Of a stretch of DNA of 64,000 bases, positions 1-64,000 are shown piece after piece. The position numbers and the translations under genes were made by a program. Numbering within the stretch: position 1 is the stretch's first letter; each line of letters opens with the position of its first letter. The notes beneath the pieces were generated by a model. The model did not search any database and was not told the DNA's origin. It saw only the letters and a program-made list of their open reading frames with translations. Origin of the DNA: Nitrosopumilus sp. (GTDB lineage: Archaea > Thermoproteota > Nitrososphaeria > Nitrososphaerales > Nitrosopumilaceae); NCBI GenBank assembly GCA_965238275.1, contig OZ250186.1:1024001-1088000 (forward strand), written 5' to 3'.

Positions 1-209
1 CCCCAAGAATTCATGCATTGGAACTGATTCCGGGAATAGGCAAGATGTACATGAAGACGATGCTTGAGGAGCGGGAGATCAAAAAGTTCGAGAGCTACGA
101 GGACCTGCAGGAGCGGGTGGGACTCAAGGATCCGATAAGGCACATCTCTGAAAGAATCATAGACGAGCTGACAGGACAGAGCCGGATGAATCTTTTTGTA
201 AAGAAATGA
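1..209 (+). CDS. DUF655-family RNA-binding protein, C-terminal part (starts before window)
   Basis: LELIPGIGK HhH-like motif and FESYEDLQERV; usual archaeal position upstream of ksgA. Confidence 0.75.
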   Translation, partial: PRIHALELIPGIGKMYMKTMLEEREIKKFESYEDLQERVGLKDPIRHISERIIDELTGQSRMNLFVKK

Positions 210-910
210 CAAGGCATCAACAACTGGGACAACACTTTCTAAACTCCGGTTCCATTGCCAGGCTGATAGTGTCTGAGGCTAGAATCACAAAAAATGATGT
301 CGTCTTTGAACTGGGAACCGGCTTGGGAATCCTTACGCCGCTGCTGTGCAGCATGGCAGGCCGCGTGATATCCATTGATGCTGACAGGCAGCTTGCAGAG
401 GCTGCCAGATCCGCACTCTCTGGCGTCAGAAACCTTGTCATACGGCACGGTGACGGCCTTGAGAGCGCCGATAATTTTTCAATCTTTGTATCAAACCTGC
501 CATACTCTCGAAGCAGGGATGCAATAGAGTGGCTGGCCCAGAGGCAGTTTTCCCACGGGGTAATGATGGTTCAGCGGGAGTTTGCAGAAAAGCTGTTTGC
601 CGTATCCTCTGCAAGAAGGGCAGTAAGCATAGTGGCCATGCATGCATTTGACATCCGGATGATCTCTTCGGTGGGAAGGAACAACTTCAAGCCGCCTCCC
701 AAGGTCGATTCTGTGATTCTGGGAATAACAAAAAGAGGCAGTCTGGACCAGGAGCAGATACAAACCATCAACAGAATCTTCTCGTACAGGCGCAAGACTG
801 TGAAAAACGTTTTACGGCAGTTCGGACTGGATTCAACAGAATGCCAAAGAATAGACGACCTTTCAGGAGATGAGATAGTCGGCATTGCAAACCGGATTCT
901 TGGCAGATGA
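206..910 (+). CDS. rsmA: 16S rRNA adenine dimethyltransferase KsgA/Dim1
   Basis: GQHFL, ELGTGLG, SNLPY, MVQREFA, F.PPPKVDS motifs. Confidence 0.93.
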   Translation: MTRHQQLGQHFLNSGSIARLIVSEARITKNDVVFELGTGLGILTPLLCSMAGRVISIDADRQLAEAARSALSGVRNLVIRHGDGLESADNFSIFVSNLPYSRSRDAIEWLAQRQFSHGVMMVQREFAEKLFAVSSARRAVSIVAMHAFDIRMISSVGRNNFKPPPKVDSVILGITKRGSLDQEQIQTINRIFSYRRKTVKNVLRQFGLDSTECQRIDDLSGDEIVGIANRILGR

Positions 911-1418
911 CGAGTATACCCCGTCTGAGGACACCTTCTTCATGGCAGATCACCTTGAAGACGAGACAGGCGGCATGGCGCTGGATGTGGGGAGCGGCTC
1001 GGGATATCTGACCAAGCTGCTCTGCAGAAACTTTTCGCTGGTGGTGGGAACAGACATCAACTTCGGCGTATTAAGCAGACAGACATACCGGACAGAAAAC
1101 CTGGTGTGCTGTAATGGATCCGATGCCCTGCGGGCAAGGTTTGATCTCATAGTCTGCAACCTGCCGTATCTTGCAACCGATGAAATACTGGATGCTGCAA
1201 CCGACGGCGGCCCCGAGGGCTTTGAGGTTCCCAAAAAGATCCTAGACTCCGTATGCGGGAATATCCAAAATGACGGCAAGTTTGTCTTTGTGACGTCCTC
1301 GCTGTCAAACCATGAACGGCTGGCTGGCTACGCCCAAAGCCTGGGACTGAGGACCAGGATAGCTGCAAGAAAGAAACTCTTCTTTGAGGAACTGATTCTC
1401 GTAGAGGCGACACACTGA
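885..1418 (+). CDS. HemK-related SAM methyltransferase
   Basis: Y.PSEDTF, DVGSGSG, NLPYL, DGG.EG motifs. Confidence 0.85.
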   Translation: MQTGFLADDEYTPSEDTFFMADHLEDETGGMALDVGSGSGYLTKLLCRNFSLVVGTDINFGVLSRQTYRTENLVCCNGSDALRARFDLIVCNLPYLATDEILDAATDGGPEGFEVPKKILDSVCGNIQNDGKFVFVTSSLSNHERLAGYAQSLGLRTRIAARKKLFFEELILVEATH

Positions 1419-1419
1419 A

Positions 1420-2451
1420 TTATCTTCTGAGCATGCTGACTGCATATGCGATTATGGCATCTGTCATCTGTGTTGTTGAGGCGCTGCCTCCGATATCCCA
1501 CGTTACGGCCCTGCCCTCGTTGACTACCTGCTCTGTTGCAGAAAACACCGCATCCCTGATTGCAGTCTCTCCCAGATAGCCTGCCATCCAGGCTCCGGAA
1601 AGGATGGCCGCAGTCGGATTTACCTTGTTCTGGCCTGCAAACTGCGGCGCGCTGCCGTGTGCGGCCTCAAACATTGCAAAGTCGTCACCCATGTTTGCCG
1701 AATAAATGAGCCCTATGGATCCCACCAGTCCTGAAACAAGCTCCGAGATTATGTCCATGAACAGGTTTGTACTTACCAGGACGGTCCCGTTGAACTGCTC
1801 CGGGGCCACGACCAGCTGCTGTGCCATGTTGTCTATGTATATCTCCGATACCTCCACATCCGTCCCTTCTGCGGCCCTTACTGCGGCATTCCAGAATATG
1901 CCGTCAGTCTGTTTCAGGATGTTCCTCTTGGTTATTGCCACCATCTTCTTCATATCGTGATCCCTGGCCCACTCCATTGCAGAGTTGAGCAGCCTGTCGC
2001 ACCCTCTTCTTGTTATCTTTCTGATGGCGATTGCATCGTCATCTGTAATCTTGGCCTCAATGCCTGCGTACAGCCCCTCGGTGGCCTCCCTGAAGCATAC
2101 GCAGTCAAGTTTTCTGCCCGGGGTCAGCCTCTCAAAGGTCTTTGCAGGCCTGATGTTGGCGTACAGGTTGAACTTTTGGCGCAGGGTGACTGCAACGCTT
2201 CTTGGCGCGTCGGGAACGGGAATCGTCGTGGTCGGACCCTTGAAGCATGCATCCGAGTCCTCCAGAATCCTGACAGTTCCTTCCGGGATGTATGATGAAT
2301 CCCTCCTGCCGTTCCTGTCCCACTGCTCGGATCCGGCATCGCACAGGATGATCTCAGACTGGATGTTGCACTCCCTGAGAACCCTGAGCATCGAGTCTAC
2401 GACCTCTGGCCCTATCCCGTCTCCCCTCATCACTGCAGTCTTTTTGCCCAA
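1420..2451 (-). CDS. Isocitrate/isopropylmalate dehydrogenase family protein
   Basis: GDGIGPEV, LYANIRP, REATEGLY, FEAAHGSAP, NPTA. Confidence 0.93.
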   Translation of the reverse strand: MGKKTAVMRGDGIGPEVVDSMLRVLRECNIQSEIILCDAGSEQWDRNGRRDSSYIPEGTVRILEDSDACFKGPTTTIPVPDAPRSVAVTLRQKFNLYANIRPAKTFERLTPGRKLDCVCFREATEGLYAGIEAKITDDDAIAIRKITRRGCDRLLNSAMEWARDHDMKKMVAITKRNILKQTDGIFWNAAVRAAEGTDVEVSEIYIDNMAQQLVVAPEQFNGTVLVSTNLFMDIISELVSGLVGSIGLIYSANMGDDFAMFEAAHGSAPQFAGQNKVNPTAAILSGAWMAGYLGETAIRDAVFSATEQVVNEGRAVTWDIGGSASTTQMTDAIIAYAVSMLRR

Positions 2452-2586
2452 AACTGTCAGGCCTTACAGCGTTTATTATTTAATCCTACTCTGCATGTTC
2501 AGGTACAAGCCTCCGGCCGTGACGTAATGCCTGATACGTATTCTCGATAGGTTCGATTTAATACGTGATGCAGTCATGACAAATTC

Positions 2587-3336
2587 ATGCTGATTGTCCA
2601 TATATCTGATCTCCATGTAGGCTCCCAGTTCCTGCCAGAAAAGTTTGATGTTCTGGAAGACGAGATCAACAGGCTGAATCCGGATGTCATCGTCGTTACG
2701 GGGGATCTGACCAACGAGGGTCTGGTAGGCGAGTATGAGCGGTGCAGGACACTGCTGGAAAGGCTTTCCACGGGTAGGAGGATGATTGCAGTCAGCGGAA
2801 ACCATGACTACAGAAACACCGGCTACCTGCTGTTCAAAAAATTCTTTCCGTTTGAGCCGGTAAACGAGCTTGATGATGACACCGTTCTGGTCACTGTGGG
2901 GACTGCCAGACCTGACAGAAACGAAGGGGAGGTGGGATACAGGCAGAACCTCTGGCTGGAGCGAACCATGAAAAAGTATGCAGACCGGATAAAGATTGTT
3001 GCAATGCATCACCACCTTATTGCCATTCCTGATACGGGATCGGATCAGCTTACCGTGGTTGATGCAGGCGACGTACTGCGGACAGTACTGGATACCGGGG
3101 TGGATGTTGTCATGTGCGGACACAAGCACAGGCCGTGGGCGTGGAACCTTGGCACCCTGACTGTCCTCAACGCAGGCACTCCCACATCAGAACGGGTACG
3201 CGGCCTGTTTGAGAACACCTACAACATCATCAACATCTCCAACAGACAGATAAGCATAGATCTCAAGGTTGTAGGCGGAAAAAGGATCCCAATGGATGAA
3301 TTTGTGAGAAACTACAGCCAATCTCACGTCGAATGA
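2587..3336 (+). CDS. Calcineurin-like metallophosphoesterase
   Basis: SDLH, TGDL, GNHD, HHH, GHKH motifs. Confidence 0.9.
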   Translation: MLIVHISDLHVGSQFLPEKFDVLEDEINRLNPDVIVVTGDLTNEGLVGEYERCRTLLERLSTGRRMIAVSGNHDYRNTGYLLFKKFFPFEPVNELDDDTVLVTVGTARPDRNEGEVGYRQNLWLERTMKKYADRIKIVAMHHHLIAIPDTGSDQLTVVDAGDVLRTVLDTGVDVVMCGHKHRPWAWNLGTLTVLNAGTPTSERVRGLFENTYNIINISNRQISIDLKVVGGKRIPMDEFVRNYSQSHVE

Positions 3337-3367
3337 TTTTTTTAGATACTGATTCTAGGGCTCTTGT

Positions 3368-3454
3368 GCGGGGATCGCCTAGCTTGGTAGGGCGTGGGAT
3401 TGCTAATCCCATGTCCGCAAGGACACGGGGGTTCAAATCCCCCTCCCCGCGCCA
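3368..3454 (+). tRNA. tRNA-Ser(GCT)
   Basis: GCGGGGA/TCCCCGC acceptor stem, TGGGA-TTGCTAA-TCCCA anticodon arm, long variable arm, GGTTCAAATCC, encoded CCA. Confidence 0.95.
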
Positions 3455-3900
3455 TTAAAACTTTATAGTGCATTCCAGAAGAGTCACTCCATGGGACGAA
3501 GAAAGACTCAAAAGATTATCCGTACTGGCCCAAAGAACGCAACCACGGGAATGTGTCCACTCTGCAGGACCATCGGCAGGGTGTTTCTCCTTGGCCCCCC
3601 AGGAGAGGAGAGGGGAAAGTGTGAAAAGTGCCGTCAGGAATTTGAATTATAGCCTTGCATGAAAACCGCCCTGATTTTTACAGTCCGCCGGCACCTGTCG
3701 CCGGATGCGCAGATCGCATGCGTCCTGGCCGGCCCGTGCATTCTGAAGCCGCATTCCAAAAACCCCCGGGCAGACACTGCATGTCTGTAGCATGCCTGTC
3801 CGATCTGTGCCTGCACATTCAGGCATCCTGGGGTGTCGTGCATGGGGAATTCCATGCCAAACCATTAACTTTTTAAGAAAAATCATTTCCATAGATCTGT

Positions 3901-4071
3901 ATGGATCCTGAAGCAGAGACGATATATGGCCGTGTTGCAAGACTTGAAGACGAGGTCGCCCTTCTTAGAAACGAGGTCGATACCATAAAAAAGGCAATGA
4001 GAAGCAAGATTATACGTCATGAGATAGCGATGATCAAGAACGGCGCCGATGTAAATTCTATAGTTGATTGA
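3901..4071 (+). CDS. Small 56-aa coiled-coil hypothetical protein (not in ORF track)
   Basis: Manual translation MDPEAETIYGRVARLEDEVALLRNEVDTIKKAMRSK...; TTTTAAGA TATA-like box about 25 nt upstream. Confidence 0.65.
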   Translation: MDPEAETIYGRVARLEDEVALLRNEVDTIKKAMRSKIIRHEIAMIKNGADVNSIVD

Positions 4072-4843
4072 TCCTTTGTTTTGTTTCATCGATCAACTCT
4101 AGAACGAACTCCGTATCCTCTGCATCCGGACTGATCTCCAGATATCTTGCAAGATCCTCCAGTCCCGGTTCCGGATTTGACATCCTGCACTCCAGGATTC
4201 CCCTGTCCCTGATGTCCGGAGGGGACTCTGGCATGACGGCCAGAATCATGTTTGTGCACCTGAGTGCCCTGTCATAATCCAGCATCCTGGCATAGGAATC
4301 CCTTGTGTCGTGCATCATCTCCACAAGAATCCGTCCCTGGCTCATCTGTCCGGAGGTTCCGTGCCGCCGCGTCCCGTCCTGCTGCCGCTGCCGCTGCTGC
4401 TGCAACAGCAGCAGCCTGCCGCGGGCCGTATCAAGAACCGTGCCGCCGCATTCCACCATGACAGATTCTGCATCCCTGAAAATCACAGCGTCCAGTCCGA
4501 CAAATCTTGCAACCTCTGCATACAGGACGGCCATGCACATGACAGTCCCCCTCCTCCTGTCAATCAGGTTGTTTAGGAACATGCCGGATGTGCCATCTGC
4601 ATCAAAGCCCAGATTCCCAAAGAGATGCTCGCTTAGCATCCGGATCCTGTCTGCCGGATCATTGATGGCTCCTGCTTGCTCCCTCAGGGACATCCCAATC
4701 CTGCCTATTCTTCGGACATATTCATCCACATCAAGATCCGGATGCTCCAGAATCTGTGCCATCTTTAGCGCCTTTTCAACCAGATTGAATCCGGGATTCT
4801 CTACAAACGAGAGCCATTCTGACACAAGCGGATCAAACTTCAA
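4058..4843 (-). CDS. SirB1/transglutaminase-like protein with C-terminal TPR
   Basis: FLNNLIDRRRG and IRDRGIL...LARYLEISPDAED; likely TTG start at 4843 overlapping the upstream stop. Confidence 0.75.
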   Translation of the reverse strand: MKFDPLVSEWLSFVENPGFNLVEKALKMAQILEHPDLDVDEYVRRIGRIGMSLREQAGAINDPADRIRMLSEHLFGNLGFDADGTSGMFLNNLIDRRRGTVMCMAVLYAEVARFVGLDAVIFRDAESVMVECGGTVLDTARGRLLLLQQQRQRQQDGTRRHGTSGQMSQGRILVEMMHDTRDSYARMLDYDRALRCTNMILAVMPESPPDIRDRGILECRMSNPEPGLEDLARYLEISPDAEDTEFVLELIDETKQRINQL

Positions 4844-6057
4844 CTCTGCCGGCTCATCTTTTTGACATACATCTGCGGATCCTTGAGCTCCCTCGTACTT
4901 GGAGGCACCTCGATTATCTTTTTGAATGCGCTCCTGCCAAGGCTCTCGTAGACTGCCTCGGTGAAATCCTTGCCCATGCTCTTTCTGACCTGGTATGACG
5001 AAAAATCCGTCCCCATGAACGTGGCCAGGTAGTTTTGAAAGTCCTGGTCGTCTCGCAGAATGTTCTCGATTGCAAATCCGGCCATCCCCTCCATTGCAGT
5101 AAATGCTGCATGGTGCTGCTGTATGGGAACAAGCCACCTCTTGTAGATGTCCAAGAGCTGCGGAACGGCTTGGCCGATCTGGGGGTCTATCTCTACGTGC
5201 GTAAACGTCATGACGTCCGGCCCAATCTGCTCAATCAGAAAGTGATCCGGATTCAAAAAGAAGAACAGGTTGGCCCTCTTTGCAAATGGAAAGTCGTCTG
5301 GCACCGCCTGCAGCTGGCAGTACTCTGAAAGCCTACTGACAGTATCGGCATCAAGTGACAGTATTATGCCTGCAAGCTCCTCGTTGATTCTGTTGACCTC
5401 TGCTGCGGCACGCCTGTTTACCTGCTGCAGGTTCCCCTGCGCCGAGTGGATGATCTCCTCCAGTACTGTCATCTTTATGGCTCCCCTGTACCCTGAATTC
5501 ACGTCCCCAAACCTTGACTCGTACGGCTCCCCCTGCTTGTGGAGGATTATCTGCGGATACCTTGAGAGGATGAATCTGTTCAGGTATATCACGGAGTCCA
5601 GATAGTCGCCATACGTGGTGGTAATCTTTGATATGTACTGTATTGCATACGTCGAGTAAACAAAATACTTTGCCGTATCCTGCTGCATCAGTTCTGCTAT
5701 CCTGCCGTGATCCTCCTTTGCAACTGCTGCAAAAAGATCCCTGACATACCCTGTTGCCCCCTTTTGTGCAAAGACCTTCCTGCCCTTGAGCATCTTCAGC
5801 TCGTCAAGCTCCGGAAACTCCAGCCGCAGGCTCTCCGGAATGCTGACTCCGAGGAATTCCTCTGCCTTGTGTCTGTATGATGCAAGAGCCTCTGCTGCAA
5901 CCTCGCTGATATCCTGAAACCGCACCCTTTCTCCGATATCCTCTGCGGCCGTGGCAGCCATGCGTGTAATCTCCTTCTCCTCGTTAATCTCCACTGTCAG
6001 CTGGCCAAACAGGGCCTCGGCAAACTCCTCAAACTCACCCAATTCGAATAGGATCAA
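4840..6057 (-). CDS. Hypothetical protein, possible zincin-like fold
   Basis: Long clean ORF; EEIIHSAQ and MEGMA resemble a degenerate HExxH...E motif. Confidence 0.7.
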   Translation of the reverse strand: MILFELGEFEEFAEALFGQLTVEINEEKEITRMAATAAEDIGERVRFQDISEVAAEALASYRHKAEEFLGVSIPESLRLEFPELDELKMLKGRKVFAQKGATGYVRDLFAAVAKEDHGRIAELMQQDTAKYFVYSTYAIQYISKITTTYGDYLDSVIYLNRFILSRYPQIILHKQGEPYESRFGDVNSGYRGAIKMTVLEEIIHSAQGNLQQVNRRAAAEVNRINEELAGIILSLDADTVSRLSEYCQLQAVPDDFPFAKRANLFFFLNPDHFLIEQIGPDVMTFTHVEIDPQIGQAVPQLLDIYKRWLVPIQQHHAAFTAMEGMAGFAIENILRDDQDFQNYLATFMGTDFSSYQVRKSMGKDFTEAVYESLGRSAFKKIIEVPPSTRELKDPQMYVKKMSRQS

Positions 6058-6540
6058 GGCACACTACATTTAACGCTATCCTGATCTCCAGTGGATGGAA
6101 ATGTGTCTAATTGCACATGCCAAGACAAGGGCGTTTTGCATCCGTTCAAGCTCGTACGTATCTTTTGGGACCTGCAGGCGTTAACCTGGCAGTCACAAGT
6201 GTTCCACCGTTTCTGTGAAATCATCGGCTCGATACGGCTTCCCCACCATGCCGCCATCCACAGAAGGATCCAATCCCTAGATGCAGGTGCTGTAAATGAA
6301 TATCGGGAAGGACAGCAGCAGTATGCGCACCGACTCGTTCCTGTTTGTGGTGCGGGGCCTGGGGGACTTGTAGTTGCTGTACGCAGTCTCCACTCCCCAG
6401 CAGAGGCGGTACTGTTCTGCGAATCCGTGTGCACCTGTCAGACTGCTGCCGGACACGATGGCCGTCTCGATCCTGGTAGCGGGGCCGCGCGCGGCAGTCA
6501 ATACAGAACAACAATGAAATACCAATGCCGTGTAATGATG
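6058..6540 (-). pseudogene. ISH3-like transposase remnant
   Basis: YRLCWGVETAYS..PRPRTTNRNESVRILLL resembles the ISH3/IS4 Y.R.RW.IE motif. Confidence 0.6.
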
Positions 6541-6542
6541 GT

Positions 6543-6848
6543 ATGGCATCGCCGATAGTAATCCCGATAATCCTGGTAGCGATCATCGGGCTGTCAGGGT
6601 ATCTCATATACAAGTTTGTGATATTTGACTTCTCCTGCAAGAGATCCGTAACCCGAATGCTTCGCAAATACAAGATCCAAAAGAGTCCCTCCCAGATAAT
6701 CCGGGAGTACTATGCCTTGAAGGGGGAATCGCTCCCTGCAAAGGACATCATGGACCTCGAACGCACCTACAGGCAGAAAGAGCCCGAGCAGTTCCTTGCA
6801 ATGTATGATGCTGTGCGGGAAAGCCACAAGCGAAACGGAGAAGAATAA
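6543..6848 (+). CDS. Small membrane-anchored hypothetical protein
   Basis: N-terminal TM helix PIVIPIILVAIIGLSGYLIY. Confidence 0.75.
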   Translation: MASPIVIPIILVAIIGLSGYLIYKFVIFDFSCKRSVTRMLRKYKIQKSPSQIIREYYALKGESLPAKDIMDLERTYRQKEPEQFLAMYDAVRESHKRNGEE

Positions 6849-7141
6849 CAGCCAGTCCTCAGGGGAGCATATTGCTCAGATGTGAGGCATGTCGGTACAC
6901 CCGTGCCTGTTGCAGGAAACCGCTTCTGGTGTGGCATATTGGGGCATATAGAAGTGATTAAAAACAAAAATGAAAGGAATGACAGTCAGTTTCCAGGAGT
7001 TGTGTAACCGTTTCGCTTTTTGAAGTGGGCTGACTGTTGCAGCATGGACAGATATGCCGGATTGCCTCACGTACAAAGTCATGCGCAGCCCTGTCAAGCA
7101 GGCGGCTTTCCGTATTTTCCAATGCATTTTTCATGCATGTC

Positions 7142-8661
7142 CTAGCTGTCGCCTGAGGCGGATGGGGAGAATGACGATGACGATGCCTGAACAAGGTGAT
7201 CAAAAAAACTCCGGTTGTTTATCCAGTCGGTCAGTTTGATGGTAAACAGGACCGAGTTGGCCTCCATTCCCTTTACAGAACGGTTTCCTCCCCCGTCGTT
7301 TCTTACTGCCACCACCTTTCTGTTGGCCCTCTCGCAGGGATTGTTGGTGGGTGATATGTCTCCCTTCTTGTGGCGCAGAAACGTGGTCAGGAAATCGCGT
7401 TCCCGCCTGAACCTCTTTTGATACCTGTTTATGATGCCCTTTTCGCCGTCCCCGTGTTCCCGACTCATCAGGCTGGATAATTCCGCATCAAACCGGTCGG
7501 CTGCGGCAATCCTCTTTTCCCTGTCCGTGGTTTCATCGGCCTTGTGGAGTCTTTTGAGTATAGCAAGGCCGTCCTTGAGGAACCTAGTGGCATCCTTGCC
7601 GGGATCCTGGTACTTGAGATCCCTCTTCATTATGCGCATCTGATGCCACAGGCACATCTGGTGGTTCGTGCCCACGTGCAGCCATGCAGTATGCGAGTCG
7701 TGTATGGTGATGCCCTTGAACCCGGGCAGGAATTCCTTGAGTGCCTTGATGCTGCGCGACTTTGAGACCTCCATCAGGCAGCTGTCCTTTCCCAGAGCAG
7801 TCAGGACAAATCCCTTGGCGTCGCCAACCGGCCACCACAGCTCGTCGCACCCCCGGTTATCCTCTGCCAGTATGCCCTTTCTGATGGATTGGTGCTCCGG
7901 GGCCAGCCTCTCGCTTGTGCGGATCTTGTTTCGGTATGCGCTGGAGCGCGACATCTTTACCTTCAGAGCATCGCGGCTGGTCTCTGCTGCCTTGCCGTGA
8001 GAGATTCCGTTTATGTTGAGGTGGGTCATGAGTGCGGTGTGGTTTGAGGACGTGCGCGCATACGGCATGGCGTCTGGCACCTTGCCTGATACCTGCTTTT
8101 TGCATCTCCTGCAGTACCTCCTCTTGATGACGTACCTTACGTTCTCTATGACGAATCGCAGCACCCTGACTACCCGGTCGTACTCATCAGTAACCCCGGA
8201 GAGGCAGTCGCCGCCGCAGTGGGACACTCTTTGCAGTCGACAGTCTCGTCCCTGTCTATGTCTTCTGGCCTCATGTTGATGGTGGCCTTTTGCCCCTTTG
8301 GCCTGCCCCGCTTGCCGGATGATTTCCGGTCAGATACAGTAACTGTCCGGATTCTGTTGACTGTCAAATTGAGCCGCTTGTTTAATCCTGCGTATTTCTC
8401 CTTCTCCATCTCGGCGTCCTCCCTGGCCTTCAGGCATTCCCGGACAAGGTATTCATTTGAGCCAGTCACGGCCGGAGGGTTTTCCGGCATGCCCGCAGTT
8501 TTGGCAACTGCATCCAGCAGTGTGTCAAATACGGCCTTCCGGTATGAGCAGCACTTGCAGTCCTGCCTGTTGCACGGCCTGGCATCCGGCGAGGCTTGTT
8601 CAATCTGGGTTTGAACAACAGATGTACCACCATGGTTTTTTGACACATTCCAACTGGGCAA
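7142..8661 (-). pseudogene. IS66-like transposase split by a frameshift near 8220
   Basis: Zn-finger CxxC motifs, GCDE, HDSH, HQMCLWH, TNNPCERANR; homologous to the intact copy at 43646-45175. Confidence 0.85.
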
Positions 8662-8730
8662 CCACTAGCATATGGATCTTTATGATTCATAGAATTATAA
8701 TTTTTAAAGAGGAGATCCCAACAATCCAGT

Positions 8731-8964
8731 ATGAGGCTGCTGACCAGACCCACCCGTCGGATCAAGGGCAAGGTGTACAAGACATGGTACGTCACCCTGC
8801 GCATCAAGACCGTAGATGAGCTGGGATGGTCATGGGGACAATATCTGGATACTGAAGTCAACGGAGACGCCCTGATCATACGGCCGCGTAGCCAGCCACA
8901 GAATGCGTCGGCGATGGTACAGACAGATGAAACTGAAGATGCTTCAGACGGCACCAAACAATGA
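8731..8964 (+). CDS. AbrB/MazE-like small DNA-binding protein inside the IS66
   Basis: YVTL....VDELGW..GQ.L...V.GDALIIRP pattern. Confidence 0.65.
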   Translation: MRLLTRPTRRIKGKVYKTWYVTLRIKTVDELGWSWGQYLDTEVNGDALIIRPRSQPQNASAMVQTDETEDASDGTKQ

Positions 8965-9033
8965 TGCAGTTTATGAATTATTTTTGGTAGAAACCAATTG
9001 GACTGACTGCTGGCACTTCAAAAAGCGAAACAC

Positions 9034-9915
9034 TTACGGAGTTGTCGGGATTGCGATGAATGGCGTTCCGCCCTCACCTACTACAAGTGGTAGTTTTCCA
9101 TCCCATGCCTTTGTCTTGAGCCATTCAATGTAGTTTGGATTTGTAGCCAGTGCGTCATTGATGATGGCTATGGCTTCTGCCTCTCCCTTTGCCTCTGCGA
9201 TGTTTGCATTTGCAAGACCTACGGCGTTGGCCTCTCTCTGTCTTGCCTCTACCTCGATTCTTCTAAGGTCGTTTTCTGCCTTGAGGGCCTTTTGCTCTGC
9301 CTCCACCTTTGCCTCTATTGCCTGCGAGAACAATGGCGAGAACTCAAAGTCGGTAATCGATATAACCTCGGTTACCACTTCGAACTGGTTCAGCCTTTCT
9401 CGAATTGATGTCTCTATGTCCTGCTTGACTAGGGGACGTTTTGTAATCAGTTCTTCTGCGTTGTAGTTGGCCGTTACCTGCTTAACTGTCTCCTCAATCG
9501 CGGGCTGGATAACCCTGTTTTCATAGTCCAGTCCCAGATTCTTGTATAGGCGGTGTATTGACTCCTTGTCCGGATGGTAGTTTACAGTTACAGTAGTCTC
9601 TACTGTCTGCAGATCCTTTGATGCGCTTCTGGAGTTCTTTTCATACTTTAACGTACGAACCTCAATGTTGACTACCTCGTCCTGAAATGGCACTACAAAA
9701 TGCAGCCCCTCATCAAGCGGAGGATTTGCCACATCCACTGCGTTCCAGTGTAGGAGGACGCCCCTGTGCCCCGAATCTACAATCTTTACTGATGCAAATA
9801 CTGCAACACCAACTACTATGAGTACTATGATGACTATGGCTACTCCTTTTGCCGCATTCATGTTTACGTTGGCTCCAGGTGTTCTGTATCTTGACAATTG
9901 TACTTGTGTGGACAC
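9034..9915 (-). CDS. Prohibitin/SPFH (band 7) membrane protein
   Basis: TM helix, EGLHFVVPF, SKDLQTV, AIEAKVEAEQ, WDGKLP. Confidence 0.92.
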   Translation of the reverse strand: MSTQVQLSRYRTPGANVNMNAAKGVAIVIIVLIVVGVAVFASVKIVDSGHRGVLLHWNAVDVANPPLDEGLHFVVPFQDEVVNIEVRTLKYEKNSRSASKDLQTVETTVTVNYHPDKESIHRLYKNLGLDYENRVIQPAIEETVKQVTANYNAEELITKRPLVKQDIETSIRERLNQFEVVTEVISITDFEFSPLFSQAIEAKVEAEQKALKAENDLRRIEVEARQREANAVGLANANIAEAKGEAEAIAIINDALATNPNYIEWLKTKAWDGKLPLVVGEGGTPFIAIPTTP

Positions 9916-10093
9916 ATCCCTCTATTATATCATCGCTAGTGACGGGCGTGCATGCCCAGGCCGCCTCCAAAATCAGGCACGTCCATTTGCATGATTCATG
10001 CCCGGACAGATCCCGTAGGCTGGATTTTGTAAATGTGGAGAACGCCCGGCGGGCATATCAACAGATTTATCCCATGACTGCATACGGCTGGTA

Positions 10094-10571
10094 ATGGAGC
10101 ACGACTTTATCTGGGCGTACATGCTCATATTTCTGGCAATCCCGCTCTGGCATCCCGCTTGCAAGAATCATTCCCAGACTGCTGTCCCGAAGAGCCCGGG
10201 GTGACCGCTACCCGGACATTGGGCAGAAATCAGACCCCAAGGCGTCCAGAGGGGAGCCGGAGCCGTCAAGGTATGAAGATCCCTCCGGATATGAAGACCC
10301 CTCGGGGAACGATACTGAAAGGCGCCAAAAGATGCCAGAGCCATCCAAGCCGCAGACAAAAGAGATGATCGTTCTTGGCGAGCTTCACAGGGGAGCCAGA
10401 ACCTTTGAGAGCATTCAGAAGAATACGGGCATGGACGGCGGTGTTCTTGAGGGGATTCTTGAGAAACTGGAGAAAGACGGTCTGCTAAAGGTGGTCCAAA
10501 GACAGCGCATGCTTGGTTCCAGAGTCGAGCTGCATCCCACTGACAAGGGGTTCAGGAAGTACTACTCCTAG
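10094..10571 (+). pseudogene. Membrane-anchored winged-helix protein frameshifted by a 13-nt duplication
   Basis: MEHDFIWAYMLIFLAIPL joins the 10332 ORF in frame once 10147-10159 is removed; wHTH-like ILEKLEKDGLL. Confidence 0.65.
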
Positions 10572-10697
10572 TCGTGTGGCTCGTACCGGATGACAAGGCC
10601 GCTACGTGTTCCTGTCCAACAAACATGATGCAGTGCCTGCAGGGATTGACCGGGGCGTGGAAAACATCATGTATATTTCTCCCTGAATGATTTTGTA

Positions 10698-10812
10698 TGC
10701 CGGGGGCGGGTTTCGAACCCGCGACCTCCAGATTATGAGTATTGCCTTAGTTGGAGAAACCCTGGAGTTTGCCAATCAAGCTGGCACTCTAACCAGGCTG
10801 AGCTACCCCGGC
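10698..10812 (-). tRNA. tRNA-Met(CAT), probably elongator, with about 40-nt intron in the anticodon stem (approx. 10741-10780)
   Basis: Reverse complement GCCGGGGTAGCTCAGCCTGG...GCCAG|intron|ACTCATAATCTGG...GGTTCGAAACCC. Confidence 0.9.
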
Positions 10813-10947
10813 ACGTTACTTGTGTGAATCCATGGGGAATTAAATGCTACGACTGACAATCCGCTGGGGCCAAAATCACATAACTTTACCCATCATGCGT
10901 CTGACCCTCTAATGTATTCATTCGGGAATCTCTGGCCATTCTAATTT

Positions 10948-12813
10948 CTAGTTTCGAACCCACAGGAATTTCTTTTGCAGGGCCGACGTGTACATCTTCT
11001 CCCATTCCACACTAGTCCATTCATTGAACGTGCGGGGATCGATATAGTTTCGAAGGGACGTGCCAAGGTTGTAGTCTTTGGTCTTCTCTACCAATTCGAT
11101 CTGCATCTCTATCTTCTTGATCTGCATCCTGTATCTTTCCTTCTGCTCTCTGATCTGTTTGTTCAGCATCCTGATTCTTTTGTTCTTGTTCTTCTTCTGG
11201 ATGTCTGTCTTTGGCTCATTGGATCTTACATTTGCCAGCCTCTCCTCAGTCTTTTCCCATGGCTTTTCTTTCTTCTTGTCATTGAGACGGCCCCTCTTTT
11301 TTTGCAGTGACTCCTCAAACGTCTTGGGAATGGTTCTCTTGTGGTTGCATTTTTTGGCAGCCTCAAGGTTTGCCAGTTTTGCATGATGAATCTTCACATC
11401 TGCATTCATTTCCCTTGTTGTATCCAGTTTTGCAAGATAATCCTTGACAACCTTGGTGGCAAGATATGTCCTGAATACCTTGGCAGTCATTCCCGGTACT
11501 ATTTTTGAATAGTATGCATTGACCTGTCTTGATCTGATCTTCCCAAAGATCTTATCCTTTGGCTTCTTCTTGCCAATTATCCTCTTGAGATTCTCCTGAA
11601 ACTGCTTGTCATCACCTTCTGCCTTTACCGTCTCCTGCCATCTTACGCTGTCCTTTCCAAGAAAATCGAATTTTACTGCATCTTTCGTGATGGAGATGTG
11701 CTCCTTTCTCAGGGTAGTGGCGCCTACCGTGTCTGCCTCATCGGGATCCTTCTCGTCGCCGACCCTCATCGCAGTCCTGTAGATAAGATAACACACAGTG
11801 GCAACCGTGCGGGTTTTTTCATCCTTGCTTTTCATGTCACGTACCATACTGTTCCATATCTTGTCAATCTCCTCTCCCAGCATTGTTGCCTTGTCGTATT
11901 TTTCCTTGTCCTTATCCTGCTTTACTCCGGCAGTGTCTGCAAGCCACACATACTTTGTATTTCCTGTAAGGTAGTCTGTCCACTTGGCAAGCCATGTCGC
12001 ATCGTTCTGGGAGACAATCTTGCCCCAATCTCCCTTGGGCACCTCGGCCTTTTTTCCAAGGTTCAGCGTCACATCCTTGAAGTCAATCCGCGGCTTCCAC
12101 CTGCCCCTGAGCGGATGATCGCCCCTTCCGATGAATATTCCAGGCGGCTCTGCCATGTAGTTTGCAATATCCACCTTTTTTCCATCCATGACGGCAGTGC
12201 CGTATTTCTTTTTCAATTTATCCCGTTCTGCATTCTTTTCCCTTACACGCGCCGCTCTCTCTTCTTCTTTCTTTTTTACCAGCGCCGCTCTCTCTTCTTC
12301 TTTCTTTTTTACCAGCGCCGCTCTCTCTTCCTTTATTTTCTTTGCAAATGCCTTTTTTTCCTCCTTTGCCATCTTTGCCATGGCTTCCTTTTCCTCCTCC
12401 CTCTTCTTTGTGCGCGCCTTCTTTTCCTCCTCCCTCTTCTTTGTGCGCGCCTTCTTTTCCTCCTCCCTCTTCTTTGTGCGCGCCTTCTTTTCCTCCTCTT
12501 TCTTCCTCTCCCGTTCCGCCTTTTCCTTGTCAACTATCTCGTAGGCGTCCGAAAAATCGATATCCTTGTAGGATACCTTCCTGAATTTCCGGTTCAGGAT
12601 TTTGGCAAAATCCATTGTAAAGTTTTTTTGAAACACACTGTCTTGCACATACGGGGTGTCCTTCTTTTTTGCCCACTGGTAGATCATCTCTTCCTGTTTG
12701 ATGTCAAGGTCCACCTCCTCTCCACCAATCCTTATCTTGATCCGGCGGGACTTGTATGGCGGCGGGAATCGTATTCCGTTATGCTGCAGGGTTTTCCATT
12801 TCATTCTCTTCAA
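10948..12813 (-). CDS. DNA topoisomerase IB (eukaryote-like, thaumarchaeal)
   Basis: WKTLQHNG, EPPGIFIGRGDHP, MRVGDEK, FDFLGKDS, AKVFRTY, CNH, LGTSLRNYIDPR. Confidence 0.96.
   Translation of the reverse strand: MKRMKWKTLQHNGIRFPPPYKSRRIKIRIGGEEVDLDIKQEEMIYQWAKKKDTPYVQDSVFQKNFTMDFAKILNRKFRKVSYKDIDFSDAYEIVDKEKAERERKKEEEKKARTKKREEEKKARTKKREEEKKARTKKREEEKEAMAKMAKEEKKAFAKKIKEERAALVKKKEEERAALVKKKEEERAARVREKNAERDKLKKKYGTAVMDGKKVDIANYMAEPPGIFIGRGDHPLRGRWKPRIDFKDVTLNLGKKAEVPKGDWGKIVSQNDATWLAKWTDYLTGNTKYVWLADTAGVKQDKDKEKYDKATMLGEEIDKIWNSMVRDMKSKDEKTRTVATVCYLIYRTAMRVGDEKDPDEADTVGATTLRKEHISITKDAVKFDFLGKDSVRWQETVKAEGDDKQFQENLKRIIGKKKPKDKIFGKIRSRQVNAYYSKIVPGMTAKVFRTYLATKVVKDYLAKLDTTREMNADVKIHHAKLANLEAAKKCNHKRTIPKTFEESLQKKRGRLNDKKKEKPWEKTEERLANVRSNEPKTDIQKKNKNKRIRMLNKQIREQKERYRMQIKKIEMQIELVEKTKDYNLGTSLRNYIDPRTFNEWTSVEWEKMYTSALQKKFLWVRN
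12248..12520 (-). repeat. In-frame 33-bp tandem repeats in topoisomerase IB
   Basis: KKREEEKKART about x3 and KKKEEERAALV about x3. Confidence 0.9.
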
Positions 12814-13121
12814 TTTCGATCCTGTGTATGTATATCAACTTAACGTAAAACGTCAAAATAACGCATGGTTACTCCACAAGTGGCGAAAATCCTGGTGCTC
12901 TTGTGGTAGCATGCCTGAAGACGCATGCTGGATCGGCTTACATCACATCATGATGCCGTGCACCCAATTCTGGCGCCATACAAATTCACCCTGCTGTGGA
13001 AAAACATCCAAAACGGTGCGTTTTTCTGTCCGTTGTACGCATCATGTAAAATTCAGGCACAGGCCCACTACTGGATTTTTCGTGCCTATAAGCCAGATTG
13101 GACTAAATTTTTTCCGCGGCA

Positions 13122-13949
13122 CTACCTGGGAAAGAGTTCCTTGCTCATGTATTCTTCAAACTCCAAATCCGTCTTTCCCTCCTTTGCCTGCATGAACATG
13201 GCCGCATCCGCCCCTATCAGGTATCTTGGCAGCATCTTTTGATCATGAATCGCCTTTAAGACGGTCTCTGCAACCTGCGCAGGAGGCGTTCCCATCTCTA
13301 TCATCATTTTTAGACCCATCTGTATGTGGTCAGTCAGTTTCTTGTACTTGGGATCCATGCTCGAGTCCGGCGTTTTCATGGCATCAAGAAAGTTTGTCTT
13401 GACTACTCCTGGCTCAATCAGCGTTGTCCTGATTCCAAACTGGCCAAGCTCATACCTGAGACATTCCCCCAACCCCTCAAGTGCAAACTTTGAACTGATG
13501 TATGCCGGAAAGCCGGGCAGGCCCATTCTTCCTGCAACCGAACTGATGTTTACTATGTCCCCTGAACCCTGTCTTCTCATGACAGGGGCTACTTCCTGAA
13601 TGATTCGCACAATGCTAAAAAAATTCGTCTCAAACTGCCTTCTAAAATCGTCCGTTGATATCTCTTCTGTGCATCCAAACTGTGCATATCCGGCATTATT
13701 TACCAGCACATCGATCCTCTGACAGTCATCCAGGATCTTTCCAATTGCAGACACCACCGATTCCTCCTTGGTTACATCCATCTCGATGATGTTGATTGGA
13801 AGGCCCTCATTCACAGCAGATTCCAGCCCTGAGGATTTTTTGGTATCCCTCATGCTTGCAAACGTATTGTATCCGTCCCTTGCAAGTGCCAGCACCGTCT
13901 TCAATCCTATTCCTGACGAACTTCCTGTCACAAGGGCTACCTTTTCCAT
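13122..13949 (-). CDS. Short-chain dehydrogenase/reductase
   Basis: TGSSSGIG, NNAG, YISSK; start at MEKVALV. Confidence 0.93.
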   Translation of the reverse strand: MEKVALVTGSSSGIGLKTVLALARDGYNTFASMRDTKKSSGLESAVNEGLPINIIEMDVTKEESVVSAIGKILDDCQRIDVLVNNAGYAQFGCTEEISTDDFRRQFETNFFSIVRIIQEVAPVMRRQGSGDIVNISSVAGRMGLPGFPAYISSKFALEGLGECLRYELGQFGIRTTLIEPGVVKTNFLDAMKTPDSSMDPKYKKLTDHIQMGLKMMIEMGTPPAQVAETVLKAIHDQKMLPRYLIGADAAMFMQAKEGKTDLEFEEYMSKELFPR

Positions 13950-14595
13950 GGGTATGCTGTTACCTTGCCATATTATGCTGTTTCGGGTTGTTGCAGTACG
14001 GCTGCTATGGACAAAACAAGCAAAGCTATGCGGCGCATGCCATGACATTCAAAGGAATGGCGGTCTGCTGGTAATACTTCCGGACGAACTCGCCACCTAC
14101 CACCAAAGTCACTGTAAACATGTATGAAAAAGAGCAGGATGCAGGCAGTTATTTTATTGTTCATAGCCCAACTCTCAACGATGTAGAAAATAACAGTGGA
14201 TTTAACGACAGTGCAGATGCCAATAATATAACATGATAAAAAAATCCAACATTCTTTTTTATTTTTTATATTAATATTTTTAAAAATAAGAGATGGAGAG
14301 TCAACACGTGATTATCCTTGGTTACAATCCTCAATTTTAGATTACATCCAGAGCATACAAGAAAAGAACCGTTGGATCTGCAAGAAAATATCCTTGTAGT
14401 AATTTCGGAGGGTTCTGACGATATTAGAAATTATGCGTAATTGATTCTTTTTCTAAATCCTCAAAAATGCGCTAAAACCCTGGTCAAAATCTGTATGCCT
14501 CCAGGCGCATGCCTGAAAATTGGCCATAACATGCATCCATTTAGGCTCTGGTGGATTTTGGTGCTCAGATCACAAAAATTTACCAGATCCCCGGC

Positions 14596-15357
14596 CTATT
14601 CCCCGGAGAGATCCCAATATGTGGCGTCTTCCTGTTTGACGGTAGGGCGTTTTCGGCTCTTCCATTCGCGGAACGATTTTGAGTAAAGCCTTGGGTTTGC
14701 GCCTATTGAGCGCAGTGCGTAATATGCAAGCCCTGAGAGCGTTCCTGCACTCCCACAATACGTTATTACTGAGGATTGTGGCGTGATGCTGCGGTTCCCA
14801 AAGATCCTCAGTAGTTCCTCCTTGTCTCGCAGCACGTTATCTCCGTCTGCCAGCATGCGGTACGGCACGTTGACCGCGTTGGGTATGTGGGATTCGAGAA
14901 AGTTCAGTCTTTCACGGTTGTCAAGCAGCATAGTGCCTTCCGGATGCGCCTCAACATCCTCCAACACGGCCAGGATGGCCGTGTTCGGTTTTACCTCAAA
15001 TCTTGCCGGCGTGACAGCAGGCTCGTCTCCTGCAACAGGCTGCGTGCCAAGCTTCTTCCAGCCCGAATAGGTCTTGTCCAGCAGGGAAACTGCCGGATGG
15101 CCTGCAAGCTCCAGCGTCCATGCGACCCTGGATGCGATCGCCCCATAGGTGTCATCATACACCACAACCGGGTTGTCTGTTCCAACGCCGGCAGAAGATG
15201 AAACCTCGCCTACCTTGGCAGGCGTCTCGTCTGCAATCAGTTCCTTAAGCGGCAGACTGACTGCTCCGGGAATATGACCTTTCAAATAATCGTCTTTTCG
15301 ACGGGAATCGACTATTGTGGCGCCAATGGCATCCGCTATGCTAGTGGTTGCTCTCAT
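14596..15357 (-). CDS. Tandem-domain rhodanese/sulfurtransferase
   Basis: GHIPGA, VVVYD, HIPNA, YCGS active-site Cys. Confidence 0.9.
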   Translation of the reverse strand: MRATTSIADAIGATIVDSRRKDDYLKGHIPGAVSLPLKELIADETPAKVGEVSSSAGVGTDNPVVVYDDTYGAIASRVAWTLELAGHPAVSLLDKTYSGWKKLGTQPVAGDEPAVTPARFEVKPNTAILAVLEDVEAHPEGTMLLDNRERLNFLESHIPNAVNVPYRMLADGDNVLRDKEELLRIFGNRSITPQSSVITYCGSAGTLSGLAYYALRSIGANPRLYSKSFREWKSRKRPTVKQEDATYWDLSGE

Positions 15358-15428
15358 GTTGCATGCTAGTCAAACTTTTTAATAATGGTTACGAAATCCT
15401 CAATATCCCTGATATGGTTTGTTTACAC

Positions 15429-15712
15429 TGGTCCGGTTCCCGCTAGAATAGGAACGATCAGCATTGCACACTTTTTAGCCGTGTCAAGGGAGGTGCAACA
15501 TGGCTGACAAGAAGACAAGGTGGAGCACAAACGAGAAGATCCGGATTGTGTTACAGACATTCAATCCGGAGACCAAGGCTGCCAGATGAGTTTACCCAAT
15601 GCTGGGAGGTGATAAACCCAAAGGAGGTAGCAAACAGATAATGAGAGCAAAGTGTGCAGAAAATGTTGCAAAAAACTATCCTAAAGACAGGGGACCACTC
15701 CAAATACTGCGT
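15429..15712 (+). mobile_element. Internally deleted IS3-family relic
   Basis: TGG...CCA ends; orfA start MADKKTRWSTNEKIRIVL joined to a 3' end homologous to 16441-16557. Confidence 0.6.
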
Positions 15713-15872
15713 GGATTTTGCCATTTTGTAGAAGATCCGCATTCAGACCCCATGCAGGATGGCGTTTTCGATCGAGCATCAGTACAAAAGTGAGGATACT
15801 CAGTCACCACCCGCGTTTGCAGAAGAACCCCTAGTTCTTAATCTTTTTTAGGATGCAGCATGCATGAGATGC

Positions 15873-16004
15873 ATGTCAGATACAAGGCAAGTGGATGACC
15901 TGACCCCTGAGGAGATCAAGGATATTGAGGAATTCAGAAACGGCGATCACGATGGGAAAACAAGAACTCTTCAAGAACTTTTAGAAGAACTCAACGAACA
16001 ATAA
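15873..16004 (+). CDS. Small acidic putative antitoxin (43 aa, not in ORF track)
   Basis: MSDTRQVDDLTPEEIKDIEEFR...TLQELLEELNEQ; stop abuts the toxin start. Confidence 0.7.
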   Translation: MSDTRQVDDLTPEEIKDIEEFRNGDHDGKTRTLQELLEELNEQ

Positions 16005-16005
16005 T

Positions 16006-16323
16006 GTGGGATTTTACCGCGAGTCCAAATTTTTGAAACAGTTCAAAACACTGGATTTGCAAACAAGAAAACGTGTCAATAAGGCATTAGACGAACTTGC
16101 CAATTCTGAAAACCCTTCTGATTCAGGCCCCGCACCACGAGCAGGAACGAGTGGGAGTTTCCCGACATTTACAACGCCTGGGCGCTGGTCCGCCAAACCC
16201 GGCATGCGAGTTTTTGCATACCCTGTTGGGAAATACAGAATACTCTTTAGCATAAGATATTTTGAAAACACGATAGACTTGATGCGTGTCTGTGACCACA
16301 AGTCAGTATACAACAAAGACTAG
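16006..16323 (+). CDS. RelE/ParE-family toxin
   Basis: F.KQFKTLD...VGKYRILF...VCDHKSVY pattern. Confidence 0.78.
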   Translation: MGFYRESKFLKQFKTLDLQTRKRVNKALDELANSENPSDSGPAPRAGTSGSFPTFTTPGRWSAKPGMRVFAYPVGKYRILFSIRYFENTIDLMRVCDHKSVYNKD

Positions 16324-16440
16324 GCCTCTAAGTTTTTCCTGACTGAGCCTGCTGACCCAAACCCGCTTCATCCATGAGTCATGGGTCGACTCAGCGGACG
16401 GGTATGCAGTACAGTCCTTCAAGTAGGAAAAATAATGAAT

Positions 16441-16917
16441 TGGAGTGGATTCTTGTTTTTGGAACCGTTTTTGGCAATATTTTGTTCACACTTTTTACTC
16501 TCATTATCTGTTTGCCACCTCCTCTGGATTCATCTTCACCCAGTGTTTTGCAAGCTCGTCGGGCGTCATGTATCCCATGGCAGAGTGAATCCTGTGCCGG
16601 TTGTAGTATGCAAACGTCTCAAGGAGTACCATCTTGACCTGTCTTGCATCCCTGAATTCGTGCGGCTAGATGTATCCCTTTTTGAGTGTCTTGTGGAACG
16701 ATTCTATGTGTCCGTTTTGTTGAGGTATGCTGAAATGGATGTACTCTAGCTTTGCGCCAAGCACGTCAACGGATTTTCTAAAGTCCCTGCTGGTGTACTG
16801 GGAGTCATTGTCTACCCTTATGGTCATCTTGGATGGTTCAGGACAGTGTGCTACTATGGCGTTGGTGATGGACAAGACTGCACCATACCTGGCATGTTTG
16901 GGAACATTCCTGCTCAT
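16441..16917 (-). pseudogene. IS3-family transposase (orfB) 3' remnant and right end
   Basis: DNDSQYTS, PQQNGHIESFHKTLK, internal stop, then YNRHRIHSAMGYMTP. Confidence 0.8.
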
Positions 16918-19457
16918 ACCAGCGGCCTCTCCCCTTCAACAGGCTCCACAATCTTTGTCTCCTCCCCGCCAATAATCCTCTCAAGAATCTCCAGCGACGC
17001 ATTCTTGTGCAGGTACTCGTTGTTGTTCCCGCATCTGTATGAGAACGTACAGCGGGGGCACCCTGACTCTGCCTTGCATGGGCACTCCCCTACAATGGCA
17101 AATCCCCTCCTGAGCACCTTTTCAAACCTGTCATAGAGGGCCTTGCTGGCACCGCTGCCCCCCACCGCCCCGTCATACACAAAAATCAGACCCGACGTAC
17201 CCAGCGATATGCCGCCGAGATCCTGGGAAACCCCCCCGGTAATCATGTTGCTTCCCTCAATCACCACGTGCTCTGTCGCATGGTATCCGCTGGCCTCTAC
17301 ATACTCTGGACTCTCTGCCGTACCGGCGGATTTGACGGGCCTTGGGGCATGAAAGACGATCCCCTTTGTGACAAAGTCATACTCGATGGGCTCATCTAGC
17401 AGAAACTTTTCCCCCTGGCCAACCTCTTCTCCAAGCCTAATCCTGACATACCCGTAGACTGTCTTTTTGACGTGCAGCCTGCAGAATGCAACCTCGATGC
17501 CGTACACATTCCTCCTCTCCATGACCATCCTGATTGTGGGCCATTCCTCGGTAAGCGCCCTTGTGTGGTATGGGTAATCCCTGGGAATCCTCTCCAGCCT
17601 GGCATGCCTCCCGGCAGCATCAAATTCACTTACCCTGTACTTGGTGCCTGCCAGGAGATAGATGGCGTCCTTGTGCAGCTCCCCCAGCGCAATCGGAAGC
17701 GCCCTCTCTCCCACCTTTTTGCCATCCAAAAGTATGTCTACTGACTCCCCGATTCCCCTGATGCTGTACTGCGCCAGCTGCCGAACCCTGTCCGGAACCG
17801 GAAGTATCCTGTCGTTGGAAACCCTGAGATTCCCCCTCATGATGTGGCCTTCTATGGCGTCCCTGTGCTCTGCCACCTCGTGTACCGATATTGGCATGTC
17901 GCAGGCCATGGCCAGTACCTGAAACTCCTCTATGAACGGGTTGTCCGGATCAACGTAGATCCTCTCGATATCCTCAAAGTAGTCATCAGAATGGTTCCTA
18001 TAGTACTGGGAGATGGGATCGTTCCCAAGCACCAGAAACGCGTACCCGCGCTGTCCCTTTCTTGCCGATCTACCTATTCTCTGGATCAGCCTGTTTACCG
18101 GTACCGCCGATGAGACCACGCAGTCAACGTCTCCAATGTCCATGCCAAGTTCCAGCGTGGGGGTGCACGATATCGCCTGCAGGCTGCCGTCCCTGAACTG
18201 CTGCTCGACTGCCCTCCTGTATCCTGACATCAGGCCCGCCCTGTGAACCCTTATGTCGATCTTTTTTCGCTGCGCCTGAATCGCCAGCAGTTCGGCGTTC
18301 AGGTGGGAGTTGTTGAAGATCATCGTCTTGTGGTGCTGCCTTGTCATCTTTTTTGTAATGTCCGTCATCAGGTTCCTCTGTGACATGAGGGACGGAAACA
18401 GCATTGCAAAGTCTATGCCTCCCCTTCTTCCTGCGCCGCAGATGACACGCATCTCCTGGCCAAACAGCTGACTGCAAAACTCCCCGGAGTTTTCAAGGGT
18501 TGCAGATGCTGCCACGACCTGCAGTTTGTTCCTGCATATTCTCCTGAACCTCTTTATGATGTAGTGCACGTTTGAGCCAAAGATTCCAGAGTAGACATGC
18601 GCCTCATCAACCACAAGAATCCTGGCAGATGCCAGAAGCGATGCAAACCTGGTATGCCTCCACATGTGGTAGTGCAGCACGTCAAAGTTTGTCACTATTA
18701 TCTTGGGAGGATTCCTGATGATCCTGATCCTGTCTGTCTGCGCAGTATCCCCGTCAAACACCTCTGCACCAATCCCCATTGCCCCTGCAAGCTCCCGAAT
18801 CTTTGTAATCTGATCGCGTGCAAGCGCCTTTGTGGGGTATACAAACACCGCAAAGACTCCCGTGCCTGCCTCCCCTGCACTCCTCTGTATCGTGGGAACC
18901 ATGAACGCCTCGGTCTTGCCTGACGCGGTGGGTGCCTCGATGACCACGCTCTGTCCTGCCATGATTCCCGTGATCGACTCCTCCTGAAACCTGTAAAACC
19001 TCTCTATTCCCCTTTCTGCCAGGTGCCTGCAGATGGGCTCGCTCAGGCCAGACTCGTTCACACTGACACCCATGTCCGGTTCGGGGCCTGTCATGTCCCT
19101 GTACTGTGCCACGTAGTACCTGCGCGAGAAGAGTATCCCCCTGACTATCTCATCAGGCTCGGAGTCTTTGATCATTGCGGTAATCTCCTCCCTGCTTCTG
19201 ATCATCTCAAGCTCTTCAAATTTCTGCCCGTCCCCGTCTGTGACCAGTCCCCGGTCAAACCTTGCAAGAAACTCCAGAAATACCTCGTCTGTACTCCCTA
19301 ATGGTTCAACCATGTCTCCGATTCCGCAACTGCTGCATGAGACGTGCATCATCTTGTTGAACGTCTTTTGAATATCCATTCCTGATCTGCATTTGGGACA
19401 GGCAAACTTCACAATATGTGCAGGCAGGGACTGATTTATTGCTATATCTGCTACCAT
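16914..19457 (-). CDS. DEAD/DEAH helicase with C-terminal DUF1998 (Hrq1/MrfA-like)
   Basis: PTASGKT, DEAH, SAT, QRIGRSAR, CPC...GCPRC; true start may be downstream of 19457. Confidence 0.92.
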   Translation of the reverse strand: MVADIAINQSLPAHIVKFACPKCRSGMDIQKTFNKMMHVSCSSCGIGDMVEPLGSTDEVFLEFLARFDRGLVTDGDGQKFEELEMIRSREEITAMIKDSEPDEIVRGILFSRRYYVAQYRDMTGPEPDMGVSVNESGLSEPICRHLAERGIERFYRFQEESITGIMAGQSVVIEAPTASGKTEAFMVPTIQRSAGEAGTGVFAVFVYPTKALARDQITKIRELAGAMGIGAEVFDGDTAQTDRIRIIRNPPKIIVTNFDVLHYHMWRHTRFASLLASARILVVDEAHVYSGIFGSNVHYIIKRFRRICRNKLQVVAASATLENSGEFCSQLFGQEMRVICGAGRRGGIDFAMLFPSLMSQRNLMTDITKKMTRQHHKTMIFNNSHLNAELLAIQAQRKKIDIRVHRAGLMSGYRRAVEQQFRDGSLQAISCTPTLELGMDIGDVDCVVSSAVPVNRLIQRIGRSARKGQRGYAFLVLGNDPISQYYRNHSDDYFEDIERIYVDPDNPFIEEFQVLAMACDMPISVHEVAEHRDAIEGHIMRGNLRVSNDRILPVPDRVRQLAQYSIRGIGESVDILLDGKKVGERALPIALGELHKDAIYLLAGTKYRVSEFDAAGRHARLERIPRDYPYHTRALTEEWPTIRMVMERRNVYGIEVAFCRLHVKKTVYGYVRIRLGEEVGQGEKFLLDEPIEYDFVTKGIVFHAPRPVKSAGTAESPEYVEASGYHATEHVVIEGSNMITGGVSQDLGGISLGTSGLIFVYDGAVGGSGASKALYDRFEKVLRRGFAIVGECPCKAESGCPRCTFSYRCGNNNEYLHKNASLEILERIIGGEETKIVEPVEGERPLV

Positions 19458-19479
19458 TTATTAGACAAGGGCATATTCT

Positions 19480-20259
19480 TTGAATCTAAAAATGACTCAG
19501 ATTGAGACCAACTGCATCTACAACATGGACTGCGTTGACGGCATGGCAATCATTCCTGACGGCACAATTGATCTTGTCATTACGGATCCTCCGTTTGCCA
19601 TAAGGTTTGGCGGAAGAAAGGCAAACTACAACAGGCTGCCCTCAAGGGTGCTCTCCGGATACAACGAGATCAAGGCCGATGACTATTACCGTTTTACCCA
19701 TGAATGGATGACCCAGGCATTCCGGATCCTCAAGGATTCTGGAAGCATGTATGTCTTTTCAGGCTGGAACAACCTCAAGGATATCCTTCAGGCGCTTGAC
19801 GATGTCGGGTTTGTAACTGTCAACCACATCATATGGAAGTACCAGTTTGGGGTAGTCACCAAAAGGAGGTTTGTAACATCCCACTATCACTGCCTCTTTG
19901 TCTGCAAGGACGACTCCAAGAAGCAATTCCATCCGTTCTCCAGATTCGGCAAGGACCAGAGGGAGGACGGGCGGAGCCTCCACTACCGGGACAAGGAGGA
20001 CGTCTGGGAGATCAAGAGGGAGTATTGGCATGGATCTGAAAAGACCCCGACCAAGCTGCCCGCAGATCTGATAAAAAAGATACTGGCATACTCTAGCCGG
20101 GAGCAGGACACGGTGCTGGATCCGTTTCTTGGTTCCGGACAGGTCGCAGTCGTCAGCAAGTCATGCGGCAGGAATTTTGTGGGCTTTGAGATAGTCCCGG
20201 AATATTACCGGTTTGCCAAAAGGAGGCTTGACGAGAACCTGTACAAGATAGACTCGTGA
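19480..20259 (+). CDS. Orphan N4/N6 DNA methyltransferase (beta class)
   Basis: DPPF motif precedes DPFLGSG; no adjacent restriction gene. Confidence 0.9.
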   Translation: MNLKMTQIETNCIYNMDCVDGMAIIPDGTIDLVITDPPFAIRFGGRKANYNRLPSRVLSGYNEIKADDYYRFTHEWMTQAFRILKDSGSMYVFSGWNNLKDILQALDDVGFVTVNHIIWKYQFGVVTKRRFVTSHYHCLFVCKDDSKKQFHPFSRFGKDQREDGRSLHYRDKEDVWEIKREYWHGSEKTPTKLPADLIKKILAYSSREQDTVLDPFLGSGQVAVVSKSCGRNFVGFEIVPEYYRFAKRRLDENLYKIDS

Positions 20260-20281
20260 CGAGACGCTGCACATGATGCAT

Positions 20282-20671
<390 letters not shown>

Positions 20672-21059
20672 GGTGTGTAATGGTCAGGATTAAAATTAAA
20701 TGTAATGTTGCTTGATTGACCGAATCTGGTATGAATCCCCTGGCTCAAAAAAAGGGCGATCCTGCCAGTTCCAGACCCGCGTATCTACGTTGCAGGCTGC
20801 CAAGACCACCGGCAGAAACCGCAATATGCGTAAAATGTTTTTCAGGAATTTATCCAAAATTATGCGGACTGATAATACGCATCCTTCTGGTTGGGTGCCG
20901 GTGGGCCGTCTGGGAATGTCCCGGACAGATTTTGCCATTTTTTATCCGGTCTGCAAAACCGCATATTTCCCGATGCCCGTATCTCACACCCCTCTCACGG
21001 AAACTGCCTGTCTGTGGCATCGGGATTTCGCCATGTATTGTTCTGTGTGGGAATGATTA

Positions 21060-22226
21060 TTAGCTTCGAATCCACTGGGGCTCCAGACTCTTTCTTGAGA
21101 GTACGGCCATGACGGTAACTGCGATTCCTACCGCAAACAGCACCACGTACGGCATTCCGCCCCCGAACGACTGCGTCAGCGAGCCTCCGATAATCGGGCC
21201 CACTGCCCACCCTGCGCCAAACACGGCCTCGTACGCGCCGATCATTCTGCCTGACATTTTGTTCTGGGTCTTGGTCAGGATTATCTCCAGGGTAAGCGGG
21301 AATATCACGCTGAACCCGAACCCCATCAGGATGACGGCCAACACAAACCCGGCAAACGAGTCTGCAACAGCCGAGATGCCAAGCCCCGCTGCAAGCGTAA
21401 ACGCTGCAACAATCAGGGTCAGACTTGTCCTTCTTGCAACCTTTCCTGTCAGCCCCAGCGAGACTACGCGCGAGATCCCGAGGATAAAGAACAGCATCAG
21501 GATGTCCGTGTCTGTCATACCCTTGTCGTTGAGGAATGCCGGATAGATTGTAAGGACTATCCCCAAAGACGACGTGCAGAAGATCAGCATGACGATTATC
21601 TGCGGGAATCGTCTCATCTCCCTGATTGACACAAACGAGAACTTTTGGGTAATTTTTTTGGGATCCACTCTGGACTCCCTTTTTAATACCATGAGTGCTG
21701 CCACTATCGCCACCACCACAGACAGCCCTGTCATCTCAAAGAGCATCCTGTAAGTGACGTCTGCGTTCTCAAGCAAAAACGATCCGATCATGGGGCCTAT
21801 CATAAATCCCATCGCAAAGAACATCGTAAACCATGAGATGTTTCTCACCCTGTCCCTTCTGGAGCTGTGGTTGGATATGATGGACTCGCACGGCGGCCAG
21901 AAGAACGCGTGGGACACGCCTATCATGATCCTGAGTACTATCATCTCGGGAACCGTCTGCACGACTGAGAGAAGGTATATCGAGGTCATGCTGATTGCGG
22001 TCCCTGCCACCAGCAGGTACCCGCTGTTGAATCTGTCAAGCAGAATGCCTACAAAAAGAGGAATGAACATGTATGGAATGAAATTGGCCAGTCCGATGAT
22101 GCCGAGATCAGAGTATGATGCGCCGACCACGTTCTTGGCAAAGACCGGCAGAATCGGTCCGTGCAGTCCGTAGGATATCCCTATTACCATGCTGATAATG
22201 CCTACTAGTATGAGGATTCTGTTCAT
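21060..22226 (-). CDS. MFS transporter
   Basis: About 12 hydrophobic segments; G.LLDRF motif A. Confidence 0.9.
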   Translation of the reverse strand: MNRILILVGIISMVIGISYGLHGPILPVFAKNVVGASYSDLGIIGLANFIPYMFIPLFVGILLDRFNSGYLLVAGTAISMTSIYLLSVVQTVPEMIVLRIMIGVSHAFFWPPCESIISNHSSRRDRVRNISWFTMFFAMGFMIGPMIGSFLLENADVTYRMLFEMTGLSVVVAIVAALMVLKRESRVDPKKITQKFSFVSIREMRRFPQIIVMLIFCTSSLGIVLTIYPAFLNDKGMTDTDILMLFFILGISRVVSLGLTGKVARRTSLTLIVAAFTLAAGLGISAVADSFAGFVLAVILMGFGFSVIFPLTLEIILTKTQNKMSGRMIGAYEAVFGAGWAVGPIIGGSLTQSFGGGMPYVVLFAVGIAVTVMAVLSRKSLEPQWIRS

Positions 22227-22954
22227 TTGTACGCAGCAATTATCACTGCCCCGCCCATAAGATCCTTCTCAAACTCCACCCTTGAGAACTTTTCAAGCAG
22301 AAGACCCTCGAGTTTTCTGTTCTGGGGCCATCGCTTGAACGTGTCATACAGCGCGCCAAACTTCAGTCCGAGCCTGCCTCCTGCAATAAACGCCAGCACC
22401 GGAAGTATGAATCTCAGATAGAACGATACTCCCGCCCTGACAAATGCCCGGTCCGGCTTTCCCAGGTCCACTATGACCAGCCTGCCGCCATCCTTGAGTA
22501 CCCTGTGTATCTCTGATATTGCAGTTCTGAGCCTTATTGCATCCCTCAGCGAATACCCGCACAGCACCGCATCAAACTCCCCGTCCCTGAACGGCATGTG
22601 CTCAAAGACCCCGTTTGCCATATCCGGCGGCTCCTCAAAGAACGTGCCCGTATTTCTGAGCATGGGGACCAGCGGATCATAAAGCGTCACTGAGATCCGG
22701 CCGCCTGTAAGATCAACTGCAGTCTTTGACATGTTCCCAAAACCGGATCCGGCATCAAGAATTCTGTCTCCCGGATGCACCCTGTCTGAGATCCCCATGT
22801 TCCTGTGTTTGGCATCCCTCCCAAGGGATATGATCGAGTTTACCTTGTCATATACTGGGATGATCTCCTCTAGTACCTTGATGACTGTTCCCCATTGGCC
22901 TCCAAGTCCCAAACTATCTGCCATCAAACTCCCATCCGGACAGTTCAGATCCAA
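22223..22954 (-). CDS. UbiE/MenG-family methyltransferase
   Basis: YDKVN..ISLG, LDAGSGFG, PFRDGEFD, EIHRVLKDGG. Confidence 0.88.
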   Translation of the reverse strand: MDLNCPDGSLMADSLGLGGQWGTVIKVLEEIIPVYDKVNSIISLGRDAKHRNMGISDRVHPGDRILDAGSGFGNMSKTAVDLTGGRISVTLYDPLVPMLRNTGTFFEEPPDMANGVFEHMPFRDGEFDAVLCGYSLRDAIRLRTAISEIHRVLKDGGRLVIVDLGKPDRAFVRAGVSFYLRFILPVLAFIAGGRLGLKFGALYDTFKRWPQNRKLEGLLLEKFSRVEFEKDLMGGAVIIAAYK

Positions 22955-22959
22955 AACTC

Positions 22960-23682
22960 TTATGCGGCAAATCTTGATGCGTTTCCGGAATGATCCTGCA
23001 GATCCGACTCTGGGATCCTCTCAAACAGTCCCCCTTCCGATGTTATCTTTGCCATCTTGATGTGGCTGACATCGTCTTTCTGCTCTGACTTGAGGTTTAT
23101 TGCCGCAATGGCAAGGGACACTGCATCATCCATATTCATCTCCGGGCTGTAGAACTTTTCGAGAAATCCGTTGACGTCGTCAGAGCCTGCGCCTATTGCC
23201 ACTGCTGTATACTGGACATATGTTCCGCTTGGGTCAGTCACGTATATCGAGATGCCCTTTTGATCGACTCCTGCAATGATTAGTGATACCCCGTTTGGGC
23301 GGACTCCCGAGTACTGTGTAAACTGGTGAGACTGATCTGCCAGATGCTTGGCCACTGTGGCAACCTCGACTGATTCGTCATATGTCATCCTGGTTCCCTG
23401 CGAGAAGAACCTTGCATTGTCCACCTGTACGCGTGCATCCGGAATGTAGCCTGCAGCTGCCACCCCTATGTGGTGGTCCACCTGAAATATCTTTTGTGTG
23501 ACATCCCTTGTCTGAAGGGTTCTTGGCTTCTCCTCTACTGCTATTATCACTCCCTGGCTGGTGACTGCGCCGATGGCCAGGGTTCCCCTCTTTACAGTCT
23601 CAATGGCGTATTCCACCTGGTATATCCTGCCGTCCGGCGAATACATTGTAGGTGTCATGTCGTAACCTCGTGATGCCATCAT
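22960..23682 (-). CDS. psmA: Proteasome subunit alpha
   Basis: YD...TMYSPDGRIYQVEYA, RPNGVSLIIAG, DPSG. Confidence 0.96.
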   Translation of the reverse strand: MMASRGYDMTPTMYSPDGRIYQVEYAIETVKRGTLAIGAVTSQGVIIAVEEKPRTLQTRDVTQKIFQVDHHIGVAAAGYIPDARVQVDNARFFSQGTRMTYDESVEVATVAKHLADQSHQFTQYSGVRPNGVSLIIAGVDQKGISIYVTDPSGTYVQYTAVAIGAGSDDVNGFLEKFYSPEMNMDDAVSLAIAAINLKSEQKDDVSHIKMAKITSEGGLFERIPESDLQDHSGNASRFAA

Positions 23683-24511
23683 GTCATAAAATCTCCGTTC
23701 TAAGTTAATTTAAGGGTAAGTATACAGCATGTTCCTGTTTTCGTGTCGGGACGGTGCCCCGTTCTGATACACCCTCCCTGATTCATGCCGATCTTGCAGA
23801 ATCGGTGCCTGACAGAATTCTGTCCGATGTGGATGGCATCATTTCATGTTCTGCCCATCGGGGCACCAAATATGGGCGCAATATGGAAATAGAGTTTTTC
23901 AAAGCAGTTTTGGCGAATATTTTTTTAAAATTTGTGGAATAATCTGGTGTTATCGGGGTCATTGGATGGTCTTGCGCCTGGCATCTTTTAAACAGTATGG
24001 GGGAATGGTAAAGTTGTTGGCACGTCCCCGGCCCGGGTACGGACTGCTTCCATCAGAGAAGGTGATCAAGTCATACTACGGGGTGATGGATGAGAAAATG
24101 GCCAAACATCCGGCACCCGAAGCAGCCAGGATGATCCACGTGTGTGGTGCGGCAAGTTCTTCCGGGCCTGTGCCAAAAGTTCGTGCAGGCAGTGCATGGA
24201 AGATCATGCGGGATGGCCTGCTCGGAATCAGACTCGTTCGGATCCCGCTTCATGGAGGATATGCAAACCTGAAAAAGTTTGGCTGCTGACCGTGATGGCA
24301 GTCTAGGGGCGGCAGCAGCAGCGCCGATTGCAGGATGCCGGCATGGTTGCAAAACAAGTCTCCCCCGCCTGCGAATCCACAGGCAGCATGCGTGCCAAAC
24401 CCTTTCGGACCAGACACGTCAACGACATACAAAATAAAGGCCGTTTCTCCATATTGTCAATGGACAAGGCAAACGGACGTCTTTTGTCATCATTGTGTAG
24501 GGACCTGCTGC

Positions 24512-25688
24512 ATGGCTAGGCAGCCTGACGGACCGGAACCGGCAAAACCTACGAAGGACGGGCCTGCCAAAAAAGACCGTTCCGAATACAACAAGCAGTA
24601 CAGCGAGAAGAATGCAGAGAAGATTGCCATGCGGTCGAAGGCGTGGCGGGAAGCAAACCCGGAGAAGATTGCAGCGTGGCGGGAGTGCGCGCGCGAGCAA
24701 ACCCGGAGAAGATTGCAGCGTACCGCAAGTCAAACAACGAGAAGAGTGCGGCCAGGCAGAAGAAATGGCGGGAAGCAAACCCCGAGAAGGTTGCGGCGTA
24801 CCGCAAGTCAAACAACGAGAAGAGTGCGGCCAGGCAGAAGAAATGGCGGGAAGCAAACCCCGAGAAGGTTGCGGCACTGCGGGAGGCGAACAAGAAAGGG
24901 ATGCCGCGCAGCAGAAGAAATACCGCGAGACGCACAGGGCAGAGAGTGCCGCGCGGCAGAAAAAATGGCGGGAGGCAAACCCGGAGAAGAACGCCGCGTA
25001 CGTGAAGGCGTCACAGGAGAAGAAGAAGGCAAGGGATGCCGCGATGAACAAGGGAAAAGAGCGCCAGAATGGCCGCCACCCGCCGGTTGCACGAAAGAGC
25101 GCGGGGAGCAAAGGAACCAAGGGCCGAACAAAAAAGGCCACGACTACTACTCCCGGGAAGGAAAAGTTCTCGGCGCAAGCGTACTATAAAACGTACTACC
25201 AGAAAAACAAGGAGAAGATTACCGCGCAGCAAAGGGAGTATAATTCCAAGAACAAGGAGAAGATTGCAGCGTCCCAGAAGAAGAGGCGGGCTGAGAATCC
25301 GGAGAAGGACGCGGATAAACAGAGGGCGTACTACCTGAAAAACAAGGAAAAAATAGCCGCAAGGCGCAGGGAGAACAAGAATCCGACGGTGTGGCGGGCA
25401 TACTACGAGAAGAACAGGGAGAGGATTGCCGCATACAGCAGGGAGTGGCATAAGAAGAACAAGGAGACGCGGGCGGCACAGATGAAGGAATACCGCGAGA
25501 AGAACAGGGAAAAACTGGCCGCACAACAAAAGGAGTACCGCGAGAAGAACAGGGAAAAACTGACCGCACAACAAAAGGAGTACCGCGAGAAGAACAGGGA
25601 GACGATTACGGCAAAGCGCAAGGAACGGCGCGAGAAGGACAAGGCTGCTGCTGCTGCTGCTGCTGCTGCCGCCGCCGCCGGGACGTAG
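24512..25688 (+). CDS. Highly basic Lys/Arg repeat protein, two apparent frameshifts (approx. 24690 and 24895)
   Basis: Repeats KKWREANPEK, YYQKNKEKI, KEYREKNREK continue across three frames; poly-Ala tail. Confidence 0.6.
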
Positions 25689-25784
25689 ATGTCTTGGAAT
25701 GCAGGCCCGGCACCCTGCGGGGCAAAACATGAACCCTTCGTTCACATCTTTTAAATACTGTTTTTCCGAACGAAATTTAATTAC

Positions 25785-28700
25785 ATGAACAACATCAAAT
25801 TTACCGCTTTTAGCGGTACAAAAAATAATAAATTTACAGAAAGAAACACAAACACAATAAAGAACAACAACTTACGAAAACTTACAAGCATAGCACTGAT
25901 GACGATAATGGTGGCAGGCGGACTCACGTTTGCCATACCCGGCATGGAGCCGGCACAGGCACAGAACCCGCACCTGAAGGTTTCAGCTGAGGGACAAGCA
26001 GACAACGTGATTGGCATAACCAACATCGTTGAGGTCGTGGTAATCGACGACTTCAACAGCGACGCAGGCGATGCTCCGCCAGAAGTAACTGTGGACGGCA
26101 GTGATCTTATCATGAGCCGTGCAGGTGAAACTGGCGGCGCATGGTACGGATACTTTGCAGACGTCGACATCACAGATACAGGCTTAACTGGTACCTGTGT
26201 AGACATTGATACTGACGGTAGCGGCACATGTCCCACTGAAAATCTTGTTTCAAGCACACATGGTGCAGCCGCTGTCTACACCTATGATTTGGACGGCGAC
26301 TTTGACATCATCTATCAGAGGCCCGGAGGCGACCAGACAGTAACACTTACTGCCGACGACCCCTCCTCAGACGCAGGCCTTGACAGGAACTCATATCCGC
26401 AGAACACCGAAGTAGAGATATCGATTGACGATCTTGCACTGAACGTTGACCCGACAAGCGTGGACTCGTGGACATTCACTACTGCTGAGGATGGTACACA
26501 AACCATCACCCGTAATGTAGGTGATACACCACAGACAGCTACTGACGGCGTTGAGGCGTTTTCCATAGATACGCACAACCAGGGAAGCAACCCACTGATA
26601 ACCGGTGGTAATGTGGATGAGGTAACATTTGAGGAGGACGGCAGAAACACGTCGGTATTCCTCAACAATGATTTCCGAACTACTGACGAGGCACCAAGGG
26701 GACTGTCATTTTCAGTCACATACGACAGCACCGCTACAAGTTCCGTTGGATTCAGCACGGCCAACATCGTAATAGACGCAGGAGACCAATGGAGTTCCGG
26801 CGAAGAGATCGGCATTACGCTGACTGACGGCGACGCCAACACCAGCACGCTGGATGCCAACGATCTTGACGTTTCAGATCCGAACCACATCATTCCGACC
26901 ATAGCCGTTGGAGAGCCACACACGCTTGCCAATGGTATAAGCGCGGCTATAAGCCAAACCGGTTTGGACGATGCTGATGATACTGCCTTGACTGATGGGC
27001 ACTTTAGCATGACTTCCACTGATGATGGGAGCAGCCAAAGGGTCGTAGTCAACAGTAACGTGACAGCAACATACGCCACTGACGACACAATAACCCTTGA
27101 TTTGACGTATACGTCCATACATTCCGACGACTACAACCGACTCGTGTGATCTTGGCTTCATGATGGTAAACTATGATCTTAGCGCATTCGATGGTATAGC
27201 CACCCTTGCAATTGGCTATGATGATGGTAATGCTGACACTGATGATGCCGCTGATGCTATAAATATTAGTGATAACGCTGATCTTGTTGATACTTATGTT
27301 GTTACTGCCGACAAACCGCTACCTGATACATTAAGGCTTACATTCATAACTGGCGACGATCTGGCCGGAGACGCAATAGCATTCGACATCTTCTCATTCG
27401 GTCTTACAGGCGACGACATGGGCGAGGATCCTGCCAACAGGGTCAACAACGCCATCTACAGGCTCGAACTCGAAGAGGACGGAGACAACAGCAGTGACTT
27501 TACAGGCACTCTGGAGTACATCGGACTCAACCAGGTCAACGTGCTGGAGCAATCCACGTACGAGGGCATTGACGCGTTCGGCGACTCCAATCATACTGAT
27601 CTCCGACGACGGCTCCGTCTCGGTGGACTATGACGACTTGGACTCAACCGGCGGAACCACGCTGTTTACGGCCGAGGCCGACACCCCGACACACTCTGGC
27701 GTGGTGTCCCTTGGCTCTGACGGCTACGGGGTAGCCGACACGGTAGAAATCACGGTAGAGGACGCAGACCTGAACGCTGACAGCGGAAAGGCCGACGTCT
27801 ATACGGTGGTCTCTGGCATGATCGAAATAGAACCGGCTGTAGTAGCAGATGACACTGCTGACCCACCTGTTGTGGCAAAGGATGCCGTGACAGAAACGTC
27901 AAACCTCAACGACAGGGTCGGCAGCGACCTACTGCTCGTACACCAAAACTCCAACGACGACAACCAGTTCGGCGAACAACTGCTCAGGGTATCCTTTGAC
28001 GGCGACCTCTGGACCAACCAGTGTATCGACCCAAGATTCTCTGACGCCACCAGCACCTATGGACTTGCAGACACCCAGTTCACGCTCCAGGAGACCGGAG
28101 CGGCCACCGGCGTGTTTGTCGGCACCTTCGCGGTTCCGGCAGAGCACTGTGCAAGATCAGGCAACGCTGAATCCGTCACTGGCAAGGACATCTCAGTAGA
28201 GTACATTGACTTCAGGGACGACTCCGGCTCAATCATATCGGTAAGCGCGTCTGCGGGCATACGATCCAACACCGGATCCGTAAGCCTTGACAGGACCGTC
28301 TACCCGGTACCGTTTGGCGGCGAGGGCACCACTGTCAACAACAACTCCGTATTTGAGACGCATTCAGATACGCCCCTTGGAAAGGGCGACTTGACTGTAT
28401 ATGTCAGCATCACCGATCCTGACTTTGACCAGTCATCCAACGGCATAGACCGCATCGAGATGGATGAAGGCACGGCCGCACCACTGCGCGTCGAAGTAAT
28501 TCGAGGCTCTCAGACGCACCCATTGGAGGTGGCAGGACATGATGGCGTGCCAATCCTAGAGACTGCTCCTGACTCGGGCGTATTCGAGCACGAGGTGAGC
28601 ATCTCATTCGACCAGGGCCCGTCTGATAACAACTGCCCGTCACCAGTACCGACTGACGACGTACCAGACCCCAGACCGATTGCTGAACAAAATGCACAGA

Positions 28701-30421
28701 TTCAAGAAGAGAACGCATTCACCTTGGCCGAACATTTCCAGAATCTTGCAGCAGTTCGAGAACATAACGCCGACCCAAACAACGCAAATGACCAGCAAGT
28801 TGAACCAGACAAGCCTGAACTCCGAAAGGAGGTTTCACTGACAACTCAGGGCTGTATCCTACAGGGAGACATTCTCCACGTGATATACAACGACCCGTCT
28901 GACGCATCCGGCAGTTCAAACACGGTAACTGACTCTGCAACATTCGACCTGAGAAACGGCGTACTCCAAGTTGACAAGCCGGGCACAACCGGCTACGTCA
29001 TCGGAACCGACATGATAGTGACGCTCATCGAGCAAGACCTCAACCTTGACAGCGCCGCCACAGAGACATACACCCTTGACCTGATAGAATGGGACTCTTC
29101 TGGAGGCACGGAACCGCTTAGCAACAGCGTGTTCGGCGCGACGCCATCCAACCTGCTTGAAACCGGTACCGATACCGGAATCTTCCAGGTCGTGATTAGC
29201 GTTCCACCTGAGATAGACGACCCCCTCGAAAGAGGTGAGGAGATCACCCTGACGTACAACGACTGGGGACCATCTGGCTCTGACCATGTCGGAGACAAGG
29301 ACGAGGAGATAACTGAGACTGCATACACATCCAACTTTGGCGCGTCAATCGAGCTGGACCAGAAGGTCTATACTTGGACTGACAAGGTCTACATAACCAT
29401 AGTCGCACCAGACCACAACTTCGATGCAGACCAGGTTGACGAGATAGGCGGCGACAATACGAACTACCCAATCAACATAAAGACGCAAGAAGCCGATATT
29501 GAGGGATACAAACTTGTCGAGACGGGTGCCGATACCGGCATCTTTAGCGGCGAGTTAATCCTGATTGGAGTTGCAAACGATGACCTTGACAAGGATCTTG
29601 AAGAATCTGGAGGAGCCGGACCAACTGACGGCCGCCTAGCGGCTGAGGACAGCGACGGGCTTGCAATAATCTTTGAGAACTCTGACGGCGACATAGTACG
29701 CGCCTCTGCAATAATCCAGTGGAACGTAGGCGAAGTCGAGTGGCTCGAGGCAAGTTATCCTGCACTCGGATCAGGAATAGTGAGGGTCATTGATCCTGAC
29801 ATGAACCTGAACCCGGAGGCAGTCGACAACTTTGATGTCAATGTCTGGTCAGACTCTGACGTAGGCGGAATCAGCCTTACCGTTACTGAGACCAACGCTG
29901 CAACCGGCATCTTTGAAGGCACAGTCTTCTTTGATGACGATTCCATCAGCAGCGGTCACAGGCTCAACGTGGAAGAAGGAGATACCGTAGTAGCAGAGTA
30001 CGACGACGTAACCTCACCGATAGAAGACGAGACCTCGGTTTCGGCAACCACTCTGATCGGCACGATAGTGCCGCCACTGGAGAGGGCGCCAATCAACAAC
30101 CTGAGGGCAGTCGACACGTTTGACAACAGCATCGGCGTAGCATCCGTTGGCCAACAAGTGGTCATATCTGCCGACCTGTCAAACGGCCAGGACAGGGATC
30201 AGAAGTTTATCTTCCTGATACAGGTCCAGGATGAAAACGGCGTCACAGTCTCGCTCAACTGGGTACTGGGAACGCTGGCCGCAGGCCAGTCATTCAGTCC
30301 GGGAGCATCATGGAACCCGACAGAGGCAGGCACGTATGACGTGACTGCGTTCGTTTGGGAATCCATCGACAACCCGACAGCACTCTCACCAACCGCAACG
30401 ATAGCATTAACTGTAAATTAG
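25785..30421 (+). pseudogene. S-layer protein paralog A (Nitrosopumilus type), two +1 frameshifts near 27145 and 27588
   Basis: RKLTSIALMTIMVAGGLTFAIPG signal peptide; ETG.DTGIF.G repeats; FVWESIDNPTALS C-terminus; three ORFs colinear with paralog B. Confidence 0.88.
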
Positions 30422-30435
30422 AAAACACACACCCC

Positions 30436-30453
30436 TTTTCTTTTTTTTATTTT
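30436..30453 (+). terminator. Poly-T terminator after S-layer A (mirror copy after B near 33637-33651)
   Basis: TTTTCTTTTTTTTATTTT just after the stop. Confidence 0.65.
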
Positions 30454-30476
30454 GAATACGGCCTAACGTGGGTTAT

Positions 30477-30522
30477 GCATGCGTGCCTGCATGCGTGCCT
30501 GCATGCGTGCCTGCATGCGTGC
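30477..30522. repeat. 12-bp tandem repeat (GCATGCGTGCCT)n; degenerate inverted copy near 33568-33613
   Basis: Directly visible. Confidence 0.85.
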
Positions 30523-30542
30523 AATGATCCATTACTTGCGTG

Positions 30543-31523
30543 ATTGTAAAGACCATAAAGTACGTGACAGTCAGGCACTGGTGCAGGGACTGCAAGAAAC
30601 AGGTCTCTGCCAAGCCGCCCGAAACTGCTCCGCACGCCCGCTACGGCGCCAACGTCGGCGCCGTGCTCAACTTTTTAAACATGTCCGGGCTGTCCCACGC
30701 AAGATCCGTCGAATTCGCAGGCGACGCGCTTGGCACGCCCGTGTCCTGCTCGTCTGCATACAGGAACAAGATAAGCAGGGCCAGACAGATGGCCCCGGAA
30801 CGCGACGCCGTGAGGGAAGAGATCCTAAAGGAGCCGCACCTGGGGGCCGACGAGTTCCACTGGCCACTGGAAGGTGGCAGGCGCGGCTACGGCGTGGTCG
30901 CACTCGGCAAGAGATCGTGCCTGGTGGAAATAGTAGACTCCCGCAAGATAAAGACCATCAAGGGCGTGCTGCCAGGCTACGGGGGAACCCTCACGCAGGA
31001 CTCGTACCCGGCGTGGCTCCATGTCGGGTCGGCCCGCCAAATGTGCGTGGTCCACCAGGAGCGCCTGGTGCAGAAGGATCTGGAGTGGAACCCAGGCGGG
31101 GACGTGGCCGAATTCTTGGCCGGGCTGTCTGCCGTGCACAAAAAGATCTACCGCGCTTGGCGCGTCAAGGACCCGCATTCCAGGGAAGTGGCAGCTGACT
31201 GCATAGACTCGGAACTAACGGGGCTGTTTGCCGCCCCGTACAAAGACGACAAGTACGGCACCATCGCCAAATACCGCAAGCGGCGCTACCGCGAGGGGTA
31301 CTACATGACAACCTGCCTGCGGATCCCGGGCATCAGTCCGGACAACAACGCGGTGGAGAGGGCCAACCGAAGGTTTGTCTCGGTGAGGAATGACGGCGGG
31401 GGCAACCGGTCCCGGAAGGGCATGGACGCAAATTCCGTGCTGTTCACCTTGCTGGCCACTGACCGCGTCCGGGGGGAAAAGTTCTTCGACCACCTGGTGC
31501 GTTCCGCGTCCGGCGACGGCTGA
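30543..31523 (+). pseudogene. 5'-truncated IS66-like transposase
   Basis: ADEFHW, QDSY, QMCVVH, DNNAVERANR; lacks the N-terminus and left TIR. Confidence 0.85.
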
Positions 31524-31544
31524 CAACGGAGCCTGCGTCACCAT

Positions 31545-32945
31545 TTATCCGGCACGATCCGCGCTCTCGGATGGGGAGACTGCGCGAGTATAGGCGCGCA
31601 AAGCCAGCGGAACTTCAAAAAGCGAATCACTTACCTTTTTTCCATATACTTTCCAGTCACCCACAATGGGTGCATTCTCAAAAGTCAGCGTGCGTGTTAT
31701 GTCTCCCCTGCACACAAAATTACATATGGGATGTTGCTGTCCGTCAGGAGATTCAAGATAATAATATGCATATCTGCTACTGGTTGATGGATTTAGTGAC
31801 ATTTTAACAACGACTGTTGTGGCTACCGTGGTGGTTTTTTGCAAATCAATTTCCTCCTCAAACAATCCCGTGCCGGTAAAATGCACGTCGTGGTCGCTCG
31901 TATTCAAGGTAATATTGCCATTGACTTCGAGTGGTAAATCTATCTGCGAGCTCGTGCCTGCATGCGGTCCAAACAGATAATGACGCGTAAATGACTTTGT
32001 ATTGTTTACCTCAACCATGCTGACATGGTGGTAGCCGTCATTTTTGAGGCCACAATGTACTGTTGGCAATTCTGTCATTGTGACCTGTCTAAATGCAGGA
32101 TCACCAGGCCATTGGTTGTGGTGGCCATATTGTGTCGTATAACCCAACTCGATGCCCTTTGCCACATTTGCCAACACCGTTCCTCCGGAATTCGTCGCCC
32201 GTTCAATAACCGCGTTACAATCCTTGGCATAGAAATCAGTAGACAGTGTTGCCGGATAGGACGGATATGCACTGTAATGACACCTGTATCCATTTGTGTA
32301 GCCATCATATCTGCCTGGCACGCATTCAATATAGTCAGTTTGTGCATAGGTAGACCACAGGTGGCTACTACTGACACGGAGTTCATTTATGACCTCGCTA
32401 GTATAATTGAGAGAACTTACCACGTCATGAATTTCAGGCGCGAACCCGTCGTCGACAATGGTATGCTGCGTGAGATCATTCGGGCTGGATACAATACTGA
32501 CTGTCGTGCCAGGCGATGCCCAACCAGTGATGTTGATTGGCTGACGCGTGGGTTGGTAGTCCTGCAGTCTGGCAACAGCCGTGTTTGGCCCGCCAATGGT
32601 TGAATCGCCTGTCAGTTCCAGCCACCCACCCATGTCGTCTCAGGAAGAATACGTGCTTTCAATGATATCGTTGCTGCCTGTCAGACGATCTTCTCCCTGT
32701 AATCTGTATTCACCGGAAAATGTCGGCAGCGGGATTGTGACGGGGCGGTCGTCTTGTTCCACCATCCCGGCAAAACCAAGCGTGCCCTCACGCATGTATG
32801 GGCGTTCGGCACCATGCCCGGCATGTGTCGAATTTCCCCACAACATCATCGCGCCCGGGGTATCATGTATGACAATTTGCGGCAGGTAGCCGAACCCGAC
32901 GCCAGCTCCGGTCTTTGTTGTGCCAGACACGGCGGCAAGCGGCAT
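31545..32945 (-). pseudogene. Fragment of large secreted protein, paralogous to 53261-56974; in-frame TGA at 32640-32642
   Basis: IVIHDTPG..LWGNST..PY..G...FA.. aligns with IVTKNAEG..VYGNGT..PY..G.FEFA; P-domain-like LESPDG...GDWKV. Confidence 0.55.
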
Positions 32946-33531
32946 ACTTGAGATCTGGTTACATGAGACAATGAGGAGCGCGCCCGTCCTGATACCCGGA
33001 TTCGGTGTACTCTGGGGCGTGCTTTCAGGCATCGGACACGCCCACGCGTCGTTCTTCATGATAGAACACAGCATGGTCACGTTATCGGCCGAACACATGT
33101 TGGTATTGCTTCCGTTCCTTTCATTGTACATGCTGGCCCAGGGCATCATGATGAGGCGCGGGGTGCTGTTCATGCTGGAATTGGTACGCCGTGATGGTGC
33201 AGCAGAACAATACCACGAGTCTGCAATGATGGCATCTGCGTGGGGCGAGCAGGAAGCAAGCCGTGGTTCGTCAGGCCTGGTAAGCCGGCTGTCACCCATG
33301 GCAAAGCCGTTTTTGCGTGATGTGGGAATCTTCTTCGCGCTGCTGTTTGCGTCCGCGACGCTGACGTTTGTAGTATGGGGGGATACTCCGTCAAGCACCA
33401 CGCTCCAGGCCTTCTGGATGTACGACGGCATGTTCGGCTACCTGCTGGCTTTGCCTGGCAGTATAGACGTGCTTGCGCCGCTAAACGAGTTCGATTCAGT
33501 GATGGACACCGTATGGGAATCCCTTACTTGA
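32920..33531 (+). CDS. Membrane protein fragment, possibly pilus platform (T2SS-F/TadC-like)
   Basis: Several TM segments; GIMMRRGV...EASRG pattern; weak. Confidence 0.35.
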   Translation: MPDTAASGILEIWLHETMRSAPVLIPGFGVLWGVLSGIGHAHASFFMIEHSMVTLSAEHMLVLLPFLSLYMLAQGIMMRRGVLFMLELVRRDGAAEQYHESAMMASAWGEQEASRGSSGLVSRLSPMAKPFLRDVGIFFALLFASATLTFVVWGDTPSSTTLQAFWMYDGMFGYLLALPGSIDVLAPLNEFDSVMDTVWESLT

Positions 33532-33666
33532 TCTCCGGTAAAATGACACCACGCAAGTAATGGATCATTGCAGGCATGCATGCATGCACGCGTGCAGGCA
33601 CGCATGCGTGCATAACCCACGTTAGGTGTTATCTAAAATAAAAAAAAGAAAAGGGGTGTGTGTTTT

Positions 33667-36600
33667 CTAATTTACAGTTAATGCTATCGTTGCGGTTGGT
33701 GAGAGTGCAGTTGGGTTGTCGATGGATTCCCAAACGAACGCAGTCACGTCATACGTGCCTGCCTCTGTCGGTGTCCATGATGCTCCCGGACTGAATGACT
33801 GACCTGCGGCCAGCGTTCCCAGTACCCAGTTGAGCGAGACTGTGACGCCGTTTTCATCCTGGACCTGTATCAGGAAGATAAACTTCTGATCCCTGTCCTG
33901 GCCGTTTGACAGGTCGGCAGTTATGACGACCTGTTGGCCAACGGATGCTGCGCCGATGCTGTTGTCAAACGTGTCGACTGCCCTCAGGTTGTTGATTGGC
34001 GCCCTCTCCAGTGGTGGCACTATCGTGCCGATCAGAGTGGTTGCCGAAACCGAGGTCTCGTCTTCTATCGGTGAGGTTACGTCGTCGTACTCTGCTACTA
34101 CGGTATCTCCTTCTTCCACGTTGAGCCTGTGACCGCTGCTTATGGAACTGTCATCAAAGAAGACTGTGCCTTCAAAGATGCCGGTTGCCGCATTGGTCTC
34201 AGTCACGGTAAGGCTGATTCCGCCTACGTCAGAGTCTGACCAGACATTGACATCAAAGTTGTCGACTGCCTCTGGGTTCAGGTTCATGTCAGGATCAATG
34301 ACCCTCACTATTCCTGATCCGAGTGCAGGATAACTTGCCTCGAGCCACTCGACTTCGCCTACGTTCCACTGGATTATCGCAGAGGCACGTACTATGTCGC
34401 CGTCAGAGTTCTCAAATACTACTGCAAGCCCGTCGCTGTCTTCAGCTGCTAATTGGCCGTCAGTTGGTCCGTATCCTGAAGAATCTTTAGTCTCCCTGTC
34501 AAGGTCGTCGTGTTCAACTCCAGTCAGGATTAACTCGCCGCTAAAGATGCCGGTATCGGCACCCGTCTCGACAAGCTTGTATCCCTCAATCTCGGCTTCT
34601 TGCGTCTTGATGTTTATTGGATAGTCGGCATCTTGGCCGCCTATCTCGTCAACCTGGTCTGCATCGAAGTTGTGGTCTGGTGCGACTATGGTTATGTAGA
34701 CCTTGTCAGTCCAAGTATAGACCTTCTGGTCCAGCTCGATTGACGCGCCAAAGTCAGACGTGTATGCGACCGCAGTTATCTCCTCGTCCTTGTCTCCGAC
34801 ATAGTCAGAGCCGGATGGTCCCCAGTCGTTGTACGTCAGGGTGATCTCCTCGCCTCTTTGGAGGGCCTCGTCATCTATCTCGGGTGGAACGGTAATCACG
34901 ACCTGGAAGATTCCAGTGTCGGTACCGGTTTCAAGCAGGTTGGATGGCGTCGCGCCGAATGGGTCGGTGGTACAGCCTGTGCTCTTAAGCGAACAGGTGC
35001 CCGCATCAGAGTCCCATTCTATCAGGTCAAGGGTGTATGTCTCTGTGGCGTCGCTGTCAAGGTTGAGGTCTTGCTCGATGAGCGTCACTATCATGTCGCT
35101 TCCGATGACGTAGCCGGTTGTGCCCGGCCTGTCAACTTGGAGTACGCCGTTTCTCAGGTCGAATGTCGCAGAGTCAGTTACGGTGTTTAGACTGCCTGAT
35201 GCGTCAGACGGGTCGGTGTACTGCACATGGAGGATGTCTCCCTGCACTATACAGCCGTCCAGACCTGGCGGACAATCGCTGCTGTCAGGACCCGTGTTGT
35301 ATGAGATGGTCTCTGTGTGCTCGAATACGCCCGAATTGGGTGCAGTCTCGTCGATCGCGTCTTCAACCGTCCATTTGAGGGTTTCAGAACCACGGATTAT
35401 GCTTATCTCCAGAACACCGGGGTCAGTACTGTCTATTCCGTTGGATGACGTGTCAAAGTCAGAATCGCTGATGCTGACATAGACTGTCAAGTCGTGCTGT
35501 AGAAGATCGGCGCCGAATGTTTCAAATGCGGTATCGTCCTCAGCCTCAGTAACGATACCAATTGGTACCGGGTAGACGGTCCTGTCAAGGCTCACGGATC
35601 CGGTGTTGGATCGTATGCCCGCAGAATCGCTTACCGTTATGGTTGAACCTGAGTCGTCCCTGAAGTCAATGTATTCGACTGAGATGTCAGCGCCTGTGAC
35701 GCCTGCTGACTTTCCGTTAGGATGACAGTAGTCTGCCGGAACCGCGAAGGTGCCGGTGAACACGCCTGTGGCGTCTCCTGTCTCCTTGAGAGTAAAGTCC
35801 GTAGCGTCAAGTCCGGTCATGTCGGTACATCCGGCTGCCCATTGGTTTCCGTCGATTGATACACTGAGCAGTTCGCCAATGTCTTCGTTGGACGTTTCGG
35901 CACCGACTATGTCACTTGCGATCGTCGTATAGACGTCTGGCTTCCCGCTATCAACGTTCAAGTCAGCGTCCTCTACGGTCACGGTAACAGTGTCTGCCAC
36001 CTTGTAGCCGTCAGAGTCGAGTGACACTGCACCCGAGTGTGTCGGGGTGTCTGCCTCGGCTGTGAACAGCGTATCCTGGCCATTGGCGTCCTTGTCAAGA
36101 TAGTCTACGGAAACGGAGTCGTCGTCAGATATCAGTATGATGTCTACATCAATTGCCTGAATGGCAGCGTATGTGGTTGCGTCCAGTATGTTGACTTGGT
36201 TGAGTCCGATGTACTCCAGAGTGCCTGTAAAGTCACTGCTGTTGTCACTTTTCTCTTCGAGTTCAAGCCTGTAGATTGCGTTGTTGACATTGTCAGTTCC
36301 GTCTATAAGGCCGAACGAGAATACGTCGATCACGATCATGCCATCTGATGCGGTTCCGCTGTACCTGATGTTGACAGTATTGTCACTACCTATGTGCCCA
36401 GTAACATCTACCAAATCACGCCCGTCACGATCCACAGTCACACCAATACCGTTGATGCTGACTGATGCTCCGCTACCGAGCGCGCTTACATCATAGTTCA
36501 GCATGTGCACGCCTTCAAAGGTACCGTCTGGAATAACCAGGGTGCCCTCGGCGCTACCTGAACTGGATGCGGCAACTCTGCCGTTATCATCGCCTCCAAG

Positions 36601-38502
36601 TGTGAACGGAGTTCCAATCGTTATGGTTGGAATGATGTGGGATGCGGCTGTAACCGAGAGGTTGTCTTCGTTGAGTGAGTTGGTGTTGGCGTCACTGTCT
36701 GTCAGCGTTATGCCGATGTTCTCGCCAGAGTTCCATTCGTCTCCTGCGTCGATCACGATGTTGGTCTCGCCGAAGCCTATGGAGGATGTCGTGGTGTTGT
36801 CATATGTGACTGAAAATGACAGTCCCCTGTCGGCCCCTGTGGTGGTGCGTATGTTTGGCGTGTCGCCTGGTGCGTTGGTGAATACTGAGTCGTTTGAGCT
36901 ATCCTCGCTGAATTCTATCAAGAATTCGCCGGTGCTGCTTACGCTACAGGATTCAACACACTCTACCAAAGCGACGTTGCCGTTGTTGTTTGTGGAGAGG
37001 CTAAAGCCTTCGTCGGTTGAAACCTTGATTCCGCCACCATCCACATCTGCATCGATTGTAGGTGCAGCAGCGACAGCATCAGTATGGGCCTGAGTTGCGG
37101 TCGCAAGGTCAGCGGTGTATTCTGTATGTGCAGAACCTTCTACGTTGCCACCTGGGCCGTCTCCTGCGATTACCTCGTAGGCTACCTGTGCGGTACCCTT
37201 GTAGGCAACACTAGTGATCTCAGTTTCTGTCTTGTCTCCATTAACTGTGGCGTAGTTTGCATCAGCTATACCACTTGCAACAGTGGCATCATCAGTACCA
37301 GAAGGATAGGTAAATCCATTGTCCGAACCATAGTGAGTATTAAGATCGTCGTCGACAGCACTTACATATCCTGATGGAGCCACGGTGATGTCACCGATTG
37401 GTTGGAATCCGGCGATTACCTCGTATTCTATCTGTGCGATGCCCTTGTAATCGGCTACCTGCACAGCAGTAGGAGGATCGTCAAAGTCGATGGTTTTGTC
37501 TCCAAGGATTGATTGTGCGCGTGCCGCTTGTTCCAAGGGTACGGTGGGGTCGTCAACGACCTCATTGGCCCTCGTAATGAGAAGGTCTCTCTTATCAACT
37601 GCAGCAGCAATGGCAGTAGCCGGAACTGCTGCGGCGATCTTGGCGTCTCTGTCTGTTACGGCTTCAGCGATCTTGGTGTCTCTGTCTGTTACGGCCTTGG
37701 CATTGGCGGTCGTTCTGTCTGCTCCGGCCATAGCTAGGGCTTCAGCGTTAGCAGCAGTGCTTGAAACAGATGCCGGAATACCTCTGTAGTATGAGGTTCC
37801 ATCACTGCCCAAGTACCAAACATCGTCAGATGTTGGGTCCACGTTGAGTGCCAAGTCGTCAAGCGTGATGATCACGCCTGTACCTTGCGGGTATAGCGAC
37901 CTGTCGAGGCTTGCGCTCTCAGACGGATCGTCAAGATCCAAGACTACCGTCTGAGGGTTTGCCGGTTTCTCGTAAACTATGTCGAATGTGCCGTCGTCCA
38001 GGTTAAGGACTTGGACGAGTTGGGCAGGTGCATTATCAGTTGCAAAGGCAGGTTCGCCCATGACAAGGTTATTAATAGCTGTCTGTTCTGCTTCTGTGAT
38101 TTCAGCATCACCGTCACCATCAACAGTTTCAGTACCACTGACGATACCATCCATATCCGTCTCAAGCTGGACAATTAAGCCAGTGTTTTGGATGCCTGCG
38201 GATGCAATGTATGCATACCATGCGCCAGAGAAGAAGGCCATTTCAATGTCAGCGCCGTCAACGGTCACCCGAAGTTCATCACCTGACTCGTTTACGTCGC
38301 CGTCAGAAACCACGATCTCTACGATGTTGGTAGTGGCAATCACGTTGCCCGTGTTTAGTAGCTCAGCTGAAACCGCCAAGTGTGGGTTGCTTAATCCTGC
38401 TGCGTGTGCCGGCTCCATGCCGGGTATGGCAAACGTGAGTCCGCCTGCCACCATAATCGTCATCAGTGCTATGCTTGTAAGTTTTCGTAAGTTGTTGTTT
38501 AT
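33667..38502 (-). CDS. S-layer protein paralog B, intact (about 1600 aa)
   Basis: Same signal peptide and C-terminus as A; very acidic; first ATG at 38463, frame extends to an ATA at 38502. Confidence 0.92.
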   Translation of the reverse strand: MNNNLRKLTSIALMTIMVAGGLTFAIPGMEPAHAAGLSNPHLAVSAELLNTGNVIATTNIVEIVVSDGDVNESGDELRVTVDGADIEMAFFSGAWYAYIASAGIQNTGLIVQLETDMDGIVSGTETVDGDGDAEITEAEQTAINNLVMGEPAFATDNAPAQLVQVLNLDDGTFDIVYEKPANPQTVVLDLDDPSESASLDRSLYPQGTGVIITLDDLALNVDPTSDDVWYLGSDGTSYYRGIPASVSSTAANAEALAMAGADRTTANAKAVTDRDTKIAEAVTDRDAKIAAAVPATAIAAAVDKRDLLITRANEVVDDPTVPLEQAARAQSILGDKTIDFDDPPTAVQVADYKGIAQIEYEVIAGFQPIGDITVAPSGYVSAVDDDLNTHYGSDNGFTYPSGTDDATVASGIADANYATVNGDKTETEITSVAYKGTAQVAYEVIAGDGPGGNVEGSAHTEYTADLATATQAHTDAVAAAPTIDADVDGGGIKVSTDEGFSLSTNNNGNVALVECVESCSVSSTGEFLIEFSEDSSNDSVFTNAPGDTPNIRTTTGADRGLSFSVTYDNTTTSSIGFGETNIVIDAGDEWNSGENIGITLTDSDANTNSLNEDNLSVTAASHIIPTITIGTPFTLGGDDNGRVAASSSGSAEGTLVIPDGTFEGVHMLNYDVSALGSGASVSINGIGVTVDRDGRDLVDVTGHIGSDNTVNIRYSGTASDGMIVIDVFSFGLIDGTDNVNNAIYRLELEEKSDNSSDFTGTLEYIGLNQVNILDATTYAAIQAIDVDIILISDDDSVSVDYLDKDANGQDTLFTAEADTPTHSGAVSLDSDGYKVADTVTVTVEDADLNVDSGKPDVYTTIASDIVGAETSNEDIGELLSVSIDGNQWAAGCTDMTGLDATDFTLKETGDATGVFTGTFAVPADYCHPNGKSAGVTGADISVEYIDFRDDSGSTITVSDSAGIRSNTGSVSLDRTVYPVPIGIVTEAEDDTAFETFGADLLQHDLTVYVSISDSDFDTSSNGIDSTDPGVLEISIIRGSETLKWTVEDAIDETAPNSGVFEHTETISYNTGPDSSDCPPGLDGCIVQGDILHVQYTDPSDASGSLNTVTDSATFDLRNGVLQVDRPGTTGYVIGSDMIVTLIEQDLNLDSDATETYTLDLIEWDSDAGTCSLKSTGCTTDPFGATPSNLLETGTDTGIFQVVITVPPEIDDEALQRGEEITLTYNDWGPSGSDYVGDKDEEITAVAYTSDFGASIELDQKVYTWTDKVYITIVAPDHNFDADQVDEIGGQDADYPINIKTQEAEIEGYKLVETGADTGIFSGELILTGVEHDDLDRETKDSSGYGPTDGQLAAEDSDGLAVVFENSDGDIVRASAIIQWNVGEVEWLEASYPALGSGIVRVIDPDMNLNPEAVDNFDVNVWSDSDVGGISLTVTETNAATGIFEGTVFFDDSSISSGHRLNVEEGDTVVAEYDDVTSPIEDETSVSATTLIGTIVPPLERAPINNLRAVDTFDNSIGAASVGQQVVITADLSNGQDRDQKFIFLIQVQDENGVTVSLNWVLGTLAAGQSFSPGASWTPTEAGTYDVTAFVWESIDNPTALSPTATIALTVN

Positions 38503-38699
38503 GGATCCTGTTTTTATCCCCTGTGTAATGCCATCTTCCCTGAACCGTTCTGGTCATGCCATTACAATCTCCCTTGATGCGTGTGAGGGAATATGTATCT
38601 TAGTGCAGTGCGCCGAGTACGCTCGGGTCGCTTATAAATACAGACATAATTCAGTTCTGTAACATCGTAGAGAGATAATTCTCAGTGTAAGACGGGGGA

Positions 38700-38975
38700 G
38701 GTGGATGAGGAGGAATACGGCGTATCTTCATTGATAGATCAAGGATTTGCAGCAGGCAAGGCATTCACTGCATCTTTCTGTTCTGCATCATACAATGCAT
38801 CAAAGTAAAACTTGTTGATCTCCATGGTTTCAAGTTTTTTTCTTCACATAGCTTTCGCTTAAAGTGGGAGTGTTCAGATCCACAAACACTTCCAATTCCA
38901 AACTTGGCTGGTTGAACAGTGCGATGTTCTCTGTCGCCTTCCACATCTGATAACCCAGACGATTCAGAACACGTA
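38700..38975 (-). pseudogene. Small gene remnant cut by IS630, HicA-like pattern
   Basis: Manual translation IRVLNRLGYQMWKATENIALF...VFVDLNTPTLSESYVKKK. Confidence 0.35.
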
Positions 38976-40243
38976 TACCAGCAATGAAAAATTCATATCA
39001 AAATCGCTCATAAATTTTTGATGCAACAGCCGTCTCTGGAAATTACGAGGTACGTTGAATTCCCAAATGACGAGAAAAGACGCTCCAAACATTAGACATT
39101 GCATGCTCTGGTGCGCCGTGCATGGCACACGCTAGGCGGCGTGGGTCCGGTGTGGTTTGATGTCGTTCTAGATGGCCCTGTACAGAAAGTTTTCAACGAC
39201 CAGATTCGGTTTTTTGTACCTCGTGTACCTGGTGATCGCCTCGCGGAGCATGCGCAGGCTGGTGTACTGCACGTCAAGCACTGCCCGTTTGAGATCCCTC
39301 CAGTACGTCTCTATGGCGCTCAGGTCCGGGGTTGCAGTCGGCAGGAAGACTATCTCCAGGCCGTCTGTGCCATCAAGCAGTTTGCGTATGTTTGATGCCC
39401 TGTGCTGGGAGGCCTTGTCCATGATCAGGCAGATCTTCTTGAACCTGTACATCGCCTGCCTTAGAAAGTCCTCAAAGGTGTCCTTGGTAAACGCATCGTA
39501 CTGCCGGAACATTCCCCTGCCGTCCGTGGTGATCAGGCCGTAGAGTATCGTCTTGGAGTGTGAGCCGGTGTACGTGAAAAACGCCCGTATTCCCTTCCTG
39601 GTGTAGCCGCGTCTTCGCGGCCGCGCATCGGAGATTACTATGGACTCGTCCTGTATCGCTACGACTGTTCCTTCACTGTTCTTTTTTTATAAGATCCGGC
39701 ATCTCTTTTTGGAATTTCCTGATCTCCTCGTCAGGTGCCCTTGCATGTTTTCCTACGGGAACCTTCTGGGAGTAGCCCCAGCTCCGCAGCATGTACCGCA
39801 CGTGCGTGAGGTTGTACTTTACCCCCGTCTTCTGCCTGATGTATTCCCGCATCTCCCTGCCCGTCCAGATCAGCTTACTGCGCGCGTTTTTCCGAATCCG
39901 CCCCATGTCTGCCCTGCTTACCTTGGTCGGCCTGCCGGAGCGCGGAAGGTTTCCCAGCCTGTCAAAGCCGACTTCCCGATAGCGTTTGTGCCACTTGCAG
40001 CCCCACGCCGGCGACTTGCCAAGGGATTTTGCAGCATCGCTCATGGCTGCTCCATCGCGCTTGATCATGATTATCAGCATCATGCGATCCTTGACATTGC
40101 AGTCTTTCTCAGCGGCGTATCTTTTCAACATCGTCTTGATCTTCATTGACTATGTGATTCGGGATGAGCATAGAACTGCATGCGAAAAAAATCTTTTACA
40201 ATCGTATGAAATATTTTTATTCACGGATTTATGTTCCGCGGTA
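38976..40243 (-). mobile_element. IS630-family element, copy 1 (transposase 39168-40146 in two frames)
   Basis: TA-flanked end TACCAGCAATGAAAAATT; RSGRP, MDKASQH, P.ATPDLSAIE; A-run at the frame change. Confidence 0.88.
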
Positions 40244-40430
40244 TACAACAACACGTCCCGGGAGGCATTGGAGTTTGCAGCATACGCAAAGGCCACGTAC
40301 GGCCAGTGCAAAGCAGTCTGCGAATCCACCGGAAACCACTGGATAAAGACTGTAGATGCCTTTGAATCTGCCGAGATCCCGCTGATGCTTGCCAACCCGT
40401 TCAAGATCAAGGCAATAGCAGGGGCCAGCA
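40244..40430 (+). pseudogene. IS110-family transposase fragment
   Basis: AVCESTGNHW...LMLANPFKIKAIA. Confidence 0.75.
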
Positions 40431-40431
40431 T

Positions 40432-40633
40432 GGCTCTGGTAGATTTTAGTGATCAGATCACCAAAATTTACCACCAAGGTGCAAACATGGCTTATCTCAC
40501 TTTTGAACAGCCTTGTGGAGAATACCACACTTTTGAACACCTTGGTGAAATATGGCCGGATTGAATCTGGAGAAGATCCAAAGACACACTTTTGAACAGT
40601 AAACAGTAGAGATCACTAGAATTTAACAGAGCC
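40432..40633. mobile_element. MITE-like element with IS903-type TIRs
   Basis: GGCTCTGGTAGATTTTAGTGATC versus inverted GGCTCTGTTAAATTCTAGTGATC; three internal CACTTTTGAACA repeats. Confidence 0.65.
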
Positions 40634-40706
40634 ATGCTGTTGCTGTTGCTGATCGTGTGTGGCTACAAAGAGCCGCCCGAGCCCCCACCGCCGGTGCTAC
40701 CCTGAG

Positions 40707-41753
40707 TCAATTCTGGGAAGACTGCATAAGGTTACTGTTTTTGTACATTTCTATGGGAGTCTTGTAGATGGAGTTAATTTTTCTAAACACTTCTTTGTAA
40801 CAATCCAAATTGTTCGCACGTAGAGTTGCGTAGCATATCAAAATCCATCCAATCTGTTTCCAATATTCATCATCAAACCGATCCACCTTTTCTAAAAACT
40901 GACTGAAATCCACCTTCGGTGATGACATCACGGTTGTCCTGACAAACGCCTCAAGCTCATTCACTTTTCCTAATGCCAAATCTATGTCGTCGGAAGGCAT
41001 TGGACACATGCAGCAAGAGTTCGTTCTATCCTTTAATACTTTGTCAACCAATTCTCTGTCGTTCTCGTAAAAATGACAGCTTCCGCAGAAATGGTAATAA
41101 TTCCCCAACTCAAGCTCCAGTTTTGACTCCAGCACCGCCTTTACGTATTCCTGTAGCATCGTAAAGAGAAACACGTCATACGGAAATAACCTAAATGCAT
41201 TCTGACTCCGCATGTACGTTATTGCATGAAGTTTTTTATCTCTGATCAGGTACTGCAGATTCAACGTACATGGAACCTCATCTGCTAGCTGGTGTTGGTC
41301 AAATTGAGGTAGGTAGACTGACGCCACGGCCCTGCGCTTATTGTGGTCCGTGCTCAAAACATTTATCGCATGCTGGATCTGATTCATATGCTGTATTCCG
41401 AAGAGTCGAGGTCCGTATGCGCCAATCATGCGCGACCCGTCGGATGAATGCCTGTCCGATGATGGGGCGTAATATGTAATTTCTTTTGTATTGAAGCTTC
41501 CGCGATACGTCCAGAGAAACTGTCCCACAAGCTGAAAGATGTTTGGAGTGTATTCCTTTACTGTCACTATGCGCGACAGAGGATCCTTCATCTCAAATTT
41601 GTAGGATATGATTTCTTGATAATCTGGTTTGCATTTATGGCATGAAAGATGTTCGGACACGTTGTTCGAACATGTATGTTTTTCACACCTGCGCGATACG
41701 GGCTTCCCGTCTTTTATGATGTCATTGAGTAGTCGTTTCCACTCCGTTATCAT
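40707..41753 (-). CDS. Thymidylate-synthase-fold protein, (d)CMP hydroxymethylase-like
   Basis: GAYGPRL, RRAV, VPCT, MRSQN, PYDVF (Asp at the ThyA Asn site), GSCHFY. Confidence 0.85.
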   Translation of the reverse strand: MITEWKRLLNDIIKDGKPVSRRCEKHTCSNNVSEHLSCHKCKPDYQEIISYKFEMKDPLSRIVTVKEYTPNIFQLVGQFLWTYRGSFNTKEITYYAPSSDRHSSDGSRMIGAYGPRLFGIQHMNQIQHAINVLSTDHNKRRAVASVYLPQFDQHQLADEVPCTLNLQYLIRDKKLHAITYMRSQNAFRLFPYDVFLFTMLQEYVKAVLESKLELELGNYYHFCGSCHFYENDRELVDKVLKDRTNSCCMCPMPSDDIDLALGKVNELEAFVRTTVMSSPKVDFSQFLEKVDRFDDEYWKQIGWILICYATLRANNLDCYKEVFRKINSIYKTPIEMYKNSNLMQSSQN

Positions 41754-43497
41754 CGGGCACTCCTCTTCCGAAGAACTGCTTTTTTTGCAGTTCTCCTATG
41801 ACGTCAATTACCAAACGTGTATGGAAACGTTTCACACCAAACGACATATCGTCTATCAGATTGTCTATGATCTCAGGTAACGGACGCTTGGAATAATTTT
41901 TCTTCCACAGATATATCAGTGACGCGGCAACCTCCAGCCATTTTGGGTCATCGAGATTGGCTTTGAGTGCTTGCTTAAATTCTCGAATCTTTGTCTCTGC
42001 GCCTTCGGATAACGCTGACGGTTCGGGTTCAAATGTGTGTCCGTAGGCATCTTTGGTCACTTCCTTACAGTAAGGCCCGTGTATGTATACCAGCAATGAA
42101 AAATTCATATCAAAATCGCTCATAAATTTTTGATGCAACAGCCGTCTCTGGAAATTACGAGGTGCGTTGAATTCCCAAATGACGAGAAAAGACGCCCCGA
42201 ACATTAGACATTGCATGCTCTGGTGCGCCGTGCATGGCACACGCTAGGCGGCGTGGGTCCGGTGCGGTTTGATGTCGTTCTAGATGGCCCTGTACAGAAA
42301 GTTTTCAACGACCAGATTCGGTTTTTTGTACCTCGTGTACCTGGTGATCGCCTCGCGGAGCATGCTCAGGCTGGTGTACGGCACGTCAAGCACTGCCCGC
42401 TTGAGATCCCTCCAGTACGTCTCTATGGCGCTCAGGTCCGGGGTTGCAGTTGGCAGGAAGACTATCTCCAGGCCGTCTGTGCCATCAAGCAGTTTGCGTA
42501 TGTTTGATGCCCTGTGCTGGGAGGCCTTGTCCATGATCAGGCAGATCTTCTTGAACCTGTACATCGTCTGCCTTAGAAAGTCCTCAAAGGTGTCCTTGGT
42601 AAACGCATCGTACTGCCGGAACATGCCCCTGCCGTCCGTGGTGATCAGTCCGTGGATTATCGTCTTGGAGTGCGAGCCGGTGTACGTGAAAAACGCCCGT
42701 ATTCCCTTCCTGGTGTAGCCGCGTCTTCGCGGCCGCGCATCGGAGATTACTATGGACTCGTCCTGTATCGCTACGACTGTTCCTTCGCTGTTCTTTTTTT
42801 TATAAGCTCTGGCATCTCTTTTTGGAATTTCCTGATCTCCTCGTCAGGCGCCCTTCTTGCATGTTTTCCTACGGGAACCTTCTGGGAATAGCCCCACCCG
42901 CGCAGTATCTGGCGCACATATCCGAGTTCGTACCTTACTCCGGTCTTCTGTTGGATGTATTGCTGCATCTCCATGCCCGTCCAGACAGGTTTCCTGCATG
43001 CGGCCTTTCTGATCTTCTTCATGTCTGCCTTGCTCGCCTTGGTCGGCCTGCCGGAACGCGGCATGTTTCCCAGCCTGTCAAATCCGACTTCCAGGTAGCG
43101 CTCGTGCCACTTGTAGCCCCACGAGGCTGACTTTCCCAGGGATTTTGCAGAATCCCTCATGGTTATCCCGTCACGTTTGACTCTGATGATCAGCATCATG
43201 CGGTCCTTGGTATCGCAGTCTGTCTCAGCGGCGTATCTTTTCAACATCGTCTTGATCTTCATTGACTATGCTACGTGAAATAAGCATAATTTCACATGGA
43301 GTTAAAATATTTTACAATCACATCAATTTTTCATCTTTGGTATACCAACTGTATGTATAACCAAGGTCTACGCCATATTCTTGCAACAGGTATATGGTCT
43401 TCTGAATCTTTAGCCGATCATCGAACTCGTCAACAACAACAATTTTCTCTTTATCCATACATTTAAACACGTCTGCGACTGCTTTGCGTTCAGGCAT
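41722..43497 (-). pseudogene. YwgA/Panacea-like protein (172 aa reconstructed) interrupted by IS630 copy 2
   Basis: Joining at the TA gives RLKIQKTIYLLQEYGVDLGYTYSWYIHGPYC...WLEVAASLIYL. Confidence 0.75.
42088..43342 (-). mobile_element. IS630-family element, copy 2 (transposase 42280-43262)
   Basis: TIRs TACCAGCAATGAAAAATT / TACCAAAGATGAAAAATT, TA duplication; 3' part nearly identical to copy 1. Confidence 0.92.
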
Positions 43498-43522
43498 GCA
43501 TCTTGTAGTTATGCCATAGTTA

Positions 43523-45290
43523 GTAATTGTTTCGCTTTTTGAAGTGCCCGAATGACCTAGCGGTCATCCATGGCGCTGGGAAGAAATCTAATAATTTCGT
43601 GCTCGGGACGACAAAGTTAGATCATCATGATCCAAGTATGAGTGGGTGTTAGTCCCTTCGATTACCACAATGAAGGAACCAACACACCAAACATGCTTGG
43701 AGGCGGAGGAATTTAAGGCAATGCACGAACCCTCCTCCTCCTCCTCGCCCCAAATCTCGCCAGACGCCGGGGCGTGCATGGAACCCGGATGCAGGTGCTG
43801 CCGGCACTGGGCCAAGATGTTCGGCTCCATGATCGTCCATACTCGCAAGATCCTGGAGACAGTCTGCGAGATTGCAGGCGAGTCAGACGCAGGCCGGAAG
43901 GAGATCGGGGGCCTGCAGGCGCTCGCCTCATCCCTCACGGAGGACAACAAGAGGTACGCCAAGGCAAACAGGGAGCTCAACGTCAAGGCAAACAAGATCA
44001 GCGTACCTGCGGCCAAGAAAAAGGCCGGCCCGAGAAAGGCCGGCAGGCCCAAGGGGCAGAAGCCCACCGTCAACTGCAGGCCAGAACGCGTGGACCGCGT
44101 GGAGGAGATCGACTGCAAAGAGTGCCCCGACTGTGGCGGCGGACTCTCGGGGGCGGTGACTGCCGAGTACGACCGCATGGTCACAGTCATGCGCGTCATC
44201 TCAGAGAACGTCAGGTATGTCATCAAGCGGCGCTGGTGCCGCGGGTGCAAAAAACAGGTCTCCGGGAGGGTCCCGGGCGCGGCAAAACACGCGCGCCGTT
44301 CGTCAAACTTTGATGCTGCCATGACGTCCCTGAACATGGGCGGCATGTCGCATGCCAGGGCCGCAGAATTTGGCAGTGACGCGTTAAAGCATGAAATCTC
44401 GCGCTCGTCTGCCTACCGCGGCAAGATCGAGCAGGCCGGGCGCATGGCACCGGAGCGTGATTCCGTGAAAGAACGCGTGCTGGAGGCGCCGCACCTGAAC
44501 GCAGACGAGTTCCACTTGCCGCTGGCCGGCAAGCGCGGCTACGGGATAGTGGCCCTGGCAAAAAACCACTGCCTCGTGAAGGTGGCCGGCTCGCGAAACA
44601 TCAAGACGCTCTGCCAAACGCTCCCGGACTACCGGGGAACCATAACGCAGGACTCGTATCCCGGGTGGCTCCACGTGGGATCGTGCCGCCAGATGTGCGT
44701 GTGGCACCAAGAGCGCCTGGTGCAAAAGGATCTCCTGACCAACCCCGGGGGCGACGTCCCGGCGTTCCTGGGCAGGCTGTCGGCAATCCACAAGAAGATC
44801 TATCGCGCCTCCAGAATCAGGGACGGTCACTCAAGGATCGTCGCGGCCCGCTGCATAGACTCCGAGCTGCGCGAGCTGATGAGCGAACAGTTTACAGACG
44901 ACAGACACGGCATCATCACCCGGCACAAGAAGAGGAACCCCCGGGAGGGATACTTTATGACCACCTGCCTGCACGTGGACGGCGTCAATCCCGACAACAA
45001 CTCAGTCGAGAGGGTCAACCGGAGGTTCGTGGCCATAAGGAGTGACGGGGGCGGAAACCGCTCCCAGAAGGGCATGGATGCCAACTCGATCCTGTTCACG
45101 CTGCTGGCAACGGACAGGATCAACGGGAACAGCTTCTTTGATCACCTGATTCGCTCGTCCTCCGGATACGGGTGACGCGCAATCCTACGACGCGCGCAGC
45201 GCATCACGGGGGGAAAAATTCCACGGTAAAAGGGGAAGACTGCACGCGCTCCACTGTCAGGCAGGTCACTTCAAAAAGCGAAACAATTAC
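43523..45290 (+). mobile_element. Intact IS66-family element
   Basis: Perfect 24-bp TIR GTAATTGTTTCGCTTTTTGAAGTG; TSD CATAGTTA at 43515-43522 and 45291-45298. Confidence 0.95.
43646..45175 (+). CDS. IS66-like DDE transposase
   Basis: Zn finger, ADEFH, QDSY, DNNSVERVNR. Confidence 0.9.
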   Translation: MLVPSITTMKEPTHQTCLEAEEFKAMHEPSSSSSPQISPDAGACMEPGCRCCRHWAKMFGSMIVHTRKILETVCEIAGESDAGRKEIGGLQALASSLTEDNKRYAKANRELNVKANKISVPAAKKKAGPRKAGRPKGQKPTVNCRPERVDRVEEIDCKECPDCGGGLSGAVTAEYDRMVTVMRVISENVRYVIKRRWCRGCKKQVSGRVPGAAKHARRSSNFDAAMTSLNMGGMSHARAAEFGSDALKHEISRSSAYRGKIEQAGRMAPERDSVKERVLEAPHLNADEFHLPLAGKRGYGIVALAKNHCLVKVAGSRNIKTLCQTLPDYRGTITQDSYPGWLHVGSCRQMCVWHQERLVQKDLLTNPGGDVPAFLGRLSAIHKKIYRASRIRDGHSRIVAARCIDSELRELMSEQFTDDRHGIITRHKKRNPREGYFMTTCLHVDGVNPDNNSVERVNRRFVAIRSDGGGNRSQKGMDANSILFTLLATDRINGNSFFDHLIRSSSGYG

Positions 45291-45323
45291 CATAGTTATA
45301 TGTTCTACCGTCGTCACTAACGC

Positions 45324-45842
45324 GTGAGAACTCTTCCGGATCATGTGAGGCCTGGTTTGACTGCCGTATTTGTGGGAACCAATCCGGGTTTGCGATCGGC
45401 ACGGATTGGTCACTACTTTGCTGGAAGAAACAATATGTTCTGGAAGCTTTTATACGAGGCCGGATTTACCAGAAAGCGTCTTTCCACAGAATCTGACTCT
45501 ACTATGCTTGACTATGGATACGGTCTTACTGACGTGGTGAAAAAACCGACACGTTCCACCACGAACCTAAAGGGTAGAGACGGCGACGGCGCCAAGGCGC
45601 GTCTGGATGCAATAATCTGCAAAAACGAGCCAAAAGCCGTGGTGTTTGTCGGCAAGACCGGCTTCCGGTTTTATACTAGCAACAAGGATCCGCTACACTA
45701 CGGCGCACAGAACCTAAAGATCGAAAACTCAGATGTGTTTCTAATGCCGTCTACTAGCGGAGCCAGTTTTGCAGACACCAAATATGACGAAAAGCTTTAC
45801 TGGTACTGCAAGCTACGGCGCTCCATTGACAATTATGCTTAG
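45324..45842 (+). CDS. mug: Mismatch-specific uracil/thymine DNA glycosylase (MUG/TDG, UDG family 2)
   Basis: FVGTNPG, GHYFAG.NN.FWKLL, GLTD, MPSTSG. Confidence 0.92.
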   Translation: MRTLPDHVRPGLTAVFVGTNPGLRSARIGHYFAGRNNMFWKLLYEAGFTRKRLSTESDSTMLDYGYGLTDVVKKPTRSTTNLKGRDGDGAKARLDAIICKNEPKAVVFVGKTGFRFYTSNKDPLHYGAQNLKIENSDVFLMPSTSGASFADTKYDEKLYWYCKLRRSIDNYA

Positions 45843-46121
45843 TCGCGGCCATAGCAATTTGAACACCTGCCAGCCATTAATCCAGAAAATCCCATCGATG
45901 AGTCCTCAGAATGGTCTCAAAAATGATTTACAAGAACACGTTATTTCCTGACATTGCAGCATAATAGAACACATGTATAATCCACCCATTTTGTTGGTTT
46001 GGGCCATAAAACCGAAAAAATACGGTTTAATGTTGATCATGCCAAGCACACGGCGAACTTATTCATCCCAAAATCCAAAACAACATGCGCAGTCTTGCAG
46101 CACTTCATCGTGCCCTGAATT

Positions 46122-47438
46122 CTACTTGACCGGAGCTTGGGAGCAGGCCCTGTCCCAGTCTACTGACGTCTTCCACTGCCCCGGTGGTGGCGGGCCCTTT
46201 TCCATGCAGTCCCACAAAAGGTTCAGGTTTACCAGCCCTGTGATCACGTTGAACTCCCTGTTGAACCCGGCTGCGTTGCCGTCGTACGGGTCGGTGAGGC
46301 GCGCGTAGCGCTTGAGCCTGCCTATCGTGTGCTCCACCAACACCCGGGTGGAGTTGATCCCGTGGTTGTGCTTTTTTTGCTCCGGCGTCAGCGGCGTGTC
46401 CCTGGTCTTCTTGTGCGGGATCTCCGGCGTGGTGCCGGGCAGGTGGTCTGCGATTCCCTGGTAGCCGCGGTCGACGAATGGGTGGCACCTGTCTGATTCT
46501 GGCAGGTCCGGATCGTGCATCGCCTTCTCCCACTTTCCAAACGGCATGGGGCGTTCCTTGAGCAGCGTGATGTCGCCGACTGACCCGACGGTGCTTTTTG
46601 ATATGCCGATCACCACCCCGTTCCGGTTGGTGTACACGTTGGTATTGTTGGTAAACTTTTTCTTCTTGCCGGAGTATTTCATGCGCCGGACTGACTTTAC
46701 GGACGGGCGCTGTATGGGGCAGTGCGTGCCGTCTATGAAGATCTCGCCCCCATCCGATCCGGGCACGATCTTCTTGAAATCCTCCTTGGTCGGGGCAGCA
46801 GCTACCTCCTCGGATATGTTGTCTGCCGTCGGAAGTATTCCTGTCAGCATCGCATCCATCACCGGAATGTACCGGGACACGGTGGTCTGGTCTATCCCGA
46901 AGAATGCGGCAAGCACGCCTTGGGCGGGGTTGTCCTTTTTGCGGATAAGTGCTAGGAGCAGTGCGTGCCTCAGGTGCAGCTTGCACCGGTTTCCGGGATC
47001 GGAGGCCCGGGATGCGTTATCGCAGAACAGCGGCATCTGGCCCGAATGCGTCAGAAACACCTTGGCCCGCTCCAGCATGTACCGGAACTGTTCCCCGTCT
47101 GCCAGCGTGGCATGGCGGAGCTTGTCCCCGTCGCGTATTATGTCGTCTAGCACCTCTAGCAGGTGCAACGCTGGCCCCTTGCCGGGGTTCCAGCCATCGT
47201 CCCTGCTCTTCCACAGGCCGCGCTCAAGGCCCAGCTCCCTGTCTTTCTGCTCCAGCTTTTTGTCTTTCTGCTTTAGAATATTTTTTAGGGTTTTGTCTTT
47301 CTGTTCCAGCTTTTTGTCTTTCTGTTCCAGCTTTTTGTCTTTCTGTTCCAGCTTTTTGTCTTTCTGCTTTAGAATATTTTTTAGGCTTCTGTTTTCCTGT
47401 TCCAATCTGTGCATGATCTGATCAGGCGAGTCTGGCAT
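46122..47438 (-). mobile_element. IS5-family (ISL2/Harbinger-like DDE) transposase with N-terminal QKDKKLE heptad repeats
   Basis: FGIDQTTVSR, IDGT, YSGKKK, DRGYQG, RVLVEHTIGRLK. Confidence 0.88.
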
Positions 47439-47492
47439 TTGATGTGAGACGCGATCGTGCCTGATCTAAATTTATCGATGTGAACAGGGGGA

Positions 47493-47810
47493 TTACGCAT
47501 ATTTTCTAATCGCGTAAATATCTCCCAATCTCACGCCGCCGTTATCGTTGCCTTTCTGAGCCTTCGCCTTGTAGAAACGCCTGCTATCACCTTCCCCATA
47601 CTGGATCAAATACGTGATGGGATCATCGGGATCGTGTATCTTTTGGTGGCAACTGTAATGCACGTAACAACACTTCTCTGGAAAGTACGTCACGTGGTGT
47701 ACTATCAACCTGTATTCTCTTTCAGGCGGCCCGAAGCACACGATGCACATGTCTTTGGTGTTCATGTATTCCCGCATTTCAACATCATATGCGTAGAAAT
47801 GGTACATAAG
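47493..47810 (-). CDS. Small HNH/His-Me-finger-like protein
   Basis: CIVC...HHVTY...VHYSCHQKIH; start uncertain. Confidence 0.55.
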   Translation of the reverse strand, partial: LMYHFYAYDVEMREYMNTKDMCIVCFGPPEREYRLIVHHVTYFPEKCCYVHYSCHQKIHDPDDPITYLIQYGEGDSRRFYKAKAQKGNDNGGVRLGDIYAIRKYA

Positions 47811-47862
47811 GCGTTCATGTTGCCAGCAACGCCGCTGCAAAGCAGACAAACAACAAGATCCT

Positions 47863-49530
47863 ATGCAGAATGTGCCTGACGTGGCAAATCATAAAATCAT
47901 GTCAGAACTGCGCTAGCCGTGGCCATATTTGAAAATCTCGTCTGCCGTATATTTTACAAATTTGTCTTGCACGTCCATGTGAAAAATCCAGTTTCCAGTA
48001 TTGGAAAATAAGGCACGTTCTGTGGATGTGCGGCATCCGTCCCCGGGGCGGCAGGTTGTTTCATGGGGAATGGTGGGGGAATTTGCACAAATATTGGATG
48101 CCGTGCGCGACATTCCTGCACTGCCTGATGCCACCTGCCTTTCACTCCGTCAGGCGGCTCGTGCCGCCCTGTCTCAGAGGCGCGCCCTTTTTTCGGCCAG
48201 CCTTTTGAGAAGGTCCGCGTCCCTGAGTTTTATTTCGTCCCACATCAGATCCTGGTTTACCATTCCCGCAATCGCGTTGAGCTCGTCGTTGTACTCCTCC
48301 TCGGTGCCGTCGTACGGGTCAGTCAGCCTCTTGTACTGTTTCAGGCTTCCGATAACGTGCTCTATGGCCACGCGGGAGCTGTTTACCCTCTTGTTGTAGG
48401 CGCGCTGCTTCTTTGTCAGGCCGCCGGTCTTTTTGTCGGCTCCACGCTTTTTCTTGTGCGGGTGCCTGATGTGCCATCCGGGATATTCCTCTCTTGTCCC
48501 TTGGTAGCCCTTGTCCATCAGGACGTCAGGCTTTTCTTTTTCGGGCACGTCCTTCTGGCCCATCCTTGCCGTAATGATTCCAAGGTTTGGCGGATCCTCG
48601 TTGAGCAGGGTCTTGTCGTGGACGCTGCCCGGAACGGTCTTGCTTATCGCCACTATCACGCGGCGCTTGTTGATCACGATGTTGGTATTGTACGTGTGCG
48701 CCTTCTTCTTGCCAGAGTACGTCCTTTTGCGTCTCTCCTTGTCCGCGGACCTTCTGACCCGGTTGTGCGTGCCGTCCACCATCAGTTCTCCTCCCCTCCT
48801 GCCGGGTATTATCTTCTTGCTCTCCTCGAGTGTCTTGGCCTTTTGTACAGCCTCGCTGATTTTGCGCGGCGCCGTGCCTGTCTCGCCGAGCAGCCTGGTC
48901 ATCAACGGGAGATACCTGGAGACGGTGGCCTGGTCGACGCCAAACATCGCGGCAAGGGCTTCCTGCGGCATGCTCAGCCTTGTCCGAAACAGCCACAGCA
49001 GGTACGCGTGCCTCAGGGGCAGGATGCGCCTGCTCCCGGAGTTTTTCGATCTGTTCTCGATTTCCCGGAAGAGCGCAGTCTCCCCGTTCCGCTCCAAAAG
49101 ATCCTCGAGGCGGTGCAGCGTGTGGCCAAACTTTTCCGGGGTGCGCAGCGTCATGGCGTGCAGGAATTCAGGATATTTTATGATGTCGTCGAGAAACCTC
49201 GACGTGACGGTCCAGTGATCAGTCAGGCGTTCCTCGAGGGCCTCGCTCTTCTGCCGGTCTGTCCTGCGTGCTTCCCTGAGGGCCCTGATCCTCTGCCGGC
49301 AGGATTCATCCGACTCCCTGAGCGCCTCGTTTTCCTGCCGTAATCTCTGCACCGTTGGATCGACTAGCATTGCCATCACGGTGTGGCGTAAAAATCACCG
49401 ATCTTAACGTTTCGGTTATCCTTCTTGGATTGGCATGCTTTACGATTCTGTGGATATTCGGCCGCATGTGGTGCCGCACGTGGGAATAACCCAATTTAAT
49501 TCAGTTTTTTAAATCAGGCACATTCTGCAT
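47863..49530 (-). mobile_element. IS5-family (ISL2-like) element, transposase 48174-49379
   Basis: 17-bp perfect TIR ATGCAGAATGTGCCTGA; VDGT, DKGYQG, RVAIEH. Confidence 0.9.
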
Positions 49531-49604
49531 GAGATCTAATATAGGTGGTTGTGCATCCTGTCCCTCAGGCGATTCTTAAAAAGTGGAATTTAATACCGGT
49601 TGGG

Positions 49605-50815
49605 GGCGTTGTCCAAATCTTAGTTCTACAGACCCATTTGCTGTTCATTTACACACACTTTATTGGTTATGATTCCGTTAATTTGGAGGGATTTTCTGTG
49701 TCCGAAGCATAGCAGAATACATCGGGTGCCAGAACCGTGCCTGGAAGCATAGCACACGCTAGACACATGGCATGCATTCTTGCACCATGACATCACGACA
49801 GCAGGTTGTAACAGATGCACCTGAGCAATAACTGCAGCCTTTGGGTCGGCAGCGTCTTTGCTTGGACCACTGCGGTGAACCTGCACTTGAACGACGAGAA
49901 CACCGACTCTACTATGCTGCGGCGGTGGTACGTCGTTTCAAACTCTTCGGGGTTCTTTTCCTGCCACCTGATCATCTCTGCCCTCGGGCCGAATCCCTTT
50001 GCGACGTGGTTCTTGCGGGTGCATATGACCGGCTTCCTGCCCGCATCGCGGATCATCTTGTAGTTTTTGACTGCATCATACCCTGTATCAAGCATCACGC
50101 ACCCCGTGCCGTCCGGAACCTTCCCGAACATCTCCCTGAATACGGGAGAGTCGTGCGCGCGTCCCCTGGTGACTGCGCAGGAGACGATCTTTCTTCCCTT
50201 GACATCAGTCACCACATGCAGCTTGACGAATTCGCGTCTGGAGATGAGGCCCCTTTTGGCATCCTCCCAGTCTGCGTACTGGTTGATGGCGACCCCCGTG
50301 GAGTCTCCTAGGAGGGAACCGCGCGCGTAGGATCCTGCCTGCCGTTCTATTGTTTCGTGCAGCCAGTCATAATCTGCGATTATGGCAGATACATGGTGCA
50401 GGCAGGATTTTGATGGAACGGTTTTTAATCCATACATGTGCAACGTTCCCTGATGTGTCTGCAGGTATGAGACATGTTGACGGTATGAATGGCAGCGGAA
50501 CTCCCGGTCTGCAAGGCATACCATGTATGGGATCATACGCACATTGCCAGAAGTGGCAAGCGGGTAGATCTCAAGCAGCAGGGCGGTGAGGGCCTTGATC
50601 CGTAATCTGGTTGTGTGGCCTTCACCCCTTCTCCTTGTCTCGTATTCCTTGTAGTATCCGGCAGGACGTTCCCATTTCTTGGCGTCGGTGCTCTTGCTTT
50701 TGCATCGTTTCTTGCTCTTGCCGTGCTTCGTGTTTGTATCACGTTTTTTGTTCATTAAGCGGCGCGCGATCTTTAAGCTTTTCGTTGATTTTCGGTTCAA
50801 AGTTTGGACAACGCC
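49605..50815 (-). mobile_element. IS5-family (IS903-like) element, transposase 49793-50800
   Basis: TIR GGCGTTGTCCAAA; 9-bp TSD CCGGTTGGG; DSTG, KLH, DTGYD, YHRRSIVES. Confidence 0.93.
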
Positions 50816-51220
50816 CCGGTTGGGTCATCATTTATCAAATCCTGGGACGTGAAATACATTTCTTAGGGTTTTACAAGCACATTCCAAGCACTATGTGAAT
50901 GAGTACAGGTGATCTGCAAATCATCGGTAGGCAGACCCTGTTGAGTGCCTGATACAAAGATACTCCCCCATCCCGAATATAGGTTTTCAATCTGGAGAAG
51001 ATCCGCTTAGGTCGCCGACTTTTCACCATTCGTTGGGTCACCGTGACTTACCAGTTCCTCTCAGGAACATGCTGCTGCTGATCGTATTTGGCTACAAAGA
51101 GCTGCCGGAGCCCCCGCCGCCGGTGCTACCCTGAGATACTTCTGGGAAGACTGAGTGCGCTGACTGGTGGCAGGCTTGGTTACAGGTATGTGTGCCCGTT
51201 CTGCCTTGGCGCAAATACGC

Positions 51221-52744
51221 TTACTTTTGCAAATCAATCATCGCTTTCTTGCACCGTTCCTGGAAGGCGCGCATCCTGTCTCTCTCTGTCAGGGAATCCA
51301 GTAACTGTTCCCGCAGGCGTTCTATCTCCTGCTCGGCATTGTAGAGCCTGACCCGCAGGGTCTGGACGTCGTCACCATCATCATTCCGGTCAAGGGCGTG
51401 TCCTGAATTGGTCAGGACGTTGATCCTGCTTGATGCCTTTGCATACTCCCGGCGCAGCGTATCCGGGTATAGGGCGGGTTTTTCATACGAGTCCTTTGGC
51501 TTGTGCCCGAGGATAAAGTCGGCCACGTACTGCGCGCACCCGCAGTCCATCAGGGTAGTCTTTAGCAGGTCCCGGAGCTCATGCGCCCGTATCTTGTACG
51601 TATTCCTCGACGTTTTTTTCTGCAGCCCGGCGGCGACGGCCAGCTTGCCCATGCTTACTGATACCCACGTGCTCTTGATGGGCCTGCCCAGCTTGTTGAG
51701 GAACAGCGGGCCGTTGGCATCAAAACCCCCGTACTCCCGGACGCGCCAGTCAAGGTAGTTCCGTATTGCGGTAATGGCATCCCTGTCCAGAAATGTGATA
51801 AACTGCACCCCGGTCTTCATCCGCACCAGCTTGATTGGGACGGGGCACCTGCCTGGATCCCATTTGGCGTGGTCTGTTGACCCGAAATGCCTGGATATCT
51901 GGGAATAAGCCTCAAAGTTGAACCTGTCTGCAAGGGTGGACGAGTCCAGCCCGGCCTGGAACTTTACCAGCATGACTGCGTTCAGCATGACAGACGGCCG
52001 TCCCCGTGTCAGCATCTGGCACCATTCATGCAGCGTCAGCCTGCTGTCTTCTTTTGTCTCCTGGGTCTCGTGGCGCTTGGGGTCGTATTTCATTCCCACC
52101 GGGGACTCGTTCTTGGCAAAATACGACATGATGGCGCAAAATATGTTGTTCATGGTGCTTGGGCTCGACCCCCCGTGTATCGGGTCGTTGAGGTACGTCC
52201 TGATGATTCTTATGACTACCTTCCCGGGTATGGTGGAGTTATCAAACATGGTCAGGAGCTGCTCGACGTTTTCGAGCCTGGTCTCGAGGATTCGCTCCTC
52301 CAGCGTCCGGTCACCCGTCTTGACGTTCCGTCTGATAGTAAAGGATTGGCCGGGTAGCCATTGGTTAAATCTGGCAAGGTTATACACGTACAGGGTGCGG
52401 GTGCTGTTGCTGCTTGACGGCATTGATATGTTCCTGTACCGGTTCCCGCGCAGTTGGCTTGTCCAGTATTTCACGCTTTGGAGGTCGTCCAGCCGGGACA
52501 TTTTTTGGGACTTGATTTTTTTGATTATGCCGCGTTTCTGCGCAATGATGGCGGCCCGGTAGTGGTAGTTGACAAACGCAACAGTCGAGCACGACTTGGG
52601 CTTGTTGGGCATGTTCCTCCTGATTATGTCGATTATGACGAAATGCGTTCCGACATCCTTGAACTTGGATACTATGCTCGCAAATCTTTTGGGCACCCCG
52701 ATCAGCTTGTCCGGCGTGGGATCATGGCATACCACGTATTGCAT
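51221..52744 (-). CDS. Tyrosine recombinase/integrase with C-terminal coiled coil
   Basis: R.KTG, HELR, LGH...SY; true start probably downstream (about 52612 or 52501). Confidence 0.85.
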   Translation of the reverse strand: MQYVVCHDPTPDKLIGVPKRFASIVSKFKDVGTHFVIIDIIRRNMPNKPKSCSTVAFVNYHYRAAIIAQKRGIIKKIKSQKMSRLDDLQSVKYWTSQLRGNRYRNISMPSSSNSTRTLYVYNLARFNQWLPGQSFTIRRNVKTGDRTLEERILETRLENVEQLLTMFDNSTIPGKVVIRIIRTYLNDPIHGGSSPSTMNNIFCAIMSYFAKNESPVGMKYDPKRHETQETKEDSRLTLHEWCQMLTRGRPSVMLNAVMLVKFQAGLDSSTLADRFNFEAYSQISRHFGSTDHAKWDPGRCPVPIKLVRMKTGVQFITFLDRDAITAIRNYLDWRVREYGGFDANGPLFLNKLGRPIKSTWVSVSMGKLAVAAGLQKKTSRNTYKIRAHELRDLLKTTLMDCGCAQYVADFILGHKPKDSYEKPALYPDTLRREYAKASSRINVLTNSGHALDRNDDGDDVQTLRVRLYNAEQEIERLREQLLDSLTERDRMRAFQERCKKAMIDLQK

Positions 52745-53260
52745 GCAAACGTGACAAATGCTTTAGTTAAAAATCTTGACAATTTTGCTGCCCCACGGCC
52801 ATCGCGTCCTTCCGGCGGCGGGCCTTGTCTGCACACTCCGGCATGACAAAGTCCGGCCTTGGCAGCCAGAATGCCGCCACGAAATACGCGGCCGCGCAGC
52901 CAAGCCATACCAGCGGAATGATTATCTTTGGATTCATCATGCCCATAATACCATTGGTGTTTCGGCAGTAATAAAGGGATGTGTACTCAGTATAAGTGAA
53001 TATCACATGTACAGTTATTGGCACAGTATGATGTACCCGCTTTCCAACCCAGCGTTGGGCAATCTATGACGGGGTGTTGCGCGGTTCCCGGTGCGGCAGG
53101 AGCCCTGGAATGCTGTTGATGGATGATCCGGCATTTATGGCAAAGTCGATCCTGCCGCCAGGTTCTGCATTATCCACCACTGCGGGTTTGGTAAGTCGCG
53201 TCTTTGGACGAGACTGATGTTTGATGGTCGCATCCACGCCGGACGAACCGCATGAGCCAA

Positions 53261-56200
53261 TCACGGCATGGTAACTTGCATGAGTCCGCTGTGGATTCGC
53301 GACGTGGCATTCCCCCACCATATGTCAGTCGAATAACCGCTGCCTGGATATGCCGGCGTGGATGCAGATACCGTCCTCGCATTCACAACAAACTCCACGA
53401 AATCGCCTGCCTGGACCTGCACCTGCATGATAGCGTCCCCGTCCTGCATGTTGTAAACCAGTCCGCCATTATTGTCATATATGAAACGCCTCTCCAGGAA
53501 ATCACCTGGCACGACAGTAACATCACTGCTTTCAAATATCGTCTGTCCCTGGATCCATTCGCCGTTCACGTACGCGTTGACATACACGGTGAGCGGCCCC
53601 TGTGCTGCCATCACCTGCTGCATTCCTGACAGGTTGGAGTCTATCATCCACTGCATTATGGGTCCCCAGTCTACGCTTGTGACGTCTGCGTGCGTGTCAC
53701 TATTCCCCCATGCACCGCACCTGTCATACACGAAACATTCTTCGGTATCCGGGGTTCCGGGCGGGATGAAGTTTCCATAATAGTATGAATCAATCGGGAA
53801 TGCAGTGGAACCCGACGCCTCCGCGTTGACGAACCGGACCTGCATGTTGCCCGTGTTGTTGGCAAACGCGGCAATCCTGTCAGAGACGCGCGACACGGTA
53901 AATCCCAAGTCGTTGCTGAAAGCGTACGCGGTCGCGGCGTTTTCAGCATCAGTCATTCGCGCAGAAACCGGAAACGTCTGGATGTTGTCCAGGTCGCCGT
54001 CTGCCCACGTCCCGTTGACCAGGATGGCAACGTTGTGGGCGCCAGGATATATCGGGATGTGGAATTTGTCGCCGCTGTCGTACGTCCCGCGCAGGTAATC
54101 GAAACTGATGCCCTGTTGTCCTGCCAGCGCCACCCCCCGGACATCCATGTTGTTCTGGTCAATTTCCACCTCCAGCATGGATTCTGCGACGTATATCATG
54201 TCATCGCGCCACCTGATATCCTTGACTTCCCCATTGTGCGCATCAAACATCACTGCATTACCACCACCACCGCGCCTGGTCAGAGAGTCCGGCCACACGG
54301 TGAGTTCGAGATTCTTGCCCCCAAAGAAGTCAAAATCCATGTCTGCAGGAGTGATTTCTATGCTGCCGCTATTTGACGTCAGGCCGGAGATTATGGCAAT
54401 GCCGTCGGCCGTTATCCTGTACGGGGCATTCTCTGGCATGTTGGTGACTATGAAGGCCGGCGGGATCTCCTCGCCCACGAATGCCTTGATCTGCGCAGTA
54501 GACGTGGCGTCGCCGCCGACTGTCCTAAGATAGAGGTTTCCGCTGTACGACTGCATCGTGAATGGACGGCTAAAGTCTTGCCCGCTGAACGCGTGCAGCA
54601 CCTGTATTATGGGCGGTATGTGTGGCAAGTCAATCCGGACGGATGCGCTCAGGGGCACGTGGATCGTCCTTGTGATGGGTCGGCCAGAGAAACTCTCCAG
54701 ATCCAGGGTTACAGACTGGCTTGGGATGCTGATGCGCGTGATTTTTTGGTACCCGCCCTCGCTGGTGCAACTTATCGTGGGCGTTCCAGTGTACGGCACG
54801 GACACGGTCGTTGTGCCCTGCCTGTAACTTGCCGTCACGCTCACGTGCGTCGAGGACTGGCAGCCGAGGGCGTAGACGTTTGGGATAAGAGTAAGCCCGT
54901 AGGCGCCTTTCAGCGTTTTTGCGTATATTATAAAACCATGATATTTGTCACCGATGAAATCCTCTGGATCCCGTGCATACTCTATGGGGCAGCCCGCGCT
55001 CGTGGCCTCGTGGTTAAGATCGTAGTTGTGAATGTGAATTGGGTATACCCTGAAATGACCCCCCTTGTTGGTCCAGAATACCTGTTCTGTCAATTCATTT
55101 GGCCAGTAACCGTCGCAGTGCCATCCATGACTACCGAGCGTGTGGCCGTTGTATTCTATGTATCTCTTCTCCATAGATGAAGAAGACGACGACACGTATT
55201 TACTGTAATAACTGACGGTGTTGGGGTCTATTGTACCGAAATTAGGTCGTCCTAATTTTAGACGTACTGCAAAGGAATACTTTGTCCTTTATCGGTCAAG
55301 AAAACCGTTGATAAAACGCCTGACTGCAAAGACAATCAGATACGCAGTCACACAGTGCAGGAAAGGCCAAAAGACGTCCCAGATTGCCAAAGAGATAGGA
55401 GTCTCACAAAGGCACGTTCAGCGACTGTACGCCCGGTTCTGCAGGACAGAATCCCACCACGTTCCAATGCCAGCGGGAAGAAAGCCCATACGGGCCACCG
55501 AAGACGAGATACGGCGGGTTCTGGACATGCACGCACGGGAACCGGTAGGCGTGCTGCGCACGGTAGGAAATCTCAAAACAGACTGCGATATAAGCTACAG
55601 ACGGGCATACAGGATCATGAAAGAGCATGGTTTGGTAACGCCCTCGGCTGCAAAGTCAAAGAAGAGAAAGTGGGTCCGTTTTGAGAGGAAATACTCGAAC
55701 GCAATGTGGCATGTGGACTGGCACGTCATGAAGGATCCGCGCTTCAGGGGCCTCAACCTGATAACGTACCTGGATGACTCATCCAGATGCATAGCAGCAG
55801 CACAGATGTTCACCGAGGCCACCTCTGAGAACGCGGTGGCCGTGCTGCGAAAGGCGATCGAGACGTTTGGAACACCTGCCACCATACTGTCTGACAACGG
55901 CTCATGCTTTGTAGGCGCGGCAGGCAGGCACAAGAAAGGAAAAGATGGCCGGAGAAGGAAGGCAGCTGCAGGATCATGGCAGCCCACCGCCTTTGAGGCC
56001 GAGCTGCTGGACCGCGGAATTGAACTGATAAACACCCGGCCGTACCATCCACAGACCAACGGAAAGCTGGAGCGGTTCCACCGCAGCATAGCGGAAGAGA
56101 TTTACCATTACGAGTCGCTGTCCGACTATGTCCAATACTATAATGAGCGAAGGCTGCACTTTTCACTTGACATGGCAAACCGTGAGACACCGCTCAGAGC

Positions 56201-56974
56201 GTTTTCCGCAAGAAAGGCCACAGATGAGATCAGAAAAGACAACCCCCAATGGATGGAGGTAGACACTGATGAGTAGGCGACATTATTTCGGTATACTACA
56301 CTGACGGTGTTGGGGTTGTAAGGCTGCACTACGGATATGATTTCAACGGCCATCCCGCTTGAAATCTCACCCTTCATCGTGAGCAGCTCGTTTAGCGGCA
56401 GGTCTATGCTGGCCTGGGTCTTGCGGCTTTCCCCGGAGTCGTTGTCAAGTACAGTCCAGTCGCCTTCCACCTTCCACCCGTTTACATACGTGTTCGGATC
56501 CACGTCAAGCGGAATCAGGATGTTGTCGCCGGTGTCGGTGTCCTCTATCCAGTTGAGCGAGTCATCGTTTGCCATCTCGTATTTTGCCAGGAGTTTGGGT
56601 ATCGGCATTGTATTTTCGGCGTCTGTATCCAGCACGGCTGCGGCAAACTCAAACTCGCCTGGGAACGTGTACGGGTCTAGCGGCTTTTCTGCACCTATTG
56701 TGCCATTTCCGTACACTATGTGGCCTTCTGCGTTCTTGGTGACTATCTCCATCGGGAAAGTTATCCCCGGGTTGGTGTTGTTGACTACCTGCGTGTTGTT
56801 GATTACTTGGACCGTGTGGGTGCTGTTGGTCGGTATTTCCTCCTTTACCGTAAAGACGTTGCCGCGCGACGTGACTATCTGGAGCTGCTTGGCAAACGCG
56901 TCCTCTGCGAATCCCGCGTACGCCGCGCCCAACACGGCAAACACGACAATGGCTGCAGCCAGTTTCGTCCTCAT
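53261..56974 (-). pseudogene. Large secreted protein (874 aa reconstructed) interrupted by IS481
   Basis: Signal peptide MRTKLAAAIVVFAVLGAAYA; removing the IS and one TSD restores the frame PYNPNTVSYYSKYVSSS. Confidence 0.8.
55227..56300 (+). mobile_element. IS481-family element
   Basis: WHVD, DDSSR, SDNG, PYHPQTNGKLERFH; TIRs ..TACCGAAAT; 15-bp TSD CTGACGGTGTTGGGG. Confidence 0.92.
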
Positions 56975-57330
56975 GTCAAAAACTCCTGCCAGCATTCAGC
57001 AAATTTGGTCGTGTTGACTATGTTTTTCACAGACGCCCCCACCTCATGTTCGACTGCGCAGATCCGCAGTACGGTGCCGTCATCATCAAGCACGCGGTAT
57101 TCCAATATATCCGTCTCCGGACCGGCATTATGCATCTTCAAGTCAGTTCCGTCCCACACGATGTCCACGTCTTCCTTGACGCGCTCGTTGTTGTGTATGG
57201 AAACCGCGGTTCCGGCATCAATCGCCTCGTTGTTTGCCTGCATGACGACAAACAAGATGGACACGCCGGAGACTACCAGTATGATTATGACTATACCTGA
57301 GACTAACATCGCGGCGCGGCCTCCGGCCAT
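56971..57330 (-). CDS. Pilin/archaellin-accessory-like small protein
   Basis: GRA followed by a hydrophobic helix (class III-like signal); ERVKEDV and HNAG beta domain; ATGA overlap with the next gene. Confidence 0.5.
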   Translation of the reverse strand: MAGGRAAMLVSGIVIIILVVSGVSILFVVMQANNEAIDAGTAVSIHNNERVKEDVDIVWDGTDLKMHNAGPETDILEYRVLDDDGTVLRICAVEHEVGASVKNIVNTTKFAECWQEFLT

Positions 57331-57486
57331 TCAGCGTTGATTATTCGGGGGGGGGGATCTTTTTGGTCATGCGCACCGGATCCAAGGATGGGTTTGCAGG
57401 CACGCAGACGTCATTCATTGCACGCGTAAGGAATGAAAACGGTATAAAGGGAAAATCCTTCTTTTTTCCGACATTTCAGGCAGATT

Positions 57487-57972
57487 TCATCTGGCCAAAC
57501 CTGTCGAGTTCATCCTGGCGGCAAACCCGTCGGCCCTGACTGTCACGTCCAACTCGCGCAACACGACCTCGGATATCCCGGCCACCTTGACTATCATTCT
57601 TTGCGTGACGCCTTCCGTGTGGTCCAACGCTGCGCGCGTTGCGTATGCCGCCAGTATGACCGGGTTGCGCCCAACCGTCAGGCCAGCGCCGTTCAGCCGT
57701 TCCAGTATTTTCAGCGCCCTGCGCGCCGTCTTTTCGGACAGTTTCAGGTCGGATGCCAGTCGCGTGGCATAACCTGCGGCATTTGGAATCGGCAGGTTGG
57801 CGTCCATGGATTTGTGCAGATTGTAGTACGCGTGGCGCGCCTTCTTGGAATTCGCGTTGAGTGCCAAAAATACCTCCTTCATGCCTCGCGCCACGTTTTG
57901 TTCCCTGCATGCCATAGACATAATCCGTAATAGGCAGTTTTGGGTCATTTCGTGCCTAGCATCTATTCCCAC
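57487..57972 (-). pseudogene. tfb: TFB C-terminal cyclin repeats
   Basis: RLASDLKLS...A.KIL...GRNP.ILAA...TQ..I..VAGISEV.LR. Confidence 0.75.
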
Positions 57973-58459
57973 TTTGTGCCTAACGACTAATTACGGATTA
58001 CGTCTCATGGGGACTGTAACGTCTGCGTGTGACGGGACAGGCTGTAACATTTGTGTGACGGCTGGGTTCTGTAACATTACGGTGATATGGATCTTCTCCA
58101 GAAGGGCAAGATCAGATTGAGTTCTGTGCAATCTTTGGGTGCTGGTTTCTCTGGATTGAAGCGACAATCTATAGTGAAAAGCGAAAGTTCGTTCCAAGTT
58201 CAGCACCCCAGACCGAAAACTATGTAGATCATCTGGTCGCCTAACGTGGCATGAACGAGCAAATGTCGAGCACGACAGGAGGGTGGCGCTGCAGTTCATC
58301 GAGGAAGTGGTCAGGGTGTTCCTGTAACCCGCATTGGCGATTCGACTTGGCACGGCGTGCACTGAATACCGCCTTTGTGCTTGGATCCAGACTGCTTTCT
58401 CCCAAACACATGCTTTCTTAGGCAACGTCTATTGAAAAGGGGACCATACCTGTCTTCGT

Positions 58460-58954
58460 TTAGTCGTTTTTCTTGAAATCAATAGCCTTTTGCTTGTCAT
58501 TGAATGTTATTTGGTACTTGGTGAACAAGCCACTGCGACCAATCAGAATGTTTCTTTTAAGTTCTACTCCAATCGGATCGCGTTCCGGGAATGCGACATC
58601 TACGGTGTCTATGCCGATGCGTTGGCCTTTATATAGTATTTCTAGGTACATCTTTGACCTGTACGTGGTAAATTTTCCTCCGGCACCAATCGAATTTTTT
58701 TTAGATTTTTCATCAACCTCAAGCTGCAAGATGTTTGCAATTGCCCTCGGTATAAAACAGATGTCTGCCCCAGAATCCACCAGCGCATACGCTCTAAATT
58801 CAGGATTTTGTCCCGAAACCGCATGCTCTGAGAATCTCCTGAATATGACTTCTATCCTAGGTCTCTTGATTGGGACTACTTCCCCATCGTCATTTTTGAA
58901 CAGATCTGCTCTATATTTGAAGTGAAACTTGCCTGTAAACCTACTACCTCTCAA
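58460..58954 (-). CDS. Retropepsin-like aspartyl protease
   Basis: RPRIEV...ALVDSGAD...ILIGR.GLF. Confidence 0.8.
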   Translation of the reverse strand: MRGSRFTGKFHFKYRADLFKNDDGEVVPIKRPRIEVIFRRFSEHAVSGQNPEFRAYALVDSGADICFIPRAIANILQLEVDEKSKKNSIGAGGKFTTYRSKMYLEILYKGQRIGIDTVDVAFPERDPIGVELKRNILIGRSGLFTKYQITFNDKQKAIDFKKND

Positions 58955-58969
58955 TATTCAGAGTCGGTG

Positions 58970-59179
58970 TCACAGGATTAATGTTTCTTCCTCTTGTTTT
59001 AGGGGCACCTGTTCAAACAAAGGGGTTCTTCCTTTACATACTGCCAAGGCGTCATTGTAGGTTTGTTCGACGTCTTCTCCCTCGGCTATAATTTTGGAAT
59101 CCAAAATAGCAATCCATTTGCCAGCATACTGCTCTCTGTTCTTTAAATTCAGTACAAATTCAGACTCTACGCTACTCAT
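58970..59179 (-). CDS. DUF5678-like small protein
   Basis: YAGKWIAI...IIAEGED....Y..A. Confidence 0.75.
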   Translation of the reverse strand: MSSVESEFVLNLKNREQYAGKWIAILDSKIIAEGEDVEQTYNDALAVCKGRTPLFEQVPLKQEEETLIL

Positions 59180-59230
59180 GTCACAACCTCGTTAAATTAC
59201 TATATCAACTTTTGTGATTTAAAGGTAATG

Positions 59231-59530
59231 TGTATTGTAACGAAATTATGTCCGCCCCCTTTTGGTGGCTGTTTATCCATGGACATCCGCCTCCATCCAG
59301 TTTGGGTTGGTAGCTCTTGTGGATTCGTCTGCTGCCTTGTCATGGAACGCCTTGAGAGGCGTCTGGCAATTATCTATGTCAAGTGACCAGTGCAATCGTC
59401 TCTCGTTGTAGAATGTGATGAAATCTTCCAAGCTGTCGTGCCGTCCTACCTCGTCCTCAATGGTTCGGTGGAACCGCTCTAGCTTGCCGTTGGTCTGGGG
59501 GTGGTACGGTCTTGAATTGATCAATCCTAT
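59231..59530 (-). mobile_element. IS481 right-end remnant
   Basis: INSRPYHPQTNGKLERFH...NPNWMEAD; end TGTATTGTAACGAAAT. Confidence 0.8.
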
Positions 59531-59803
59531 GTCGAGCTTGGCGCAGCATGATTTTGCCAAATGCCCCACGGTCGCCCTTTTTTGGTCGACCCTGTTGGCC
59601 ATCCTGCTGGCACGCCGCATCCTTTGGTCTCCGACTATGCTGGTGGACGACACGCGACTGCCGAACATTCCGTGGTTTTGGTCCTGGTCCATGCCGGGTC
59701 GCTCCATGGAAGAGTCAAGCACGCGCGCACATCCGGCGCAGACCGTCTCTCCTGCGAGTTCGTCTAGGATGGGCGTCGGGGCGGGGCAGGCGCATTCATT
59801 CAT
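59531..59803 (-). pseudogene. tfb: TFB N-terminal Zn ribbon, fused in frame to the IS481 remnant
   Basis: C.C...ILD...GETVCAGC.RVL; CAKLDI start of the first cyclin repeat. Confidence 0.7.
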
Positions 59804-59841
59804 GGATTGTGGGATGTTTTTTGCTTAAAACGGCCTCATCA

Positions 59842-60060
59842 TCACGATTGCTGCCACAGCTCAAACATCGTGTATTTGGACTCGACAATTTTGTTCTCCA
59901 GCAGCAGCTTGGCCTTGATACGTTCCACCAACAACCGTACCTCCCTTTCATTTTCGGGCGTGCGCATCAAAAACTTCCACACCAGGTGCTCGATATCGGT
60001 GGTGGTTTCAGGCTCCTCGTTCTCGATTCGGTTCTCCAGGGAGTCTGCCTTTATGGCCAT
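59842..60060 (-). CDS. Small hypothetical protein
   Basis: ORF colinear with its neighbours; no motif recognised. Confidence 0.4.
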   Translation of the reverse strand: MAIKADSLENRIENEEPETTTDIEHLVWKFLMRTPENEREVRLLVERIKAKLLLENKIVESKYTMFELWQQS

Positions 60061-60114
60061 GGATGGCTTGTGGCAAATCCACATATGGCTTTGTCGGTTC
60101 CGTAAAAAAAGTGG

Positions 60115-60309
60115 CTATGCCACGTTGACCCATTTCTTGGCAGTATGGAGCACGCGGCCATGGCCGCCGGACGTGGCCTCGCTCTGGAACTTGTCTATCT
60201 CGGACTGCGGCACGCCGGCCTTTTTCAATCCTTGATTGACCGTAACGAGTATCGCGATGGCGTTGCCGGCAATGCCTGATAGCCTGACAGTCACGTTGTA
60301 TTTTGGCAT
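60115..60309 (-). CDS. Small phage/ICE-type hypothetical protein
   Basis: MPKYNVTVRLSG.AGNA..I...V..GLKKAG...F..EATSG. Confidence 0.6.
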   Translation of the reverse strand: MPKYNVTVRLSGIAGNAIAILVTVNQGLKKAGVPQSEIDKFQSEATSGGHGRVLHTAKKWVNVA

Positions 60310-60343
60310 GGAATCAATAGGGCATCTACGTAAAAAGGACACG

Positions 60344-60935
60344 CTAGACCATGCATTCCCCGCCGCACGGGCCGTCTTTCTTGTCATCAACCGGCATCTC
60401 TTCCTTGTTCTCCATGATGTCTGCAAATTCGCGCAGCGTGAGATCCCCGGGACCCAGGTTCTGTTTCCCGAAATGCTTGCTGTTCTCCTCCAACACCATT
60501 GCGCGCTTGTACAGGTCCCGGTGGTTTTGATATATGTAGGCCCACCTCTCGATGTTGTTGAACGGGCAGATATCACACCCGCTCTTGATGGGCACCGGCA
60601 GGCCAGCCTTCTTGATCAGTTCGACACACCCGGTTCGGTCAATCTTGTGGTCAATCAACGGGTACAAGTTTGTCACGTTATCCATTCCAGGCGGCTTCAT
60701 GCGCCTGACTTCGCCGTAGTCAATCCCCATGTATTGGTATACGTGCGTCTTGAGGCCGCGGTAAAAAGCGTGTATCGGCCCCACCTTCATGTCGCGCGTG
60801 CACCACCTCCAGACTTCCGACGGGATTACCCTGCGCTTCTCACACCGGTCAGACAGGGAATCGTTGTTTTTCACGCTTACCACGTGCAACTGGACGCCAT
60901 GCTTGTCAAGGTATTTTCTCATGACGTCAAGGTAC
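60344..60935 (-). pseudogene. PAPS-reductase-like (PP-loop) protein, 5'-truncated by IS66
   Basis: RWCT..MK..PI, GID..E.RR, YPLID, P.KSGCDICPF. Confidence 0.7.
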
Positions 60936-62152
60936 GCGATGGATGCAGGGGCGTGCATGAAATCGGGCATCAGGTGCTGCCGGTTCTGGGCGCTTTGACC
61001 GATCGTATTGATCCCGAAGGCTGCTGCTGCTGCTGCTGCCGAAGTTGCAGGCAGAACACGACGCTGCAAGGAGATGCCTGCAGGCACTCGTCACAGAGGA
61101 CAACAAGAGGTACGCCAAGGCCAACAGGGAGCTTAACGCCAAGGCCAACAGGATTCTGACCAAGAAAAAGGCAGGCCCAAGGAAGGCCGGCAGGCCCAAG
61201 GGGCAAAAACCCACCATCAACTGCAGGCCAAAACGTCACCGTGTCGAGGATCGACTGCAAGGAATGTCCCGACTGTGGCAACGACAATCTTTCGTGACTG
61301 ACAGGTACATCGCATCGTGACTGTCATGCGCGTCATACTGGAAAACGTCAGGTAATCAAGCGGCGCTGGTGCCGCGGGTGCAAAAAACAGGTCTCTGGAA
61401 GGGTTCCCGGCGCGGCAAAACACGCGCCGTTCATCAAACTTTGATGCGGCCATGACGTTCGGTTTGTCGCATGCCAGGGCCGCAGAATTTGGCAGCGACG
61501 CGTGGGGGCACAAAATCTCGCGCCCGTCTGCATACCGCGGCCAGGCCAGAGCGCATGGCACCGAGCGTGATTCTGTAAGAAAGCGCGTGTTAGAGGCGCC
61601 ACACCTGAACGCCGAATTCCACTGGCCGTTGGGCGGCAAACGCGGCTACGGGATAGTGGCCCTGGCAAAAGACGCCTGCCTCGTGGAGGTGACCGGCTCT
61701 CGGGACATCAAGACGCTTTGCCACACACTCCCGGACTACGGTGGAACCATAACGCAGGACTCGTATGCAGGATGGCTCCACGTGGGATCCTGCCTGCCAG
61801 ATGTGCGTGTGGCATCAGGAACGCCTGGTGCAAAAGGGCCTCTATCGTGGCGCGATCCGGGGCTGGTTTGCGGAGTGGCAGCTGCACGGGCCGAACCGTT
61901 TGCAGACGATGGGCACGGCACCATCGCCAGACACAAGAAGAGGAACCCCCGGGAGGGATACTTTATGACCACCTGCCTGCACGTGGACGGCATCGAGCCT
62001 GACAACAACGCAGTGGAGAGGGTCAACCGGAGGTTTGTGGCCATAAGGAGCGACGGGGGCGGAAACCGCTCCCAGAAGGGCATGGATGCCAACTCGATCC
62101 TGTTCACGCTGCTGGCAACTGACAGGATCAACGCGAACAACACTTGGCCGTG
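60936..62152 (+). pseudogene. Degenerate IS66-like transposase (many indels)
   Basis: Nucleotide similarity to 43760-45130; DNNAVERVNRRF. Confidence 0.85.
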
Positions 62153-62579
62153 AAGATGGGACTGCAGAATGGTATGGTGCTACAAATCCGAGAACATGAA
62201 GGCTGGATTGCCATGCGCGTGGACCCGTCGCAAGAACCGGTGACGGAGGCAGGTTCCTGCTGTCCTGTAACGGCGGCAGAAGAATCGCAACCGGCACCAA
62301 AATGGTCCAATGCAGAAGAAAAACCAATTTCCCAAAAAGAGGAACCGCCAAATAATGACAACCACATATGCGGGTTTGACGGACTCGAACCCGTCGTGGT
62401 GCTTATGTGCAGTCGTCATAAACCGCATATGGCACGGAATCACTGTAGCATGACTGGGAATTATATACAAGAGTAGACGGCAGCCGCCGAAGGCGTCCCA
62501 CGTCCACTCTTGTCTTTTTCTGAAGGCAGTGAAGCTATTCGATTGGCTCTCTCGTGCACGGTGGTTTCCCGCATACATG

Positions 62580-63874
62580 CGCGGGGCACCGTGTGCTCCT
62601 TTCTCCTCCTAACGACGACCTTCCCGGCCGCCTTTGCGCCGCGCGCGGATATGTTGACCGCCGCGTTCTTGTCCGCGTGATCCTCGTGCCCGCATCTTAC
62701 GCAAATGAATATTGATTGCGAGCGCCTGGAATTTCGGTCTGAGTGCCCGCAGGCGCCGCACGTCGTGGCTGGTGTAGTGCGGCTTTACCTTGTGGAACTC
62801 CTTGTTGTGCTTTTTTGCGAACCACTCTATGTACGACAGCACCTCGCCGAGCGCGGCGTGCATTATGGTCCGGTTCAAACCAGTCTTTCCCCTGCCCTTC
62901 CGTGCCATCTGCTTCGGGTGGAGGTTCTCGATTGCTATTATTTCCGCGCATGCAAGGTTCTCCTTGACTGACTTTCTCATGAAATCCGTTCGGCGGTTGG
63001 TTGTCTTGGCGTTCTTTTTTCGGATGCGCTCCTGTTCTTTTTTCCACGCGTTGCTGCCCTTTTTACGTCTAGACTGCGCGGATTTTTTCCTGTCAATGGA
63101 GTCTCCCTTGTACCGCGTGGCGTTCTCCGGGAGCGTTACCAGGACCGACTCATTGTTGTCCAAATTATGCACGGCCATCATGTTGACGGCGCCCACGTCT
63201 ATGCCGATAATGTCGCCGTCGCGGCGCGTTGGCTTGGCCACGCGTACCTGGACGTGCAGCTCGTACGTGCGGTCCTCCGGCCTAGTTTGTTTGGTTATCT
63301 TGTGAGTCGTCTCGACTATCTGGAAAGACTTGATGCTGTTGCGTTCAATCGCGGTGCTTTTGGTCATGACATTACAGATGCCGCCCAGGTTCCAGGAGCC
63401 GTCCTTGTTGCCTGCCGGCCTTGCATAGCACCCGATGGCTGCCTGCCTTTTGCCGTCCTGCCGCTTCCTGAACAGACTGTCCGGGGACGTGTATCTGCGC
63501 TTGCGTTTTGGCCTCCATCGCTTCCCTAGGTTTGACGCGTAAAATGCCTCGACTGCCTTGCGGCCGCCGTCAATCGCGTACCTGTGCACGAACACGTTCA
63601 GGTCCAGCCAACCGTATTCATCCCGCTTTTCCTTCAATTTTGAAAACATGTCGTACTGCGTGGGCCTGGCCTCCAGCGCCTGCCGGACGCCCTCGTTGTA
63701 GCACCAGTCTGTCTGGAAATGCGCCCGCCATATGAGGCGCGATGCCTCCTTTGATTGGTAAAACGGAATGGTGAATGTCTGCGTGGTGTATGGAAAATCT
63801 TGCTTCACTGGTATGGTACTATACGGTAAACTCTGTTTCCTAATTACGCTCGACACAGATACTCGTCTGTGCAA
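62580..63874 (-). pseudogene. tnpB: TnpB RNA-guided nuclease (IS200/IS605-type), frameshift near 62765
   Basis: YNEG, IIGIDVG, IAIENL, PHYTS; Zn finger CGACG...CVRCG and HADKNAAVNI in another frame; true start probably downstream of 63874. Confidence 0.88.
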
Positions 63875-63879
63875 TTCTG

Positions 63880-64000
63880 CCTACGTCGTCGTCTTGCCCC
63901 CTTCCCTTGCAGTCCTTGGGCCGGGCTTGTAGGCTTGCACGATCCTTGGCGTGCCGTACCCGTTGTCGATTGCAGTATCGATCATCTGGTTGTACAGCTG
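63880..64000 (-). CDS. 3' end of an unknown ORF
   Basis: Open frame QLYNQMIDTAIDNGYGTPRIVQAYKPG... Confidence 0.4.

What the first reader, a model, noticed from the sequence alone, without database searches (positions are those of the whole stretch)
25785..38502. Convergent twin S-layer genes with matched ends: candidate invertible S-layer variation locus in an archaeon
Seen: two S-layer paralogs face each other. They share a 95-bp 5' block with one mismatch (25863-25957 vs 38405-38499) and about 870 bp of near-identical 3' sequence that runs about 120 bp past the stop (29680-30542 vs 33550-34413). Middles alternate conserved and divergent blocks, and upstream regions are unrelated. Known: Lactobacillus acidophilus slpA/slpB and Campylobacter fetus sap loci switch S-layers by inversion between inverted homologous 5' regions. 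Inference: crossover at the 5' block flips about 12.6 kb and swaps promoters; crossover at internal blocks makes chimeric S-layers. I know of no such switch described in Thaumarchaeota.
Basis: partly seen in the sequence, partly recalled or inferred. Interest (0 to 1): 0.85.

Follow-up and report, generated by a model that had tools for sequence, protein, structure and literature searches.

The report
Convergent twin archaeal S-layer genes
Two facing genes for the cell-surface coat of a sponge-associated ammonia-oxidising archaeon keep identical ends by swapping DNA but have very different outward-facing middles, which looks like a bacterial surface-switching locus although no switching was observed.

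Summary
Gene A (25785-30421, +) and gene B (38463-33667, -) are convergent homologues of the Nitrosopumilus maritimus S-layer protein (PDB 8c8k, E 3e-289). They share a 95-nt 5' block with one mismatch and a 1.7-kb 3' block at 92%, which is 97% identical over the last 742 coding nt.

A carries two frameshifts in this assembly, but contigs from public runs lack those two bases, giving an intact 1544-codon gene. An IS66-family element sits in the spacer. B lacks the canonical TATA box and ATG that A has.

Homogenisation of the ends is shown. dS between A and B is 0.07 at both ends and 0.7-1.25 in the middle. B's middle is orthologous to a gene in a sister genome, yet its C-terminus groups with A.

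The middles show no recent A/B exchange, so the chimera idea is not supported. The inversion could not be tested, because the available contigs break at the repeat.

Similar twin loci, each with one start-less partner, occur in relatives G142 and G138.

My odds: paralogues under concerted evolution without a dedicated switch 0.4; inversion switch 0.3; one-way copying from a silent donor gene 0.15.

The parts
25749..25758 (+). TATA-like box TTTTAAATAC, 26 nt before A's ATG (canonical S-layer expression site, probably a leaderless mRNA)
   Evidence: Sequence. The same box and spacing stand upstream of M2 in the sister genome and, by eye, in 11 of 15 congener copies that keep the canonical ATG. 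Promoter function is inferred, not measured.
25785..30421 (+). S-layer gene A. It is three ORFs in the assembly (25785-27149, 27160-27633, 27494-30421), and one 1544-codon ORF if bases 27145 and 27589 are left out
   Evidence: Contigs of runs X1, X2 and X3 all leave out 27145. X1, the only run covering it, leaves out 27589 (table 4). The in-script reading without these two bases has no stop.
25863..25957 (+). 5' shared block, A arm: 12 leader codons plus the signal peptide MTIMVAGGLTFAIPGMEPA
   Evidence: 1 mismatch in 95 nt. The signal peptide aligns to residues 15 onward of PDB 8c8k.
28850..30542 (+). 3' homogenised block, A arm: the last ~520 codons plus 121 nt of 3' flank
30476..30522 (+). 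12-nt microsatellite (TGCATGCGTGCC x3.9) in the shared 3' flank. A degenerate copy lies at 33569-33613
30541..31645 (+). IS66-family insertion sequence (transposase ORF 30540-31523), inserted exactly at the end of the A/B 3' homology
   Evidence: Pfam PF03050 E 5.5e-15. NCBIfam IS66 scores 124.6 bits, below its cut-off of 180. Two other copies at 97-98% identity in the genome define the ends.
31545..33531 (.). Unique spacer with ORFs of unknown function: 31545-32633 (-, 362 aa, its last ~100 nt lie inside the IS) and 32920-33531 (+, 203 aa)
   Evidence: no Pfam family. 32902-33210 has a 56%-identical counterpart in the sister genome.
33550..35256 (-). 3' homogenised block, B arm
33667..38463 (-). 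S-layer gene B, an intact 1598 codons counted from the ATG of MTIMVAGG. A possible ATT start at 38529-38527 lies exactly where the orthologue M1 has its ATG
   Evidence: dN/dS against M1 is about 0.4 with dS at the genome background.
38405..38499 (-). 5' shared block, B arm
   Evidence: Its first 18 nt, AACAACAACTTACGAAAA (38499-38482), are identical to A but differ from the orthologue M1.
38631..38640 (-). TATA-like TATTTATAAG, about 100 nt upstream of the ATT codon. A possible weak promoter of B's own
   Evidence: Sequence. This is inference only. The upstream region is unrelated to those of A, M1 or M2.
39168..40146 (-). IS630-like element (HTH and DDE_3 ORFs) on the same strand as B, about 0.5 kb upstream. 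It is the first of a cluster of multi-copy elements reaching to ~50 kb
   Evidence: PF13358, PF13592. 15 genomic copies. Multi-copy in the sister genome as well.

Best explanation
The locus holds two functional paralogous S-layer genes of the NmSLP family that share one 'chassis'. Their ends stay alike while their middles differ.

The shared ends are the signal-peptide block and the C-terminal ~500 codons. By alignment to NmSLP, the C-terminal part maps to the membrane-proximal base and the putative anchor domains. The ends are kept alike by repeated gene conversion between the two inverted copies, added to family-wide constraint on the 5' block. The N-terminal and middle domains face outward and are anciently diverged.

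A occupies the canonical expression site (TATA box plus leaderless ATG) and is presumably the major coat protein. B is a minor or alternative coat protein expressed from its own weaker signals.

Homologous recombination between the inverted arms will sometimes resolve as an inversion. The 3.0-kb spacer would flip often and the whole 12.4-kb segment rarely. On this reading that is a by-product, not a dedicated switch. The inverted orientation persists because direct repeats of this length would delete.

Shown here: homology to NmSLP, the repeat anatomy, gene conversion, the intact A allele, and selection on B. Inferred: promoter use, in-situ expression of B, the domain mapping, and the absence of programmed switching.
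For: Homology: B matches PDB 8c8k at E 3.1e-289 over residues 1-1595. Both proteins are strongly acidic, with D+E 17-18%.

Conversion, from trees: in the middle (B aa 501-1050) B is sister to M1 of the sister genome (SH-aLRT 99, 79% identity) and A lies outside. In the C-terminal parts A+B are sisters (100) and the two M genes group together. AU tests reject A+B in the middle (p 0.021) and B+M1 in the C-terminus (p below 1e-40).

Conversion, from dS between A and B: signal peptide 0.07, N-terminus 1.25, middle 0.70-0.98, C-terminus 0.17-0.19, last 230 codons 0.07. The background dS between the two genomes is 0.19-0.24, so the ends were homogenised after the genomes split.

The same pattern appears in M1/M2, which lie 156 kb apart. 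Equal C-terminal scores among multiple copies occur in other congeners in direct orientation too: G158, G141, G153. End homogenisation therefore does not need an invertible locus.

The 5' region is conserved family-wide: 85% mean nucleotide identity over the first 35 codons in 8 congeners.

B is under selection. dN/dS is about 0.4 against M1 at background dS, with about 1100 unique codons open.

A published precedent for unequal paralogues exists. N. maritimus has two S-layer genes 91% identical, one expressed far more than the other (PMC11153153, passages).

No serine recombinase is found in the genome. The nearest tyrosine-recombinase hit is weak (28.4 bits) and 13 kb away.
Against: B lacks the canonical ATG and the canonical TATA box. 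If it is expressed in place, it needs an ATT start or a signal peptide with no charged n-region.

The same start-less but intact partner recurs in the convergent twin loci of G142 and G138. There the partner's upstream is GC-rich with no TATA-like box, and the neighbouring gene is divergent. That is easier to explain if these copies are silent cassettes activated by recombination.

By contrast, 15 of 16 copies examined in congeners with direct or dispersed paralogues keep the ATG.

Expression was not measured for either gene.
Confidence: 0.4

Rival explanations
1. Recombinational inversion switch, the first reader's idea, of the L. acidophilus slpA/slpB type. Only A's site has a promoter and start codon. 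Homologous recombination between the 99-nt 5' blocks flips the 12.4 kb between them. B's body then sits behind A's TATA, ATG and leader, and A's body moves to the silent site.
For: A has the canonical TATA plus ATG, shared with M2 and with congeners. B has neither.

B is nevertheless intact and under purifying selection.

Recombination has reached the 5' block since the split from the sister genome. The first 18 nt of B's block match A, not the orthologue M1.

Convergent twins with one start-less partner recur. This holds in 3 of 3 twin loci where both 5' ends are visible (G000, G142 contig C2, G138). G142 and G138 share flanking genes, so these are about two independent cases.

In G142 the arms are 100% identical over about 1.8 and 3.1 kb around a 2.1-kb variable cassette.

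The bacterial precedent is summarised in PMC3666127 (passages).
Against: No orientation data exist. The 9 joints that one search listed all skip sequence on one strand, none changes strand, and the contigs break at the repeat.

The block offers only 44 and 50 nt of exact identity. Its core is conserved in all four genes of two genomes anyway.

If the assembly's frameshifts in A are real, this strain lives with A broken and B at the 'silent' site. B would then have to be expressed in place.

No adjacent recombinase was found.
Confidence: 0.3
2. Silent-donor cassette conversion without inversion. B serves as a reservoir, and M carries partial copies that could serve likewise. Its variable middle is copied non-reciprocally into the expression site, using the matched 5' and 3' blocks as recombination anchors.
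For: Both ends are matched, which is what double-anchored replacement needs.

Gene conversion is demonstrably active at the ends.

Between two genomes whose housekeeping genes are 92-94% identical at nucleotide level, the S-layer genes differ in number (2 vs 4), in position and in N-terminal alleles. B-M1 N-terminal dS is 0.81 against a background of 0.2. That points to frequent allele replacement.
Against: A and B middles show no transfer since the split: A-B identity equals A-M1 identity in the aligned 40-codon windows of the middle. No A/B chimeric contigs were seen. The loose ends at 28918 and 35175 are a third sequence variant, not A/B junctions.
Confidence: 0.15
3. Assembly artefact: two strain alleles of one S-layer gene were joined head to head.
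For: The genome comes from a mixed natural sample, to judge by the runs that hold it. No listed contig spans a repeat arm. Unique parts of A and B show lower summed contig depth than the flanks (table 2), though the tool warns that this depth is not interpretable.
Against: The genome is one 2.2-Mb contig at 99.9% completeness.

Contigs from 3 runs in 2 studies reproduce the unique parts of both genes with 0 substitutions, and also the spacer-to-B junction and B's 5' flank (table 8).

A and B middles differ at dS about 1, far beyond strain alleles.

Independent assemblies of relatives show the same convergent arrangement.
Confidence: 0.03

Closest known systems
Lactobacillus acidophilus slpA/slpB invertible slp segment (Boot et al. 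1995/1996; seen here only as summarised in PMC3666127, passages)
   Same: Both have two S-layer genes in opposite orientation on one short segment. Both have a shared 5' region and a shared cell-proximal C-terminal part, with different exposed parts. The extent of identity in Lactobacillus is recalled, not from a call. One gene sits at a promoter-bearing expression site and the partner lacks it.
   Different: This is an archaeon with an unrelated protein family of Ig-like domain arrays. In Lactobacillus the inversion is demonstrated, with the silent gene at the expression site in 0.3% of chromosomes. Here no orientation data exist. Here the partner has also lost the canonical start codon, and an IS occupies the spacer.
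Campylobacter fetus sapA homologue system (Blaser, Dworkin et al.; seen here only as titles in the reference list of PMC4232325; mechanism recalled)
   Same: Several full-length surface-layer gene copies have conserved 5' ends and variable bodies. There is one promoter, and switching is by homologous-recombination-dependent inversion (recalled).
   Different: The sap proteins are secreted without a signal peptide and the conserved part is N-terminal (recalled). Here the larger conserved part is C-terminal and only two copies are present. Nothing here shows a movable promoter.
Nitrosopumilus maritimus Nmar_1547 (NmSLP) / Nmar_1201 paralogue pair (PMC11153153, passages)
   Same: The protein family is the same. 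Both cases have two paralogues in one genome with very unequal expression. Outer N-terminal domains are glycosylated, and C-terminal domains 9-10 lie at the membrane-facing base.
   Different: The N. maritimus pair is 91% identical overall and, as far as the passages say, is not described as adjacent or inverted. A and B are about 50% identical in the outer two thirds and 90-98% identical in the C-terminal third. They lie tail to tail 3.2 kb apart.
Haloferax S-layer glycoprotein diversity by recombination (PMC5867893, passages)
   Same: An archaeal S-layer gene shows intragenic recombination events and strain-level surface diversity, with viruses discussed as a driver.
   Different: That study concerns recombination between strains at a single gene. 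It does not describe a within-genome inverted pair with homogenised ends.

Membership tests
NmSLP-family thaumarchaeal S-layer protein (PDB 8c8k) | Full-length sequence homology, including the MTIMVAGGLTFAIPG signal peptide and the C-terminal domains | tested here: met
   E 3.1e-289, with 5 stretches covering query residues 1-1595. tblastn shows A is collinear with B.
NmSLP-family thaumarchaeal S-layer protein (PDB 8c8k) | Strongly acidic protein (negative charge used for ammonium capture) | tested here: met
   D+E 17.4-17.9%, K+R 3.4-3.7%. The computed pI sits at the calculator's floor of 4.05.
NmSLP-family thaumarchaeal S-layer protein (PDB 8c8k) | Assembles into a hexagonal lattice of Ig-like domain arrays on the cell | not tested
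   No structure was predicted and no cell data are available.
slpA/slpB-type invertible S-layer segment | Two S-layer genes in opposite orientation on one short chromosomal segment | tested here: met
   convergent genes, 12.7 kb overall.
slpA/slpB-type invertible S-layer segment | Near-identical 5' sequence at both genes that can serve as the crossover site | tested here: met
   95 nt with 1 mismatch, in inverted orientation.
slpA/slpB-type invertible S-layer segment | Only one of the two sites carries the active promoter, and the other gene is silent | tested here: inconclusive
   A has the canonical TATA and ATG. B lacks both but has a TATA-like box about 100 nt upstream of an ATT. The RNA run X20 gave 13 laid contigs, none at 99% identity or above, so expression of either copy is unknown.
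slpA/slpB-type invertible S-layer segment | Both orientations coexist in a population | tested here: inconclusive
   contigs of X1-X3 stop at 25928, 38434 and 38470, inside the repeat. None of the 9 listed joints changes strand.
Site-specific invertase switch (Hin/Din serine or tyrosine recombinase with short inverted sites) | A recombinase gene adjacent to the invertible segment | tested here: not met
   PF00239 gives 0 matches in the genome. The nearest PF00589 hit is at window 51497-51826, 28.4 bits, 13 kb from the 5' block.
IS66-family insertion sequence (spacer element) | An IS66-type DDE transposase, and multiple copies in the genome | tested here: met
   PF03050 at 56 bits against a cut-off of 23.1. 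Three copies at 97-100% identity. The NCBIfam equivalog scores below its cut-off (124.6 of 180), and terminal repeats were not examined.

The most novel reading that the evidence does not exclude
Sponge-associated Nitrosopumilaceae may carry an archaeal expression-site/silent-copy system for their S-layer. One copy sits behind a canonical TATA box and leaderless ATG. An inverted partner begins just inside the leader-coding sequence, so it has no promoter and no start codon. It is nevertheless kept as an intact gene of 1600-2470 codons.

The two ends, kept identical by gene conversion, would serve as crossover sites. Inversion or cassette conversion would then swap which outward-facing 'face' is mounted on the common membrane-proximal base. 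This would be a way to change the surface seen by viruses or by the sponge host without changing anchoring or ammonium handling.

The design recurs in G000, in G142 and G138, and in looser form in the sister genome and in G136.
Probability: 0.35. Interest if true: 0.85.

Novelty: new variant of a known kind. Interest (0 to 1): 0.6.

Why it matters
In ammonia-oxidising archaea the S-layer is both the ammonium-concentrating device and the whole exposed surface (PMC11153153). It is therefore what viruses and a sponge host see.

This locus shows a clear division of labour. The membrane-facing base is kept identical between paralogues by gene conversion. The outer domains are free to diverge to dS about 1, and they differ sharply even between genomes whose housekeeping genes are 92-94% identical at nucleotide level.

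If the start-less partner copies are activated by recombination, this would be programmed surface variation in an archaeon. My four literature searches found no description of this for Thaumarchaeota. The terms were: S-layer/Nitrosopumilus/paralog; S-layer/archaea/inversion/phase variation; sponge/Thaumarchaeota/S-layer/transposase; S-layer/gene conversion/archaeon.

There is also a practical point. Annotation of this assembly would call A a pseudogene, whereas public short-read contigs give an intact gene.

Tried and rejected
Global nucleotide alignment of A and B misplaced the 5' ends because B carries a ~250-codon insert. I relied on blastn, tblastn and protein-guided codon alignments instead.

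Read evidence for inversion. Only Logan contigs were offered. They end inside the 99-nt repeat, so they cannot link flank to body. None of the 9 listed joints changes strand. The one long joint (25358 to 34401, side 22, X1 only) is below the tool's own reliability guide, and I disregard it.

Loose ends at 28918, 28931 and 35175 are neither A nor B sequence. They are a third variant, not chimeras.

RNA run X20 gave 13 contigs, 0 at 99% identity or above. All lie in shared or conserved segments, so it says nothing about which copy is expressed.

Summed contig depth is lower over the unique parts of A and B than over the flanks (table 2). This might mean strain heterogeneity, but the tool says depth of contigs cannot be compared, so I draw nothing from it.

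A scan of metagenome contigs for the 41-nt invariant core of the 5' block gave 0 matches. I did not use the second scan.

Pfam gave nothing for A, B or the spacer ORFs. Rfam found no family in 23000-41000. The sigma-70 and terminator scan does not apply to an archaeon, and I did not use it.

I tried to detect an evolutionary flip by comparing the variable cassettes of the G138 and G142 twins. The cassettes are only 44-59% identical between the two genomes, too far apart to assign orthology. The two G142 contigs carry different cassette alleles without a reciprocal swap.

I considered a site-specific invertase mechanism and rejected it.

The AU-test groups were named after seeing the trees, so those p-values are descriptive.

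Supplementary files of the papers were not opened. Expression tables in the supplements of PMC6790972 and PMC11153153 might bear on paralogue expression.

Full report
WHAT IS THERE

The window is part of a single-contig 2.2-Mb genome, 99.9% complete. Its closest named relative in the collections is a MAG titled Nitrosopumilus sp. (OZ244651.1). Public runs holding related sequence include sponge metatranscriptomes.

Gene B (38463..33667, minus strand, 1598 codons) matches the solved S-layer protein of Nitrosopumilus maritimus (PDB 8c8k). The E-value is 3.1e-289 over essentially its whole length, including the signal peptide MTIMVAGGLTFAIPG. Gene A (25785..30421, plus strand) is collinear with B. 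Both are strongly acidic. The two genes converge, with their stops 3.2 kb apart.

THE OBSERVATION

- The 5' block is 95 nt with one mismatch (25863-25957 vs 38499-38405).
It runs 28850-30542 vs 35256-33550 at 92%, with 19 mismatches in the last 742 coding nt. It extends 121 nt beyond the stop.
- Upstream regions are unrelated.

(1) In the assembly, A is broken by two +1 frameshifts. Contigs built from public runs lack one base at 27145 in X1, X2 and X3. They lack one base at 27589 in X1, the only run covering that place. These contigs otherwise match with 0 substitutions (tables 4 and 8). Without those two bases A is one open 1544-codon gene.

I cannot tell whether the extra bases are consensus errors or real mutations of the assembled strain. 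They are the only two single-base discrepancies with those contigs that the call listed outside the IS and a compensating +1/-1 pair in B. Either way, an intact A allele exists in 3 runs from 2 studies.

(2) A 1105-nt IS66-family element (30541-31645) has two more copies in the genome. It sits exactly where the A-side 3' homology stops.

(3) B's side is flanked by an IS630-like element and then a run of other multi-copy elements out to ~50 kb. Synteny with the sister genome on A's side ends at window 23884. The locus therefore lies in a plastic, IS-rich region.

(4) A is preceded by TTTTAAATAC, 26 nt before an ATG that opens MNN.... The same box, spacing and start are found at M2 in the sister genome and at most S-layer genes of congeners. 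B has no canonical start. The frame is open for 30 codons upstream of its first ATG, back to a TGA. An ATT stands exactly where its orthologue M1 has ATG.

HOMOGENISATION OF THE ENDS IS REAL AND RECENT

The sister genome (M) carries S-layer genes M1 and M2. In the middle of the protein, B groups with M1 (79% identity, support 99) and A lies outside. In the C-terminal third, A groups with B (support 100) and M1 groups with M2. AU tests agree, though the groups were named after seeing the trees.

Window by window, A-B identity equals A-M1 identity through the middle. It jumps to 88-99%, against 62-88% for A-M1, from about A codon 1015 onward.

dS between A and B is as follows:
- signal peptide: 0.07
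- N-terminus: 1.25
- middle: 0.70-0.98
- C-terminus: 0.17-0.19
- last 230 codons: 0.07

The background dS between the two genomes is 0.19-0.24. The ends were therefore homogenised after the two genomes diverged. M1 and M2 did the same independently, although they lie 156 kb apart.

By the offsets of the 8c8k alignment and the domain limits given in the paper, the most homogenised part corresponds to domains 9-10. These form the membrane-facing base and the proposed anchor. The divergent part corresponds to the outer, glycosylated domains. That mapping is inference.

The chimera idea is not supported. The conserved internal blocks are no more alike between A and B than between A and B's orthologue in another genome.

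The 5' block is weaker evidence than it looked. Its 80-nt core is nearly invariant in all four genes of both genomes. This region is 85% identical at nucleotide level across eight congeners. However, the first 18 nt of B's block follow A rather than M1, so recombination has reached this end.

THE BROADER PATTERN IN THE GENUS

In a scan of 151 genomes of the genus, 107 had a match to B's C-terminal 516 residues at E 1e-90 or better. By my count of the table, 29 had two or more matches. Multiple copies with equal C-terminal scores occur in direct orientation (G158, G141, G153) as well as inverted.

Convergent close pairs recur:
- G142 contig C2, stops 1.8 kb apart
- G142 contig C1, stops 2.3 kb apart
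- G138, stops 16.4 kb apart

In G142 the twins are 100% identical over about 1.8 kb at the 5' side and 3.1 kb at the 3' side. These arms flank a 2.1-kb cassette at 66-86% identity.

In the three twin loci where both 5' ends are visible (G000, G142 C2, G138), one copy has TATA plus ATG. The partner's homology begins just inside the leader-coding sequence, and it has no canonical start. G138 has an in-frame TGA there. G142 and G138 share flanking genes, so this amounts to about two independent cases.

By contrast, I examined 17 regions from congeners with direct or dispersed copies. They yielded 16 copies, and 2 regions showed no signal-peptide core. Of those 16 copies, 15 keep the ATG. By eye, 11 of those 15 keep a TATA-like box. 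The copies without the box are 1 of 2 in G036 and 3 of 4 examined in G136.

WEIGHING THE MECHANISMS

Gene conversion between the copies is shown. B is under selection: dN/dS is about 0.4 against M1 at background dS, and about 1100 unique codons are open. It must therefore be expressed at least sometimes.

Either B is expressed in place, or it is activated by recombination with A's site.
- In-place expression could use a TATA-like box at 38640-38631, an IS on the same strand upstream, and an ATT start or the internal ATG.
- Activation could be by inversion at the 5' block or by cassette conversion.

Three things favour the static reading:
- End homogenisation is general and does not need inversion.
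- The published case of two unequally expressed paralogues in N. maritimus.
- The absence of any adjacent recombinase.

Two things favour the switch reading:
- Start-less but intact partners recur in convergent twins.
- The locus resembles the Lactobacillus slp segment, where a silent gene is placed before the active promoter by inversion (PMC3666127, passages).

No data on orientation or expression could be obtained. I put the static concerted-evolution reading at 0.4, the inversion switch at 0.3, donor-cassette conversion at 0.15 and an assembly artefact at 0.03.

NOVELTY

Multiple S-layer paralogues in sponge-associated ammonia oxidisers are already reported (PMC6790972, passages). So is a paralogue pair in N. 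maritimus.

Four full-text searches turned up no description of the following:
- tail-to-tail twins with converted ends and a start-less partner
- concerted evolution confined to the membrane-proximal domains
- an S-layer switch in Thaumarchaeota

I rate the finding as a new variant of a known kind. It is of moderate to high interest and is directly testable with raw reads that already exist.

Noticed in passing
window 24335-25688: Upstream of A lies a lysine/glutamate/arginine-rich repeat gene built of 45-nt and 78-nt tandem units. It reads open in two overlapping frames (24335-25189 and 24612-25688) and ends in a (GCT)x8.7 run. It has no Pfam family.
   Followed up: partly
window 39000-50500: A run of at least five different multi-copy elements, each with 13-25 copies in this genome and many in the sister genome, lies directly upstream of B. 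The first is IS630-like with its transposase split into two ORFs.
   Followed up: partly
L028 9279-15749 vs G000:C1:1727142-1728042: In the sister genome, the S-layer gene M1 lies between two genes whose orthologues are adjacent in this genome. B's orthologue therefore occupies a different chromosomal site in a genome whose housekeeping genes are 92-94% identical at nucleotide level. That genome has four S-layer copies, two of them interrupted or partial.
   Followed up: partly
L046+L047 (G142:C2:30000-56000) and L045 (G142:C1:1-18000): This is a convergent twin S-layer locus whose arms are 100% identical over about 1.8 and 3.1 kb around a 2.1-kb variable cassette. A second contig of the same genome carries the same arrangement with different cassette alleles and a different spacer gene.
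   Followed up: partly
L062-L065 (G136): This genome has 10 matches to the S-layer C-terminus. Of four copies examined, all keep the ATG, but only one keeps the TATA-like box at the canonical distance. That resembles one expression site plus promoter-less copies.
   Followed up: no
window 51497-51826: A weak tyrosine-recombinase match (28.4 bits) lies in a 513-codon open frame, one of six such hits in the genome. It is probably part of a mobile element.
   Followed up: no
L031 9503-13757 (G017): The single S-layer gene of this close relative is split into two overlapping open frames of 932 and 501 codons. This could be a frameshift or an assembly error, like gene A here.
   Followed up: no
window 30476-30522 and 33569-33613: A perfect 12-nt microsatellite (TGCATGCGTGCC x3.9) lies in the 3' flank shared by A and B. 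The B-side copy is degenerate. Its function is unknown.
   Followed up: no

Follow-up and report, generated by a model that had tools for sequence, protein, structure and literature searches.

A disrupted cassette of a thymidylate synthase-like gene, a predicted antitoxin-fold gene and a MUG-type glycosylase gene in Nitrosopumilus: a possible toxin-antitoxin or defence module

Organization of the locus

The window is a stretch of 64,000 nucleotides from Nitrosopumilus sp. (contig OZ250186.1, positions 1,024,001 to 1,088,000). All the open reading frames listed in an earlier note on this DNA were found where the note had placed them. The thymidylate synthase (TS)-like gene lies on the minus strand (40707..41753) and is an intact open reading frame of 348 amino acids. 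The YwgA-like gene, on the same strand, is present as two pieces: an N-terminal part of 51 amino acids plus TA (43343..43497, with the ATG at 43497) and a C-terminal part of 121 amino acids (41722..42087), the 3' end of which overlaps the start of the TS-like gene by 32 nt. On the plus strand, 45324..45842 codes for a MUG/TDG family-2 DNA glycosylase of 172 amino acids, which is the upstream-type paralogue, MUG-1.

The YwgA-like gene is split by an IS630-family element with a frameshifted transposase (42088..43342, minus strand; Pfam DDE_3, HTH_32 and HTH_33; transposase open reading frames at 42280-42624 and 42771-43262). The element has terminal inverted repeats of 24 nt (42085-42108 and 43322-43345, 83% complementary) and is flanked by a TA duplication at 42086-42087 and 43343-43344. 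A second copy, with 92% identity, is present in the window at about 38975-40245. When 42088-43342 and one TA are removed from the sequence, both pieces of the YwgA-like gene are fused in frame, and in a tblastn comparison they match adjacent coordinates, with no gap, in 8/8 intact homologous loci.

The YwgA-like gene and the divergent MUG gene are held apart by an IS66-family element (43523..45290, plus strand; Pfam DDE_Tnp_IS66, E 1.7e-12; transposase open reading frame at 43646-45175) with inverted repeats of 27 nt (43523-43549 and 45264-45290, 96%). The direct repeat CCATAGTTA flanks the element at 43514-43522 and 45290-45298. The first C of this repeat overlaps the inverted repeat, and the target duplication is therefore the 8-bp sequence CATAGTTA, one copy of which (43515-43522) lies in the left half of the divergent intergenic, or promoter, region (43498..43522) and the other (45291-45298) in its right half (45291..45323). 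Excision of IS66 in silico leaves 50 bp between the ATG at 43497 and the GTG at 45324.

A natural empty site exists. Both insertions are missing, exactly at these joints, from a publicly available contig of a related strain: this contig (run X7, 1626 nt) covers 41233-42085, then 43343-43513, then 45290-45894, and skips 1257 bases at IS630 and 1776 at IS66, the shorter side of each joint being 171 letters long. A second run, X1, contains a weaker joint without IS630, the shorter side of which is 28 letters. The two-gene operon and the 50-bp divergent spacing, which had been deduced earlier by removing the two elements from the sequence, thus occur as a real allele. In line with the supposition that the copy in this genome is inactivated, it is disrupted by both insertions, and the module would be off in this genome. 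IS630 would break an antitoxin-like gene and IS66 would interrupt the divergent promoter region. Neither the downstream MUG paralogue nor the DNPH1-like hydrolase described below is encoded in the window's copy of the cassette. The TS-like open reading frame is intact here despite the broken putative antitoxin gene, so that a toxin role for its product fits only if the operon is silent.

The TS-like enzyme

The TS-like protein matches PF00303 over residues 50-245 (59 bits, cut-off 24.3; E 5.4e-16). Its best match in the PDB is MilA, the CMP 5-hydroxymethylase of the mildiomycin pathway (E 2e-30, residues 47-246); the matches to ThyA and T4 dCH have E values of 1e-9 and 1e-5. The protein has a Cys/His-rich insert at about residues 23-41. 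Sequence similarity to T4 gp42 and RB69 gp48 is low, and, compared with these, the protein has an additional conserved region of about 100 amino acids at its C terminus.

The catalytic PC and the PYD motif, which had been pointed out in the earlier note, are P161-C162 and P191-Y192-D193. The key residues are Q78, R140/R141, E159, C162, S183, N185, D193, H227 and Y229. P161-C162, R140/R141, H227 and Y229 align with C155, K133/R134, H216 and Y218 of MilA, which places the protein in the superfamily; the Arg pair serves to bind the phosphate, and the Cys nucleophile and the His/Tyr pair for the sugar (its 3'-OH) are shared with MilA. D193 aligns with Asp186 of MilA and with the Asn of ThyA. Conservation was scored in 69 close homologues. 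C162, D193, R140, H227, Y229 and E159 are each kept in all 69 and S183 in 68; at position 141, 49 have Arg and 20 have Lys.

The residues that distinguish ThyA, Asn177 for uracil and the hydrophobic Leu143, are replaced by Asp193 and Glu159 in the window. Asp in place of Asn177, together with an acidic residue three positions ahead of the Cys, is a signature of dCMP and CMP hydroxymethylases (PMC6400193, PMC13326640), which is shared with MilA and, as N177D and L143D/E, with T4 gp42 and RB69 gp48. The Arg140/Ser183 pair is also of the type found in the two phage enzymes. Such a pair marks a 2'-deoxyribose substrate (PMC5175136), and the corresponding Lys133/Ala176 of MilA sets that enzyme apart, so that a deoxy- rather than a ribonucleotide is predicted for the TS-like enzyme. 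We infer from these residues that the enzyme binds dCMP, using the Asp for cytosine, the Arg/Ser pair for 2'-deoxyribose and the Cys as nucleophile, and that it adds an oxygen-bearing group at C5. It is, by prediction, a dCMP C5-hydroxylase or hydroxymethylase.

Part of the hydroxymethylase signature differs in the window, which has Gly111-Ala-Tyr113 at the place of Ser/Thr-x-Tyr and Asn185 at the place of the Asp at EcTS position 169 (Asp178 in MilA). D193, E159 and N185 together make up the triad N177D, L143D/E and D169N of the 5-hydroxy-dCMP synthases, for which D169N has been proposed to be diagnostic (PMC13326640). RB69 gp48 has the same MRSQN segment in the alignment, with Asn at the D169 position. 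Asn is also present in 17/69 homologues, and Asp in 52/69. A further trait of the RB69 gp48 type is O2-dependent hydroxylation with a flavin cofactor. As the window enzyme has the D169N signature, its product may be 5-hydroxy-dCMP, not 5-hydroxymethyl-dCMP; the predicted product of most relatives is 5-hydroxymethyl-dCMP. The modified cytosine nucleotide proposed earlier agrees with the Asp/dCMP-type residues, and in the window variant it may be the 5-hydroxy form.

The Glu at EcTS Glu58, T4 Glu60 and MilA Glu68 is conserved and critical, and activates methylene-THF (PMC6400193). The window has Q78 at this position; of the 69 homologues, 45 have Gln there, 21 His and one Thr, and none has Glu. 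This replacement throughout the family makes the chemistry of the enzyme uncertain. RB69 gp48 and T4 gp42 both keep the Glu, and the D169N analogy with RB69 gp48 is for this reason incomplete.

The YwgA-like protein

The fold model of an intact YwgA-like homologue has a pLDDT of 92. In a structural search its sole strong match is 7yk3_D, the DarG chain of the DarTG complex (Z 11.1, rmsd 3.3 A, 143/161 residues), and the next best match has a Z of 4.7. Foldseek (probability 0.99, E 0.058) and a sequence profile (E 0.16) also point to this DarG chain. DUF4065 proteins are homologous to the DarG inhibitor domain (PMC13621843). Three full-length YwgA-like homologues match no Pfam family at E <= 1, including Panacea (PF13274); the nearest named Atlas cluster carries SocA_Panacea (score 0.82), which is a lead only. 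Judged by the model, the protein has the antitoxin fold of the DarG C-terminal/Panacea type. The gene that had been called YwgA-like is present and conserved, and its product is better described by this fold than by that name.

The complex of the TS-like and YwgA-like proteins was predicted for the intact pair of locus L012. The ipSAE of 0.56, against 0.01 for the best control, gives the pairing weak support; predictions that pass in this score range are wrong more often than right if the pairing was not already likely. The runs share at least 86% of the contacts, and the pLDDT of the partner is at least 86.

MUG glycosylases and the DNPH1-like hydrolase

The MUG protein of the window matches PF03167 (E 1e-16) and NF007570 (98.8 bits, E 2.7e-28); with a cut-off of 144 bits for the latter, it is a member of the family and not an equivalog of E. 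coli Mug. Its PDB matches are E. coli Mug (E 6e-22) and TDG (E 5e-19). The GTNPG segment aligns with GINPG of E. coli Mug and human TDG, and the catalytic Asn is kept. In the tree, the protein belongs to the 'upstream' clade. In the downstream, convergent paralogue the catalytic Asn is mostly replaced by Ser (Ser in 19, Arg in one and Asn in three of 23 readable relatives).

The NDT-like protein encoded at related loci matches PF05014 (E 7e-13 and 7e-11). Among proteins of solved structure it is closest to DNPH1/Rcl, the 5-hydroxymethyl-dUMP N-hydrolase (E 2e-6); the E value for CMP N-glycosidase is 0.04. PSIGVGMEI of this protein aligns with PSLGVGYEL of DNPH1, in keeping with the NDT fold, and we take the Ser and Glu of the segment to be the phosphate-binding and the catalytic residue, respectively.

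Distribution and neighbourhood of the cassette

Among 28 non-redundant related loci in which the cassette was surveyed, 21 could be assessed for the YwgA-like gene, which is directly upstream of the TS-like gene in 20 of them. The partner that most consistently accompanies the TS-like gene is the convergent MUG paralogue downstream of it (25/25); the other MUG, upstream, is present in 14/17. A gene for the DNPH1-like dNMP N-hydrolase occurs in 11/20 loci and a MazG-like gene, a lead only, in 2/28. The distant bacterial locus L058 contains TS-like and MUG genes without a YwgA-like gene. The earlier note described a module of three genes. The three families are indeed tightly linked in the related loci, contrary to the absence of co-occurrence elsewhere that the note had named as refuting its idea, and the module is larger than had been thought, with a constant second MUG paralogue and, in about half of the loci, the DNPH1-like gene.

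The TS-like gene is present in 5/301 sampled genomes of the family Nitrosopumilaceae and in 0/36 congeners. MUG genes are found in 7/301, and in all 5 TS-positive genomes a MUG gene adjoins the TS-like gene. One genome has two copies of the cassette (L006 and L011). Decay is seen elsewhere too: the TS-like gene is frameshifted at L013 and the second MUG gene at L010, and G140 has a remnant. The neighbours include HsdM and an integrase (L046), Mrr_N (L042) and HEPN_Swt1 (L051 and L006), and the surroundings are generally rich in integrases, IS elements, R-M and HEPN genes. In the window, the region of 38.5-64 kb is dense in IS elements and contains an integrase. The mobile, defence-island-type context suspected earlier is thus borne out by the sporadic occurrence in the family and by these surroundings. 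No PADLOC model matches the TS-like, YwgA-like or MUG genes.

Proposed function and alternatives

The window would contain a degraded copy of a rare, horizontally mobile cassette of four to five genes, which is sporadic in the Nitrosopumilaceae, and the best reading, although unproven, is that the cassette is a toxin-antitoxin or defence module, inactivated here. We give this explanation as a whole a probability of about one half. Its core would be a translationally linked pair, a small protein of the DarG C-terminal/Panacea fold followed by the TS-fold enzyme. The enzyme would be the effector, or toxin, diverting or poisoning the pool of dC nucleotides, and the YwgA-like protein would keep it inactive through direct binding. 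The surrounding genes, two MUG/TDG paralogues, often a DNPH1-like hydrolase and rarely a MazG-like protein, would remove the modified base from the cell. By processing the product of the enzyme, the hydrolase and the glycosylases might either protect host DNA or convert the incorporated base to abasic sites in the replicating DNA of an invader. A dNMP kinase is missing from the cassette, and it must therefore be assumed that the product enters DNA.

The family names argue for a housekeeping role, in which an alternative thymidylate synthase and a mismatch repair enzyme are neighbours by chance: Pfam and NCBIfam call the proteins thymidylate synthase and G/U mismatch glycosylase. Such a housekeeping role is scarcely credible, as the uracil-specifying Asn has given way to Asp and Leu143 to Glu, the NCBIfam scores fall well short of the equivalog cut-offs (e.g. 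69.1 versus 174.55 bits), and the TS-like gene is missing from nearly all of the family genomes sampled. The genome also has ThyX, as had been expected from its relatives, and no other PF00303 gene. The defence-island-type neighbours and the near restriction of MUG genes to cassette-bearing genomes fit a module for sanitation directed against viruses, in which the MUGs would act, like Brig, on viral DNA with 5-hydroxymethyl- or 5-hydroxy-pyrimidines and the DNPH1-like and MazG-like proteins would destroy the modified nucleotides of the virus. UDG-superfamily glycosylases that excise 5hmC or glucosyl-5hmC provide phage defence (PMC13160076), and the best match of the NDT-like protein is a hydrolase of 5-hydroxymethyl-dUMP. 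The TS-like/YwgA-like pair would then be accessory, serving in sensing or pool rebalancing, and not a toxin. This leaves the most conserved gene pair without a role, does not account for the strong conservation of the TS-like active site or for the toxin-binding antitoxin fold modelled for the YwgA-like protein, and makes the sanitation module unlikely.

That MilA is the closest solved relative and that an NDT-fold N-glycosidase gene so often lies next to the TS-like gene suggest a small-molecule pathway of the MilA/MilB or BcmA/BcmB kind, in which the enzyme would modify a cytosine nucleotide and an N-glycosidase, NDT-like or even of the MUG fold, would free the modified base for a metabolite or antimetabolite. 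The MilA-MilB logic is published (PMC4081090, PMC5175136). The Arg/Ser pair predicts dCMP, however, and not CMP (PMC5175136); the NDT-like protein fits DNPH1 far better than CMP N-glycosidase, genes for tailoring, kinase or export functions are not conserved around the cassette, the partners that it regularly keeps are DNA glycosylases bearing MUG/TDG motifs, and it occurs sporadically, amid many mobile elements. We regard such a pathway as quite unlikely. An integrated virus or mobile element whose own DNA has a substitute for C, in the style of T4 or RB69, with glycosylases that attack unmodified or differently modified competitor DNA, is very unlikely. The characterised enzymes with these signatures in PMC13326640 and PMC6400193 are all viral, integrases are nearby, and two copies occur in one genome. 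Against this, the cassette has neither a dNMP kinase nor a glycosyltransferase, and the MazG-like lead is all that could stand for a dCTPase-type enzyme; the scan of neighbours, which covered only ~20, revealed no capsid, terminase or replication genes; and a scan of IMG/VR yielded just 2 distant relatives of the TS-like protein (34% identity), which lack the partner genes.

Comparison with known systems

The toxin-antitoxin or defence reading resembles known systems in its parts. The logic is likened to that of DarTG, also in its role in defence. If the fold model is right, the YwgA-like protein shares the fold of the toxin-binding C-terminal domain of DarG, and in both systems an effector that alters DNA or its precursors would be neutralised both by binding and by enzymes that remove the modification. 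The effector of DarTG is an ADP-ribosyltransferase and its remover a fused macrodomain, whereas the cassette would use a TS-fold nucleotide enzyme and separate MUG and DNPH1-like genes. With Panacea (DUF4065, PanA) the cassette shares the layout of a small antitoxin-fold gene directly upstream of a variable partner gene; it differs in that PF13274 is unmatched, and the term 'thymidylate synthase' does not occur in the main text of the two Panacea papers.

The system of MilA and its N-glycosidase MilB differs from the archaeal cassette, which is partnered by DNA glycosylases and an antitoxin-like protein and lies in no antibiotic gene cluster. In contrast to the genes of T4 gp42 and RB69 gp48, the TS-like gene belongs to a cellular chromosome and has neither a kinase nor a glycosyltransferase gene next to it. 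Brig1 and Brig3 are likewise defence-island glycosylases of the UDG superfamily and excise C5-modified cytosines (PMC13160076). The cassette glycosylases, by comparison, are clear MUG/TDG family-2 members, fall into two paralogues, each tied to its position, of which one has Ser for the catalytic Asn, and are linked to a gene predicted to make, not merely meet, modified cytosine. In human cells, DNPH1 paired with SMUG1 handles 5-hydroxymethyl-dUMP. The cassette similarly joins a DNPH1-like hydrolase with UDG-superfamily excision for the same base class; the human modified nucleotide arises from DNA turnover, whereas the cassette encodes a dedicated predicted synthase.

Implications

The pairing of a predicted maker of oxidised cytosine with an antitoxin-like partner and base-removing enzymes is a combination that is not known from the literature and looks like an immune or addiction module. 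A bolder version, which is rather unlikely, is an archaeal immune or addiction module that would 'make, incorporate and excise'. The TS-fold enzyme would synthesise an oxidised dC nucleotide, 5-hydroxy-dCMP in the window variant and 5-hydroxymethyl-dCMP in others, by a new catalytic arrangement without Glu58. The DarG-like domain would restrain the enzyme, and on its release the modified base would enter the replicating DNA of the invader, where two MUG paralogues, one with a site rebuilt from Asn to Ser, would yield abasic sites, while the DNPH1-like hydrolase would clean the host pool. If this were true, the enzyme would be the first of its kind outside viruses and the cassette a prokaryotic counterpart of APOBEC/UNG-type restriction.

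The disrupted locus and its insertions

The locus in the window contains a thymidylate-synthase-fold (TS-like) gene of 348 aa (40707-41753, minus strand; Pfam Thymidylat_synt), the small YwgA-like gene, recognized from ORF positions as two pieces (41722-42087 and 43343-43497, minus strand), and a gene of the UDG superfamily encoding a MUG/TDG DNA glycosylase (MUG) of 172 aa (45324-45842, plus strand; Pfam UDG). Two transposase elements lie between them, and the ORF positions read in the earlier note were all borne out. The IS630-like element (Pfam DDE_3/HTH) occupies 42088-43342 and has inverted repeats of 24 nt at 42085-42108 and 43322-43345. The IS66 element (Pfam DDE_Tnp_IS66) occupies 43523-45290, has inverted repeats of 27 nt at 43523-43549 and 45264-45290, and is bordered at both ends by the repeated CATAGTTA. 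The IS630-like element has a second copy of 92% identity at a distance of about 3 kb (38975-40245), whose transposase is clearly more diverged in its N-terminal (HTH) half than in its DDE half.

When 42088-43342 is cut out together with one TA, the two YwgA-like pieces are joined in frame, and in 8/8 intact relatives both pieces match adjacent coordinates without a gap. With the IS66 element excised in silico, the ATG at 43497 and the mug GTG at 45324 are 50 bp apart. One 1626-nt contig of a close relative, from the public sequencing run X7, matches 41233-42085, then 43343-43513, then 45290-45894. Since neither insertion is present in it, at precisely these joints, it serves as a natural control for the removal of both elements. 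A weaker joint without the IS630-like element is present in run X1. The earlier proposals of a two-gene operon hidden by the insertions and of its 50-bp spacing from the glycosylase gene are thereby upheld. In runs X1-X3 and X7 the summed contig depth over the IS630/IS66 stretches (42016-45378) is several-fold to about 100-fold that of unique cassette DNA, which indicates many copies of both elements in those four samples.

The TS-like and MUG ORFs of the window are still intact. No remnant of a downstream MUG or of the NDT-like gene of relatives was found within the window (tblastn, E <= 10), which is the sole locus with downstream sequence but without a downstream MUG. In this genome the module is, very probably, silent: insertions break up both the antitoxin-like gene and the divergent promoter region, and the locus has lost two genes of the cassette.

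Composition of the cassette

Homologous loci were found by pattern scans with alignment of TS-like homologues, which gave 8 loci from species genomes titled Nitrosopumilus, Nitrosarchaeum or Nitrosopumilaceae and 26 metagenome loci. Viral contigs contributed just two distant TS-like loci (34% identity), beside which no cassette partners were found, and the phage collection held no TS-like match above 36% identity. In total 28 loci were kept and scored by tblastn. Left out of the count were L047 and L050, apparent duplicates of L010 and L012; L021-L038, from the same genomes fetched again, among which L032 and L033 are MUG-only loci of genomes G140 and G289 without a TS-like gene; and L005, L014, L015, L060, L061, L063 and L064, which have distant TS-like genes (about 25-35% identity) and no partners.

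The three families that the earlier note had grouped together do co-occur. The YwgA-like gene is directly upstream of the TS-like gene in 20 of the 21 loci with enough upstream sequence, a convergent MUG gene is directly downstream in 25/25 loci with downstream sequence, and a second MUG gene is found upstream in 14 of 17. In 11 of 20 loci the upstream MUG and the YwgA-like gene have a small Nuc_deoxyrib_tr gene (PF05014), the NDT-like gene, between them. The idea of a three-gene module is thus right in linking the families but too narrow, the cassette being enlarged by the second MUG, the NDT-like gene and, in two loci, a possible MazG-like gene. The last is an extra gene of 338-366 aa between the NDT-like and YwgA-like genes (L046:3678-4778 and L048:2703-3719). 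Neither Pfam nor PDB gave a match for it; the nearest clusters in the Atlas (score 0.89) place it near MazG-type NTP pyrophosphohydrolases, which is a lead only.

The exception among the upstream genes is L058, which is without a YwgA-like gene and has a TS-like protein of 33% identity. L058 and L059 are metagenome contigs of high GC, in which a distant TS-like gene (33-34% identity to the L012 reference) is followed by a convergent MUG of the Asn type. This pairing suggests that the TS-like/MUG pair is the older core and that it is found outside archaea too.

The TS-fold enzyme

The best solved relatives of the TS-like protein are structures of the CMP hydroxymethylase MilA (E 2e-30); ThyA entries begin at E 1e-9 and T4 dCMP hydroxymethylase is at E 1e-5. 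The five closest homologues (P0002-P0006) are 61-68% identical, and the wider MilA-like radiation comprises 6317 matches at E <= 0.001. The window residues C162, D193 and H227/Y229 correspond to the MilA nucleophile Cys155, the cytosine determinant Asp186 (Asn in uracil enzymes) and His216/Tyr218, which contact the sugar hydroxyl. R140 and S183, a deoxy-type pair, replace MilA Lys133 and Ala176. These roles agree with the passages on MilA residues in PMC5175136, where A176S/K133R turns MilA from CMP to dCMP and deoxy-specific enzymes carry Arg and Ser. From R140, S183 and these switch data, dCMP is the predicted substrate. Specificity for cytosine and deoxyribose is well supported by the sequence.

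Two further positions concern the product. E159 is an acidic residue three before the Cys, where ThyA has Leu143; passages of PMC6400193 and PMC13326640 tie an acidic residue here to non-methyl products. Asn185 is at the position of ThyA Asp169, inside an MRSQN segment common to RB69 gp48. The relevant part of PMC13326640 proposes D169N as diagnostic and reports that 5-hydroxy-dCMP was made in all nine further TS homologues tested with Asn at this position. Of 69 close homologues, 52 have Asp and 17 have Asn here; of the 28 loci, 8 have Asn, 19 have Asp and one is unreadable, and no link of the variant to cassette composition was seen in these 28. Whatever the cofactor and the details of the chemistry, the C5 product is likely to be oxygenated.

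The enzyme also departs from its family elsewhere. Glu58, called conserved and critical for methylene-THF activation in the passage concerned of PMC6400193, is never Glu in the close clade (Gln 45, His 21, Thr 1). The loss was considered as a hallmark of flavin-type enzymes, an idea rejected because RB69 gp48 keeps Glu58, as do T4 gp42 and RB69 td. Gly-Ala-Tyr stands where a Ser/Thr-x-Tyr element is expected. Residues ~23-41 form a Cys/His-rich insert (CxxH ... CxxC), shared with the five closest homologues and not with the rest of the family, which may be a zinc knuckle.

The glycosylases and accessory proteins

The window MUG aligns to E. coli Mug at E 6e-22 and to human TDG at E 5e-19, and its GTNPG motif contains the catalytic Asn. 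This Asn is kept by the upstream paralogue in 14/14 loci. Of the 23 readable copies of the downstream paralogue, 19 have Ser, 3 have Asn and 1 has Arg, and alignment to TDG places the Ser at the Asn140 position. A maximum-likelihood tree splits the two positional classes with branch support 100/100 and groups the single Asn-bearing MUGs of two bacterial-looking loci with the upstream type. PMC13160076 describes members of the UDG superfamily that remove 5hmC and act in phage defense; by analogy, activity of the MUG proteins on C5-oxygenated cytosines is plausible.

The best solved relatives of the NDT-like protein are DNPH1/Rcl (E 2e-6), annotated as 2'-deoxynucleoside 5'-phosphate N-hydrolase and 5-hydroxymethyl-dUMP N-hydrolase. 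The match to a CMP N-glycosidase entry is far poorer (E 0.04), so by sequence the protein resembles a dNMP hydrolase that acts on a modified pyrimidine nucleotide.

Neither the fragments nor full-length homologues of the YwgA-like protein gave anything significant in Pfam, NCBIfam, PADLOC or PHROGs. Its sole source name is the JGI label 'uncharacterized protein YwgA' on one homologue, and the literature searched held no relevant paper on 'YwgA'. A model built from a 29-sequence alignment (pLDDT 92, pTM 0.89) was compared with 48,161 representative chains by VIA, which decided the assignment: a single chain matches strongly in structure, DarG of the M. tuberculosis DarTG complex (Z 11.1, rmsd 3.3 A over 143 residues; runner-up Z 4.7). 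Foldseek and a sequence profile independently found the same DarG chain with weak E-values; Foldseek against PDB gave no match at E <= 0.001, the best being 7yk3_B at E 0.058. DUF4065 (Panacea) proteins are homologous to the DarG inhibitor domain, as stated in the relevant passage of PMC13621843. The predicted complex of the intact L012 pair scored 0.56, and the highest of three controls 0.01. This is classed as weak support; contact agreement across runs is at least 86% and partner pLDDT at least 86.

Distribution, decay and mobile surroundings

The cassette is accessory and, as the earlier note had supposed, mobile. By alignment-based search the TS-like protein occurs in 5/301 genomes of the family, and it was not found in 36 congeneric genomes. 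MUG occurs in 7/301 family genomes, among them all five TS-positive ones, where it is always adjacent. One genome has two cassette copies (L006 and L011). Among the neighboring genes, L046 has a type I R-M methylase and an integrase, L042 an Mrr_N protein, L051 and L006 Swt1-like HEPN proteins and L058 DUF3644. Decay is frequent, with a TS frameshift in L013 and a downstream-MUG frameshift in L010. In L032 (G140:C2:835355-838801) a YwgA-like gene follows an upstream-type MUG that carries a frameshift; no TS-like gene was found in G140 at E <= 1e-20, and the locus looks like a decayed cassette.

In the window the cassette is placed in an IS-saturated island. The stretch 38.5-64 kb contains two IS630 copies, IS66, several DDE_Tnp_1/DDE_Tnp_4 transposases, a tyrosine recombinase, an rve integrase and IS605 OrfB; three of the DDE_Tnp_1/DDE_Tnp_4 genes and the last three make up a run at 46122-47438, 48174-49379, 49793-50800, 51221-52744, 55218-56276 and 62609-63874. 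A Cys/His-rich ORF of 118 aa (47493-47849, minus strand), flanked by two DDE_Tnp_4 genes, matches no Pfam, NCBIfam or PADLOC family. Immediately upstream of the island lies an Asp/Thr/Ser-rich ORF of 1598 aa with a signal-like N-terminus (33667-38463, minus strand), probably a surface protein. The only other route to dTMP in this genome is ThyX, encoded outside the window (G000:C1:1663016-1664356) with two Thy1 domain matches within one 555-aa open frame; it looks tandem-fused.

Proposed function

The YwgA-like antitoxin fold could bind the TS-like enzyme, and the remaining genes could remove the modified pyrimidine: the MazG-like and DNPH1-like proteins would have the nucleotide pool as their target and the MUG paralogues DNA, and the glycosylases might either shield the host or, once the base is incorporated, damage invader DNA. 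In DarTG a DNA-modifying toxin is opposed by a binding domain and a modification-reversing enzyme. The cassette, known here from its genes, likewise pairs a putative binder with putative removers of the product. This make-up and the DarTG parallel put at the head of the ranking a toxin-antitoxin or defense module with the TS-fold enzyme as effector, to which we assign a probability of about 0.5.

The same genes could be read in other ways. A virus-directed sanitation module is the best of these, though improbable, and a free-base pathway like that of MilA and MilB is slightly less likely. That the cassette serves self-modification of a mobile element is a little more doubtful still, and a housekeeping role is very improbable. 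The toxin-antitoxin or defense reading is followed in classing the cassette as an antitoxin-controlled, DNA-chemistry-based conflict module with several unusual enzyme features. Its parts are all from known families and their combination is new to PADLOC and the literature searched: none of the PADLOC models covers the TS-like gene, the YwgA-like gene or MUG, and no description of the cassette was found in the main texts searched.

The natural Asp/Asn pairs at the proposed switch between 5-hydroxy and 5-hydroxymethyl products pose a direct mechanistic question, as do a clade without the 'invariant' Glu58 and a MUG paralogue whose catalytic Asn is Ser. The glycosylases are possible tools for modified-cytosine mapping. 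Ammonia-oxidizing archaea are globally important and, to our knowledge, little is known of their immunity. If the toxin-antitoxin or defense reading is true, a TS-fold nucleotide-modifying enzyme would join the toxin and defense effectors as a new class, and phage-type C5-cytosine nucleotide synthases, antiviral UDG-superfamily glycosylases and DarG/Panacea antitoxin domains, hitherto separate, would be linked.
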